This document shows positions 1-44,953 of a stretch of 44,953 bases of DNA, piece after piece. The stretch covers positions 1 to 44,953 of the IMG/VR virus record IMGVR_UViG_3300021255_003103. One strand, given 5' to 3'. The DNA is from a virus. Lineage: Duplodnaviria > Heunggongvirae > Uroviricota > Caudoviricetes. A program made the translations under genes and the position numbers. Within the stretch, counting starts at the first letter, position 1. The number at the start of each line of letters is the position of its first letter. The notes under the pieces were generated by a model. It saw only the letters and a list, made by a program, of their open reading frames with translations. It had not been told where the DNA came from and made no database searches.

Positions 1-108
1 TTTACAATAACTAACTACTGCATTTTTTCTGTTTGTTTCAACAAAATCTGTGCTATCAATAAATGTAGTATAATCATTATGATTACTTAAATTTCTAAGA
101 TATTTCAT
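1..108 (-). CDS. Partial CDS (5' end only, runs off window); N-terminus resembles the leader of the adjacent LRR protein
   Basis: ATG at 108-106, open to base 1: MKYLRNLSNHNDYTTFIDSTDFVETNRKNAVVSYCK; compare MGTYLKLFNLTSEYQAY...LPNVSICK of 141..3188. Confidence 0.75.
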   Translation of the reverse strand, partial: MKYLRNLSNHNDYTTFIDSTDFVETNRKNAVVSYCK

Positions 109-140
109 ATTTATATAATTTTAAATTAATATATTCATTA

Positions 141-3100
141 TTATTGTTCTACCTTAGTCCAACCATAATAACCTAAGTAATAATCTTCAGTATACATCCA
201 TACATTATAGCCACTACTACCACTTGGTACTGTTAATGTACCACCTATTTTTATATTATAGAATGTATAACTTTTTATTGTAGGAGCTGTTATGGCATTT
301 GACACTATACTTGTTAGACTGCTACAACCCCAGAAAGCACTATCGCCAATACTTGTAACACTATTAGGTATAGTTATACTTGTTAAACTGCTACAATCAA
401 CGAAAGCACTTTTACCAATACTTGTGACACTATTACCTATTGTTATACTTGTAAGACCAGTACATTGATAGAAAGCTTTCGTGCCAATACTTGTAACACC
501 ACTTCCAATGGTTGCACTTGTTAAACCACTACAGCCTTGGAAAGCACTACCGCCAATACTTGTAATACTATCAGGTATGACTACGCTTGTTAAACCAGTA
601 CACTGTTGGAAAGCACCAGTTCCAATACTTGTAACACTATTAGGTATAGTTATACTTGTTAAACCAGTACAGTTCATGAAAGCGCCTTGGCCAATGTCTG
701 TAACATTATTACCTAATGTTACACTTGTTAAACTGCTACAATCAACGAAAACACTTTCACCAATACTTGTGACACCACTTCCAATGGTTGCACGTGTTAA
801 ACCACTACAGCCTTGGAAAGCAGTAGTACCAATACTTGTAACACTATCAGGTATATCTATACTTGTTAAACCACTACAGTTATAGAAAGCACCTTGACGA
901 ATACTTGTAACACCATTTGAAATGGTTACACTTGTTAAACTACTACAATCAGCGAAAGCATAATAACCAATACTTGTAACACTATTACCTATGGTTACAC
1001 TTGTTAAACCACTACAGCTACGGAAAGCATAATCGCCAATACTTGGCGTTGAATCGCCTATAACTAGAGTTTCAATGGCAGTAAAACCTGATACTAATGA
1101 AGTTATTATTACTACTTGTGCATTGTAGTTTAACGTTTTAAGACCACTACACCTATTGAAAGCACCATAACCAATACTTGTGACACCACTTCCAATGGTT
1201 GCACTTGTTAAACCACTACAGCCAGCGAAAGCACTTTGACCAATACTTGTAACACTATTAGGTATAGTTATACTTGTTAAACTGCTACAATCAGCGAAAG
1301 TACTATTACCAATACTTGTAACACTATTTGGTATTGTTATACTTGTAAGACTAGTACAATTATAGAAAGCACTACCGCCAATACTTGTAACACTATCAGG
1401 TATAGTTATACTTGTTAAACCACTACAGTCTTGGAAAGCACTACCGTCAATACTTGTAACACTATTAGGTATAGTTATACTTGTTAAACCACTACAGTTA
1501 TAGAAAGCACTTTGACCAATACTTGTAACACTATCAGGTATGACTACGCTTGTTAAACCAGTACAATATTCAAAAGCATAATTACCAATTGATGTTACAC
1601 CATTGCCTATAGTTATACTTCTTAAACTATTACAGTGACTGAAAACACCACTACCAATACTTGTAACACTATCAGGTATGACTACGCTTGTTAAACCAGT
1701 ACACTGTTGGAAAGTATAGTCTCCAATACTTGTAACACCATTACCTATTGTAACATTTGTTAAATTATAACAGTCGTAGAAAGCAGAGATTCCAATACTT
1801 GTAACACTATCTGTTAATGTAAATAAAACAGTATGTTTACCCGCGGTATTAAATGTATATGAATTTGTAACTTCCTGTTCTACGCCGTCTACTTCCATTG
1901 AACTAAACATAGGTGTATCTCCACTACCTGAACCAGAACCAGAGCCAGAACTTCCATGATATAAATTTATTGGATTACTAGTATCAGTAACATTATATTT
2001 ACATAATATTTGGTTTCCTTCTAATACTTGTTCATCAGAACCACTGCCTGAGCCTGAGCCACTACCTGAGCCACTATCTGATTTTTCTACTATTGTCCAA
2101 TTATATTTACCTAAGTAATAATTTCCGGTACTCATCCAAGTATCATAATCAGCGCTACTAGCTGGTACTGTTAATATACCATTTGTCTTCACATTTCTGA
2201 ATGTATTACTTTGTATTGTAGGCGCTGCCATGACGTTAGACACGATACTTGTTAAACTAGTACAATAAGAGAAAGCACTTTCACCAATACTTGTAACACT
2301 ATTAGGTATAGTTATACTTGTTAAACCACTACAGTTATAGAAAGCATAACTACCAATACTTGTAACACCATTACCTATTGTAACACTTGTTAAATTATAA
2401 CACTCGTAGAAAGCAGAGCTTCCAATACTCGTAACACTATCTGGTATAGTTATACTTGTTAAACTAGTACAACCTTGGAAAGCAGCATAATCAATACTTG
2501 TAACACCATTACCTATGGTTATACTTGTTAAATCACTACAATAATAGAAAGCATTATTACCAATACTTGTAACACTATCAGGTATGACTACGCTTGTTAA
2601 ACCTTTACAACTATTGAAAGCATCATTGCCAATGCTTGTAACACTATCTGGTATAGTTATACTTGTTAAACCTTTGCAATCATAGAAAGCATAACTACCA
2701 ATACTTGTAACACTATCTGGTATGACTACGCTTGTTAAACCACTACAACTATTGAAAGCATTATTACCAATTGATGTTACACCATTGCCTATAGTTATAC
2801 TTCTTAAACTATTACAGTAACTGAAAGCACCAGTTCCAATACTTGTAACACCTTTAGATAATATAAATAAAACAGTATGTTCACCTACAGTGTCAAATGT
2901 ATATGTATCTGTAACTTCCTGTTCAACACCATCTACTTCCATTGAGCTAAACATAGGTGTGTCTCCACTACCTGAACCAGAACCAGAACTTACATGATAT
3001 AAATTTATTGGATTACTAGTATCAGTAACATTATATTTACATAATATCTTAATAACTTTAAGATTATAATAAACCTCAGTATTATCGTCTTTGCATATAG

Positions 3101-3188
3101 ATACATTAGGTAAAATCATCTTAGATATATCAGATGTATAAGCTTGATATTCTGATGTTAAGTTAAATAATTTTAAATAAGTTCCCAT
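141..3188 (-). CDS. BspA/TpLRR (LRR_5) leucine-rich repeat protein, two tandem modules
   Basis: 30 repeats of about 23 aa with consensus LTSITIPDSVTSIGxxAFxxCxx (9 in module 1, 21 in module 2); each module has a leader domain and a C-cap ending YYLGxYxWTxVE; Ser-Gly linkers. Confidence 0.92.
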   Translation of the reverse strand: MGTYLKLFNLTSEYQAYTSDISKMILPNVSICKDDNTEVYYNLKVIKILCKYNVTDTSNPINLYHVSSGSGSGSGDTPMFSSMEVDGVEQEVTDTYTFDTVGEHTVLFILSKGVTSIGTGAFSYCNSLRSITIGNGVTSIGNNAFNSCSGLTSVVIPDSVTSIGSYAFYDCKGLTSITIPDSVTSIGNDAFNSCKGLTSVVIPDSVTSIGNNAFYYCSDLTSITIGNGVTSIDYAAFQGCTSLTSITIPDSVTSIGSSAFYECYNLTSVTIGNGVTSIGSYAFYNCSGLTSITIPNSVTSIGESAFSYCTSLTSIVSNVMAAPTIQSNTFRNVKTNGILTVPASSADYDTWMSTGNYYLGKYNWTIVEKSDSGSGSGSGSGSGSDEQVLEGNQILCKYNVTDTSNPINLYHGSSGSGSGSGSGDTPMFSSMEVDGVEQEVTNSYTFNTAGKHTVLFTLTDSVTSIGISAFYDCYNLTNVTIGNGVTSIGDYTFQQCTGLTSVVIPDSVTSIGSGVFSHCNSLRSITIGNGVTSIGNYAFEYCTGLTSVVIPDSVTSIGQSAFYNCSGLTSITIPNSVTSIDGSAFQDCSGLTSITIPDSVTSIGGSAFYNCTSLTSITIPNSVTSIGNSTFADCSSLTSITIPNSVTSIGQSAFAGCSGLTSATIGSGVTSIGYGAFNRCSGLKTLNYNAQVVIITSLVSGFTAIETLVIGDSTPSIGDYAFRSCSGLTSVTIGNSVTSIGYYAFADCSSLTSVTISNGVTSIRQGAFYNCSGLTSIDIPDSVTSIGTTAFQGCSGLTRATIGSGVTSIGESVFVDCSSLTSVTLGNNVTDIGQGAFMNCTGLTSITIPNSVTSIGTGAFQQCTGLTSVVIPDSITSIGGSAFQGCSGLTSATIGSGVTSIGTKAFYQCTGLTSITIGNSVTSIGKSAFVDCSSLTSITIPNSVTSIGDSAFWGCSSLTSIVSNAITAPTIKSYTFYNIKIGGTLTVPSGSSGYNVWMYTEDYYLGYYGWTKVEQ
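1955..2009. repeat. 55-bp exact direct repeat, copy in LRR module 2 leader
   Basis: Identical to 2993-3047 (catgatataaatttattggattactagtatcagtaacattatatttacataatat). Confidence 0.9.
2993..3047. repeat. 55-bp exact direct repeat, copy in LRR module 1 leader
   Basis: Identical to 1955-2009. Confidence 0.9.
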
Positions 3189-3316
3189 TATATATTTGTT
3201 TTTAATTAAAAATAAATAATTAAAAAATATAAGATTTTGTAAATTATATCATATACAATATTATTTACAATTTTATATATAATAATGTCAATTAAAATTT
3301 AATATTTTAAATAATA

Positions 3317-3345
3317 TTTGAATTTTTTTCAAAACATACTATATT
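3317..3345 (+). promoter_or_regulatory. Repeated phage promoter-like motif
   Basis: TTTGAA-N17-TATATT upstream of a plus-strand operon. Confidence 0.7.
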
Positions 3346-3374
3346 TTTATTATAAATCAATAAAATTAATAAAT

Positions 3375-3758
3375 ATGGTAATTTCGACAAGAACAATTCG
3401 AGCAATTCTCAATAAGAAACGTAAAGAAGAGATTGAAGCTAAAAAATGCGAATGCAATAAGGCAGCAGACAAGCTTAAAGCAAAACTTAAGAGTTGGTTA
3501 AAGAAAGAGTTCGGATTTAGTCGATATGATTTCACAATCGGTATTTATACTAGTTGTTCTGAAGATACATATAATGCTTCAAAATATTCAATTAATGTAA
3601 CTTTCTTCAAGGGTGATCCGTACGAAATTGGTAAGAAATTTATGGAGAAGTTTGGAGACTTTAATTTCAAAGGTTTTGAATGTCACAGTAATTGCTCTGG
3701 AAATTATGAAAATCCAGAATGTAAGAATTGGCTTTTTATTGATGTAAAAAATAATTAA
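3375..3758 (+). CDS. Hypothetical protein
   Basis: ORF track start (TTG 3318) lies inside the promoter motif; in-frame ATG 3375 follows an A-rich leader. Confidence 0.75.
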   Translation: MVISTRTIRAILNKKRKEEIEAKKCECNKAADKLKAKLKSWLKKEFGFSRYDFTIGIYTSCSEDTYNASKYSINVTFFKGDPYEIGKKFMEKFGDFNFKGFECHSNCSGNYENPECKNWLFIDVKNN

Positions 3759-3770
3759 AAATCAAACAAT

Positions 3771-4061
3771 ATGAAATATAATATTATAAAAGAACTTCCA
3801 GTCAATTCATTAGATTTTATTTTCAATGAACTTAAGAATGGTGGACTTAAGCTTCTCTATTTTAATGCTCGCGAGAATAATGTGAGTCAAGTAAGTTGGT
3901 TCCCAGAAGACAAAATTGAAATTATTACAGTTGAAGATGATGAAATAGTTGCACAATATTATCCTTCTTTTCCATTTAATTCAGTCGTAGAAATGAAATG
4001 TAGTGGATGTTATTCATTTACAACAACTAATGGTTGGTTTATTGGTCATATTGAAGATTAA
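3771..4061 (+). CDS. Hypothetical protein
   Basis: 96-aa ORF with A-rich leader, operon context. Confidence 0.75.
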   Translation: MKYNIIKELPVNSLDFIFNELKNGGLKLLYFNARENNVSQVSWFPEDKIEIITVEDDEIVAQYYPSFPFNSVVEMKCSGCYSFTTTNGWFIGHIED

Positions 4062-4076
4062 ATTATAAATAAAAAC

Positions 4077-4142
4077 AGTCAGCCAGGGAGACTATAAAAT
4101 TATTCACTGATGAGACCTGGACGAAAATATATTCATACGAAT
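4077..4142 (+). ncRNA. Hammerhead-like ribozyme with pseudoknot, copy 1
   Basis: CUGAUGA 4107-4113, G...C closing pair, GAAA 4123-4126; hairpin AGUC/GACU with loop CCAGG (4083-4087) complementary to CCUGG (4116-4120); AUUC/GAAU candidate stem I. Confidence 0.65.
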
Positions 4143-4172
4143 CCACTTGCTTGCGAAAGTAGGTGGATTTTT
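4140..4172 (+). terminator. Intrinsic terminator fused to ribozyme-like element
   Basis: AATCCACTTGCTT-GCGA-AAGTAGGTGGATT stem with GNRA loop, then T run. Confidence 0.8.
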
Positions 4173-4201
4173 AAAAATTATAAAGATTTTATTTAATTAT
4201 T

Positions 4202-4230
4202 TTTGAATTTTTTATATATTATTCTATTTT
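4202..4230 (+). promoter_or_regulatory. Repeated phage promoter-like motif
   Basis: TTTGAA-N17-TATTTT. Confidence 0.65.
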
Positions 4231-4256
4231 ATTTATATAAATCAAACAAATAAAAT

Positions 4257-4553
4257 ATGATACATTTAATTGATACAAATCTTTTCGCCCATCAGAATCA
4301 AGTAAATTTCAATGGTGAAATACACCATTCAAATTATAATCATAATTACTATACTTCTCAAGGGGGAGTAATTATACTTGAGGAATGCGATGATGATAAT
4401 ACTTTTTATTATTACAATGTAGATCCTAATACTGGTAATACCGAATATTATGGATTAGTTGATTCAATAACTGGAATATTTGATAAGGATTATGATGGTT
4501 TTACTTATAAGAACGATGAAGGTATAATTGAACTTAATTCTAATTTTTGTTAA
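4257..4553 (+). CDS. Hypothetical protein
   Basis: 98-aa ORF downstream of promoter motif. Confidence 0.7.
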   Translation: MIHLIDTNLFAHQNQVNFNGEIHHSNYNHNYYTSQGGVIILEECDDDNTFYYYNVDPNTGNTEYYGLVDSITGIFDKDYDGFTYKNDEGIIELNSNFC

Positions 4554-4556
4554 AAT

Positions 4557-4871
4557 ATGAAACTTATTACAAAAGCAATTGAAAATGAGCTTCTTAAGCA
4601 TCCTTTATATTCAACAGATGGAAAAAATGAGAAAGATGTACTTGTAAAGTTTTTCAATCCATGCGGTATTGGTACCTGGTATGTTTTTGAAGCACAAAAG
4701 AATGGAGATGATTGGACGTTCTTTGGTTTGATAGACCTTTATGAAAAAGATCTTGGATATTTCACACTTGGTGAACTTAAATCAGTAAAGCTTCCATTTG
4801 GACTTTCAATTGAAAGAGATCAATATTTTGAAGGATATAAGTATAATTCAATAACTGGAGTAATTTTTTAA
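4557..4871 (+). CDS. DUF2958 domain protein
   Basis: LYSTDG...VKFFNPCGIGTWYVFE...FFGLIDL.E..LGYFTLGEL..VKLPFGLSIERDQYF. Confidence 0.8.
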   Translation: MKLITKAIENELLKHPLYSTDGKNEKDVLVKFFNPCGIGTWYVFEAQKNGDDWTFFGLIDLYEKDLGYFTLGELKSVKLPFGLSIERDQYFEGYKYNSITGVIF

Positions 4872-4876
4872 GCAAT

Positions 4877-5137
4877 ATGGAATTGAATTACAGAGTTTAC
4901 GACAATAGTTTTTGTATTAACGTTGATACTGGTGTTAGTGCTCTTCTTGTGCAAGAGTATGACATGTTTTATCCATATCGTCCCGACAAAAATGAAGATG
5001 GAGCTGTATTCACTATTTGTTCAAACCCTTATGATAAGTATATTGACATCTATGGTTTGAAGAAGTTTATCAATGTAAAATCATCAAAGACCGGAAATAT
5101 TTATCGAGTATTGTTCAAAGAATCAGCAATATATTAA
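4877..5137 (+). CDS. Hypothetical protein
   Basis: 86-aa ORF, tight packing. Confidence 0.7.
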   Translation: MELNYRVYDNSFCINVDTGVSALLVQEYDMFYPYRPDKNEDGAVFTICSNPYDKYIDIYGLKKFINVKSSKTGNIYRVLFKESAIY

Positions 5138-5140
5138 ATT

Positions 5141-5524
5141 ATGACAAAGAAATTAAATGAAGTGAAAGTAGGAGATACATTATATTGTATTGACTATAAA
5201 AATGATTGTATTGTTCCATTAACAGTTGCAGAACATATTACTAATGGACCAGACGTTAGTCGTAAAATATATTCGAGGGAAGCAATTAGAATTAAAGAGA
5301 AAGTTCCTTGTACACCGGAAGCTGAAGGTGAGTTCGTTATTGATCAATTTTATCGTGGTGATGAATGCGCAACATGTAAATATGGAATTTTTACAACTTA
5401 TAATGAAGCTAAAAAAGAATTAATAAAACAAATAAAAGATAATATTGATTATGTAGATAAAGAGATGGTTAATTTAAATAATCAAAAAATTCATCTATAT
5501 GATTGCCTTAATAAATTAAAATAA
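5141..5524 (+). CDS. Hypothetical protein with C-terminal coiled coil
   Basis: 127-aa ORF; VKVGDTLY start and heptad-rich end. Confidence 0.75.
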   Translation: MTKKLNEVKVGDTLYCIDYKNDCIVPLTVAEHITNGPDVSRKIYSREAIRIKEKVPCTPEAEGEFVIDQFYRGDECATCKYGIFTTYNEAKKELIKQIKDNIDYVDKEMVNLNNQKIHLYDCLNKLK

Positions 5525-5525
5525 C

Positions 5526-6026
5526 ATGGGTAAGAAATTTAATAATATCAAGCCAGGTACTATTTGTACAATGACTCATAATAAATCTGTGGTATTTCGT
5601 ATTACTCATGTAAATGATCAAGGAATGCCATTTGCAAAGCATTCATATTTCCATTATGCTAACACTACTGGTGAGTATGAATTTCAGATAGATGATAAAC
5701 CAGTATGTATGGCTTATACAACTGAATATGAAGAAGCGAGTAAAGAACAAAAAGAAAAATTTATAGAGATGGAGACTAAAGAAACAAACATTAAAGCTTT
5801 TAAGAAAGCACTTCATGAAGGTAAAGTAGAGTTTAAGTACACTAAGAAAAATGGCGAAGAGCGTATTGCAATTGGTACATTAAATATCGATGTAATGGGA
5901 AAGGAAAATGAGCCAAAAGGCACAGGTTATGAAACTACAGATTCTAATATTCGATATTATGATTTGAACTCAAATGGATGGCGCTCATTTATTACAGATA
6001 ATTTAATTTCATGGTCAATTATTTAA
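5526..6026 (+). CDS. WYL_2/DUF2693 (SH3-like beta-barrel) domain protein
   Basis: C-terminal GKVEFKYTKKNGEERIAIGTL...YYDLNSNGWRSF. Confidence 0.75.
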   Translation: MGKKFNNIKPGTICTMTHNKSVVFRITHVNDQGMPFAKHSYFHYANTTGEYEFQIDDKPVCMAYTTEYEEASKEQKEKFIEMETKETNIKAFKKALHEGKVEFKYTKKNGEERIAIGTLNIDVMGKENEPKGTGYETTDSNIRYYDLNSNGWRSFITDNLISWSII

Positions 6027-6038
6027 ATTTTTATAATT

Positions 6039-6284
6039 ATGTACGAAGCAGTAAGAAACAATATTATTAATAATTTTTTGAATCGTAATTATCGATGGAC
6101 ATGTGTTAATAATAAGAAATCGGTTTTTAATGATATGATTGATCGTAGTCCATTTCCATTTACATATGATTATGATAAAGATATTTTGATGATTACTCTT
6201 GGAGATAACATTAATATTACTGTTCATTTTGTTTGGGAATACAAAAACGATATAAAGCAATATCGTTTGATTAATTTTAATTAA
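6039..6284 (+). CDS. Hypothetical protein
   Basis: 81-aa ORF in operon. Confidence 0.7.
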   Translation: MYEAVRNNIINNFLNRNYRWTCVNNKKSVFNDMIDRSPFPFTYDYDKDILMITLGDNINITVHFVWEYKNDIKQYRLINFN

Positions 6285-6310
6285 GGTTGAACAATTGTTC
6301 AGCCTTTTCT
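6283..6310 (+). terminator. Intrinsic terminator overlapping a promoter-like motif
   Basis: AAGGTTGAAC-AATT-GTTCAGCCTT then TTCT; contains TTGAA with CTATTTT downstream. Confidence 0.7.
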
Positions 6311-6342
6311 ATTTTAATAAATAATGAAAGATATAATATAAC

Positions 6343-6876
6343 ATGAAAGAAGATAATTATTTACAATCAAAAGACGGAAAAATATATAAAATAATGTCTA
6401 ATCATTTATTACAGCTTTCTCCTTGGAAAGATGGTGAAGATAGACGTTTATATGAATATGACGATAAAGATATGACTGTTATAACATATCAAAACGCATG
6501 TATGATTGTAAATAAACAATATAATGAAATAGATGAGGAATGGGAGTATAACGGTAAAAAATATAAAGCTAATGCAATAGTAAATAAAAATATTGATGAG
6601 CATACTGCAATGCTTTCATTATTGCCATCTCATTATATTAAAGAATCTGTAAAAATATTAAAGACACTACCAAATGAGAATTCAATATCAATTTCTAATG
6701 AAAATGGTAATGAATTCAAAATGATTAAAAATAAAGGAAAAATTTATTATTGTCTTATAATTAATCAATTTTTGCCAAAAGTGCAGCTTTACGACACATT
6801 TGGAAAGTTTTGTCAAATGGTTAATATAAAAAATGTAAAGCCAATATATAATCAAACAGATAAAAAATATGTATAG
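6343..6876 (+). CDS. Hypothetical protein
   Basis: 177-aa ORF ending TAG immediately followed by TAA. Confidence 0.75.
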   Translation: MKEDNYLQSKDGKIYKIMSNHLLQLSPWKDGEDRRLYEYDDKDMTVITYQNACMIVNKQYNEIDEEWEYNGKKYKANAIVNKNIDEHTAMLSLLPSHYIKESVKILKTLPNENSISISNENGNEFKMIKNKGKIYYCLIINQFLPKVQLYDTFGKFCQMVNIKNVKPIYNQTDKKYV

Positions 6877-7648
6877 TAAAGAATATTACATTAAAGAAAT
6901 TCAAGAGTATGTTATTCATTTTAATGAATACTGGGAAGATCCAATAACTGAGTCTGAATTAGTTAAAAATACTGAAGATACTATATCTGCTATTTCTGGA
7001 TATTGCCAACTTATAAATACACAAATGAACTTAAAGAAAAATAGAGGCCTTTGTGAATATGATAAATTACCTGGTGTTGTTCAATCAGCAATTAAAAGTA
7101 TAATTGATTTAGTTAATGATGGTCGTGATTTATGGCATGAAATTGAATATTCAAAAGTAAATTCCGGTCAATCAAGAAAATTTGATCATTATGTAGAAAA
7201 GAATGGGCATTTATCGTTTGAAAACAATCCTTTACTTCGAACATTTGACATTATTGAATTATGTAATACTTTATCAGAATTAATTCAATCAGAGAAATCA
7301 ACAGCAGATTTAAAGAAATATGAAGGTAAATATTTTACAGGTGAATATTATGAATGTGGAGCATATACAATTAGAATTGATAAAATATATAAGAATAAAA
7401 AAGGAAAATATACTTTTGATGGTTATATAATTTGGTGGACAACAATAGATTCTAGATTTGAACACGATGGAATATTATTTGAAAAGGTAGAAGATTATCC
7501 ATTTGAAGATTTATTGTTTGTCGAATATGATGATGACGAAGAAGGAAATACTTTTAAAAATTATATAGAATCACTTAAAGAAGAAACTAAAAAATCTATT
7601 GAAGAGCAAATCAAACATCGTATTAATTATTATTTAGAAGAATTATGA
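6869..7648 (+). CDS. Hypothetical protein
   Basis: 259-aa ORF overlapping both neighbours. Confidence 0.8.
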   Translation: MYSKEYYIKEIQEYVIHFNEYWEDPITESELVKNTEDTISAISGYCQLINTQMNLKKNRGLCEYDKLPGVVQSAIKSIIDLVNDGRDLWHEIEYSKVNSGQSRKFDHYVEKNGHLSFENNPLLRTFDIIELCNTLSELIQSEKSTADLKKYEGKYFTGEYYECGAYTIRIDKIYKNKKGKYTFDGYIIWWTTIDSRFEHDGILFEKVEDYPFEDLLFVEYDDDEEGNTFKNYIESLKEETKKSIEEQIKHRINYYLEEL

Positions 7649-8160
7649 ATGCAAAATTTAAACCAGGAGATATTATAAGATCAAATAAAGATAATGAAAG
7701 AATATTTTATATTTTAAATTCAAAATATAAAACATATGTTGATACGTCAGACCGTTATGATGAGACATATGAATATTATAATTATCAATGTTATGATTTA
7801 ATAAATAATGAAGAAATAATTATTACTAGTTATGACGATAGTTCATATGATATTATTATGCATCGTTTTATATTTGAAGATATAAAACCATTTATGCAAG
7901 TATTAGTGTATGATATAACTTTTAATAAATGGATTGCCGATATTATATCTTCTTGGGGTCCTTGGGATATACATACAATTGGTCATGGTGAATTTTATTA
8001 TAAAGAAGTAGTACCTTATAATGATAATACAAAATATTTAATTAATACATCGGAGAAACAACATAAGTATCATAACTTTTCTCAAATAGATGAAGTAAAA
8101 GAATATTTTAAGAATAATGATTTAACAAATGATAATATATATAAAAAATTAAGTGTATGA
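7645..8160 (+). CDS. Hypothetical protein (motif recalled from Bacteroidales phage proteins)
   Basis: IKPFMQVLVYD...W...VPYNDNTKYLINT; ATGA overlaps on both sides. Confidence 0.7.
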   Translation: MNAKFKPGDIIRSNKDNERIFYILNSKYKTYVDTSDRYDETYEYYNYQCYDLINNEEIIITSYDDSSYDIIMHRFIFEDIKPFMQVLVYDITFNKWIADIISSWGPWDIHTIGHGEFYYKEVVPYNDNTKYLINTSEKQHKYHNFSQIDEVKEYFKNNDLTNDNIYKKLSV

Positions 8161-8963
8161 ATGGAATTATTGGAGCAGTCATAGGATCTAGTATTGGTCT
8201 TTCCTATGAAATCAAAAAAACTAAAGATTATAATTTTAATATGATTTATGACAAGGCTAATCCATCTGATGATTCAGTCGCTATTATAGCCACTGCTGAT
8301 TGGCTGATGAATACAAATCATACAAAAGATGAATATATTGATAAACTTCATTATTGGTGCAATAAATATAATTATGGAATGTATAATTATGGTAATGCAA
8401 CAAAATTTAAAGAATGGGTATCAAATAAGGAACGTGAACCATATAACTCATTTGGAAATGGCTCAGCAATGAGAGTTATTCCTGTTGGTTGGTGGGCATG
8501 TTCACTTGAACAAGCCTTAAAGTTTGCAAAGATAACTGCTGAAGTAACTCATAATCATCCTGAAGGAATTAAAGGTGCACAAGCAGTTGCAGGCGCAATT
8601 TGGGCAATTCGTAATGGTTATACAAAGGACGATATTAAAGAATGGCTTGAACATGAATGCAAATATAACTTAAATATATCTTACGATACATTAAAGAAAA
8701 ATCATAAATTTGAATGTACATGTCAAAATTCAGTTCCTGCTTCATTTATTTGTTGGTACAATTCAACATCATATGAAGATTGTGTTCGTAAAGCAGTAAG
8801 TCTAGGAGGTGATGCAGATACTGAAGCTGCAATTGCTGGTGCTTTCGCAGCAGCAGATAAGAATACCACAATTCCTGAAGAATTAACTAATGATGTAACA
8901 AGATTCTTTTCAATGGACTTTATGGAAGTATTAAACAAGTTTCACAAACAATTTGAAGTATAA
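8157..8963 (+). CDS. ADP-ribosylglycohydrolase (DraG/ARH family)
   Basis: SDDS, SFGNGSAMR, THNHPEG, GGDADT motifs. Confidence 0.9.
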   Translation: MNGIIGAVIGSSIGLSYEIKKTKDYNFNMIYDKANPSDDSVAIIATADWLMNTNHTKDEYIDKLHYWCNKYNYGMYNYGNATKFKEWVSNKEREPYNSFGNGSAMRVIPVGWWACSLEQALKFAKITAEVTHNHPEGIKGAQAVAGAIWAIRNGYTKDDIKEWLEHECKYNLNISYDTLKKNHKFECTCQNSVPASFICWYNSTSYEDCVRKAVSLGGDADTEAAIAGAFAAADKNTTIPEELTNDVTRFFSMDFMEVLNKFHKQFEV

Positions 8964-8965
8964 TT

Positions 8966-9298
8966 ATGAAATCACCATACGGAATAAAAGGTTGGGTTGA
9001 TCATTGTATGATGTGTGTTACGGAAGTTTGTGAATTCAAGCAATCAGATCCTAAAGATATAGATACATCAGAAATGTTACGAACTTGGTTTGAGATAATG
9101 TACAAATCAGCTCGTGAATGTGGTTATCAAGATGGATATGTTGAAGGCTTAGGTGATAGTGCAGCCTATTCTTGTGACCCATATACAAGAGGAATATATG
9201 AGAAGCATGCATATTACACAGATAAGGAAGGCAATATAATGTGTGATAGTAATCATGAACCAATGAAGATTGATTACAAAAAAGATTTAAAAAATTAA
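8966..9298 (+). CDS. Hypothetical protein
   Basis: 110-aa ORF. Confidence 0.7.
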   Translation: MKSPYGIKGWVDHCMMCVTEVCEFKQSDPKDIDTSEMLRTWFEIMYKSARECGYQDGYVEGLGDSAAYSCDPYTRGIYEKHAYYTDKEGNIMCDSNHEPMKIDYKKDLKN

Positions 9299-9348
9299 AA
9301 AATTCTTAAAAATAGTTCTATTTTATAATTGATAATTATTATTAAATA

Positions 9349-9371
9349 CAAGGTAGAAAACATCTATCTTG
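9349..9371 (+). promoter_or_regulatory. Inverted repeat/hairpin in dnaK leader
   Basis: CAAGGTAGA-AAACA-TCTATCTTG between promoter-like TATTTT (9319-9324) and ATG 9404. Confidence 0.45.
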
Positions 9372-9403
9372 AGCAACTAAAAATATATTAAACATAAATT
9401 ATT

Positions 9404-11353
9404 ATGAGCAACAAAGTATTTGGTATTGACCTGGGAACAGGAAATTCATGTGTCGCTATTATTGAAGGTAGACAAGCTAAAGTTATTGCAAACGCAGAAG
9501 GTTCTCGTACTACACCATCTGTAGTTTTTATTAAAGGCGATGAACGTAAAATTGGAGGTTCCGCTAAACGTGGTATGATTATGAATCCTAAGAACACAGT
9601 ATCTTTTATTAAGAGATTTATGGGTGCTGAATGGCAAGATGCTGATGTTCAAAAGATGTTAACTATGATTACATATGAAGTAGTTAACAAGAACAATAAA
9701 CCTTATGTTAGAATTGAAGGCAAAGATTATTCTGCTGAAGAGATTTCTTCATATATCTTAGCAGACCTTGCAAAGGTTGCTTCAGATTATTATGGAGAGG
9801 AAGTAAAAGATTGTGTTATCACAGTTCCTGCATGGTTTAATGATGTTCAACGTAAAGCAACAAAACTTGCCGGTGAACTTGCTGGTTTGACAGTACATCG
9901 TATTATTAATGAACCAACTGCAGCTATTCTTGCAGCAGGTATGGATAAAGAAGATAAAGAACGTCTTGTACTTGTAAACGACCTTGGTTGTGGTACTGAG
10001 GATGTATCTATATGTGAAGTATCTCAAGGAATGGTTGAAGTACTTGCATCAGATGGTGACGTATTCCTTGGTGGTCAAAACTATGATAATGAAATTGTAA
10101 ATTGGCTTGCTGAAGAATTTATGAAGGATCATGCAAATGTAGATCTTCGTAAGGATCCTATGGCATATGCTCGTCTTGTTGAAGCTGCTGAAAAGGCAAA
10201 GTGTGAATTGTCAACATCAACAGCAACAGAGATTAATCTTCCATATATTACTGTTATGGATGGTGTTCCTCAAATGTTGGTTACAACACTTACACGTGCA
10301 AAGTTTGAACAAATGACAAAGAAGTTTACAGATAAGGTTGTTGAAATTGCAAAGCGTGCACTTGAAAAGGCAAAGAAGACACCTGCAGATATTACTGATA
10401 TTCTTCTTGTTGGTGGTTCATCTCGTATGCCACAAGTTCAAGAGGCTCTTAAGAATGCAATTGGTGATAAGTTAAATAAATCATCAAACTATGATGAAGC
10501 TGTTGCACTTGGTGCTGCAATTCAAGCAAAGGCAATTGTTAATCCTGAGGAATCAGATACATTACTTCTTGATGTAACTCCAATTACATTAGGTATTGAG
10601 GTTAATGGTAATCAAATGGGTAAGCTTATTGAAGCAAATACAACAATTCCTGCTAAGAAATCACAGACATTTACAACTGCTGTAGATAATCAGCCTGGTG
10701 TATCAATTGTTGTTCTTCAGGGTGAACGTCCTATGAGTCGTGACAATAAAGTAATTGGTACATTCCAGCTTGACGGTATTATGCCAGCTCCACGTGGTGT
10801 TCCTCAAATTGAAGTAACATTTGATATTGATGCTAATGGTACTCTTACAGTAACAGCTATGGATAAAGCAACAAATAAAGAACAGCATATTACAATTTCT
10901 GATTCTAATGCACTTTCACAGGAAGAAATTGATAGAATTAAGAAAGAGGCTGAGGAGCATAAAGCTGAAGATGAAGCTAAGAAAGCTGAGTTTGATAAGA
11001 AAAATGATGCTGAAGGATATATTTATTCTGTTGAACGTTCATTAAATGACGATAAGCTTAAGGATAAGTTTACTGATGATGAAAGAAAACAACTTGAAGA
11101 TATCGTGAATACAGCTAAGAAAGCAATAGAAGAAAAGAATGATAACGAGTTATATGCAAAGAAGAATGAGTTAGAAAAAGTTTATAATCCAATTATAACT
11201 CGTATATATCAGGAGAACATGCCAAAGGATGCTAATGGTAATCCACAAGTAGATCCTAATCAATTTACAAATATGTTTGGTGGTCAAGGTGGTCAAAATC
11301 CATTTGGAGGTAATCCATTCCAAGCAGGTGCTCCTTTCCAAGAAACAAAATAA
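9404..11353 (+). CDS. dnaK: Hsp70 chaperone DnaK
   Basis: GIDLGT.NS, EGSRTTPS, VITVPAWFND.QR.ATK.AG, IINEPTAA, LVGGSSRMP, DEAVALGAAIQ, TFTTAVDNQPGV, PAPRGVPQIEVTFDIDANG; full 649 aa. Confidence 0.97.
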   Translation: MSNKVFGIDLGTGNSCVAIIEGRQAKVIANAEGSRTTPSVVFIKGDERKIGGSAKRGMIMNPKNTVSFIKRFMGAEWQDADVQKMLTMITYEVVNKNNKPYVRIEGKDYSAEEISSYILADLAKVASDYYGEEVKDCVITVPAWFNDVQRKATKLAGELAGLTVHRIINEPTAAILAAGMDKEDKERLVLVNDLGCGTEDVSICEVSQGMVEVLASDGDVFLGGQNYDNEIVNWLAEEFMKDHANVDLRKDPMAYARLVEAAEKAKCELSTSTATEINLPYITVMDGVPQMLVTTLTRAKFEQMTKKFTDKVVEIAKRALEKAKKTPADITDILLVGGSSRMPQVQEALKNAIGDKLNKSSNYDEAVALGAAIQAKAIVNPEESDTLLLDVTPITLGIEVNGNQMGKLIEANTTIPAKKSQTFTTAVDNQPGVSIVVLQGERPMSRDNKVIGTFQLDGIMPAPRGVPQIEVTFDIDANGTLTVTAMDKATNKEQHITISDSNALSQEEIDRIKKEAEEHKAEDEAKKAEFDKKNDAEGYIYSVERSLNDDKLKDKFTDDERKQLEDIVNTAKKAIEEKNDNELYAKKNELEKVYNPIITRIYQENMPKDANGNPQVDPNQFTNMFGGQGGQNPFGGNPFQAGAPFQETK

Positions 11354-11355
11354 AC

Positions 11356-11382
11356 TCTCAATGGGATTCTCTTGAGAGTCCC
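11356..11382 (+). promoter_or_regulatory. Overlapping alternative hairpins between dnaK and hsp20
   Basis: CTCTCAA/TTGAGAG versus GGGATTCT/AGAGTCCC; no long U tract. Confidence 0.35.
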
Positions 11383-11420
11383 TATATAAAAATATTTAAT
11401 AACAATTAGAGGTAATTATT

Positions 11421-11864
11421 ATGACAAACGCTTTAGATTTTTTTGGTGCAAAAGACTTATTTGATTTTAATTTTAATCCTATTAAAACTTTTTTAGGTGA
11501 CTTTGTTCCATCAAACTTTACCAATTCCCCAAAGGTTAACGTAAAGGAAACTGATAAAGCTTATGAAATAGAAATTGCCAATCCTGGATTTACAAAAGAT
11601 GAGACAAACATCAAAATTGAAAACAATGTTATTTATGTAAGTATGACTAACGAATCAAAAGAAGGTCAAGAAGACGAGAATCATAAATATCATGTAAAAC
11701 AATGGAGTAAATCATCTTATCAAGAATCTTGGAATATTCCTGATAATGTAATTCAAGAACAGATATCAGCAAGTAATAATGATGGTGTTCTTACAATTAC
11801 ATTACCTAAGAAAGAAGAAGATCCTAAAAAAGAAGTAAATGTAAGGACGATTGAAATTAAATAA
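11421..11864 (+). CDS. Small heat shock protein (Hsp20/alpha-crystallin)
   Basis: PKVNVKETDKAYEIEIANPGFTKD...ISASNNDGVLTITLPK...RTIEIK. Confidence 0.92.
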   Translation: MTNALDFFGAKDLFDFNFNPIKTFLGDFVPSNFTNSPKVNVKETDKAYEIEIANPGFTKDETNIKIENNVIYVSMTNESKEGQEDENHKYHVKQWSKSSYQESWNIPDNVIQEQISASNNDGVLTITLPKKEEDPKKEVNVRTIEIK

Positions 11865-11875
11865 GAGTTTACTTG

Positions 11876-11907
11876 GGATTGGATCTCCAGATCCAATCCC
11901 ATTTTTA
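11876..11907 (+). terminator. Intrinsic terminator
   Basis: GGGATTGGATCT-CC-AGATCCAATCCC then ATTTTT. Confidence 0.8.
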
Positions 11908-11928
11908 ATTAAATAATTTAATTAAAAA

Positions 11929-12660
11929 ATGACAGTAAATGAAATAATAAAAAACGAAAATATTCGTTCTGATAGATATGCAATGGCTGCTATATCTTTT
12001 ATATTTAAAGCTTTTGGTGATAATATACGTTCAAAAGAATATTGGCCTTGGGGAAAAGATGTTCAATGTGAATGGAGTCCATCCAAAGGAACAAAATATG
12101 ATATTATATTAGCTGAACAATTACTTGAACGATCAAAAAATAAATATTTGAATGAAATTGGAGAATTTAATTTAATTAATGATAAATATGTTTCAATGTT
12201 TAAAATTAAAAGTGTTTCAGATAATACTTCAATTTTAGATTTACCTTCATATAAGATTAAATTAAATACTTTATATTATTACGAAAAGAATGATGCTTCA
12301 AATATTTATGAATTAAAAGTTAATGATTATTTATGTTTGTCAATTGATAATTATTATACGATTTATAAAATTATAGAAATTGATAATAAAACATATGAAA
12401 TAATCGTTGATAGAGTATTTGGTGATTATGAATTAAATTCTAATTCAACATATGAAAAAGATAAAAATATGTATTTTCAAATATATATTATGAACAGAGA
12501 AAAAATTAGTGGAGGATCAAATAATGATTTTAATACACAATTAAAAGATTTAAAACGTCGTCTTAATAAAGTTAATATTAATATAAAACGTATTAATAAG
12601 ACAAGTAAAGAAGCTTCAAATATATCAGAAAAGGCAAATAATATTATTGATTCTATTTAA
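11929..12660 (+). CDS. Hypothetical protein with C-terminal coiled coil
   Basis: 243-aa ORF; N-terminal YWPW...W.P motif; no GrpE signature recognised. Confidence 0.75.
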   Translation: MTVNEIIKNENIRSDRYAMAAISFIFKAFGDNIRSKEYWPWGKDVQCEWSPSKGTKYDIILAEQLLERSKNKYLNEIGEFNLINDKYVSMFKIKSVSDNTSILDLPSYKIKLNTLYYYEKNDASNIYELKVNDYLCLSIDNYYTIYKIIEIDNKTYEIIVDRVFGDYELNSNSTYEKDKNMYFQIYIMNREKISGGSNNDFNTQLKDLKRRLNKVNINIKRINKTSKEASNISEKANNIIDSI

Positions 12661-12668
12661 TATTAGCA

Positions 12669-13754
12669 ATGAATAAAAATTTATATGAAATACTTGGTGT
12701 AAGTCAAAATGCAACATTAGATGAAATAAAAAAGGCTTACAAAAAATTAGCGGTTAAATGGCATCCCGATAGACAAGGTGGTAAATCAGATAAAGAAAAA
12801 AAGGAAGCTGAAGATAAATTTAAAGAAATAGGTGCAGCTTATGCTATATTATCTGATGAAAACAAACGCGCAAAATATGATAGATTTGGTACTGTTGATG
12901 ATGATATGATGAATGGTACTGGGTTTAATTTTGATGATTTATTTAAAAATGTCATGGGTGGTGGATTTGATATATTTGGTGATATTTTTGGAAATAGACA
13001 TCAACAAAGAGAATCATATCCATATGAAGCACAATCAATTCAAGTTCACATACCACTATCAATTGAAGACATATTCAATGGATATGATCATGAAATCGAA
13101 TATATGATAGAAAAACGTTGTACAAGCTGTAATGGTACTGGTGGTACTAATGTTGAAACATGTCCACACTGTCACGGAACAGGTGTTATTGTAAAAACAC
13201 AACGTTCTGGTTTTGGTATTATACAACAGCAATCACAATGTCCATATTGTAATGGAACTGGTAAAATTATAAAAAATAAATGCTCTACTTGTAATGGTAC
13301 AGGTCTAATTAAAGCAAAACAAAAATGCAAAGTAACTTTTAAACCAGGAGTTAAAAATGATTATTATCAAATTTATTATGGTTATGGATGTGAAGGTAAA
13401 GATTCTCGTACAAAAAATGGTAATTTAATTGCTATAGCAAAATATGCATTTGATACATTAAAATACCAAATTATTGATAATACAGTTTATGAATTAATTG
13501 AAATACCTTATTATAATTGTATTTTAGGAACTGAAATTAAACATAAAATTCCAAGTGGTAAAGAAGTAATTGTTAAGATTCCTCCTTATTCTAAAGATGG
13601 TACACAAGTTGTTTTAGAAAATGAAGGACTTAAATTACCTACTAAATATGGACGTAGTAAATATATATTTATTATTAAGCCTAAGTTACCAACATATATT
13701 AAGTCAGAAGAAAAAGAAATATTAGAAAAAGTTAAGAAGATAAATGAACATTGA
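12669..13754 (+). CDS. dnaJ: Class A J-domain co-chaperone DnaJ
   Basis: J-domain with HPD, G/F-rich region, four CxxCxGxG zinc-finger repeats, C-terminal domains. Confidence 0.95.
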   Translation: MNKNLYEILGVSQNATLDEIKKAYKKLAVKWHPDRQGGKSDKEKKEAEDKFKEIGAAYAILSDENKRAKYDRFGTVDDDMMNGTGFNFDDLFKNVMGGGFDIFGDIFGNRHQQRESYPYEAQSIQVHIPLSIEDIFNGYDHEIEYMIEKRCTSCNGTGGTNVETCPHCHGTGVIVKTQRSGFGIIQQQSQCPYCNGTGKIIKNKCSTCNGTGLIKAKQKCKVTFKPGVKNDYYQIYYGYGCEGKDSRTKNGNLIAIAKYAFDTLKYQIIDNTVYELIEIPYYNCILGTEIKHKIPSGKEVIVKIPPYSKDGTQVVLENEGLKLPTKYGRSKYIFIIKPKLPTYIKSEEKEILEKVKKINEH

Positions 13755-14367
13755 TAGTAGTAATTATAAAGAATATTGGAATCTATCATTAAGTTCAATA
13801 TTAGCAGGATTATGTATATCTATTGGGTGTATTGTTAATTTAATGACAGGTGGTGGTGTTATTGGAGCAGTATTATTTACATTTGGTTTGATAACTGTTG
13901 TACATTATAAATATGCATTATATACGGGAACCGCAGGATTCGTTAATTCATATAAAGATATAATTAATTTATTTTTGATAATTTTATTAAATAATTGGCT
14001 TGGATGTTACATAACTGCTGGATTAGCAACATATGCCATACCAGATTTAATAGATAAAGCAAATGCAATTGTTATATCACATTCTAAAGTTAACGTATGG
14101 CAAGCATTTATAAGAGCATTATTTTGTGGGTTTTTAATGACAACTGCTGTTAAATTTGCAAGAGAAAATAAATGGCTACCTTTAATATTTGCAGTTCCAG
14201 TATTTATATTAGCCGGATTTTATCATTCTATAGCTGATGCATTTTATATATGTGCATCTGATTTACATAATATTGTAAGTTCATATGTTGTATTTAAAAA
14301 TTGGTTTTTTATTATTCTTGGTAATTTTGTAGGATGCAACTTATATAGATTAAAATTTTTAGATTAA
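13744..14367 (+). CDS. Formate/nitrite transporter (FNT) family channel
   Basis: ILAGLCISIG, LFTFGL, LYTG, NWLG, ALFCGFL, GFYHSIAD, GNFVG; about 6 hydrophobic segments. Confidence 0.88.
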   Translation: MNIDSSNYKEYWNLSLSSILAGLCISIGCIVNLMTGGGVIGAVLFTFGLITVVHYKYALYTGTAGFVNSYKDIINLFLIILLNNWLGCYITAGLATYAIPDLIDKANAIVISHSKVNVWQAFIRALFCGFLMTTAVKFARENKWLPLIFAVPVFILAGFYHSIADAFYICASDLHNIVSSYVVFKNWFFIILGNFVGCNLYRLKFLD

Positions 14368-14372
14368 ATATT

Positions 14373-14400
14373 AAGGAATGCTTCAAAGCATTCCTTTTAT
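14373..14400 (+). terminator. Intrinsic terminator
   Basis: AAGGAATGCTT-CA-AAGCATTCCTT then TTAT. Confidence 0.8.
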
Positions 14401-14428
14401 TTTTAAACAATTTAATTTTTATATTATA

Positions 14429-14457
14429 TTTGAAAATTTTAATGAAATTACTATATT
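14429..14457 (+). promoter_or_regulatory. Repeated phage promoter-like motif
   Basis: TTTGAA-N17-TATATT. Confidence 0.7.
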
Positions 14458-14506
14458 TATAATATAAATTAAATATGATGTATTACAAAATTTACTTTTA
14501 AACATT

Positions 14507-14770
14507 ATGACAAATTATCCTTATTATAAAGCAGTTACTTTTGATGCAGGTATTTTGAAAAAAATTGGCTTTGGTGTTCAGGATGGAAAGAAGTTCAAAA
14601 CTTGGTATGAATGTGCAGGTGCAATCAAAAGTAGATATAAAAAGCTTCCACAAACAATGAATCAACAGATTTTAATTCTTGAATATACAGATCAATACGA
14701 AAGTAAAATTATCGATGTATGTCAAGGAGATAATTGGACATCAGTTGCTGCGCCTATTAAACTTATGTAA
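14507..14770 (+). CDS. Hypothetical protein
   Basis: 87-aa ORF after promoter motif. Confidence 0.75.
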   Translation: MTNYPYYKAVTFDAGILKKIGFGVQDGKKFKTWYECAGAIKSRYKKLPQTMNQQILILEYTDQYESKIIDVCQGDNWTSVAAPIKLM

Positions 14771-14772
14771 TT

Positions 14773-15009
14773 ATGAATAAACAAAAATTTTATTTAGCAG
14801 ATCCACATAAACTAGAGATCACAGAAAAATATTTAAACACGACATCCGAATATTTTGAATATTGCTCTCCTTGGCGATTTGATACAATAGAAGAAGCTAA
14901 AAGATATATTAAAGAGAATGTAAAAAACAAGATAAAAAAAATTGATAAAGAAATTACTGAACTTACTTTTAAACGTGATGAATTAGTAAACCAATTATTT
15001 AATATATAA
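14773..15009 (+). CDS. Hypothetical protein
   Basis: 78-aa ORF, coiled-coil end. Confidence 0.7.
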   Translation: MNKQKFYLADPHKLEITEKYLNTTSEYFEYCSPWRFDTIEEAKRYIKENVKNKIKKIDKEITELTFKRDELVNQLFNI

Positions 15010-15012
15010 ATA

Positions 15013-15618
15013 ATGAAGAAGTTTTATTGTTATAGTAAATGTATTTTTGATATGCTAATGGAGAAAGCAGGATTTTTTGATTCTGAAGATCTACCTCATA
15101 ATGTAGCAATCATATCTATTGGAGCTCATTGGAATGAACAAGAAGATCATTGGTTCAAAACCACTAATGACAGAGTTTTGAACATTGACTTTGATGATGT
15201 TTCACCAGATCTTTGGTGGCATGATGATATGTATGATAAAGCAATGAATGACAGTAATCAAAACAAGTACTTTGATTATTCATATGTAAATTCATGCGGA
15301 AAAATTACTGAGTTACATGCATTAAACTATAATCAGGCTTACACTATTGTAAAGTTCATTGAGGATCATAGAGATTGTGATTTCTATATTCATTGTTCAG
15401 CTGGTATAAGCCGTAGTCAAGGAGTTGTAAGATATGTACTTGATACTTATGGAGACTATGAGACAAATCCAGATAATCCTTGTATATGTCCTAATATGCA
15501 TGTAACTAGAATGCTTAAGAGAGTATACAGAGAAAAGTATAATTCAGCTTTTACTGATGAAAGTTGTAAGTGGGATTGTAATTATAAATTTAAAAAAAGA
15601 ATAATTCGTTATGTTTAA
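15013..15618 (+). CDS. Cys-based (CX5R) protein tyrosine/dual-specificity phosphatase-like protein
   Basis: FYIHCSAGISRS P-loop; upstream LNIDFDD acid loop. Confidence 0.82.
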   Translation: MKKFYCYSKCIFDMLMEKAGFFDSEDLPHNVAIISIGAHWNEQEDHWFKTTNDRVLNIDFDDVSPDLWWHDDMYDKAMNDSNQNKYFDYSYVNSCGKITELHALNYNQAYTIVKFIEDHRDCDFYIHCSAGISRSQGVVRYVLDTYGDYETNPDNPCICPNMHVTRMLKRVYREKYNSAFTDESCKWDCNYKFKKRIIRYV

Positions 15619-15934
15619 TTTAAAAACTTGGATGATTACCATAATTACATGGGTAATTATATTATTTTGCTGTTCTTGTGAATGTAATTATAAAGATAAA
15701 GAACATCCTACAAACGATACAATCAAGTGTGAAATAATTAATAAGAAAAAAGATTTTGTTTTTGATGTAACATTAAATATGCCTACATATCATAATTATA
15801 TTGTAATTAAATATAAAGATAAGACAATAAAAAATGATGTAGGTGTCAATACCTATAAAAAATACAATATTGGAGATTCTGTTCTTTGTATAAAACACTA
15901 TTGCCCATTTAATTATTATGAAATTAAGTATTAA
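15611..15934 (+). CDS. Hypothetical membrane-anchored or lipoprotein
   Basis: Hydrophobic N-terminus ending in Cys cluster (ILFCCSC). Confidence 0.65.
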   Translation: MFNLKTWMITIITWVIILFCCSCECNYKDKEHPTNDTIKCEIINKKKDFVFDVTLNMPTYHNYIVIKYKDKTIKNDVGVNTYKKYNIGDSVLCIKHYCPFNYYEIKY

Positions 15935-15954
15935 CAAATAAAGAAATAAATAAT

Positions 15955-16098
15955 ATGACACAAGAAGATTTAAAAATTGCATATAAGGTTGTATCACAGA
16001 TTATGAACGAAAATCATTTAATGAAAGATAATTCATTTAATCGTGTTCGTAATTGGATATCTAATACATTAGCAGATGAGTTGACAAAGAATCAATAA
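15955..16098 (+). CDS. Small hypothetical protein (47 aa), not in ORF track
   Basis: ATG...TAA MTQEDLKIAYKVVSQIMNENH..., A-rich leader, fills the gap. Confidence 0.6.
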   Translation: MTQEDLKIAYKVVSQIMNENHLMKDNSFNRVRNWISNTLADELTKNQ

Positions 16099-16134
16099 AT
16101 TTTATGTTAAATATTAAATAATTTTTTATTAAAA

Positions 16135-16163
16135 ATTGAATTTTAAATAAAAATTTCTATATT
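16135..16163 (+). promoter_or_regulatory. Repeated phage promoter-like motif
   Basis: ATTGAA-N17-TATATT. Confidence 0.65.
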
Positions 16164-16195
16164 ATTTATATATTAATCAAACAAATAAATAATTT

Positions 16196-16531
16196 ATGAA
16201 TATTAATAAGATTGATATTTTGTGCGATAATGTAATTGATGTTGCATTGGTTGGTGGAGATGCATTGAATACTATTGATAATGCAAATTTGACTGAATAC
16301 CCACAGAAATTTGTTAACCGGATTAATTCTGTTGTTAATTATTGCTATAATATGTTTATGAATGCTAATGCAAATAAGCATACTGATGAGCAGATTAATG
16401 AATTACTTGTTAATCTTTTGAATAATCTTATTATTTATAAAAATTCTTATCGTAAGAATTCTTATGGATATAAAGTTATGAATTCATTATTTGATATTGT
16501 GAAAGACACTTTTATTGAGTTTAATAAATAA
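16196..16531 (+). CDS. Hypothetical protein
   Basis: 111-aa ORF. Confidence 0.75.
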   Translation: MNINKIDILCDNVIDVALVGGDALNTIDNANLTEYPQKFVNRINSVVNYCYNMFMNANANKHTDEQINELLVNLLNNLIIYKNSYRKNSYGYKVMNSLFDIVKDTFIEFNK

Positions 16532-16542
16532 AATATATATAT

Positions 16543-16860
16543 ATGAAGAAGTTTGAGATTATTCGTTGTATTTTTGATACAGTAATTAATTCTGGATATA
16601 ATGATGACAAGCAAGACGCAATTAGTTGTTATACTCGCGATAAGCTTGAAAATATTGTTTATGTAAGAAAACTTGATTTGTCATTACCTAATATTGATTC
16701 TGTTGCTGTTACTGCTCTTGAATCTAATTTTTCTGATGCATGCGATGCTGACGTTAGAATTGCGTTTAAAGATAATAATATTGGACAACGTGTAATTCTA
16801 TATGCAAATGAGGTTGAGACTTCAATTCTTGAAAAAATTCTAGAGAACATAAAAGGTTAA
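16543..16860 (+). CDS. Hypothetical protein
   Basis: 105-aa ORF. Confidence 0.75.
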   Translation: MKKFEIIRCIFDTVINSGYNDDKQDAISCYTRDKLENIVYVRKLDLSLPNIDSVAVTALESNFSDACDADVRIAFKDNNIGQRVILYANEVETSILEKILENIKG

Positions 16861-16862
16861 AT

Positions 16863-17099
16863 ATGTTAAGATTAGCAAATGAACCAGAATCATTTAAGAC
16901 GATATTAGATCGTAATGGAATGAAAATTCATATTGGTGAACAAGCACTTATTATTGAAAAATCTAAATATTTGAAATGCCAAGTTGTTGCTTTTAGTATA
17001 AATTATAAATATGTATATTTAGTATCTAATGAAACATTATTTAGAAGAAACCCAGATAATATTGTACTAATACATAATTTGAAAAAGTGGAAAAATTAA
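16863..17099 (+). CDS. Hypothetical protein
   Basis: 78-aa ORF. Confidence 0.7.
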   Translation: MLRLANEPESFKTILDRNGMKIHIGEQALIIEKSKYLKCQVVAFSINYKYVYLVSNETLFRRNPDNIVLIHNLKKWKN

Positions 17100-17103
17100 T
17101 AAT

Positions 17104-17346
17104 ATGAGTAATATTTCAGAATTAGATAAGAACAAGACTGAACAATGCGTTGTTAATGAGACAATTCGCCTTGATAATTGTAGAGTAACACTTGATAAGC
17201 TCAAGAATGAATATAATCATAAGAAGTATATGTATATGATAGAACTTTCAAACATGGAAGATAAAATTACTACACTTGAAGATTCAATAGCTTCTGGAGA
17301 AAAATTTCTTAATGATTGTAATAATCATCTTAAAACATTTGATTAA
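17104..17346 (+). CDS. Hypothetical coiled-coil protein
   Basis: 80-aa ORF with heptad pattern. Confidence 0.7.
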   Translation: MSNISELDKNKTEQCVVNETIRLDNCRVTLDKLKNEYNHKKYMYMIELSNMEDKITTLEDSIASGEKFLNDCNNHLKTFD

Positions 17347-17525
17347 TGAAATATATTGGAATTAATGGTGGGCGGTTAGTTGAAGAGTTTGTACCTTGGC
17401 CCAATTGTGGTATTAGGTGGATGACTCTTAAAGATGGAACATATGTCGATGTAATGTTCTCTATATTCTTTTGGTATTTTACCATTGGACAAATAAAAAA
17501 GAAACTTAAAGAACAAGGATATTAA
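17346..17525 (+). CDS. Small hypothetical protein (59 aa), not in ORF track
   Basis: TAATG stop-start overlap; MKYIGINGGRLVEEFVPWPNCG...EQGY. Confidence 0.6.
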   Translation: MKYIGINGGRLVEEFVPWPNCGIRWMTLKDGTYVDVMFSIFFWYFTIGQIKKKLKEQGY

Positions 17526-17591
17526 ATTTTTAAATTAAAATTACATTTAATTATATTAAATAAAACAAATAAAAATATAGGAGAAAATAAT

Positions 17592-19040
17592 ATGAGTAAA
17601 TTGAATTCCACAAAGAAGAGTACTACTTTGAAAGTAAATCAAGTAGCTGTTGGTGAAATTGCAGGCGGTGTATCTTGTGCTGTTGCTGCACAGTCAAATA
17701 TACAATTGCTTCGTAGAGCAGTTCTTGCTAACTTGCTTTGGGAGAATATTGCATATATGAATGGGAAGAAGGTTACAGATGAGATTGCTCGTCTTATTCC
17801 TCTTTGTGATCCTATGGATGTAGCAAACCTTACAATTGAGGCACGCACTATACAGAAGCTTCGTCATACACCTTTGTTCCTTGCAGTTCAAATGTGTAAG
17901 CATGATGCAACTCGCCCTTATGTTAAGGAAGTACTTCCAAAAATCATAACTCGTGCAGATATGTTAACTGACTTTATGGCACTTTATTGGATGGACGGTA
18001 AGTGTCCAATCTGTAATGCAGCAAAGCAAGGTTTGCGTGAAGCATTCCATAACTTCAATGAATACAAGTTTGCAAAGTATGATCGTGATGCAGAAATCAA
18101 ACTTCGTGACGTAATGTTTATGGTACGTCCAAAGCCAGCAAATCAACTTGAGGCAGTTCTTTACAAGAAGATTGCTGACCGTACACTTGAGACTCCAGAG
18201 ACATGGGAGGTATTGCTTTCAAAGGCACATACTTCAGCTGAGAAGGCCGCAGTTTGGGAGAAACTTATCAATGAGGGTAAGATTGGCGGTAAGGCAATGC
18301 TTATGAACCTTCGTAACATGCAATCTGCTGGTGTTCCACGCCCAACAATTGTAAAGGGTCTTAACGAGCTTAAAGGCGCAATGTTACTTCCACTTGACTT
18401 CTTGAAGGCAATGCGCGAAAGTAACGGTCTTGACCGTGAACTTGAGGATGCAATGTTGAATACTTACAAGAGCCTTCCAAAGCTTCCAGGTAAGACATTG
18501 TTCATTGTTGATGTATCTGGTTCTATGGGATCACTTACAAGCTCTGGATCAAAATTCTCAAGACTTGATATTGCATGTAGTCTTGCAATGATATGTGCAA
18601 ATAAATGTGAAGATTTTGAGCTTGTATGTACTGCGGGTGATGACGGTCGTCGTATAGAGAGTCAAGTACGTATCAAGTACCCAAGCAAGGGATTCAACTT
18701 GTTTAAAGAAATTGCAGCATCTCGCGATACTGTAGGTAATGGTGGTATCTTTACATATCAGTGTATTGAAAAGCTTCGTAAGCAACTTGGAAATAAGATA
18801 CATGATTATGCTCGTATAATTGTGTTCTCAGACTCACAGGATATTGATGTATGCTATGGTTCATTAAATAAACCACGTCCATTTGGTAAGTATAATTATA
18901 TTTGTGATGTATCTTGTAATACCAAAGGTATTAATTATAAAGGTGTATGGACGGCAGAGATTTCTGGTTGGTCTGAACATATGCTTGATTTTATAGAAGC
19001 TTTTGAAAATATTAACCAAACACCTTTAATTGAAGAATAA
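17592..19040 (+). CDS. TROVE + vWA domain protein (Ro60/Rsr family)
   Basis: LRHTPLFL, RADMLTDF, FNEYKFAKY, LRDVMFMVRPKP, PETWE, AMLMNLRN; MIDAS IVDVSGSM and IIVFSDSQ. Confidence 0.9.
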   Translation: MSKLNSTKKSTTLKVNQVAVGEIAGGVSCAVAAQSNIQLLRRAVLANLLWENIAYMNGKKVTDEIARLIPLCDPMDVANLTIEARTIQKLRHTPLFLAVQMCKHDATRPYVKEVLPKIITRADMLTDFMALYWMDGKCPICNAAKQGLREAFHNFNEYKFAKYDRDAEIKLRDVMFMVRPKPANQLEAVLYKKIADRTLETPETWEVLLSKAHTSAEKAAVWEKLINEGKIGGKAMLMNLRNMQSAGVPRPTIVKGLNELKGAMLLPLDFLKAMRESNGLDRELEDAMLNTYKSLPKLPGKTLFIVDVSGSMGSLTSSGSKFSRLDIACSLAMICANKCEDFELVCTAGDDGRRIESQVRIKYPSKGFNLFKEIAASRDTVGNGGIFTYQCIEKLRKQLGNKIHDYARIIVFSDSQDIDVCYGSLNKPRPFGKYNYICDVSCNTKGINYKGVWTAEISGWSEHMLDFIEAFENINQTPLIEE

Positions 19041-19136
19041 AATTATGAACGTTACAGTAATCATATGTACCCAAATAAATATAAAGATTAAATGATTACA
19101 AAGAAAAATTACATGATTATTAGAACTAAAGAATAA

Positions 19137-19158
19137 AAGGAACTCTTAAGAGTTCCTT
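19137..19158. terminator. Bidirectional terminator between convergent operons
   Basis: Perfect palindrome AAGGAACTCTTAAGAGTTCCTT, abutting the TAG stop of the minus-strand gene. Confidence 0.8.
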
Positions 19159-19653
19159 CTATTTATTTAATGATTCTGTAATTTCTGTATCTATTCGTTG
19201 TTGTAATTCATCTTTTCGTTTATTAAGTTCTGCTAATTCATTTTCAGCATCCTCAATTTGCTTAATTAATGCTTTAAGTTTCTTTGAAGATGAATTTTTA
19301 ATAAATTCAGAAATAGCTTCTTTTGATGTTCCAATATATACTGTACCTATATCTTTTATTGCTTTTGTATCAACTTGAATAGGTTCATCTAATTTAGGAT
19401 CTGCATAATGCATTGTTCTCCAGCCAGTTACGCCAATTGAATTATCTTCAAGTTCTATATCAACATCATATCCACCTGAACGTCCATACCAAGAACTTTT
19501 TACTTTTGAAACATTAGCAACCTTAACAGGAATAGCCTTTGTTTCTCCATCTTTTAATATATATATTGTTGAACCTTTACGGGGAATTTTAACATCTTTT
19601 GCAGCTGACTCTATAATCATTCCTTCATTTATAATTTCACTTAAGTTTTTCAT
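19159..19653 (-). CDS. Hypothetical protein, candidate head-internal protein
   Basis: N-terminus MKNLSEIINE resembles T4 capsid-targeting sequence; C-terminal coiled coil. Confidence 0.75.
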   Translation of the reverse strand: MKNLSEIINEGMIIESAAKDVKIPRKGSTIYILKDGETKAIPVKVANVSKVKSSWYGRSGGYDVDIELEDNSIGVTGWRTMHYADPKLDEPIQVDTKAIKDIGTVYIGTSKEAISEFIKNSSSKKLKALIKQIEDAENELAELNKRKDELQQRIDTEITESLNK

Positions 19654-19654
19654 A

Positions 19655-20014
19655 TTATTTCTCTAACATTTTTTTAATATCTCTTGATGTAAATCTGAAA
19701 AATTCAATTGGATATTGTTTCCATGATTCTTTATATTTCTTTAAAAATTCATGGTGATTATCTAATTTTTCTTGCAGTTGTTCATCTGTAAATCCCTTCC
19801 AAATAGTTAAATGTTTTTTAAGAATATCATTAACTTTTTTTAATGTTTCAATATCATCTTCATAAATATACACATCATATAATTGTGTATAATTTGCTTT
19901 TCCAGATCCTATTGTAACTTTATCACCAAATTCTTTCTTAAATTCTGCTTTTATTTTATTAACAAATGATGTTGTTGATGCTTCAGTTATCAAATAAGTT
20001 TGTATATCTTTCAT
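19655..20014 (-). CDS. Hypothetical protein, candidate head-internal protein
   Basis: N-terminus MKDIQTYLITE|AS. Confidence 0.75.
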   Translation of the reverse strand: MKDIQTYLITEASTTSFVNKIKAEFKKEFGDKVTIGSGKANYTQLYDVYIYEDDIETLKKVNDILKKHLTIWKGFTDEQLQEKLDNHHEFLKKYKESWKQYPIEFFRFTSRDIKKMLEK

Positions 20015-20025
20015 AATTATTCATT

Positions 20026-20235
20026 TTATTTATTTTTCATTCCTATATGCCATTTTCCACATACTTTACAAACATATGCAGTATATTTATACATTTTATG
20101 TTTCTTGATAAATAATAAAGCTTCTTGTTCTGTTTCAAACTTTTGTTTTGGCTTCCATTCTCCATCTTTTCTGGCATAATGTTCACGTTTAATGATATGC
20201 TTATTGCAATCTGATCTTGCGCCTATTTTAGACAA
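20026..20235 (-). CDS. Small protein with CxxC-x-WH metal-binding motif
   Basis: KQKFETEQEA...AYVCKVCGKWHIG; TTG start uncertain. Confidence 0.65.
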   Translation of the reverse strand: MSKIGARSDCNKHIIKREHYARKDGEWKPKQKFETEQEALLFIKKHKMYKYTAYVCKVCGKWHIGMKNK

Positions 20236-20291
20236 TATAGTTCATAAATTATTTTGGTATGTATCACCTCTATATTTTATAAATTATTATT

Positions 20292-20918
20292 TTAATTTAC
20301 TTTTTTATATCTTTGTATTACATTTCCTCTAGAATCAATACGAATACGTTCTTGAACTGCAACATGATTCATACGTTCACCTCTAAATATTGTCTTTATG
20401 ATTATATCAAATTTGGAGCCATTTTCTTCAAGTAACCACACTGCCCATAAATTCATGTTTTTTGGACGACCGCCACAATATTCAACTTTATTTTCATCAT
20501 TTTTATTGTTCAACCAACATTGGCATTCTATTGTCCATGCATCTACGCGACGTTGTTGATATTCAAATGGTTTTAATTTTCCATCATAGTTCATTTCTAC
20601 AATATCGTTCCAAGCCCATCTAAACATGTTGATTATTTCATATTGACCAATTCTTTTTCCACCATCTCCGCCTTTTTCTACTGGTCTGTCTTGACGTTGT
20701 GTTGCATGATCTCCCATACGAAGATTATCACCATCTTTAGAAGTCCATATTATACGATTACCACCTTTAGATTGATACCTATAATCTTTACCTTCTAATA
20801 TAAATTGCTGAAAGTCATCATCTAACAATTCTAAAGATGACTCATCTAATTGAAATATAATTCGTCCAAGTTTGTTTTCAAAATTATTTCGTTGCAAATA
20901 TTCAAGAATACTTTTCAT
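20292..20918 (-). CDS. Hypothetical protein, candidate head-internal protein
   Basis: MKSILEYLQ...FQQFILE|GK. Confidence 0.75.
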   Translation of the reverse strand: MKSILEYLQRNNFENKLGRIIFQLDESSLELLDDDFQQFILEGKDYRYQSKGGNRIIWTSKDGDNLRMGDHATQRQDRPVEKGGDGGKRIGQYEIINMFRWAWNDIVEMNYDGKLKPFEYQQRRVDAWTIECQCWLNNKNDENKVEYCGGRPKNMNLWAVWLLEENGSKFDIIIKTIFRGERMNHVAVQERIRIDSRGNVIQRYKKVN

Positions 20919-20999
20919 TAATTATAAAGACTATACTTTATTAAAAATAAATAAAAATAGAAATAATTAACATTTATTAACTTTATAATTAAGATAAAA

Positions 21000-21028
21000 A
21001 TTGAATAATATATAAAAAATACTATATT
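21000..21028 (+). promoter_or_regulatory. Repeated phage promoter-like motif
   Basis: ATTGAA-N17-TATATT-TTAA-TTG. Confidence 0.7.
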
Positions 21029-21050
21029 TTAATTGTAATAAATAAATTAA

Positions 21051-21761
21051 ATGAATATGACAAAGAAAGAAAAGCTTGCAACGGAGTACATCAATTTGAA
21101 AAGAGAGTTTGATGGTAATGATTTCAAGGAGAACATTACCGAGAATCAGATTTGGTATTTGACTCGTGAATTCAAGATTGTTCATTTGGAGACCAAGATT
21201 GAAGCTATTAAGAGAGCAATCAAGGAGAAGGAACTTCGTCTGAAGAGGGAAGCTTACTTTGCAACTCCTGAAGGCCAGACATATAAGAAGGAAATTGAAG
21301 ATCGTCTCGAAACATATCGGAGAGAGCTGAAAGATATTAACAACTCATTTGAGAATTGGATCATTAAGAAGGTAAATGAGATGGCTCCTGGCAATTGGAC
21401 TGCTAAATTGTCTATTGGATCTTATGGATCATCACATGTAGAAATTGGTTTAGTTAATCGCGATCCGGAAAGAAATTTTACTATGCAGTTCGGGCATGAG
21501 TTCACAATCTACTTTGATGACTACAACTTTGGTAAGAAAGCTCCCAAATTTGAATTAAATTATGGGACTCTTGGTTCTTTCGATCTATTCAATGATGAAA
21601 CACGTCCTCTCTATCTGAATGGCCTGGCCACTATTTCAAACAATAAGGAGTTCCTCCAGTTGCTTATGGCAAAGTTCATTGAAAATTGCAATAATGTAAA
21701 GAAAATTTCAAAACAAATGGATGAGCTTGAGAGAAAACTTAATAATCCTGTAATTGCATAA
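21051..21761 (+). CDS. Hypothetical protein
   Basis: 236-aa ORF; alternative start 21057. Confidence 0.8.
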   Translation: MNMTKKEKLATEYINLKREFDGNDFKENITENQIWYLTREFKIVHLETKIEAIKRAIKEKELRLKREAYFATPEGQTYKKEIEDRLETYRRELKDINNSFENWIIKKVNEMAPGNWTAKLSIGSYGSSHVEIGLVNRDPERNFTMQFGHEFTIYFDDYNFGKKAPKFELNYGTLGSFDLFNDETRPLYLNGLATISNNKEFLQLLMAKFIENCNNVKKISKQMDELERKLNNPVIA

Positions 21762-21786
21762 TAATATAAAATAAGAAAATAAAATT

Positions 21787-21990
21787 ATGAAAATTCTAGA
21801 AACTGCAAATCTTTTAGAAATGCGTCGTTGGCTTAATGAAGCTAAGACTATGAAAATTATACCAGATAATGAAATACCTATTCATATTGTATGCGATGAT
21901 GATCCTTTGAATCGTGAATGGTATGATATTATTGGCATGGAAAATTCTGGTGATTCACTTTGCATTAAAGTAAAAAAACATAATGCTTAA
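21787..21990 (+). CDS. Hypothetical protein
   Basis: 67-aa ORF with A-rich leader. Confidence 0.65.
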   Translation: MKILETANLLEMRRWLNEAKTMKIIPDNEIPIHIVCDDDPLNREWYDIIGMENSGDSLCIKVKKHNA

Positions 21991-22006
21991 TAAAGTTTTT
22001 TAATTG

Positions 22007-22069
22007 TAGTAATTCCTATAAAAAATTCATTTTTTCATATTATATTTGAATTTTTTATAGGAATTACTA
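22007..22069. repeat. Perfect 23-bp inverted repeat with 17-nt spacer
   Basis: TAGTAATTCCTATAAAAAATTCA (22007-22029) / TGAATTTTTTATAGGAATTACTA (22047-22069). Confidence 0.9.
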
Positions 22070-22073
22070 TATT
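22045..22073 (+). promoter_or_regulatory. Repeated phage promoter-like motif
   Basis: TTTGAA-N17-TATATT-TATA-TTG. Confidence 0.7.
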
Positions 22074-22102
22074 TATATTGTAAATCAAAACAAATAAAGA
22101 AT

Positions 22103-22474
22103 ATGACTGAAAATAAGAACAAAGGATTTCGCGATGTAATGGTTGGTGATAAGCTTTACTATGCTAATTTGGAAGCTTACGGCATTTATGAATGCCGAGT
22201 AATATCTATTGAATTGGATGAAAATGCTTTATGCGACATGGATCACCGCGTACCTGATGTTATTTTCAAAACTAACGAATTGAAAGATTTCAGTATTAAT
22301 AAAGGTTGTCTTTTACATTTTGATACTAAAGTATTAATTAATGAAGATGGTGTGTACATCAGTCCATCACGTTATGCATTAGCTACTGCTATTGTCAAAG
22401 CTATAGATGAGAAACTTAATTATTGGAATCTCAAAAAGAGTCGTATTCTGAATGCTTATTATAATGCTGACTAA
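22103..22474 (+). CDS. Hypothetical protein
   Basis: 123-aa ORF. Confidence 0.75.
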   Translation: MTENKNKGFRDVMVGDKLYYANLEAYGIYECRVISIELDENALCDMDHRVPDVIFKTNELKDFSINKGCLLHFDTKVLINEDGVYISPSRYALATAIVKAIDEKLNYWNLKKSRILNAYYNAD

Positions 22475-22487
22475 AAAATAAAACATT

Positions 22488-23756
22488 ATGAATAATACTT
22501 TACATATGCGAGTTGGCGAAAACATTGGTGATATCATGCTTGATATTGCACAGACAAATATTCAGAAAGGCAATGTTGAGTATGGAGTCAATGTATATAA
22601 TGAAGGTTTTGGTATTCCTCGAGATCTTAGCATAAAACTTTTAAAAAATGAATTAGTAATGATTGTTGATGAGGATGGGGAAGGAGTAAGTCTTACTGAT
22701 GATCCAATGACTATTACTTTTAATTCACCTAATATTGTTGATTGGAAATATATTATCAATCATAAAATTGAATATATTAATAGTCTTTTAGAAAATCTTG
22801 CTAACACTGAAATAGATTTTGTTAAAATTTATCATGGTGATATTGAAGACTATTCAATTCTTGATATGATGGAAAGATATTTTCATAAGGATGAACTCAA
22901 AAATATTGGTAAGCATACTATTGCTGCTAGACTTTTAGGAGATCCAGATTGTAAAACTTGTGACAAGGGTTCTAGTAATCCACAGGGTATCTGGGATTCT
23001 TTTGAAGATAAATTTGCTCATTATGAGAATATTGAAGATACTGATACAACAAAATGGGAAAAAATTCTTTATCTTACAGTAAGATATAATAAACTCATTA
23101 AGATGCTTCATAAGGAATATATGAGTTTTGAAAAACTATATCTTTTCCTTGAAGATAATGGATTTATCAATCACATTTATATGATTGAGAACACTTGTGA
23201 GAATGTTGTAAAGAAACTTTGGAAATTCTCTGATACTAATAAAGGATATTACCATCCATTATGTAATGAAGGTCTTTATAATTATAAGTATAAGCTTCAA
23301 GAAGATATTCTTAATACAAAATTTGGAAATGAATTTGCAAAATATAAAATTGTTAAAAAGAATATCATGGATGGATATGATGCTGGTTGGCTTTCTCCCG
23401 AAGGTGATTTTTATGGAGGAAACGGTTCTACTTCAGCTATGATTCATGCAAATATTGCTGAACAAATTACTGAAGATTGGCTACATGGTGAAGAAGAATT
23501 AACTAACAAGGGTTGGATTAAGATTCATTATTCAGAGGTTTATGGATATTTCAAATGGTCTAAAGATGATACTGATGATGCAAAACTATATTGTCCAACA
23601 CCTATTCAGATTAAAATGATTTGTGATTATGCAGATAAATTTCATAACGGAAAAATTTATACACATCCACAAATTGTAAAAACTACTGAACCAGTATCTA
23701 CATATAAACTTAGACAAATGGATGAGTTTCAACTACATGAATTATTTAGAATTTAA
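22488..23756 (+). CDS. Hypothetical protein
   Basis: 422-aa ORF; C-terminal AGWLSPEGDFYG...H...IAE...GWIKIH motif. Confidence 0.8.
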   Translation: MNNTLHMRVGENIGDIMLDIAQTNIQKGNVEYGVNVYNEGFGIPRDLSIKLLKNELVMIVDEDGEGVSLTDDPMTITFNSPNIVDWKYIINHKIEYINSLLENLANTEIDFVKIYHGDIEDYSILDMMERYFHKDELKNIGKHTIAARLLGDPDCKTCDKGSSNPQGIWDSFEDKFAHYENIEDTDTTKWEKILYLTVRYNKLIKMLHKEYMSFEKLYLFLEDNGFINHIYMIENTCENVVKKLWKFSDTNKGYYHPLCNEGLYNYKYKLQEDILNTKFGNEFAKYKIVKKNIMDGYDAGWLSPEGDFYGGNGSTSAMIHANIAEQITEDWLHGEEELTNKGWIKIHYSEVYGYFKWSKDDTDDAKLYCPTPIQIKMICDYADKFHNGKIYTHPQIVKTTEPVSTYKLRQMDEFQLHELFRI

Positions 23757-23763
23757 ATTATAA

Positions 23764-23794
23764 TTTGAATATTATATATAAAAAATTCTATATT
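23764..23794 (+). promoter_or_regulatory. Variant of repeated promoter-like motif
   Basis: TTTGAA-N19-TATATT (longer spacer). Confidence 0.5.
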
Positions 23795-23822
23795 ATTTAA
23801 GTTAAATAAATAATTAAAATAT

Positions 23823-24626
23823 ATGAATAAAGGATATTTTTACAAGTTTTTGACATGTGTTGGTAAAGGAGTTGAGAAAAAACATCTTAACTATGATGAA
23901 TCAATAATTGAGCATAATATTCCACAAGAATTAATTATTAATTTAGATGATATAAAAATTAAGTATTTAACAACAGAATCATACATATATAGATATATAT
24001 ATGCATATGTAGATAAAAATGAATATGAAAATATTATAAGTAATAAATTAATTTTTCCAACATTTTATAATACAGAATATGGTAGTAATTATATTGGGGC
24101 AATAATTGTACGATGCAAAATTGGAGATATAATTACATATATCTATGAAAAAAATGATGAAATTATTCTTAAACCTGTAAGATGTTTTGACACAAAGAAA
24201 TATTGTAAAACTTGTGGAGAACTACCTAATCGTAGTATAAAAGTATTTTTAACAAAGGAAGAATTTGAAACAGACCAGGCAAAGAAGAAAGAAAATAATG
24301 ATGCTCGTCGTAAGAAAGATAGAGAACTTACAAAAGATCTAACAAGACAAGCTCCAGTATTTTCTTTCACTACTCCAAAATTTAAAGTGATTGAAGTTGC
24401 TAAAGAGACAGCATATTTGCCTGGTGTAAAAGTTGGTGATATTGTTTATGGTGAAATTCCAGTAATCAAAGGCACAGATGATCGTAAGTGGGGTTCTATG
24501 AAAGGAATTGGAACAAGAACAAATTGGATTTCTATTTATATTAATGGATCAAAAGTAAACACAATTAGTCCAGTGACATTTCCGTCTCTGTTCTTCAATA
24601 ACATAGTTGTAGAGGAAGTAAAATAA
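23823..24626 (+). CDS. Hypothetical protein
   Basis: 267-aa ORF. Confidence 0.8.
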   Translation: MNKGYFYKFLTCVGKGVEKKHLNYDESIIEHNIPQELIINLDDIKIKYLTTESYIYRYIYAYVDKNEYENIISNKLIFPTFYNTEYGSNYIGAIIVRCKIGDIITYIYEKNDEIILKPVRCFDTKKYCKTCGELPNRSIKVFLTKEEFETDQAKKKENNDARRKKDRELTKDLTRQAPVFSFTTPKFKVIEVAKETAYLPGVKVGDIVYGEIPVIKGTDDRKWGSMKGIGTRTNWISIYINGSKVNTISPVTFPSLFFNNIVVEEVK

Positions 24627-24640
24627 ATTTTTGAAATAAT

Positions 24641-25156
24641 ATGAATAAAAAAGATACATCTTGGTGGCTTAAGCATTGCCCTGGTACAACACTTTGTGAA
24701 AAGGAAGATTTTCATAGAGCTAGAATCTACCTAAATAAAAAGATAATGGAAGATGGATATGGATTGATTGTTTCAAATCCTATTATTGAACATCAGTTTC
24801 CAGATGAAACACAATATAGGTATATTATTTCAAATATGATTAAGACATATACTGGAGAAATAATTCTTGAGCCTATGTTTGAATGGGAATCATATCTTGA
24901 GCAAATGATTATATATGATCATTCTGATATTGATTTCTATGAAGAGAATTTTAAGAATATCTATAAAGAGCTTAGACCAATATTCAATGTAGGAGATGAA
25001 ATAAGAGAAATTGATACAAATTATGAATCTTGTGCAATTACTGGAATTGATGAAGATAACATTTGTTATTTGATTCATTCACCAGAAGCTGAAGAACAGA
25101 TTCCTAGTCAATGGGTTATAAAATTTGAAGATCAACATATGTTTGAAAAAGTATGA
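24641..25156 (+). CDS. Hypothetical protein
   Basis: 171-aa ORF. Confidence 0.75.
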   Translation: MNKKDTSWWLKHCPGTTLCEKEDFHRARIYLNKKIMEDGYGLIVSNPIIEHQFPDETQYRYIISNMIKTYTGEIILEPMFEWESYLEQMIIYDHSDIDFYEENFKNIYKELRPIFNVGDEIREIDTNYESCAITGIDEDNICYLIHSPEAEEQIPSQWVIKFEDQHMFEKV

Positions 25157-25287
25157 ATTACGCTGAATTGTATAACGTAAAGCCTGATGAGACAGATTTT
25201 TATGGAGCCATCAAAAGATGGAAAGAATCAGGAATGAAAGTAAAGCATTTAGATGATTTTATAAAAGAACTATATGCAAAAAGTTAA
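25153..25287 (+). CDS. Small hypothetical protein (44 aa), not in ORF track
   Basis: ATGA overlap with upstream gene; MNYAELYNVKPDETDFYGAIKRWKESG... Confidence 0.55.
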   Translation: MNYAELYNVKPDETDFYGAIKRWKESGMKVKHLDDFIKELYAKS

Positions 25288-25325
25288 GTTTGAAACAAAG
25301 AAGATTTTAATTAAAATTTAAACTT

Positions 25326-25667
25326 ATGAATATTATACAAGAATATATTAAAAACGAAAATCGTAATGCTATTATTAGTAAGTTTCTTGACCAGGGTGCT
25401 TGGAATTGGATTCTATATAATGTAGGATTATATGATTTTAGAGGTGATACTGCTAATCAAATAGGCAAAGCATATATTGGACCAAATCCCAACTTCTGTG
25501 ATGATCCTGAGCAATGCAAAGAAAGGTGGGGATACACTTGGAATTTTACTAATGATAAAAAACATATTCGTATTACATATAACATGATAAAGAATCAATA
25601 TTTAGATATTAATGAAGATACTGAGGTTGTATTGACATTTGATCAATTTTTAAAATATATAAATTAA
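25326..25667 (+). CDS. Hypothetical protein
   Basis: 113-aa ORF. Confidence 0.75.
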   Translation: MNIIQEYIKNENRNAIISKFLDQGAWNWILYNVGLYDFRGDTANQIGKAYIGPNPNFCDDPEQCKERWGYTWNFTNDKKHIRITYNMIKNQYLDINEDTEVVLTFDQFLKYIN

Positions 25668-25675
25668 ATATTAAA

Positions 25676-26011
25676 ATGAGACATTATATTTTTCAATTGA
25701 CTTGTAGTGGTTGCCCAGAGCAATATGATATATGGGATAAAAATAAAAATATCAAAGTTGCTTATGCAAGGTTTAGATGGGGATATCTTCAGGTGCATCC
25801 TTATAAACCTGAAACATATGAGTATATTAATACATGGACTAATAAAAAAGAAATTGAACAAGAAATATTATGGGATATTGACATATATGAATGGGAATGC
25901 AATGACTCATTACTTGGTGTTCTGCCAGCAAATAAGCAAGAACATATTTTAGACGAAATAGATGAAGCAGTATATGAATATTGGAACACTGATAAAGAAA
26001 ATATTCAATAA
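25676..26011 (+). CDS. Hypothetical protein
   Basis: 111-aa ORF; CSGCPEQYD...YARFRWG motif. Confidence 0.75.
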   Translation: MRHYIFQLTCSGCPEQYDIWDKNKNIKVAYARFRWGYLQVHPYKPETYEYINTWTNKKEIEQEILWDIDIYEWECNDSLLGVLPANKQEHILDEIDEAVYEYWNTDKENIQ

Positions 26012-26612
26012 ATTATTAAATATTCTTAATATTCATAGTGATGATAATCAAAAATGGTTATTAATAAGTTTATTTATTTCAGGATTATTAGCAACATATT
26101 CATCACCTCCTATTACAAAAGCTGTAATATCGGAATTACCAGCTGAATGGATTGCATTTGAGGCAGTATTTTCTTCTATAGTAGCTTTATTACTTGGAAT
26201 GGTATGGAAAGGTAAGTTTCGTAAAAATATTATACATTATTTTTCTATTTTTTGTATAACCGAATGTGCTGCTGGATTTTTAATGTCAATGTATCTTGTA
26301 TTTATTAAATATAATGTGTGGGTGCTTGCTATTACTGAAATTATATATGGAAACTTTGTATGTTCATTGGTTGGAAAATGCATAATGACTTTTAAAGCAA
26401 AACTTTGGCCAGAAAAAGAACGAGAACTATATGATAATAATTTCAGTATTGTATCTAGTATAACTTGCATTGTTGGATTTGGTATTGCATTAATAGCAAT
26501 GCCATCATTAACAACCGCATTATTAATTTGGGGATTATGCTGTATAATTGATGATTTTGGTTGGATTATTGTATATAATAGAAATAGAAACATATTAACA
26601 AAAATTGAATAA
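25962..26612 (+). CDS. Polytopic membrane protein, about 6 TM, half-MFS-like
   Basis: Six hydrophobic segments; ERELYDNNFSIVSSITCIVG resembles an MFS loop/TM; start uncertain. Confidence 0.65.
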   Translation: MKQYMNIGTLIKKIFNKLLNILNIHSDDNQKWLLISLFISGLLATYSSPPITKAVISELPAEWIAFEAVFSSIVALLLGMVWKGKFRKNIIHYFSIFCITECAAGFLMSMYLVFIKYNVWVLAITEIIYGNFVCSLVGKCIMTFKAKLWPEKERELYDNNFSIVSSITCIVGFGIALIAMPSLTTALLIWGLCCIIDDFGWIIVYNRNRNILTKIE

Positions 26613-26615
26613 TTT

Positions 26616-27257
26616 ATGAGTGCTTGGACTTGGACACATATAAAAATTGATGTAATAACTAAAAAGCAAGGATTAAAGTATTGCGAATTAGCTGAAAAGA
26701 ACATCAATAACATTTGGTATTATAATAATTATAAGAAATTATCTTACGATGAAGCATTGGAAAAATATAAAACCTTTATATATAAGAATAAAAAATATTT
26801 TATCGATGAATGCAATATGCCAGAATATAAATTTTCTAATAATTATATTAATAATGAATTTAAAGAAAAAATTGAAAAATTAAATAAGCTTCAAAACTAT
26901 ATTAATAAATATAGAAACAATGAAATTACATTTGTACAATTAGTTAATGAGTCATCATTATCTGAATGTTCACACTGTAAAGTTAAAATATATAATGGAG
27001 ATAAATATATTAAACAATATGGAGAAATATTTCGTCTTCGTCAATATGATACATGTGACTTAAACTTACATACTGTTGAAGATTTGATTGACTATCTTCG
27101 TTCAAATAAGCGTCAACAATTTATTTGTGATTTTGCTGAAGATCTAGATAAAGATGGTAATATTAAATATGAAGGTTTAACAGATGAACTTGTTCAAAGA
27201 ATAAGAGATCATTACGGAAAAATTGGAGATAATAACTTTATAGTAAATTTTGGATAA
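26616..27257 (+). CDS. Hypothetical protein
   Basis: 213-aa ORF. Confidence 0.8.
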   Translation: MSAWTWTHIKIDVITKKQGLKYCELAEKNINNIWYYNNYKKLSYDEALEKYKTFIYKNKKYFIDECNMPEYKFSNNYINNEFKEKIEKLNKLQNYINKYRNNEITFVQLVNESSLSECSHCKVKIYNGDKYIKQYGEIFRLRQYDTCDLNLHTVEDLIDYLRSNKRQQFICDFAEDLDKDGNIKYEGLTDELVQRIRDHYGKIGDNNFIVNFG

Positions 27258-27985
27258 TGAATTGTAAATTTTTAGTTATAGGATTTGATCAAGAAAATAA
27301 TGAATATCGATGTCCTGATATTGTTTATTCTGATATAGATGATTATTACCAAAAAGATTGTTTTGATAAAATTATGTGTGATTGTAAAAAATTAGCAATT
27401 AGAGCATATAATCATGAAAAAAGAGATGAAGGTGTTAAAGGTTTATTAGTTGCAATATTTGGTAATGAAAGTAAGTTTTTTCCAGGTGATCGTAAAACTA
27501 TTTCAAAAACATATAATGGATTTACTCTAGAAGAAGCTAAAAAAATATATTCGCAATGTTGGGACGCAGGTATTGGTGGATTTTTAGGCAACATAGATGC
27601 TAAATGGTCATTATCTGATATAGCTTTAACAGATGAATTTATGTCTGTAAATGAGTGTTTACCTGAAGATGTTTGTTTATGTATTTACGGAAGAGATGAG
27701 AAAGTCTCATTTACAAAAGATTGTATCTGTAAATTTGATGATGGCACAATGAAATTTGCTCATCGTAAAACAATTAATTCAGAAGATGAAAAAATTGAAT
27801 GGATTGAAGAATATTCAAAACGTAAGTTAAAGAATGCTAAATCTTATGCAGATTTTAAAAATGGTAAATCTTTTAGTTATGAAGTTATGCCTGCTTATCA
27901 TTGGGTAATGCCTAAGGAATGGGCAGATAGAGTTATTTCCTGGAGATGGTTTAAAGAAGGAGAACCTAGAGAAAAATATATGTGA
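27257..27985 (+). CDS. Hypothetical protein
   Basis: 242-aa ORF, TAATG overlap. Confidence 0.8.
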   Translation: MNCKFLVIGFDQENNEYRCPDIVYSDIDDYYQKDCFDKIMCDCKKLAIRAYNHEKRDEGVKGLLVAIFGNESKFFPGDRKTISKTYNGFTLEEAKKIYSQCWDAGIGGFLGNIDAKWSLSDIALTDEFMSVNECLPEDVCLCIYGRDEKVSFTKDCICKFDDGTMKFAHRKTINSEDEKIEWIEEYSKRKLKNAKSYADFKNGKSFSYEVMPAYHWVMPKEWADRVISWRWFKEGEPREKYM

Positions 27986-28078
27986 ATTTTAAAGAAACAT
28001 ACAGAAAAGGGTTACGAAAAATGGAAATCTGTAAGAGAGAATTATTTAAATAAGATGAAACCGATTTATTAAAGATAT

Positions 28079-28774
28079 ATGTCAAAAATAGAACAAACAA
28101 TTGTATTATATAGTCGTAACGGTATTAAAATTAATAAAACTGATTTTTTAGATATGACAAAATTGTCAAATCTAAAAGATAATAATACGTTTGTTTTTAA
28201 TGAAGTTAAAACAATATTAAAGAAGAAAGATAAAAAAGCTGAAGTAATTCCAGCACAAAAAGCATGGAATGAAATTATAACTAGAAAATCAAAGCTTGGT
28301 TTTTATTATTATGAGAAAATACATCATAATGCAAAAGATCAAGAAGTTAAATATAACGATAAATATGGATTTGCTAAATTCAAAATATTTAAATTTCAAT
28401 ACGATAATAAAAGATTTGAATTATCATATCCAATAAGTTGTGGTGATATAAGTATTAATAGAGAAACTAGACCTTGGGATATATTACCAGGATATAAAGG
28501 AATTACAGATCATTTTATAACTGATTTATATAAAGAAGTAAATAAATTTTTTGAAGTAGCTGAAGTTAATAGAGTTTACTATAGAATAAAAGAATCAAAC
28601 TATGGACATAGTGCAGAATATGCTAAAGATATGTCATGGATTTATGATGTAAAAAAACAAGTAATGATTGATTTATTTGGTGATGCAAATGGTCCAACTA
28701 TCAATTATAATGATATTGAAATACTTCGTCATGGTTTTGATTTGAAAGAATCATTTAGAAAAAGAAAAGAATGA
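28079..28774 (+). CDS. Hypothetical protein
   Basis: 231-aa ORF. Confidence 0.8.
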   Translation: MSKIEQTIVLYSRNGIKINKTDFLDMTKLSNLKDNNTFVFNEVKTILKKKDKKAEVIPAQKAWNEIITRKSKLGFYYYEKIHHNAKDQEVKYNDKYGFAKFKIFKFQYDNKRFELSYPISCGDISINRETRPWDILPGYKGITDHFITDLYKEVNKFFEVAEVNRVYYRIKESNYGHSAEYAKDMSWIYDVKKQVMIDLFGDANGPTINYNDIEILRHGFDLKESFRKRKE

Positions 28775-28778
28775 TAGT

Positions 28779-29021
28779 ATGACATTAAAAGAATTTAGAG
28801 ATTTAACAAAAAATTTTAATGATGAAATGGCTGAACACACAATATTAGCCATAGGTATAAGAGATGAAAAAGATATTATTAAAGATAATACATATGTATC
28901 TTTTCCAAAATTTATTGAAGGATATAATGTAAATGGAGTGAATATGATAGCTGAAGGTACAATGGCTCCTAAATTATTTTTTATAGGTATTAAAAAAAAT
29001 AAAAAGATAGCTTTATTATAA
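28779..29021 (+). CDS. Hypothetical protein
   Basis: 80-aa ORF. Confidence 0.7.
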   Translation: MTLKEFRDLTKNFNDEMAEHTILAIGIRDEKDIIKDNTYVSFPKFIEGYNVNGVNMIAEGTMAPKLFFIGIKKNKKIALL

Positions 29022-29030
29022 AGACAAAAT

Positions 29031-29423
29031 ATGAATGAACATTATAAAAAATTTAATAATTGTTGGTTTTGTGAGCATCCTTGTATAAATTTTTTTACAT
29101 TTGAAACTCATAAGATTAATATATTAGATCATATATGTATTATTGAAAAATATCAAGATGGTGAGATATGGTCAGATTATGAATATTGGGGATCAACATG
29201 TTATGATTTCGATAATGATAGATATGTTATATTATGTACATATAATTGGTCTAAAGAAACTATTGAAAATTTAGTTAATAAACACGGATGGTATGGTAAA
29301 ATATCTGAAGAATTTGATGAACCAGAACAATTAAAATCTATTGAATTTTATAAAGAATTTATAAAATCAAATGAAGAAAACGTAGATAAGTTTTATAAAG
29401 ATAATTATGGAAACAAATATTAA
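29031..29423 (+). CDS. Hypothetical protein
   Basis: 130-aa ORF with CxxCxxxC near N-terminus. Confidence 0.75.
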   Translation: MNEHYKKFNNCWFCEHPCINFFTFETHKINILDHICIIEKYQDGEIWSDYEYWGSTCYDFDNDRYVILCTYNWSKETIENLVNKHGWYGKISEEFDEPEQLKSIEFYKEFIKSNEENVDKFYKDNYGNKY

Positions 29424-30291
29424 AAAAAGATATTTTACATATTGGGAAAACTTCAAAGGTATTTGGAATTATCCTAAAAAAAGATATGTTGTATTATTTA
29501 GCTCATGGACTAATGTTATTAAAAGTAAAACACGAAATGAATTTAATACATTAGAAGAAGCTGAAGAAGAATGCAAACTTATTAATCAATTATATTCAAC
29601 AACACCAAAACCCGAAAAAAAATTTAATAAAAATGGTAAGTTTGTTGGAAGATGGTCATTTGAAAAATATGACTGGGATTTTTCTAATGGTGCTTATTTT
29701 TGGGGATATGCATTACTTGACATGAAGGAATGCAAGTTTTTAAAAATAGTAAATGAATTTCATAATGGATATTGTTCCATAAAAAAGAAACCAGAATTAA
29801 AGATATATGATTATTATTTTAGAAAAGAAAATGAAATTCCTAAAGACTATGAATGGGATGAAAGAGGTGAATATGAAGGATGGCTTCAATTTAGATGGGG
29901 TGATGGAAAAAATTCTATAAACTATAAAGAAGAACATAAAAAGGAACGTCCCGGAGTAATAGAAATTCGTGAAATGTATGATGATGCAACAGATAGTTTT
30001 GTACGTCGTAAAGTAAGAGTTATATATGTAGACTGGAATGATCCATTACCAAAGAAAGAAAAAGGAATTATATATGAACGTCCTAATAAAGAACCTGTAA
30101 TATTTCCTGGTGATTTTGGATATGATAAAGATTATTCTATGAATGAATGGACATTGCCTGAAGAAATAGCTGCTGATGAATATTATGTAAATAATGGAAG
30201 AAAATTTGATAATGCTAAAGTTGGAAAGTCTTCTATTGGTGATATTCTTGGAGATAATAATCCTTTACTTAAATTAAAATTTGATGAATAA
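29407..30291 (+). CDS. Hypothetical protein
   Basis: 294-aa ORF, aromatic/acidic rich. Confidence 0.8.
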   Translation: METNIKKRYFTYWENFKGIWNYPKKRYVVLFSSWTNVIKSKTRNEFNTLEEAEEECKLINQLYSTTPKPEKKFNKNGKFVGRWSFEKYDWDFSNGAYFWGYALLDMKECKFLKIVNEFHNGYCSIKKKPELKIYDYYFRKENEIPKDYEWDERGEYEGWLQFRWGDGKNSINYKEEHKKERPGVIEIREMYDDATDSFVRRKVRVIYVDWNDPLPKKEKGIIYERPNKEPVIFPGDFGYDKDYSMNEWTLPEEIAADEYYVNNGRKFDNAKVGKSSIGDILGDNNPLLKLKFDE

Positions 30292-30622
30292 TATGAACAA
30301 AAGAAATAATTATAAACCTTTAATAGGTAACTGCATTGGAGTATATAGATATTTGGAAGGAGAAGATCATGAACAATTTTGGATTGATTTTCAAAATTGT
30401 GAATATTATACATATAATGAAGATGAAGGATTTGATAATGATACACATTTAATTAATGGAAAACATTGGTGGATTCTTTGGCCGCATATACCAATTAATG
30501 ACAATAATATAATAAAAAATAATGACGGGACATCAAATGTTGTATGGTTTGTAAGTGATACAAGTGAATTATTAGATATTGACAAAGAATGGGATTTTCA
30601 AATACATAAAGTTAAACAATAA
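30281..30622 (+). CDS. Hypothetical protein
   Basis: 113-aa ORF; alternative start 30293. Confidence 0.7.
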   Translation: MMNNMNKRNNYKPLIGNCIGVYRYLEGEDHEQFWIDFQNCEYYTYNEDEGFDNDTHLINGKHWWILWPHIPINDNNIIKNNDGTSNVVWFVSDTSELLDIDKEWDFQIHKVKQ

Positions 30623-30662
30623 TGAATTACTAAAATAAAGACACACAAAATAAACTTAATAT

Positions 30663-30881
30663 ATGAGTATATTTAATAAACGTCGTAAGATTGTTCGCAA
30701 AAAACTAGAAGAACAACATAAGCAGTGGGAAGAAAATTTTAAAATACAAAACAAGTCTATGCAATTATTAATTGATACTGCTAAATATATAGATGAACAT
30801 CATCCTGAATATGAATCTTTAAGTGAAGAAGAAAGAGTAAAGTTATTTGTAAAAATATATGAAGAATTATCTAAAAAATGA
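30663..30881 (+). CDS. Hypothetical protein
   Basis: 72-aa ORF. Confidence 0.7.
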   Translation: MSIFNKRRKIVRKKLEEQHKQWEENFKIQNKSMQLLIDTAKYIDEHHPEYESLSEEERVKLFVKIYEELSKK

Positions 30882-31807
30882 TACTTAGTATAGATTTTAG
30901 AACAGATATTCCTGCATTTTATTCTGAATGGTTAATAAATAGGTTTAATGAAGGATATGTATATTTTCGTAATCCTGCATATCCACAAACAATACATAAG
31001 ATAATTTTAGATAAGCAACACATAGAGGGTATTATGTGGTGTTCAAAAGATTATTTACCTATTCTTCATGACTTAAAAAGTATTACAGATAAATTTCCAA
31101 GTATATTTCATTATACAATAACAGGATATGGTAAAGACATTGAACCAAATGTTCCAAATTTGGAACAATCTATTTATACCTTCAAAGAACTTTCTCAAAG
31201 ATATGGAAAAGAAAAAGTAATTTGGAGATTTGACCCTATCTTTTATTGTAAAGATTTTGGAGAAACAGAAACATTAAGAAGATTTGAAAATATATGTAAA
31301 GAGTTACATGATTATACAGATAGAGTTGTAGTTAATTTTGTATCTCCGTATGAAAAAGTAAAAAGACATTTACCTGAAATGGTTACAATGCAGTCATTAA
31401 TGAAGAAGATTCTTTTATTGAATATGTATGGTATTTGCCAAAAATATGATTTTAAATTACAAACTTGCGGCAATGGATTACAGTTTAAAGATTTGCAAGG
31501 TATTGAAGTTACAGGTTGTCTTGATGAGCACGCTTTGAATTTAATTGGAATATATCCTAAACCAAAAAATAAAGCGACAGAATGGGGATGTTTATGTTAT
31601 CCAAATACTTGTATAGGAGAATATAATACTTGTCTTCATAAATGTAAATATTGTTATGCATCTGCTGATTTTGATAAATGTGATGAGAATTTCAAAAAAC
31701 ACGATCCTAAATCTCCATTATTGATAGGATGGCCACGTGGTGATGAACAAATAATTGAAATGAAACCAAAGCTTCTTAATACAAAACAATTGAAATTAAA
31801 TTTTTAA
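30878..31807 (+). CDS. DUF1848 family protein (radical-SAM-like Cys motif at C-terminus)
   Basis: RTDIPAFYSEW...G.V..RNP, YTITGYGKDIEPNVP, IWRFDPI, IGEYNTCLHKCKYCYA. Confidence 0.88.
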   Translation: MILSIDFRTDIPAFYSEWLINRFNEGYVYFRNPAYPQTIHKIILDKQHIEGIMWCSKDYLPILHDLKSITDKFPSIFHYTITGYGKDIEPNVPNLEQSIYTFKELSQRYGKEKVIWRFDPIFYCKDFGETETLRRFENICKELHDYTDRVVVNFVSPYEKVKRHLPEMVTMQSLMKKILLLNMYGICQKYDFKLQTCGNGLQFKDLQGIEVTGCLDEHALNLIGIYPKPKNKATEWGCLCYPNTCIGEYNTCLHKCKYCYASADFDKCDENFKKHDPKSPLLIGWPRGDEQIIEMKPKLLNTKQLKLNF

Positions 31808-31882
31808 TTTCATATATTATTTTTATTTCATTTATAATATGGTATTTCATATGAAATTTTAATTTATAAAAATTAAATAATA

Positions 31883-31918
31883 TTTAAATTTTTTATTATG
31901 AGTACTATATTATATTTG
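31883..31918 (+). promoter_or_regulatory. Repeated phage promoter-like motif
   Basis: TTTAAA-N17-TATATT-ATAT-TTG. Confidence 0.6.
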
Positions 31919-31949
31919 TAATTAAAATAAATAATTAAATAATAAAGCT

Positions 31950-32330
31950 ATGAAAGATAGAATTTTAAGTTATTTGCCAGAGAACGTTCATGTTAAATTT
32001 GGTTGGGATAAGGAACCTTGGTGTGGAAGGCATACTTATGGTCATATAGAATATAAAGTAATTTGTATTCCTAAGGATTGGCTAAAGCATGGTAAACGAG
32101 GTGCTTATAATGAATGGGAAATTAAAGCTGCATATAAAAAGAAACTCGTAAGTAAATTTGGTGATGAATTCATTCATACAACAGAACAACTTGAAGTTCT
32201 TGAGTGGAATCAACTAGAAACCGTAGTTAAAATACTTCAGAAAGCAAAAGGAATTGATTTTGATTTGATTTCATATGTTGATAGAGTTAATCCAGAAGAT
32301 GCAATTTATATGAATACTGTAATGATATGA
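31950..32330 (+). CDS. Hypothetical protein
   Basis: 126-aa ORF. Confidence 0.75.
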   Translation: MKDRILSYLPENVHVKFGWDKEPWCGRHTYGHIEYKVICIPKDWLKHGKRGAYNEWEIKAAYKKKLVSKFGDEFIHTTEQLEVLEWNQLETVVKILQKAKGIDFDLISYVDRVNPEDAIYMNTVMI

Positions 32331-32420
32331 AAGATTTAATTGAAGCGCTAAATATTCTTGTGATTCTGTTAAAGATCAAATAACAGATTGTTTAGATCTT
32401 ATAAACTTGGAAGTTGCTAA
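32327..32420 (+). pseudogene. Internally deleted, frameshifted remnant of a small phage gene
   Basis: MKDLIEALNIL in one frame and DCFRSYKLGSC-stop in another; 94 nt; family recalled from memory. Confidence 0.35.
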
Positions 32421-32448
32421 ATAGAAAAGGTATAATTTTTAAATAATA

Positions 32449-32484
32449 TTTGAATTTTTAATTATAAGTACTATATTATATTTG
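32449..32484 (+). promoter_or_regulatory. Repeated phage promoter-like motif
   Basis: TTTGAA-N17-TATATT-ATAT-TTG. Confidence 0.7.
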
Positions 32485-32501
32485 TAATTAAATTGAATGA
32501 T

Positions 32502-32858
32502 ATGAATACAACATTTCAAATTCAGATTAAAACTATCAATTATGAAGGTGGTTCTCCTACAATTACAAAGGAGATTACATTGAATGATCTTACTAAGTTT
32601 TCAAATCTTGCTGAAATGATTAACCAGAATTCTGGTAAGCATACATGGAATTGGTTTGGTAAAGGACATGGTCTTCCAGAAAAATGGGATGGTAACAGAT
32701 ATGTTCTTGATACTTGGAGAATTTGCAAACACATGAAGGAAAATTTTGATTATAAAGTTGAAGATATTAATCTTGTTAAGGAGTTCTTCCTTCGTTTTAC
32801 ACCTCATAGCTGCGATGGTATTGAGTGGATTAAGTTCTTTAAGGTAGAGGAACTTTAA
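32502..32858 (+). CDS. Hypothetical protein
   Basis: In-frame ATG 32502 preferred over TTG 32493. Confidence 0.75.
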   Translation: MNTTFQIQIKTINYEGGSPTITKEITLNDLTKFSNLAEMINQNSGKHTWNWFGKGHGLPEKWDGNRYVLDTWRICKHMKENFDYKVEDINLVKEFFLRFTPHSCDGIEWIKFFKVEEL

Positions 32859-32899
32859 TTAAATTCTTAATCATTAAATTTTCAATAAAATTAAACAAT

Positions 32900-33703
32900 A
32901 TGCATAACAATTTTTCCGATTTTGAGATTTCAAATCTTGTACGAGTACTTGGATCTGATTTTAATGTCCGTCGTAATCGAGCTGGTAATATTACGGTTGA
33001 ATATCTTCCTGAGTTCAGTGGATGTAAGAAGCCCAATCAGAAATTTTGGACTTTGTATTTTACATCAAATGGAACATATCTTTGGCGTCGTTGGACAAGC
33101 AATTATTATTGTTTTCCTTTGCATGGTGTAAATCGTAAACGAATTGGAGAGATTCATCATGAAAATTATAATGGTCATAAGTATACTTGGTATTATCGCG
33201 AATGGGATATAAAGAACTGTGAGTTTGATACTTATGAGGATGCAGTTAGTTACTTTGCTTATTATCTCCGCAAGTATCGCAATATTGATTTGAAGACAAC
33301 TCCTATTAATCCTACTGCAATTGCTGAGGAATATGCAAAAGAGCATTTCACACAGGAATATGTAGACAGTTGTACTGACTCTGATCATTTTGATTGGCTG
33401 GATTGGTTTGATAATAAATACCCTTATCGTACAAAAAATGAACGTACAAAGTTTGCAATGGTAATTGAGGATTTGTATCAAGCAAAGGTTCATGAATTTT
33501 ATGGAAAAGAAATTGACTATTCCTCATTGAGAGAAGCTGAACGTTTGTTTGGTGAAGCTCATAAGTTGCTTCTTACAGTTTATCATAATAAAAACTTTGA
33601 ATATCATATAAAGGAAATTGAAGATTGTCTTCCTTACGTCAATATTGGGAGAGACAAAGTAAAGACAATTGCTGATGAAATTTTTCATAAGTATATTAAA
33701 TAA
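32900..33703 (+). CDS. Hypothetical protein
   Basis: 267-aa ORF. Confidence 0.8.
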   Translation: MHNNFSDFEISNLVRVLGSDFNVRRNRAGNITVEYLPEFSGCKKPNQKFWTLYFTSNGTYLWRRWTSNYYCFPLHGVNRKRIGEIHHENYNGHKYTWYYREWDIKNCEFDTYEDAVSYFAYYLRKYRNIDLKTTPINPTAIAEEYAKEHFTQEYVDSCTDSDHFDWLDWFDNKYPYRTKNERTKFAMVIEDLYQAKVHEFYGKEIDYSSLREAERLFGEAHKLLLTVYHNKNFEYHIKEIEDCLPYVNIGRDKVKTIADEIFHKYIK

Positions 33704-33708
33704 ATATT

Positions 33709-33933
33709 ATGAGTTTTTTCAAAAAGAAGTCAATTAAAGTTTGGGCAGGTGTTAATAAGAATGGACATTTGTCATTACATGCAGAACAGCCAGTACGTGA
33801 TGAAGATCGTGGTATTTGGGTATCTAAGTTACCATTTATTAATTCTGTTTTGTATAAACAGATATCTACAATGTTTGAAAAGGCAAATATTGCATGGACA
33901 AATGACTGTGAATATTTGGAATTCCAATTATGA
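33709..33933 (+). CDS. Hypothetical protein
   Basis: 74-aa ORF. Confidence 0.7.
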   Translation: MSFFKKKSIKVWAGVNKNGHLSLHAEQPVRDEDRGIWVSKLPFINSVLYKQISTMFEKANIAWTNDCEYLEFQL

Positions 33934-34017
33934 TAATTAAATCGTCCAGATGATGGTTATAATGATGCTGGTCATCATTTAATATTAATAATTATAAAAC
34001 TATTATATAGTGAAATC

Positions 34018-34212
34018 ATGGTGCTAGAATCTTATGATAAATACGAATACATGTGGCCTAATTTATCAGGATATACATTAAAAGCAATATTGGATAAGTT
34101 TAATCAGTTAGGCAAAGAAGGCTGGGAAGTTATATCATTTAGTTTAGATAATTGCCAAGCATTATTAAAACGCAAAATAAGAGTAACAAAATATGAAAGT
34201 AATATTCCTTGA
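34018..34212 (+). CDS. DUF4177-like small protein
   Basis: YEY...LDKFNQLGKEGWEVIS...LLKRK. Confidence 0.6.
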   Translation: MVLESYDKYEYMWPNLSGYTLKAILDKFNQLGKEGWEVISFSLDNCQALLKRKIRVTKYESNIP

Positions 34213-34792
34213 TTTTGATGGTGTAATTACTACATACCAATCTAAATGGCACATCAGTCTTGAACATGTTAAAAGAGTTAAAATGATATGTGACAAGACT
34301 GATGCTAAGTTAGTTATATCTTCATCGTGGCAAAGATATGGGCGAGAGGGAGAAAGCAGGGAAGAACGAGTAAAAAATTGGCTTGATGGAATTTTAATGA
34401 AAGAATATAATGGAGCTATCAAAAAATTCTTTGCTAAATATACTTATGATATGTCAGGACGTTTCTATGGAGAGTTTGGAAATGTACGGGGTAGTGATAT
34501 TAAGTCATGGTTGACACGAAATCCTGATGTTGATAACTATGTAATCATTGATGACGAGGCAGATATGCTTGATGAACAAATATTCAATTTTGTTCAGACA
34601 GACATGTCATTTGGTATTCAAGATAGAGAAGTTAATCTATGTATTGATATATTAAATGGAGTCAAACCAAGGAACACACTTACACTTAATGACAATATTA
34701 AGTTTAAGTATTGGATATCTCTTGGATATGGTAAAGTTAATAATTACAAAGAAATTGTAGAAAAATACAATCCTTGGAAAAATGAAGATTAA
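34193..34792 (+). CDS. HAD-superfamily phosphatase, Swiss-Army-Knife RNA repair type (HAD_SAK_2-like)
   Basis: IFLDFDGVI, VISSSW, RGSDIKSWL, YVIIDD, FVQTD. Confidence 0.85.
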   Translation: MKVIFLDFDGVITTYQSKWHISLEHVKRVKMICDKTDAKLVISSSWQRYGREGESREERVKNWLDGILMKEYNGAIKKFFAKYTYDMSGRFYGEFGNVRGSDIKSWLTRNPDVDNYVIIDDEADMLDEQIFNFVQTDMSFGIQDREVNLCIDILNGVKPRNTLTLNDNIKFKYWISLGYGKVNNYKEIVEKYNPWKNED

Positions 34793-34810
34793 AATTGAGG
34801 AAATATTATA

Positions 34811-35257
34811 ATGGGAGAATACGCAGACTTATATGATGAATATTCATTGAATAATGAATTAGAATCATCAGATGATCCTGAAGATATATTTGATGAATGG
34901 GGTACACCAACTATTAATACGCATTATAGTTGTGAAAAGGATTATATATTTCCTATAGAATATAATTTCAATTATTCTAAAATGGATCAATCATTATTAA
35001 AAATTAATGATGAATGGTTAATAAGAAAACTAAATCCTAAGAAATCATTAAGAATAAATCAAACAGTTACAGTAATAAATATTACTGAAAGAGCGGTTTT
35101 ATTTGAATTTAATGAAGAATGGGAAAATACATATCACTGGCAAATGAAAGGACTTAGATTTTGGTTGCCAAAATCTGTATTGTATATGCAGAAAAATGAA
35201 AAGAAAGTTTTATATATTCCAAAATGGGCTAAAATAAAAATTATAAATCATGTATGA
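34811..35257 (+). CDS. Hypothetical protein
   Basis: 148-aa ORF; acidic N-terminus, TERAVLF...FWLPKS motif. Confidence 0.75.
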   Translation: MGEYADLYDEYSLNNELESSDDPEDIFDEWGTPTINTHYSCEKDYIFPIEYNFNYSKMDQSLLKINDEWLIRKLNPKKSLRINQTVTVINITERAVLFEFNEEWENTYHWQMKGLRFWLPKSVLYMQKNEKKVLYIPKWAKIKIINHV

Positions 35258-35799
35258 ATTTATATAAAGTTATATTTTTAGATATAGATGGCGTTATTAA
35301 TTCAATTCAATATGATATATGGAATCATAATCATAAGCATAGGTATGGATTAGTAGATCCACGAGAAATACATCGTCTGGTTCGTTTTATTGATAGATAT
35401 AATATAAAATTAATAATATCTTCATCCTGGCGTAATGGAAATTCATATAAAGATTGTATTGATGAATTTATTAAAGATAGTAAAATACATCATGATTTAA
35501 ATTTATTAATTCCTTATATTATTGGAGTAACACCATATCATAATAGTAGGCATAGAGGTACTGAAATAAATATCTTTATGGATGTACTTTATGATTATAA
35601 CTGTGAAAACAGTAATAAGATGCAAAGTTATTATCCAATTTATAAAGAGCATTTTAAAATTGATAAATATGTTATTGTTGATGACAATAATGATATGCTT
35701 GATGACCAAATGAAAAATTTGGTACGAACAAACCCATGGACTGGACTTACAAAAAAAGATTATAGAAAAATAAAAAAAAATATTACAATTATGATTTAA
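35254..35799 (+). CDS. HAD-superfamily phosphatase, HAD_SAK_2-like, second paralog
   Basis: IFLDIDGVIN, IISSSWR, RGTEI, YVIVDD, VRTNPWTGLT. Confidence 0.85.
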   Translation: MNLYKVIFLDIDGVINSIQYDIWNHNHKHRYGLVDPREIHRLVRFIDRYNIKLIISSSWRNGNSYKDCIDEFIKDSKIHHDLNLLIPYIIGVTPYHNSRHRGTEINIFMDVLYDYNCENSNKMQSYYPIYKEHFKIDKYVIVDDNNDMLDDQMKNLVRTNPWTGLTKKDYRKIKKNITIMI

Positions 35800-35823
35800 A
35801 AGAATTATATTTGTTAAATATTT

Positions 35824-36021
35824 ATGATGCAAGATAACATAAAAGAAGAATATATAAAATGTATTAATGATCCTTATTATTTTATATCTAAATATTGTTT
35901 AATCAAAGATAAAGAAACTGGAAAATCAATAAAATTTCAGATGTCAAAAATACACTATAAAATATATGTCGAATACATTAATAGAAAACAAAGACGTATG
36001 CGTAGTTATACCAATATATAA
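35824..36021 (+). CDS. Small protein resembling the pre-ATPase N-terminal segment of T4-like large terminase
   Basis: EEYIKCINDPYYFISKYCLI...G..IKFQM compared with T4 gp17 [20 protein letters not shown]...GTIKVQL; no Walker A. Confidence 0.55.
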   Translation: MMQDNIKEEYIKCINDPYYFISKYCLIKDKETGKSIKFQMSKIHYKIYVEYINRKQRRMRSYTNI

Positions 36022-36712
36022 AGATAATATTAATAATCCTTTATTGTATGATGAAGTTGATTCAATATTGAATACTATATTAAAACTTAAAGATAATGAT
36101 ATATACTTGCTATATGATCCTAGTTTGAATATTTCATTTTATAAAAAATTTACACAATATAAAAACATATATTTTAAGACATTTAGTTTCAAAAATAGAA
36201 ATGAATATTCTAATATGTGTCTTAATTATAGGTTTTATGAAATGTTCAATAATTATAAGTATATGCTAATATGTCAAACTGACGCATATATATTTAATAA
36301 TGAATTATTATATTGGTGTAATAAAGGATATGATTATATTGGAGCGTTAGGATTGTTTACAGAAATATATCCAAAACTTAAAGGTAATTGGGGTGATGAA
36401 AATGTTGGAAATATATATGATTATAAATATTTTGTAATGAATGGTGGATTTTCATTACGTAATATTCAATCAATGTATAATCTTTGTTATAATCATAAAG
36501 ATAAATTAAAAAACGAAACATTTAATGAAGACTGCGTAATATTTTGGAATTATAAAAATGAATTAAATATACCATCACTTGAAGAAGCAATTAAATTTAG
36601 CGCAGAAAATCAAACATATGCATTTTATCCAAAATATTATAATAAATTACCTTTTGGGTGTCATACAAGAAATACAAAATATAAGTTATTTGATATTTTT
36701 GGAATAAAATAA
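35966..36712 (+). CDS. DUF5672 family (glycosyltransferase-like) protein
   Basis: VVIPIYK, LICQTDAYIF, YDYIGA, NGGFSLR, NED, EAIKFSAE, PFGCH. Confidence 0.82.
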   Translation: MSNTLIENKDVCVVIPIYKDNINNPLLYDEVDSILNTILKLKDNDIYLLYDPSLNISFYKKFTQYKNIYFKTFSFKNRNEYSNMCLNYRFYEMFNNYKYMLICQTDAYIFNNELLYWCNKGYDYIGALGLFTEIYPKLKGNWGDENVGNIYDYKYFVMNGGFSLRNIQSMYNLCYNHKDKLKNETFNEDCVIFWNYKNELNIPSLEEAIKFSAENQTYAFYPKYYNKLPFGCHTRNTKYKLFDIFGIK

Positions 36713-36720
36713 TAATAATA

Positions 36721-36749
36721 TTTGAATTTTATAAATTAAGTACTATATT
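36721..36749 (+). promoter_or_regulatory. Repeated phage promoter-like motif
   Basis: TTTGAA-N17-TATATT. Confidence 0.7.
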
Positions 36750-36807
36750 ATTTATGTATGGATGGTAAACATAAAACATTCATTATATTTGTAAAAATCA
36801 AATAAAT

Positions 36808-37134
36808 ATGATTACAATTAAAAAGCTTCATAAAAAATACGGTAAACGTAAAATTCAAGTTTTTGAAGACAATAAGACGCTCGGCGAAATAATTGAATGC
36901 TGGCATTGGATTTCATTACCAAGAGAAAATCATGAAATTCTTCGAAAAATTGCAATGGAGAATCTTTGGTGGTTACTTCATTCAGATAATATTGGAGAGG
37001 ATTATACTGAACTTGAGGCTTGGGAAGAAAAAATTGAACGTTGGGATAAAGGTCATTCTTATGGAGCTAATAATGAATCGTTATTCTTTCCTGGAGAAAA
37101 AGAAATTGCATTAAATTCAATTAATAACAAGTAA
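36808..37134 (+). CDS. Hypothetical protein
   Basis: 108-aa ORF. Confidence 0.75.
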   Translation: MITIKKLHKKYGKRKIQVFEDNKTLGEIIECWHWISLPRENHEILRKIAMENLWWLLHSDNIGEDYTELEAWEEKIERWDKGHSYGANNESLFFPGEKEIALNSINNK

Positions 37135-37243
37135 TATGACGTTTCCAGAAATATATAAACAAGAAAAAGAAAATAATTTAGAAATTTATTTATTAGATAT
37201 TTTAAATAATTATATAAGTTAAACAAATTAAATTAATTAAATT

Positions 37244-38095
37244 ATGGGAAAACAAAAACGTAGTCCAAACACTTATCAGAAGATTAACACAATCTTTATG
37301 CGTGATGCAAAAAATGTAATCATGCCTTATGATGGTTTTACAGAACCAGAATTTGAATATCTCCGTGGATTGAAATGGCGTGGAGAGGAAAAAATTGATG
37401 GAAGTTGTATGCGTATTGAAGTAACTAAAGCTGAAGTTTGGGATGATCCAATGGAGCCAAGCAAACTTGAAGGTGTAGAATTTGCTGTACGTATTGCTGG
37501 AAAGACCGATAACGCACAGATTCCTCCAAAGCTCAAGAAGTTTATGGAAGAAAATTATCCAGATGAAAAGGTTTTTGCCGCTCTTGGACTTAAAAAATTT
37601 ATTCCAGTAGAAGAGTGGGTAGAACATAAGTGGGTAACATCTGATGGTATTACACCAAGTTATGATGCTATTCCAGAAATCTACACTATTTATGGTGAAG
37701 GCTATGGTGCTGGTATTCAGAAAGCTGGTGGAAATTATATTTCTAATGGTGTAGGATTCATTGTGTTTGATGTAAAGGTAAATGACATTTATTTGCTTAC
37801 AAGTGCACGTGATGAAATTGCTACAAAGCTTGGTGCTCCTATTGTTCCATTTATGGGATATTTTACCCTTGATGAGGCTATTGATTTTGTCCGTAAGGGA
37901 TTTATTTCAACAATTTCTGAGAACAGAGAATACATGGCAGAAGGTCTTGTTCTTCGTACTGATTTAGGTCTTCGTAACCGTATGGGTAAGAGACTTATTG
38001 TAAAAATAAAGTATGAAGATTTCCAAAAGTACCGTGCAGTTTATGGTACTGATGAAAAGGTTGACCAGCCTAAGAATGAAAATTATTCACGATAA
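37244..38095 (+). CDS. ATP-dependent RNA ligase (Rnl2-like nucleotidyltransferase domain)
   Basis: YQKINT; motif I EKIDG; motif III IYGEGYG; IIIa FIVFDV; IV EGLVLR; V IVKIK. Confidence 0.88.
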   Translation: MGKQKRSPNTYQKINTIFMRDAKNVIMPYDGFTEPEFEYLRGLKWRGEEKIDGSCMRIEVTKAEVWDDPMEPSKLEGVEFAVRIAGKTDNAQIPPKLKKFMEENYPDEKVFAALGLKKFIPVEEWVEHKWVTSDGITPSYDAIPEIYTIYGEGYGAGIQKAGGNYISNGVGFIVFDVKVNDIYLLTSARDEIATKLGAPIVPFMGYFTLDEAIDFVRKGFISTISENREYMAEGLVLRTDLGLRNRMGKRLIVKIKYEDFQKYRAVYGTDEKVDQPKNENYSR

Positions 38096-38161
38096 AGTCA
38101 GCCAGGGAGACTATAAAATCATTCTCTGATGAGACCTGGACGAAAATATATCCCTCTGAAT
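38096..38161 (+). ncRNA. Hammerhead-like ribozyme with pseudoknot, copy 2
   Basis: CUGAUGA 38126-38132, GAAA 38142-38145, CCAGG 38102-38106 with CCUGG 38135-38139; starts at the base after the ligase TAA. Confidence 0.65.
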
Positions 38162-38192
38162 CCACTCGCTTGTGAAAGTAGGTGGATTTTTT
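38159..38192 (+). terminator. Intrinsic terminator fused to ribozyme-like element
   Basis: AATCCACTCGCTT-GTGA-AAGTAGGTGGATT then T run. Confidence 0.8.
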
Positions 38193-38239
38193 CTTATTAA
38201 TTTTTGAATATAACAAGTTCATAAATTTCCTTGTGAAAT

Positions 38240-38268
38240 TTTGAATATTATTTATTTTTTACTATATT
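38240..38268 (+). promoter_or_regulatory. Repeated phage promoter-like motif
   Basis: TTTGAA-N17-TATATT-AATA-TTG. Confidence 0.7.
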
Positions 38269-38309
38269 AATATTGTAAATAAAATTAGTAAACAATAAAA
38301 ATTTAAAAT

Positions 38310-38933
38310 ATGAACGATTATCGCACTGTTATTCTTACTTCCCGTAACATCAACTGTTCAACCATTACTTCTGAGGAGTTTATCCGTGCAATGTTCTCTG
38401 ATTTTCTTGAGGCTGAGGAGAAATACAATGACCTTTATATTCCTGAGTGGGAGGCCTCTAAGGTAAGAAATTTCTTTAGCCGCATGGAATGGACTCGTAA
38501 ACGTGCCACCAATTTTGCTGAGAAGAAGTGGAAGACTGAGAAGAAACGTACTGCTTATATTGAATCTGAGGTTGCAAAGGCTCGCAAGGAGTACAAAATG
38601 AGTGATTTCTATTATGGCCTTTCGTTTTTTGATTTTGATGTAAATCCTGGAGAAATGGGTATCTCAGGCGACTGTTGTATTTCATATAAGGAATTGACTC
38701 CTACCAAGCTGGGTCGCTGCTTTGAGGCTGTTAAGGATAACAAATATTTCAAGAAGGCTATTGGGTGGAAATTCACTTATGAAGCTTCAAATAATTCACA
38801 TCAGGTTTGCTTCCGCCCACATATTGAGCTTATCGTCGATGCTGAAACTGAGGCTCAGATGAAAAAGGATGCTGAGGACTTAACTGAGTCTGTCCGCAAT
38901 TTTTATAAGGATTGCACCTATTGGGGAGATTAA
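38310..38933 (+). CDS. Hypothetical protein
   Basis: 207-aa ORF ending FYKDCTYWGD. Confidence 0.8.
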   Translation: MNDYRTVILTSRNINCSTITSEEFIRAMFSDFLEAEEKYNDLYIPEWEASKVRNFFSRMEWTRKRATNFAEKKWKTEKKRTAYIESEVAKARKEYKMSDFYYGLSFFDFDVNPGEMGISGDCCISYKELTPTKLGRCFEAVKDNKYFKKAIGWKFTYEASNNSHQVCFRPHIELIVDAETEAQMKKDAEDLTESVRNFYKDCTYWGD

Positions 38934-38956
38934 CCAATATAATTTAATACTTAATT

Positions 38957-38984
38957 GAGGAGGTTAAATTTAATCTCCTCTTTA
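38957..38984 (+). terminator. Intrinsic terminator abutting a -10-like CTATATT
   Basis: GAGGAGGTTAA-AT-TTAATCTCCTC then TTT. Confidence 0.75.
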
Positions 38985-39015
38985 CTATATTATAATATAA
39001 TTTAATTTGTATATT

Positions 39016-39378
39016 ATGAATAGAGCTGAAAGACGTAGACGTACAATTAATAAGTACAATTCAAGAGTTAAATTATTCTATCAAATTGGGTGGGGTAAAA
39101 ATATTAAAGTATCTGAAGAGGAAGCATATCCAAATGACAAACGATATGCAGGAACACAAACAATAGGAGATACTCATTGGCATAAAGCTGAATCATGGAA
39201 AGAAGCAAAAGAAAGATCTAACTGGATTTATTTGTATAAGAATACTGGTACAATATGGGATCATGGATATTGGACTAAATATGAAAGACATCGATTGAAT
39301 AAACAATCAAGAAGAAATGCTAAATTAGATATTAAAAATGGAATAGAAGTTGCATTTGAAAGAATAAATATAAAATAA
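39016..39378 (+). CDS. Basic hypothetical protein
   Basis: MNRAERRRRT...; ATG 39016 preferred over TTG 39007. Confidence 0.75.
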   Translation: MNRAERRRRTINKYNSRVKLFYQIGWGKNIKVSEEEAYPNDKRYAGTQTIGDTHWHKAESWKEAKERSNWIYLYKNTGTIWDHGYWTKYERHRLNKQSRRNAKLDIKNGIEVAFERINIK

Positions 39379-39404
39379 AGAGGAACTTATTGTTCCTCTT
39401 TTTT
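39377..39404. terminator. Bidirectional terminator at convergent junction
   Basis: AAAGAGGAAC-TTATT-GTTCCTCTTT; loop holds the minus-strand stop codon. Confidence 0.75.
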
Positions 39405-40088
39405 GTATGTACTAAATGGAAATTTATGTATATTGTTTTCTTTCATGTAATTAATCATCATTTTGTAATTTGATACATCCTCTTCAGTAAAATCATGAAA
39501 ATTATTTATTAATAATATTGTATCAAATCTTGCAGAAAAATCTGTATTTGAGTTTTTATTTAATTCATTAAGATATTTTTCACATTGATAACGACTTTTA
39601 CCATATATCTTATAACGCGGACTATTATAATATTTTGATTTAAATTCTTTAACCCAAATATCCCCTACGACTTGCATCATTTGATAAATGCTCTTTTTAA
39701 TTTTTTCAATTGATTCTGCATGATTTTTTAATTGACCAACAAATTCTTCAGTAGATAATAAATTTGTATTTTCTCCAGCAAATTTTTTTGTCAATACTTT
39801 TGTATTATGTATATTATTAAATTGTTCATCAAGAATTACTTTTTTCTTTTCTAATTCCTTAAATTCATCTTCTGAAATAATACGAGGATATGATATCATA
39901 TCTTTATCAATACCTATTATGTCTGCATATTTTTCTTTATCTACTTCATACATTTTATATTCTAAAATGTTATATGTTTGATCTGCCCAAGGTTCAAAAC
40001 TAAATAATAATTCTTTAGATTCTAAATATGTTTCTGCATATATAATTATTCTTGCATGTGAATTGTATTTTCTGAAAATAAATATCAT
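39387..40088 (-). CDS. Hypothetical protein
   Basis: 233-aa ORF. Confidence 0.75.
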   Translation of the reverse strand: MIFIFRKYNSHARIIIYAETYLESKELLFSFEPWADQTYNILEYKMYEVDKEKYADIIGIDKDMISYPRIISEDEFKELEKKKVILDEQFNNIHNTKVLTKKFAGENTNLLSTEEFVGQLKNHAESIEKIKKSIYQMMQVVGDIWVKEFKSKYYNSPRYKIYGKSRYQCEKYLNELNKNSNTDFSARFDTILLINNFHDFTEEDVSNYKMMINYMKENNIHKFPFSTYKKEEQ

Positions 40089-40384
40089 ATTATATTATCT
40101 TTATATTTTTTTACTTCTTTAATTAATTCATTTATATTATCTAATGGCATAACTAATGGAGGATCTATCTTAATAAGATAACCTTCTGATGTATATTCAA
40201 ATTTTAAATTTGGAATTATTAAATCTAATATACTTCTATATAATGAATAATCATTATCAGGTTCTTTTTTTAATAATGATATTGTTTCATTAAGTTCTAT
40301 TATTTGATTTTCTAATTCTGTGTTTTTCTTTATTTGTTTTTTAATAAAATCTGATGCTAATCCATTTTTTTCAATTTTATCCAT
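40085..40384 (-). CDS. Hypothetical coiled-coil protein, paralog of 40406..40804
   Basis: NGLASDFIKKQIKKNTELENQIIELNETISLLK. Confidence 0.75.
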   Translation of the reverse strand: MDKIEKNGLASDFIKKQIKKNTELENQIIELNETISLLKKEPDNDYSLYRSILDLIIPNLKFEYTSEGYLIKIDPPLVMPLDNINELIKEVKKYKDNII

Positions 40385-40405
40385 TAATTAATATACGCCA
40401 TATTT

Positions 40406-40804
40406 TTAAATCACCCAATTGTGCAATCTAGGTGTTCCTCCTAATCCATAAGTAGAACTATAACTTTTATTAACTCCAATATCTGGTGAACTAATATTAT
40501 AATCTTCTTTAGTAATTATTTTAATTAATTCTTCTACAATTAAATATTCATCAGATGATATTGGATATTCATCTATTGATAATGTATAATCCGTGTAACT
40601 ATTTACGTGATCACGATTAATTTTTCCATATTTTAACATATTACAAAGTATATTAAAATATTTAGTTTCTGAATTATTATCTTTTAATATTTCAATTTCT
40701 TTATTTAATAAGTATATTTTATCTTCTAATTCCGATTCTTTCTTTAAATGTGCTTTAATAAATTCACTAGTTAAAACACCATTTTGATTATCGTTTTCAC
40801 TCAT
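40406..40804 (-). CDS. Hypothetical coiled-coil protein, paralog of 40085..40384
   Basis: NGVLTSEFIKAHLKKESELEDKIYLLNKEIEILK. Confidence 0.75.
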   Translation of the reverse strand: MSENDNQNGVLTSEFIKAHLKKESELEDKIYLLNKEIEILKDNNSETKYFNILCNMLKYGKINRDHVNSYTDYTLSIDEYPISSDEYLIVEELIKIITKEDYNISSPDIGVNKSYSSTYGLGGTPRLHNWVI

Positions 40805-40845
40805 ATTATTAATAATGTTAATTATATTTTAAATAGAATTAATTA

Positions 40846-43800
40846 TTATATAGATTCAAATAAGTCTTTTGTATCTTCTTTCTTCTTTTTATTGTCTGGT
40901 TTATCATTATTTACTTGTGCAAATATATCATCTTTTAATGTATTTGTGTTTTCTTGTTTTCTCATAAATCTATTATTTGATTCATCCAAATCAGAATATT
41001 CATAATATCCATAAGGTCTATGTATAACATTAGGTAATTCTCCAGTTACGTCAACAAGTCTTTTCTTACTGGTCAATTCAAATGGTTTATTGATTTCATC
41101 TTCATCCTCATCATAGTTATCTTTCATTTCATCAATTAATTCTTCAATAAAGAAAGTCTTAGTCTGTTCAGAACCACCATAAACATCAGTTAAATCAGTT
41201 TTCTTATCCCACAATAATTCAAATGGTGTTATTCCTATTGTTCCTTTATTTGAACGACCTTGTAACACAATTATCTTCCATAAGTCTTTAGATAATTCAA
41301 ATATAGTTTCAAGATATTCTTTATCTTCAACAACAACATCTTTAATAGAATTTGCATATCCAACAGCATAATCAGCAAGATATTTGTTTATTTCCATTTC
41401 TGTTGTCTTACTATGAGCTCTAGCCCAGTCTTGAGATTGCTTAACAAATTTCAATACTGGAAAATCTAATCTTTTACGTTTTCTATTTGATTCTATATTT
41501 ACAAATTTTCTAATACGATTAAGTTTAGTATAATTAATTCTATTTTGTTTTTTATCAACACAATATTGATATATATCTCTTATCGTATCACAATCATAAA
41601 ATTTATAAAGGCCAAGAACTATTGGAATATTCTTTTCTAGAATTTCAATATCTTTAGCATAAAGATTATTTTCTTCTCGCTCAACTTTATATTCTTCATC
41701 TTTAAAGATACTATATGAACCTTTCAATAATTCTTTATATACGTCAATATTTCCATCATCTAAATGATTAAGAAAATTAAATGTTTCAGCAGTATTATAA
41801 TTATATCTATAACTACGGCATTCACGTAAAAATGAGTCTAAATCATTGCTTATATCTTCATTGACTTCATTATTTGATTCAATAATATTTACAGTATATC
41901 CATAATATTGCATACCTTTTTTTAATACTTCAAGTTGTTTTGAATACTCTGTATATCTTTCTTCAAATACTTTAAGCTTATATGTTGTTTCATCTATATA
42001 ATAACGACAATCATTTTCATCATACTTAAGATATCTATTTGATGATAAAAGAGACTGAATTAATGGATTATATTTTGATTCTTCATTATTTCTTTCAAGC
42101 ATATCATTACATGTCTGTATTAAGTCACGTGCAAACAATAAGTCCTTTTCACTAAAACTTAAGTCAAGTGGATTAATATACTTATAGTTTATTGGAACTC
42201 CAGTTGAATCTTTTTTCTCCAAGAATAACTTAATATATAGATCATTATTACGAAGACGATTTGCAAACTGCTCAATATCTTGAGCAATCCAAGTTTCATT
42301 AAAATATACTGAAAATTTATATCTATCGCAAATGTCGACACCAACTGACAAATAATTTGTACAGAATATTATATTATTAAGACCAATAGATTTATCAATA
42401 TTGATAGTCTCCATCGTTTCTTCTCCATAATTTGATTTCTTATAATAAAATGCTTTAAGTTCTTTTGTATATTTAAATTCATCTAATAATACCTTTTGAA
42501 TTCTTCCAACAACTTGTTCAAAATATAAATTTCCTTTATTTGTTGGGAATAATATTTTCTTGCCTTCTACAATGTCTTGTGCCATAGATTTACACATATC
42601 AATAAACTTTTCAGTTTTTGTTGGCACCATGTGTATTTCAAAATCTTTAATTCGATAATCTTCTTTTATGACTTTTATATGCTTTATGTTTGGAAAAAAC
42701 AGCATCTCACCAGTAGGTGTTCCTGTCATCATTATTATCTTTGCTTTACAGTTTGCTAAACGTTGAATTGCTGGTGACATAACATCTCTATATGAACTAG
42801 TAAATAATAGATGTGATTCATCAATTACAATATATTCAAATCCAGCCTGATCTAATTCAAATACATTAAGACGAGAGAATTTGTCAATAGTCATAGACAT
42901 ATTTCTATCACCTAATATATCCTCAAGTGTTGGTCTTTTATTTCCATAGAAATATAACCAATCTGATGTTTTTTCATCTGCTTCAACTTTAGCTTTAATT
43001 GTTGATGTAAACGGAAGAATCAATAAAGTCTTTGCTTTAAGGCTTTTAATCATTTCAGTTTTACCATATCCTGCACCTGCTTCAAGCAATGTTATATGAG
43101 ATAAGTTAGCAATTATTTCATCTTTAAGATCTGAAAGATATTGATTACTTTTCATATTTAATATAACTGATGTTGAAGAGTCATTCAATATTTTTGTAGG
43201 ATCTAAACCTGCAACTGTAGCATTCTTAATATCTTCTTCTGTTTTTTGCTCTTCTGTAAAAGTGTCATCTGTCTTTATGTTCAGTTTAAAACCATGATTC
43301 TTATTTAACTCTTTGACAGCCCATATTGAAATTGGCTTATCATGTATTGCTGCTGTTCTTACATCACCTGCCAACTCTCGTCTTGATGTGCCATCACAAA
43401 TTTCAATCATAATTTGCAATGCCTTTTCTTCTCCATAAATAGATGTTAATGTATTTGCAAGCTGCCAACGTTGCGCATGCTTGTAATGTCGTCTACCTTT
43501 ACTTTTAGATACATCTCTATCATTAATGCCTGATATATTAGTTATTTCAACATCCTCAGTTGTATTTGTATTTAAGTTAAACCATTCAAGTTTATGAAAA
43601 ATATCTTTTAAATCTGGGTGAGATATCCAATCAATACTTGTTATACCACTTTGAAATGCAGATTCAAAATTAACATCTAATCTTAAATCTCTAAAATTCG
43701 TATTTAATAATGCATTATTATCCGATGATATAAAAATACCTTGTTGTGGCTTACACATTGCCATATCCATATACTTAAATATATCATCTTTAGTATATCC

Positions 43801-44475
43801 ATATTCTTTAGAATGTTTCATTAAGACAATATAAATATATGAATATTTATGTCTAAAATTACATATATATTCAATACGTCTACTATTTAAGTCAATTGAT
43901 ATTGGTGTAATTTTTGTCCAAACGTGACATGATTTTCCAGATGCAGAAATACAACAACCTAAAAACCAATGATATTGTTTTAAATCGTCAAATAAGAACT
44001 GCTTGATAATTTTCGCAAGTTCAGCATCTTTAATATCAATATCTATAATCTGAAGTCCATTCCAAATATTATAAGATATATCACCAATAGGACGTTGGTT
44101 TGAAAAAGATGAATAAACAACCTTACGATTAATTTTATCAATGCCCTTATAAGATGGATCTTTCATTAAATTATATATGTCTCCCCAGTTCCATATAATA
44201 CCTGATTTTTCATAGATACTATTTACTACAAGTGTTTCTATAAATTGTAATTGGTCTGAAAAGAAATCCTCCTGTTCCTCTTCAGTACATTCTGCATAAT
44301 TATTTGAACTATATTGTGTTTCGATTTGATTCTTAACTTCATTTAATTCATTATATTCTGAACTTATTTGACTAAATGACTTAAGAATCTCTGTTAATGA
44401 TTTATCTTTACTATTATATTGATCATTAAGTTTCTTTAAATAATTACCTAATTTATTATTAAATAATTCACCCAC
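40846..44475 (-). CDS. AEP primase-like (BT4734/VirE_N-type) fused to SF2 helicase (UL9 origin-binding-like)
   Basis: QIIDIDIKD and ISASGKSCHVW (AEP motifs I/II); AGAGYGKT Walker A; VIDESH Walker B; MTGTP; TNYLSVGVDI; QFANRLR; GTG start. Confidence 0.75.
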   Translation of the reverse strand: MGELFNNKLGNYLKKLNDQYNSKDKSLTEILKSFSQISSEYNELNEVKNQIETQYSSNNYAECTEEEQEDFFSDQLQFIETLVVNSIYEKSGIIWNWGDIYNLMKDPSYKGIDKINRKVVYSSFSNQRPIGDISYNIWNGLQIIDIDIKDAELAKIIKQFLFDDLKQYHWFLGCCISASGKSCHVWTKITPISIDLNSRRIEYICNFRHKYSYIYIVLMKHSKEYGYTKDDIFKYMDMAMCKPQQGIFISSDNNALLNTNFRDLRLDVNFESAFQSGITSIDWISHPDLKDIFHKLEWFNLNTNTTEDVEITNISGINDRDVSKSKGRRHYKHAQRWQLANTLTSIYGEEKALQIMIEICDGTSRRELAGDVRTAAIHDKPISIWAVKELNKNHGFKLNIKTDDTFTEEQKTEEDIKNATVAGLDPTKILNDSSTSVILNMKSNQYLSDLKDEIIANLSHITLLEAGAGYGKTEMIKSLKAKTLLILPFTSTIKAKVEADEKTSDWLYFYGNKRPTLEDILGDRNMSMTIDKFSRLNVFELDQAGFEYIVIDESHLLFTSSYRDVMSPAIQRLANCKAKIIMMTGTPTGEMLFFPNIKHIKVIKEDYRIKDFEIHMVPTKTEKFIDMCKSMAQDIVEGKKILFPTNKGNLYFEQVVGRIQKVLLDEFKYTKELKAFYYKKSNYGEETMETINIDKSIGLNNIIFCTNYLSVGVDICDRYKFSVYFNETWIAQDIEQFANRLRNNDLYIKLFLEKKDSTGVPINYKYINPLDLSFSEKDLLFARDLIQTCNDMLERNNEESKYNPLIQSLLSSNRYLKYDENDCRYYIDETTYKLKVFEERYTEYSKQLEVLKKGMQYYGYTVNIIESNNEVNEDISNDLDSFLRECRSYRYNYNTAETFNFLNHLDDGNIDVYKELLKGSYSIFKDEEYKVEREENNLYAKDIEILEKNIPIVLGLYKFYDCDTIRDIYQYCVDKKQNRINYTKLNRIRKFVNIESNRKRKRLDFPVLKFVKQSQDWARAHSKTTEMEINKYLADYAVGYANSIKDVVVEDKEYLETIFELSKDLWKIIVLQGRSNKGTIGITPFELLWDKKTDLTDVYGGSEQTKTFFIEELIDEMKDNYDEDEDEINKPFELTSKKRLVDVTGELPNVIHRPYGYYEYSDLDESNNRFMRKQENTNTLKDDIFAQVNNDKPDNKKKKEDTKDLFESI

Positions 44476-44593
44476 GTATCATAATAGATATTTTTATTTG
44501 GTTTGTTCCTTTAAATATAGTTAACAATTTTTAAATGTTTAAAACATATTTTAAATTATTTTTATATATAAATTAAATTAAATAATAGATTAT

Positions 44594-44953
44594 ATGAATA
44601 ATTGTGTTCAAACGAATAATCAGAATAATATTGGAATGGAAGAATATTTAAAGCAAAAGGCACAAATAGAAGACCAAATGGATTATAATTTCATTAAACG
44701 AATAATACAAGAAATTACTCAGTCATGTGCTTTGCCTATGCCTTTGCCTGCGTCTGCTATACCACCATTGATTTTACAAGCTGCTCAAAAATTTTGGGAA
44801 GATTACGATGCAGCCTGCGAAGAAAGGTATTATTGTGTTAGAAACATTGATTTTTGTAGATGTGGCCCAAACAATACTATAACTTTACCACAAAGAATAG
44901 TTTCCGTTTTTGGCGTTTATAAGACAACTGATAGTTTTAATTATGGAATAATG
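44594..44953 (+). CDS. Partial CDS, candidate T4 gp13-like neck/head-completion protein
   Basis: Open from ATG 44594 to window end; ILQAAQKFWE.YD.ACEERYY...ITLPQRIVSVFGV pattern. Confidence 0.5.
   Translation, partial: MNNCVQTNNQNNIGMEEYLKQKAQIEDQMDYNFIKRIIQEITQSCALPMPLPASAIPPLILQAAQKFWEDYDAACEERYYCVRNIDFCRCGPNNTITLPQRIVSVFGVYKTTDSFNYGIM

What the first reader, a model, noticed from the sequence alone, without database searches (positions are those of the whole stretch)
4077..4172. Duplicated 96-nt cassette: pseudoknotted hammerhead-like ribozyme fused to a terminator
Seen: 4077-4172 and 38096-38191 match at 88 of 96 nt. All 8 differences avoid CUGAUGA, GAAA, the AGUC/GACU hairpin and the CCAGG/CCUGG complementary pair, and the terminator loop stays GNRA (GCGA vs GUGA). 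Known: CUGAnGA-stem II-GAAA is the hammerhead catalytic core, and pseudoknot-containing hammerhead variants exist. Inference: stem II is reduced to a G-C pair plus a 5-bp pseudoknot. Stems I and III are very short and I cannot assign them uniquely; one assignment cuts after UA 4137 / UC 38156. The candidate stem I strand (GAAU) overlaps the base of the terminator stem, so folding may be coupled to termination. Both copies sit just after a stop codon at the end of a transcription unit, suggesting a reusable 3'-end processing module that leaves a 2',3'-cyclic-phosphate mRNA end and releases a short 5'-OH hairpin RNA.
Basis: partly seen in the sequence, partly recalled or inferred. Interest (0 to 1): 0.82.

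Follow-up and report, generated by a model that had tools for sequence, protein, structure and literature searches.

The report
Stripped-down pseudoknot hammerhead fused to terminator
Two copies of a known self-cutting RNA type (the pseudoknot or RAGATH-1 hammerhead) sit at the ends of two phage transcription units, but the half that normally holds the cut site is replaced by a short linker and a widely conserved terminator hairpin, so whether they still cut is open.

Summary
The repeat is real: 4077-4172 and 38096-38191 match at 88 of 96 nt, and there are only these two copies in the window. Both hit Rfam RF03152 (RAGATH-1, the pseudoknot hammerhead) at E about 1e-7 to 1e-8, scoring 49.3 and 53.2 bits against a cut-off of 56.3. 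They are the only Rfam hits in the 45 kb.

It comprises a 5' hairpin, a 5-bp pseudoknot to the stem II loop, a one-pair stem II and a full catalytic core. Across 38 relatives 99% of these pairs form, with many compensatory changes.

I found 33 distinct relatives with the same unusual build. They carry the enzyme half of the ribozyme, 11-13 variable pyrimidine-rich nt, NAAU, then a hairpin with an invariant 16-nt top and a U tract. This subfamily has no helix III. The candidate 4-5 bp helix I does not covary. Yet the enzyme half is almost invariant, and only the free core position N7 changes.

The family is known, with a crystal structure published in 2024. The truncated terminator-fused form, and the sequence-conserved terminator cap found on over 100 phage contigs, appear undescribed. 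Self-cleavage is plausible but unsupported. Two other first-stage notes of this scan flagged the same motif after RNA ligase genes elsewhere.

The parts
3771..4061 (+). Upstream ORF of copy A (96 aa, no Pfam or PHROG match); stop codon ends at 4061
4077..4093 (+). Copy A helix IV hairpin: AGUC 4077-4080 pairs with GACU 4090-4093; the loop 4081-4089 holds the pseudoknot strand CCAGG 4083-4087
   Evidence: Rfam alignment; covariation in relatives
4094..4100 (+). Copy A linker AUAAAAU. The same letters in the crystallised pseudoknot hammerhead form a minor-groove triplex with helix IV.
   Evidence: PMC11300833
4101..4106 (+). Copy A strand X (UAUUCA), in the position of the 5' strand of helix I; AUUC can pair with GAAU 4139-4142
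4107..4126 (+). Copy A catalytic core: CUGAUGA 4107-4113, G4114-C4122 single stem II pair, loop with CCUGG 4116-4120 (pseudoknot partner), GAAA 4123-4126
4127..4138 (+). Copy A linker Y (AUAUAUUCAUAC). It lies where helix III and the cut site should be. Candidate cuts are after C4134 (A-A-UAUA-U-U-C mini helix III) or after A4137 (AUA|C next to GAAU).
   Evidence: inference
4139..4172 (+). Copy A hairpin T: 14-pair stem, GCGA loop, invariant top UUGCUUGNGAAAGUAG 4147-4162, then a U tract to 4172; intrinsic-terminator shape, -18 kcal/mol
4202..4256 (+). Promoter-like repeat (TTTGAAT ... TAT-rich box) before the next ORF (ATG 4257)
   Evidence: D9, D11
37244..38095 (+). Upstream gene of copy B: RNA ligase (PF09414, phrog_548)
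38096..38112 (+). Copy B helix IV hairpin (38096-38099 with 38109-38112) with pseudoknot strand CCAGG 38102-38106
38113..38125 (+). Copy B linker AUAAAAU and strand X (CAUUCU)
38126..38145 (+). Copy B catalytic core: CUGAUGA, G-C pair, CCUGG 38135-38139, GAAA 38142-38145
38146..38157 (+). Copy B linker Y (AUAUAUCCCUCU). Candidate cuts are near 38152/38153 or after C38156 (CUC|U). This version can also pair with UCAG..AGGGA of helix IV and the pseudoknot strand.
38158..38192 (+). Copy B hairpin T (one C.A mismatch, GUGA loop) and U tract
38240..38309 (+). Promoter-like repeat before the next ORF (ATG 38310)
   Evidence: D11

Best explanation
Each cassette is a reusable 3'-end module for a phage transcription unit and has three parts.

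(1) The enzyme half of a pseudoknot-type (RAGATH-1) hammerhead ribozyme. It comprises the helix IV hairpin, the AUAAAA linker, a 5-bp pseudoknot that stands in for stem II, and the full CUGAUGA...GAAA core. This identification is near certain (about 0.95).

(2) A stripped-down substrate side. Helix III is reduced to one or two A-U pairs. A UH or NUH site lies in a short pyrimidine-rich linker. The candidate helix I is at most 4-5 bp (AUUC with GAAU) and overlaps the foot of the next hairpin.

(3) A hairpin with a sequence-conserved top followed by a U tract, which ends transcription before the next promoter. This role is inferred from its shape and position.

The most likely working, which is inferred and not shown: the RNA still acts as a ribozyme and cuts between the core and the terminator hairpin, after C4134 or A4137 in copy A and about 38152-38156 in copy B. 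That would detach the hairpin as a 5'-OH RNA and leave the message with a 2',3'-cyclic phosphate end capped by the compact pseudoknot fold. The cut would be slow or conditional, needing a partner copy or a helper, because the helices that hold the substrate are so weak. I put about 0.35-0.45 on any such cleavage near the cassette.
For: Rfam RF03152 matches both copies end to end over the enzyme half, at 49.3 and 53.2 bits and E 1.3e-7 and 1.9e-8. They are the only hits at E<=0.05 in 45 kb.

Helix IV and the pseudoknot form in 99.2% of cells across 38 relatives. There are 34 two-sided changes, no shuffle of 500 reaches this, and slid controls pair at 21-41%.

The letters match the crystallised pseudoknot hammerhead strand, including UAUAAAAU and CUGAUGAGAC..GGACGAAA (PMC11300833).

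There are 33 distinct cassettes of the same build. Helix IV plus loop is identical in 30 of 32. The core is identical in 26 of 32, four more differ only at the free position N7, and one has G8U. By contrast, the strand before the core has 14 variants and the linker 20. That pattern fits selection on a working core.

An NUH triplet sits just before NAAU in 24 of 33. Both window copies pair 4 of 5 positions in the candidate helix I.

The module follows at least 8 different genes and is followed by promoter-like repeats. Hairpin T folds at -18 and -14.5 kcal/mol, and only on the + strand.
Against: Both copies score below Rfam's gathering cut-off, because the helix III and helix I part does not fit.

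Candidate helix I pairs 2.97 of 5 positions on average, the same as when strands are shuffled among sequences (2.95). So it shows no covariation, and sub-types c and d cannot form it at all.

Canonical relatives show clean cis sites with 11-15 paired positions 11-76 nt after GAAA. The terminator-fused forms show none within 400 nt on either side.

If the cut is placed after the mini helix III (UUC), helix I is displaced by 3-5 nt. If it is placed next to GAAU, helix III is a single pair. Neither layout is known to be active as a monomer.

Part of the conservation is imposed by my search patterns: GACGAAA and the hairpin top were required, and the core.
Confidence: 0.45

Rival explanations
1. 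The cassette is an exapted or decaying hammerhead that no longer cuts. Repeated deletions fused the enzyme half to the terminator hairpin. The compact pseudoknot-triplex fold is kept for another reason, such as shielding the 3' end from exonucleases, helping termination, or binding a protein together with hairpin T.
For: There is no helix III and no covarying helix I. Sub-type d looks like the first hammerhead of tandem loci cut off after the first 7-9 nt of its helix III strand and joined to T. One member carries G8U in the core (L184). Hairpin T exists on its own at many terminators.
Against: Core residues that matter only for catalysis or junction folding stay fixed, while flanking strands 6-12 nt long show 14-20 variants. 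The one core position that varies is the one known to be free, N7. A pure relic should decay evenly.
Confidence: 0.3
2. It is a dimer-dependent minimal hammerhead. The letters right after GAA (A-A-UAUA-U-U-C in the commonest type) form a 2-bp helix III with a palindromic loop. This resembles the minimal hammerheads of Penelope-like elements and newt or avocado sunblotch viroid RNAs. Two cassette RNAs would pair through an 8-bp joint helix III and cut after UUC (after C4134).
For: AAUAUAUU is a perfect 8-nt palindrome in copy A and in most type-a relatives. Short palindromic helix III with dimeric cleavage is documented (PMC4209133; PMC6765202). Cassettes often occur twice per genome or in tandem (this window; L019, L020, L151, L153, L154, L172). 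The other types also have a U-H 5-9 nt after GAA.
Against: Copy B, L188 and L183 break the palindrome without compensation, and types b and c are not palindromic. After this site no helix I can form, because 3-5 unpaired pyrimidines intervene. Two related partial records hold only one copy each.
Confidence: 0.1
3. It is an enzyme-only hammerhead acting in trans, or on a distant site of the same transcript. The strand before CUGAUGA and the first bases after GAAA would be guide arms, and hairpin T the 3' stabiliser of a 3'-UTR-derived small RNA.
For: The crystallised pseudoknot hammerhead works as a separate enzyme strand with 5-bp and 8-bp arms. The arms vary between sub-types while the enzyme half is fixed.
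Against: No target scores above chance in the window. The best score is 13 for copy A, which 28% of shuffled-arm controls reach, and 11-12 for copy B. Two related records gave no exact target and only a weak excess of near-matches. The host genome and the rest of the phage could not be searched.
Confidence: 0.12
4. It is a chance resemblance, or another RNA class (pistol, fluoride riboswitch) or a DNA-level repeat.
For: The pistol ribozyme has the same secondary-structure layout.
Against: No Rfam family other than RF03152 matches at E<=0.05. The core word is found twice against 0.00 expected. Wobble pairs and the strand asymmetry of folding point to an RNA on the + strand.
Confidence: 0.02

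Closest known systems
Pseudoknot (RAGATH-1) hammerhead ribozyme, Rfam RF03152. Weinberg et al. 2015, as cited in PMC11300833; crystal structure PDB 8YDC, Zhan et al. 2024, PMC11300833.
   Same: It has the 5' helix IV hairpin, whose loop pairs with the loop that replaces stem II. It also has the AUAAAA linker, a single G-C stem II pair, the CUGAUGA and GAAA core, and type I strand order. The sequence of the enzyme half is nearly identical.
   Different: Canonical members have a 3-9 bp helix III hairpin, then UC, then a 5-bp helix I. Here helix III is missing or 1-2 bp, helix I is at most 4-5 bp and does not covary, and a conserved terminator hairpin follows directly. The scores fall 3-7 bits under the family cut-off.
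Minimal or short-helix-III hammerheads that cut as dimers: Penelope-like elements, newt satellite, avocado sunblotch viroid (PMC4209133; PMC6765202; Forster et al. 1988 as cited there)
   Same: Helix III is 1-2 bp with a small palindromic loop right after GAAA, and helix I is short. The monomer is expected to be weakly active.
   Different: Those are eukaryotic or viroid type I motifs with a long stem II and tandem copies. Here stem II is a pseudoknot, the setting is a phage 3' UTR, the palindrome is not kept in all members, and helix I is not adjacent to that site.
Bacterial and phage hammerheads that flank single genes (Perreault et al. 2011, PMC3088659)
   Same: They are intergenic, sit at gene ends, are sometimes several per operon, and often have pseudoknot tertiary contacts.
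   Different: Those are complete ribozymes shown to cut in vitro and in vivo. None is described there as fused to a terminator with its substrate helices lost.
Intrinsic (Rho-independent) terminators
   Same: There is a stable GC-containing hairpin with a GNRA loop, a U tract, and a position between a stop codon and the next promoter.
   Different: The top 16 nt are conserved in sequence across more than 100 unrelated positions while the lower stem varies freely. Some copies have no U tract and sit just before tRNA genes.

Membership tests
RAGATH-1 / pseudoknot hammerhead (RF03152) | Covariance-model score at or above the curated gathering score (56.3 bits) | tested here: not met
   49.3 bits (4076-4137) and 53.2 bits (38095-38161), at E 1.3e-7 and 1.9e-8. 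The first hammerhead of tandem relatives reaches 57.4.
RAGATH-1 / pseudoknot hammerhead (RF03152) | 5' hairpin (helix IV) whose loop forms a pseudoknot with the loop in place of stem II | tested here: met
   AGUC/GACU and CCAGG/CCUGG in both copies. Across 38 relatives 99.2% of cells pair, 5 pairs change on both sides, and no shuffle of 500 reaches this.
RAGATH-1 / pseudoknot hammerhead (RF03152) | AUAAAA linker between helix IV and helix I | tested here: met
   UAUAAAAU at 4093-4100 and 38112-38119, identical to the crystallised construct.
Hammerhead ribozyme (any type) | Conserved core C3-U4-G5-A6-N7-G8-A9, G10.1-C11.1, G12-A13-A14 | tested here: met
   CUGAUGAG...CGAAA is exact in both copies. 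In 32 relatives only N7 varies, plus one G8U.
Hammerhead ribozyme (any type) | Helix III closed by A15.1-U16.1 and followed by H17 at the cut site | tested here: not met
   Only 1-2 A-U pairs are possible (A4126-U4133 and A4127-U4132, or A4126-U4136). Infernal aligns 0-9 unpaired nt where the family has a hairpin. No cis partner exists within 400 nt.
Hammerhead ribozyme (any type) | Helix I flanking the cut site, maintained by covariation | tested here: inconclusive
   4 of 5 positions pair in both window copies (AUUC/GAAU). Across 33 relatives the mean is 2.97 of 5, against 2.95 after shuffling, and sub-types c and d cannot pair.
Hammerhead ribozyme (any type) | Site-specific self-cleavage giving 2',3'-cyclic phosphate and 5'-OH ends | not testable with these tools
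Pistol ribozyme / fluoride riboswitch | Match to the Rfam models | tested here: not met
   No hit at E<=10 on either cassette.
Intrinsic terminator | Stable hairpin directly followed by a U tract, downstream of a stop codon | tested here: met
   -18 and -14.5 kcal/mol, z -5.9 and -5.0, with 5-6 U following. Whether transcription actually ends there was not tested.

The most novel reading that the evidence does not exclude
A natural hammerhead lineage may have dispensed with helix III and a fixed helix I yet still be under selection as a catalyst. It could cut as a new minimal architecture in which the conserved hairpin T or a partner RNA supplies the missing scaffold. Or it could be a naturally trans-acting ribozyme carried in the 3' UTR of megaphage genes, most often the RNA ligase gene. 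Hairpin T would then be a separate, undescribed sequence-specific RNA signal of Bacteroidota phages.
Probability: 0.2. Interest if true: 0.75.

Novelty: new variant of a known kind. Interest (0 to 1): 0.5.

Why it matters
The pseudoknot hammerhead is reported as more active under standard conditions than other hammerheads, and it has a solved structure. A natural lineage that keeps its enzyme half under selection while losing the usual substrate helices poses a clear question. It would either reveal how little scaffold this ribozyme needs, or be a case of a ribozyme fold reused for another job.

The setting is also of interest. The module is a portable 3'-end unit, most often behind an RNA ligase gene, in large phages that also carry Ro60-like and chaperone genes. 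That setting invites a test of whether ribozyme-made RNA ends and phage RNA-repair enzymes are linked.

The terminator cap is conserved letter for letter on more than 100 phage contigs. It is a second, independent lead: a probable protein or processing signal hidden in what looks like an ordinary terminator.

If the cassettes do not cut, the finding is a modest addition to a known family.

Tried and rejected
(1) DNA search of the phage collection with window 3000-5500 found no match. No whole genome is held for the window.

(2) A cis substrate elsewhere: I scanned 400 nt on each side of every cassette for U-H sites flanked by complements of both arms. Canonical relatives were recovered and terminator-fused ones were not. 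The one good upstream match (L183, 8+4 bp) is not shared by relatives in the same gene context.

(3) Trans targets in the window and in two related records did not exceed shuffled-arm or reversed-pattern controls.

(4) Hairpin T as helix III with the cut in or after the U tract: Infernal chooses this for L172 and L181, but the bases after the U tract do not match strand X in the window copies or most relatives.

(5) A type III layout with the cut site upstream of helix IV: the partial matches come from the conserved coding end of the ligase gene and do not covary.

(6) Pairing of the linker with the purine-rich helix IV and pseudoknot strand as a switch: it is strong in copy B and about 10 relatives (dG -8 to -11, z -2 to -3.4) but absent in copy A (-0.4) and in types b and c. 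It is therefore not a general feature.

(7) Pistol, fluoride and all other Rfam families gave no match. There are no tRNA genes in the window.

(9) Weinberg et al. 2015 and Lunse et al. 2016 are not held in the library. I rely on how PMC11300833, PMC5737381 and PMC6765202 cite them.

Full report
OBSERVATION

The two stretches 4077-4172 and 38096-38191 align without gaps at 88 of 96 positions, and similarity ends at both cassette borders (family D12). The eight differences fall in three places. Two lie in the strand just before CUGAUGA (4101, 4106). Four lie in the linker after GAAA (4133, 4135, 4137, 4138). Two lie in the hairpin (4148, 4154). The 20-nt core word occurs exactly twice in 45 kb, against 0.00 expected.

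Copy A begins 15 nt after the stop codon of a 96-aa ORF of unknown family. Copy B abuts the stop codon of an RNA ligase gene (PF09414, phrog_548). Each is followed by a member of the window's promoter-like repeat family (D8/D9/D11). From my own knowledge, TTTG followed by a TAnnTTTG-like box resembles Bacteroidota promoters. Both cassettes fold much better on the + strand than on the complement.

WHAT IT IS

Rfam's RAGATH-1 hammerhead model (RF03152) matches both copies over its full length. The scores are 49.3 and 53.2 bits, at E 1.3e-7 and 1.9e-8 on the local search. These are the only Rfam matches at E<=0.05 in the whole window. Both lie just under the gathering score of 56.3, so the default search is blank.

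The model is a type I hammerhead. It has a 5' hairpin whose loop pairs with the loop that replaces stem II. The hairpin is called helix IV in the crystal-structure paper. After it come an AUAAAA linker, the 5' strand of helix I and CUGAUGA. Then come one G-C pair, GAAA, a helix III hairpin, UC, and the 3' strand of helix I.

The family was found by Breaker and co-workers. A 2.9 A structure (PDB 8YDC) shows the pseudoknot taking the place of helix II and the linker lying in the minor groove of helix IV (PMC11300833). The crystallised enzyme strand and the window copies share UAUAAAAU and CUGAUGAGAC..GGACGAAA almost letter for letter.

I collected relatives by pattern scans of IMG/VR and JGI metagenome contigs and aligned 38 distinct 5' domains. 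In that set, 99.2% of cells in helix IV, the pseudoknot and the single stem II pair are standard pairs. Five pairs change on both sides (34 cells). No shuffle of 500 reaches this, and sliding the partner drops pairing to 21-41%.

WHAT IS UNUSUAL

The relatives fall into two groups.

- Canonical members have a 4-9 bp helix III hairpin, then UC or UA, then a 4-7 bp helix I. A simple scan recovers these sites 11-76 nt after GAAA with 11-15 paired positions.
- The window copies belong to a second group of 33 distinct sequences. In these, GAAA is followed by 11-13 variable, pyrimidine-rich nt, then NAAU, then directly by a hairpin I call T and a U tract.

In this second group no site with both helices exists within 400 nt on either side. 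Two placements of the cut are conceivable.

Helix I is then AUUC/GAAU plus an optional fifth pair, but helix III is a single A-U pair closing a 9-10 nt loop.
- Right after GAA, where most members read A-A-UAUA-U-U-C or A-U-A-U-C. Helix III is then 1-2 bp with a small, often palindromic loop. This resembles the dimer-dependent minimal hammerheads of Penelope-like elements (PMC4209133; PMC6765202). Helix I, however, is then 3-5 nt out of register.

Comparative data do not rescue either layout. The candidate helix I pairs 2.97 of 5 positions on average, against 2.95 after shuffling strands among sequences. Sub-types c and d cannot form it at all. The palindrome is broken without compensation in copy B, L188 and L183. 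An NUH triplet does stand before NAAU in 24 of 33.

THE ENZYME HALF IS NOT DECAYING

Helix IV with its loop is identical in 30 of 32 sequences. The 20-nt core is identical in 26. Four more differ only at N7, the one core position known to be free, and one has G8U. By contrast, the 6-7 nt before the core have 14 variants and the linker has 20. L151 carries a fully compensated pseudoknot change (CCCGG/CCGGG).

There is a caveat. GACGAAA and the top of T were required by the metagenome pattern, and the core by the IMG/VR pattern. Only the conservation of helix IV, the pseudoknot strand and CUGAnGAG in the set is free of that bias.

I read this as selection on a folded and probably catalytic core whose substrate contacts are unconventional, conditional or supplied in trans. 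Searches for trans targets found nothing above chance in the window or in two related records. The rest of this phage and its host could not be searched.

THE TERMINATOR

Hairpin T (4139-4172 and 38158-38192; -18 and -14.5 kcal/mol) has the shape and position of an intrinsic terminator. Its top 16 nt, UUGCUUGNGAAAGUAG, includes U.G and G.U wobbles that would be mismatches on the other strand.

That top recurs on more than 100 phage contigs. Of 137 distinct matches, 104 continue into a lower stem of 4-11 bp, with 51 different lower-stem sequences. At random control positions only 2.8% do so. Of the 104, 72 are followed by a U tract.

T occurs without any hammerhead in most cases, and in some loci it sits 5-6 nt before a tRNA gene with no U tract. 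It also occurs in Bacteroidales, Prevotella and Segatella genome records; 36 of 120 matches there form the hairpin. Rfam has no family for it. Within the window, T occurs only in the two cassettes; the other terminators are generic. Why a terminator cap should be conserved in sequence is unexplained. A protein-binding or processing signal is my guess.

CONTEXT

The cassette follows at least 8 different genes in relatives. Its commonest host is the RNA ligase gene, in at least 14 of 33 sequences, including copy B. Two other first-stage notes of this scan (e1-5432805, e1-5440575) flagged the same motif after RNA ligase genes in other genomes. That link may be simple synteny among related phages.

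Several relatives carry two hammerheads in tandem, the first scoring above Rfam's cut-off and the second being the terminator-fused form. The window also encodes Hsp70, DnaJ, a TROVE/Ro60-like protein, an ADP-ribosylglycohydrolase and a BspA-type repeat protein. This gene content suggests to me a large phage. Related contigs reach 150-435 kb.

VERDICT

The identification as a pseudoknot hammerhead is supported and belongs to a known, structurally solved family.

The proposed role as a self-cleaving 3'-end processing module is plausible but not supported by comparative evidence. I put about 0.35-0.45 on cleavage within or next to the cassette. Within that I count a monomer cut next to GAAU or after UUC as one reading. 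A dimer-dependent cut (0.1) and trans action (0.12) are separate rivals. I put about 0.3 on a non-cutting exapted or decaying fold.

Two things appear undescribed in the literature I could search. One is the terminator-fused subfamily without helix III. The other is the sequence-conserved hairpin cap. I class the finding as a new variant of a known kind, of moderate interest.

Noticed in passing
window 4147-4162 and 38166-38181; loci L039-L148 and L193-L312: The top of the terminator hairpin, UUGCUUGNGAAAGUAG, is conserved letter for letter on more than 100 phage contigs and in Bacteroidales, Prevotella and Segatella genome records. The lower stems differ and stay paired. Most copies have a U tract, but some sit 5-6 nt before a tRNA gene with none. 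It is not in Rfam.
   Followed up: partly
L020 2366-2537, L154 993-1159, L172 964-1145 (also L169, L187): Tandem pairs of pseudoknot hammerheads. The first has a real helix III and scores at or above Rfam's cut-off. The second is the terminator-fused form and starts right where the first one's helix I ends.
   Followed up: partly
window 38146-38157 with 38098-38108: Copy B's linker (CCCUCUGA) can pair with UCAG..AGGGA of helix IV and the pseudoknot strand. The resulting fold is as stable as the ribozyme fold (both -26.6 kcal/mol). Copy A's linker cannot do this (duplex -0.4 kcal/mol).
   Followed up: partly
window 141-3188 (- strand): A 1015-aa BspA-type leucine-rich-repeat protein built from about 25 tandem 69-nt (23-aa) repeats.
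   Followed up: no
window 3294-3377, 14406-14489, 16115-16172, 20980-21037, 22022-22105, 31860-31943, 32426-32509, 36701-36758: A family of promoter-like repeats (ATATTTGAAT, about 20 nt, TACTATATT..TTTGTA) in front of transcription units. From memory it resembles the Bacteroidota -33 TTTG and -7 TAnnTTTG promoter.
   Followed up: no
window 9404-11353, 12669-13754, 17592-19040, 8157-8963, 30878-31807: Phage-borne Hsp70 and DnaJ genes, a TROVE (Ro60-like) plus VWA protein, an ADP-ribosylglycohydrolase and a DUF1848 protein. No Y-RNA-like Rfam hit lies near the TROVE gene.
   Followed up: no
window 38078-38089 and 4096-4107: The 3' end of the RNA ligase gene upstream of copy B reads AAAAUUAUUCAC. 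These are the same 12 letters as the linker plus helix I strand of copy A. This may be chance in AT-rich DNA or a recombination footprint.
   Followed up: no
window 34530-34603 and 35660-35733: A 74-nt stretch at 74% identity shared by two neighbouring ORFs (34193-34792 and 35254-35799), suggesting paralogous genes.
   Followed up: no
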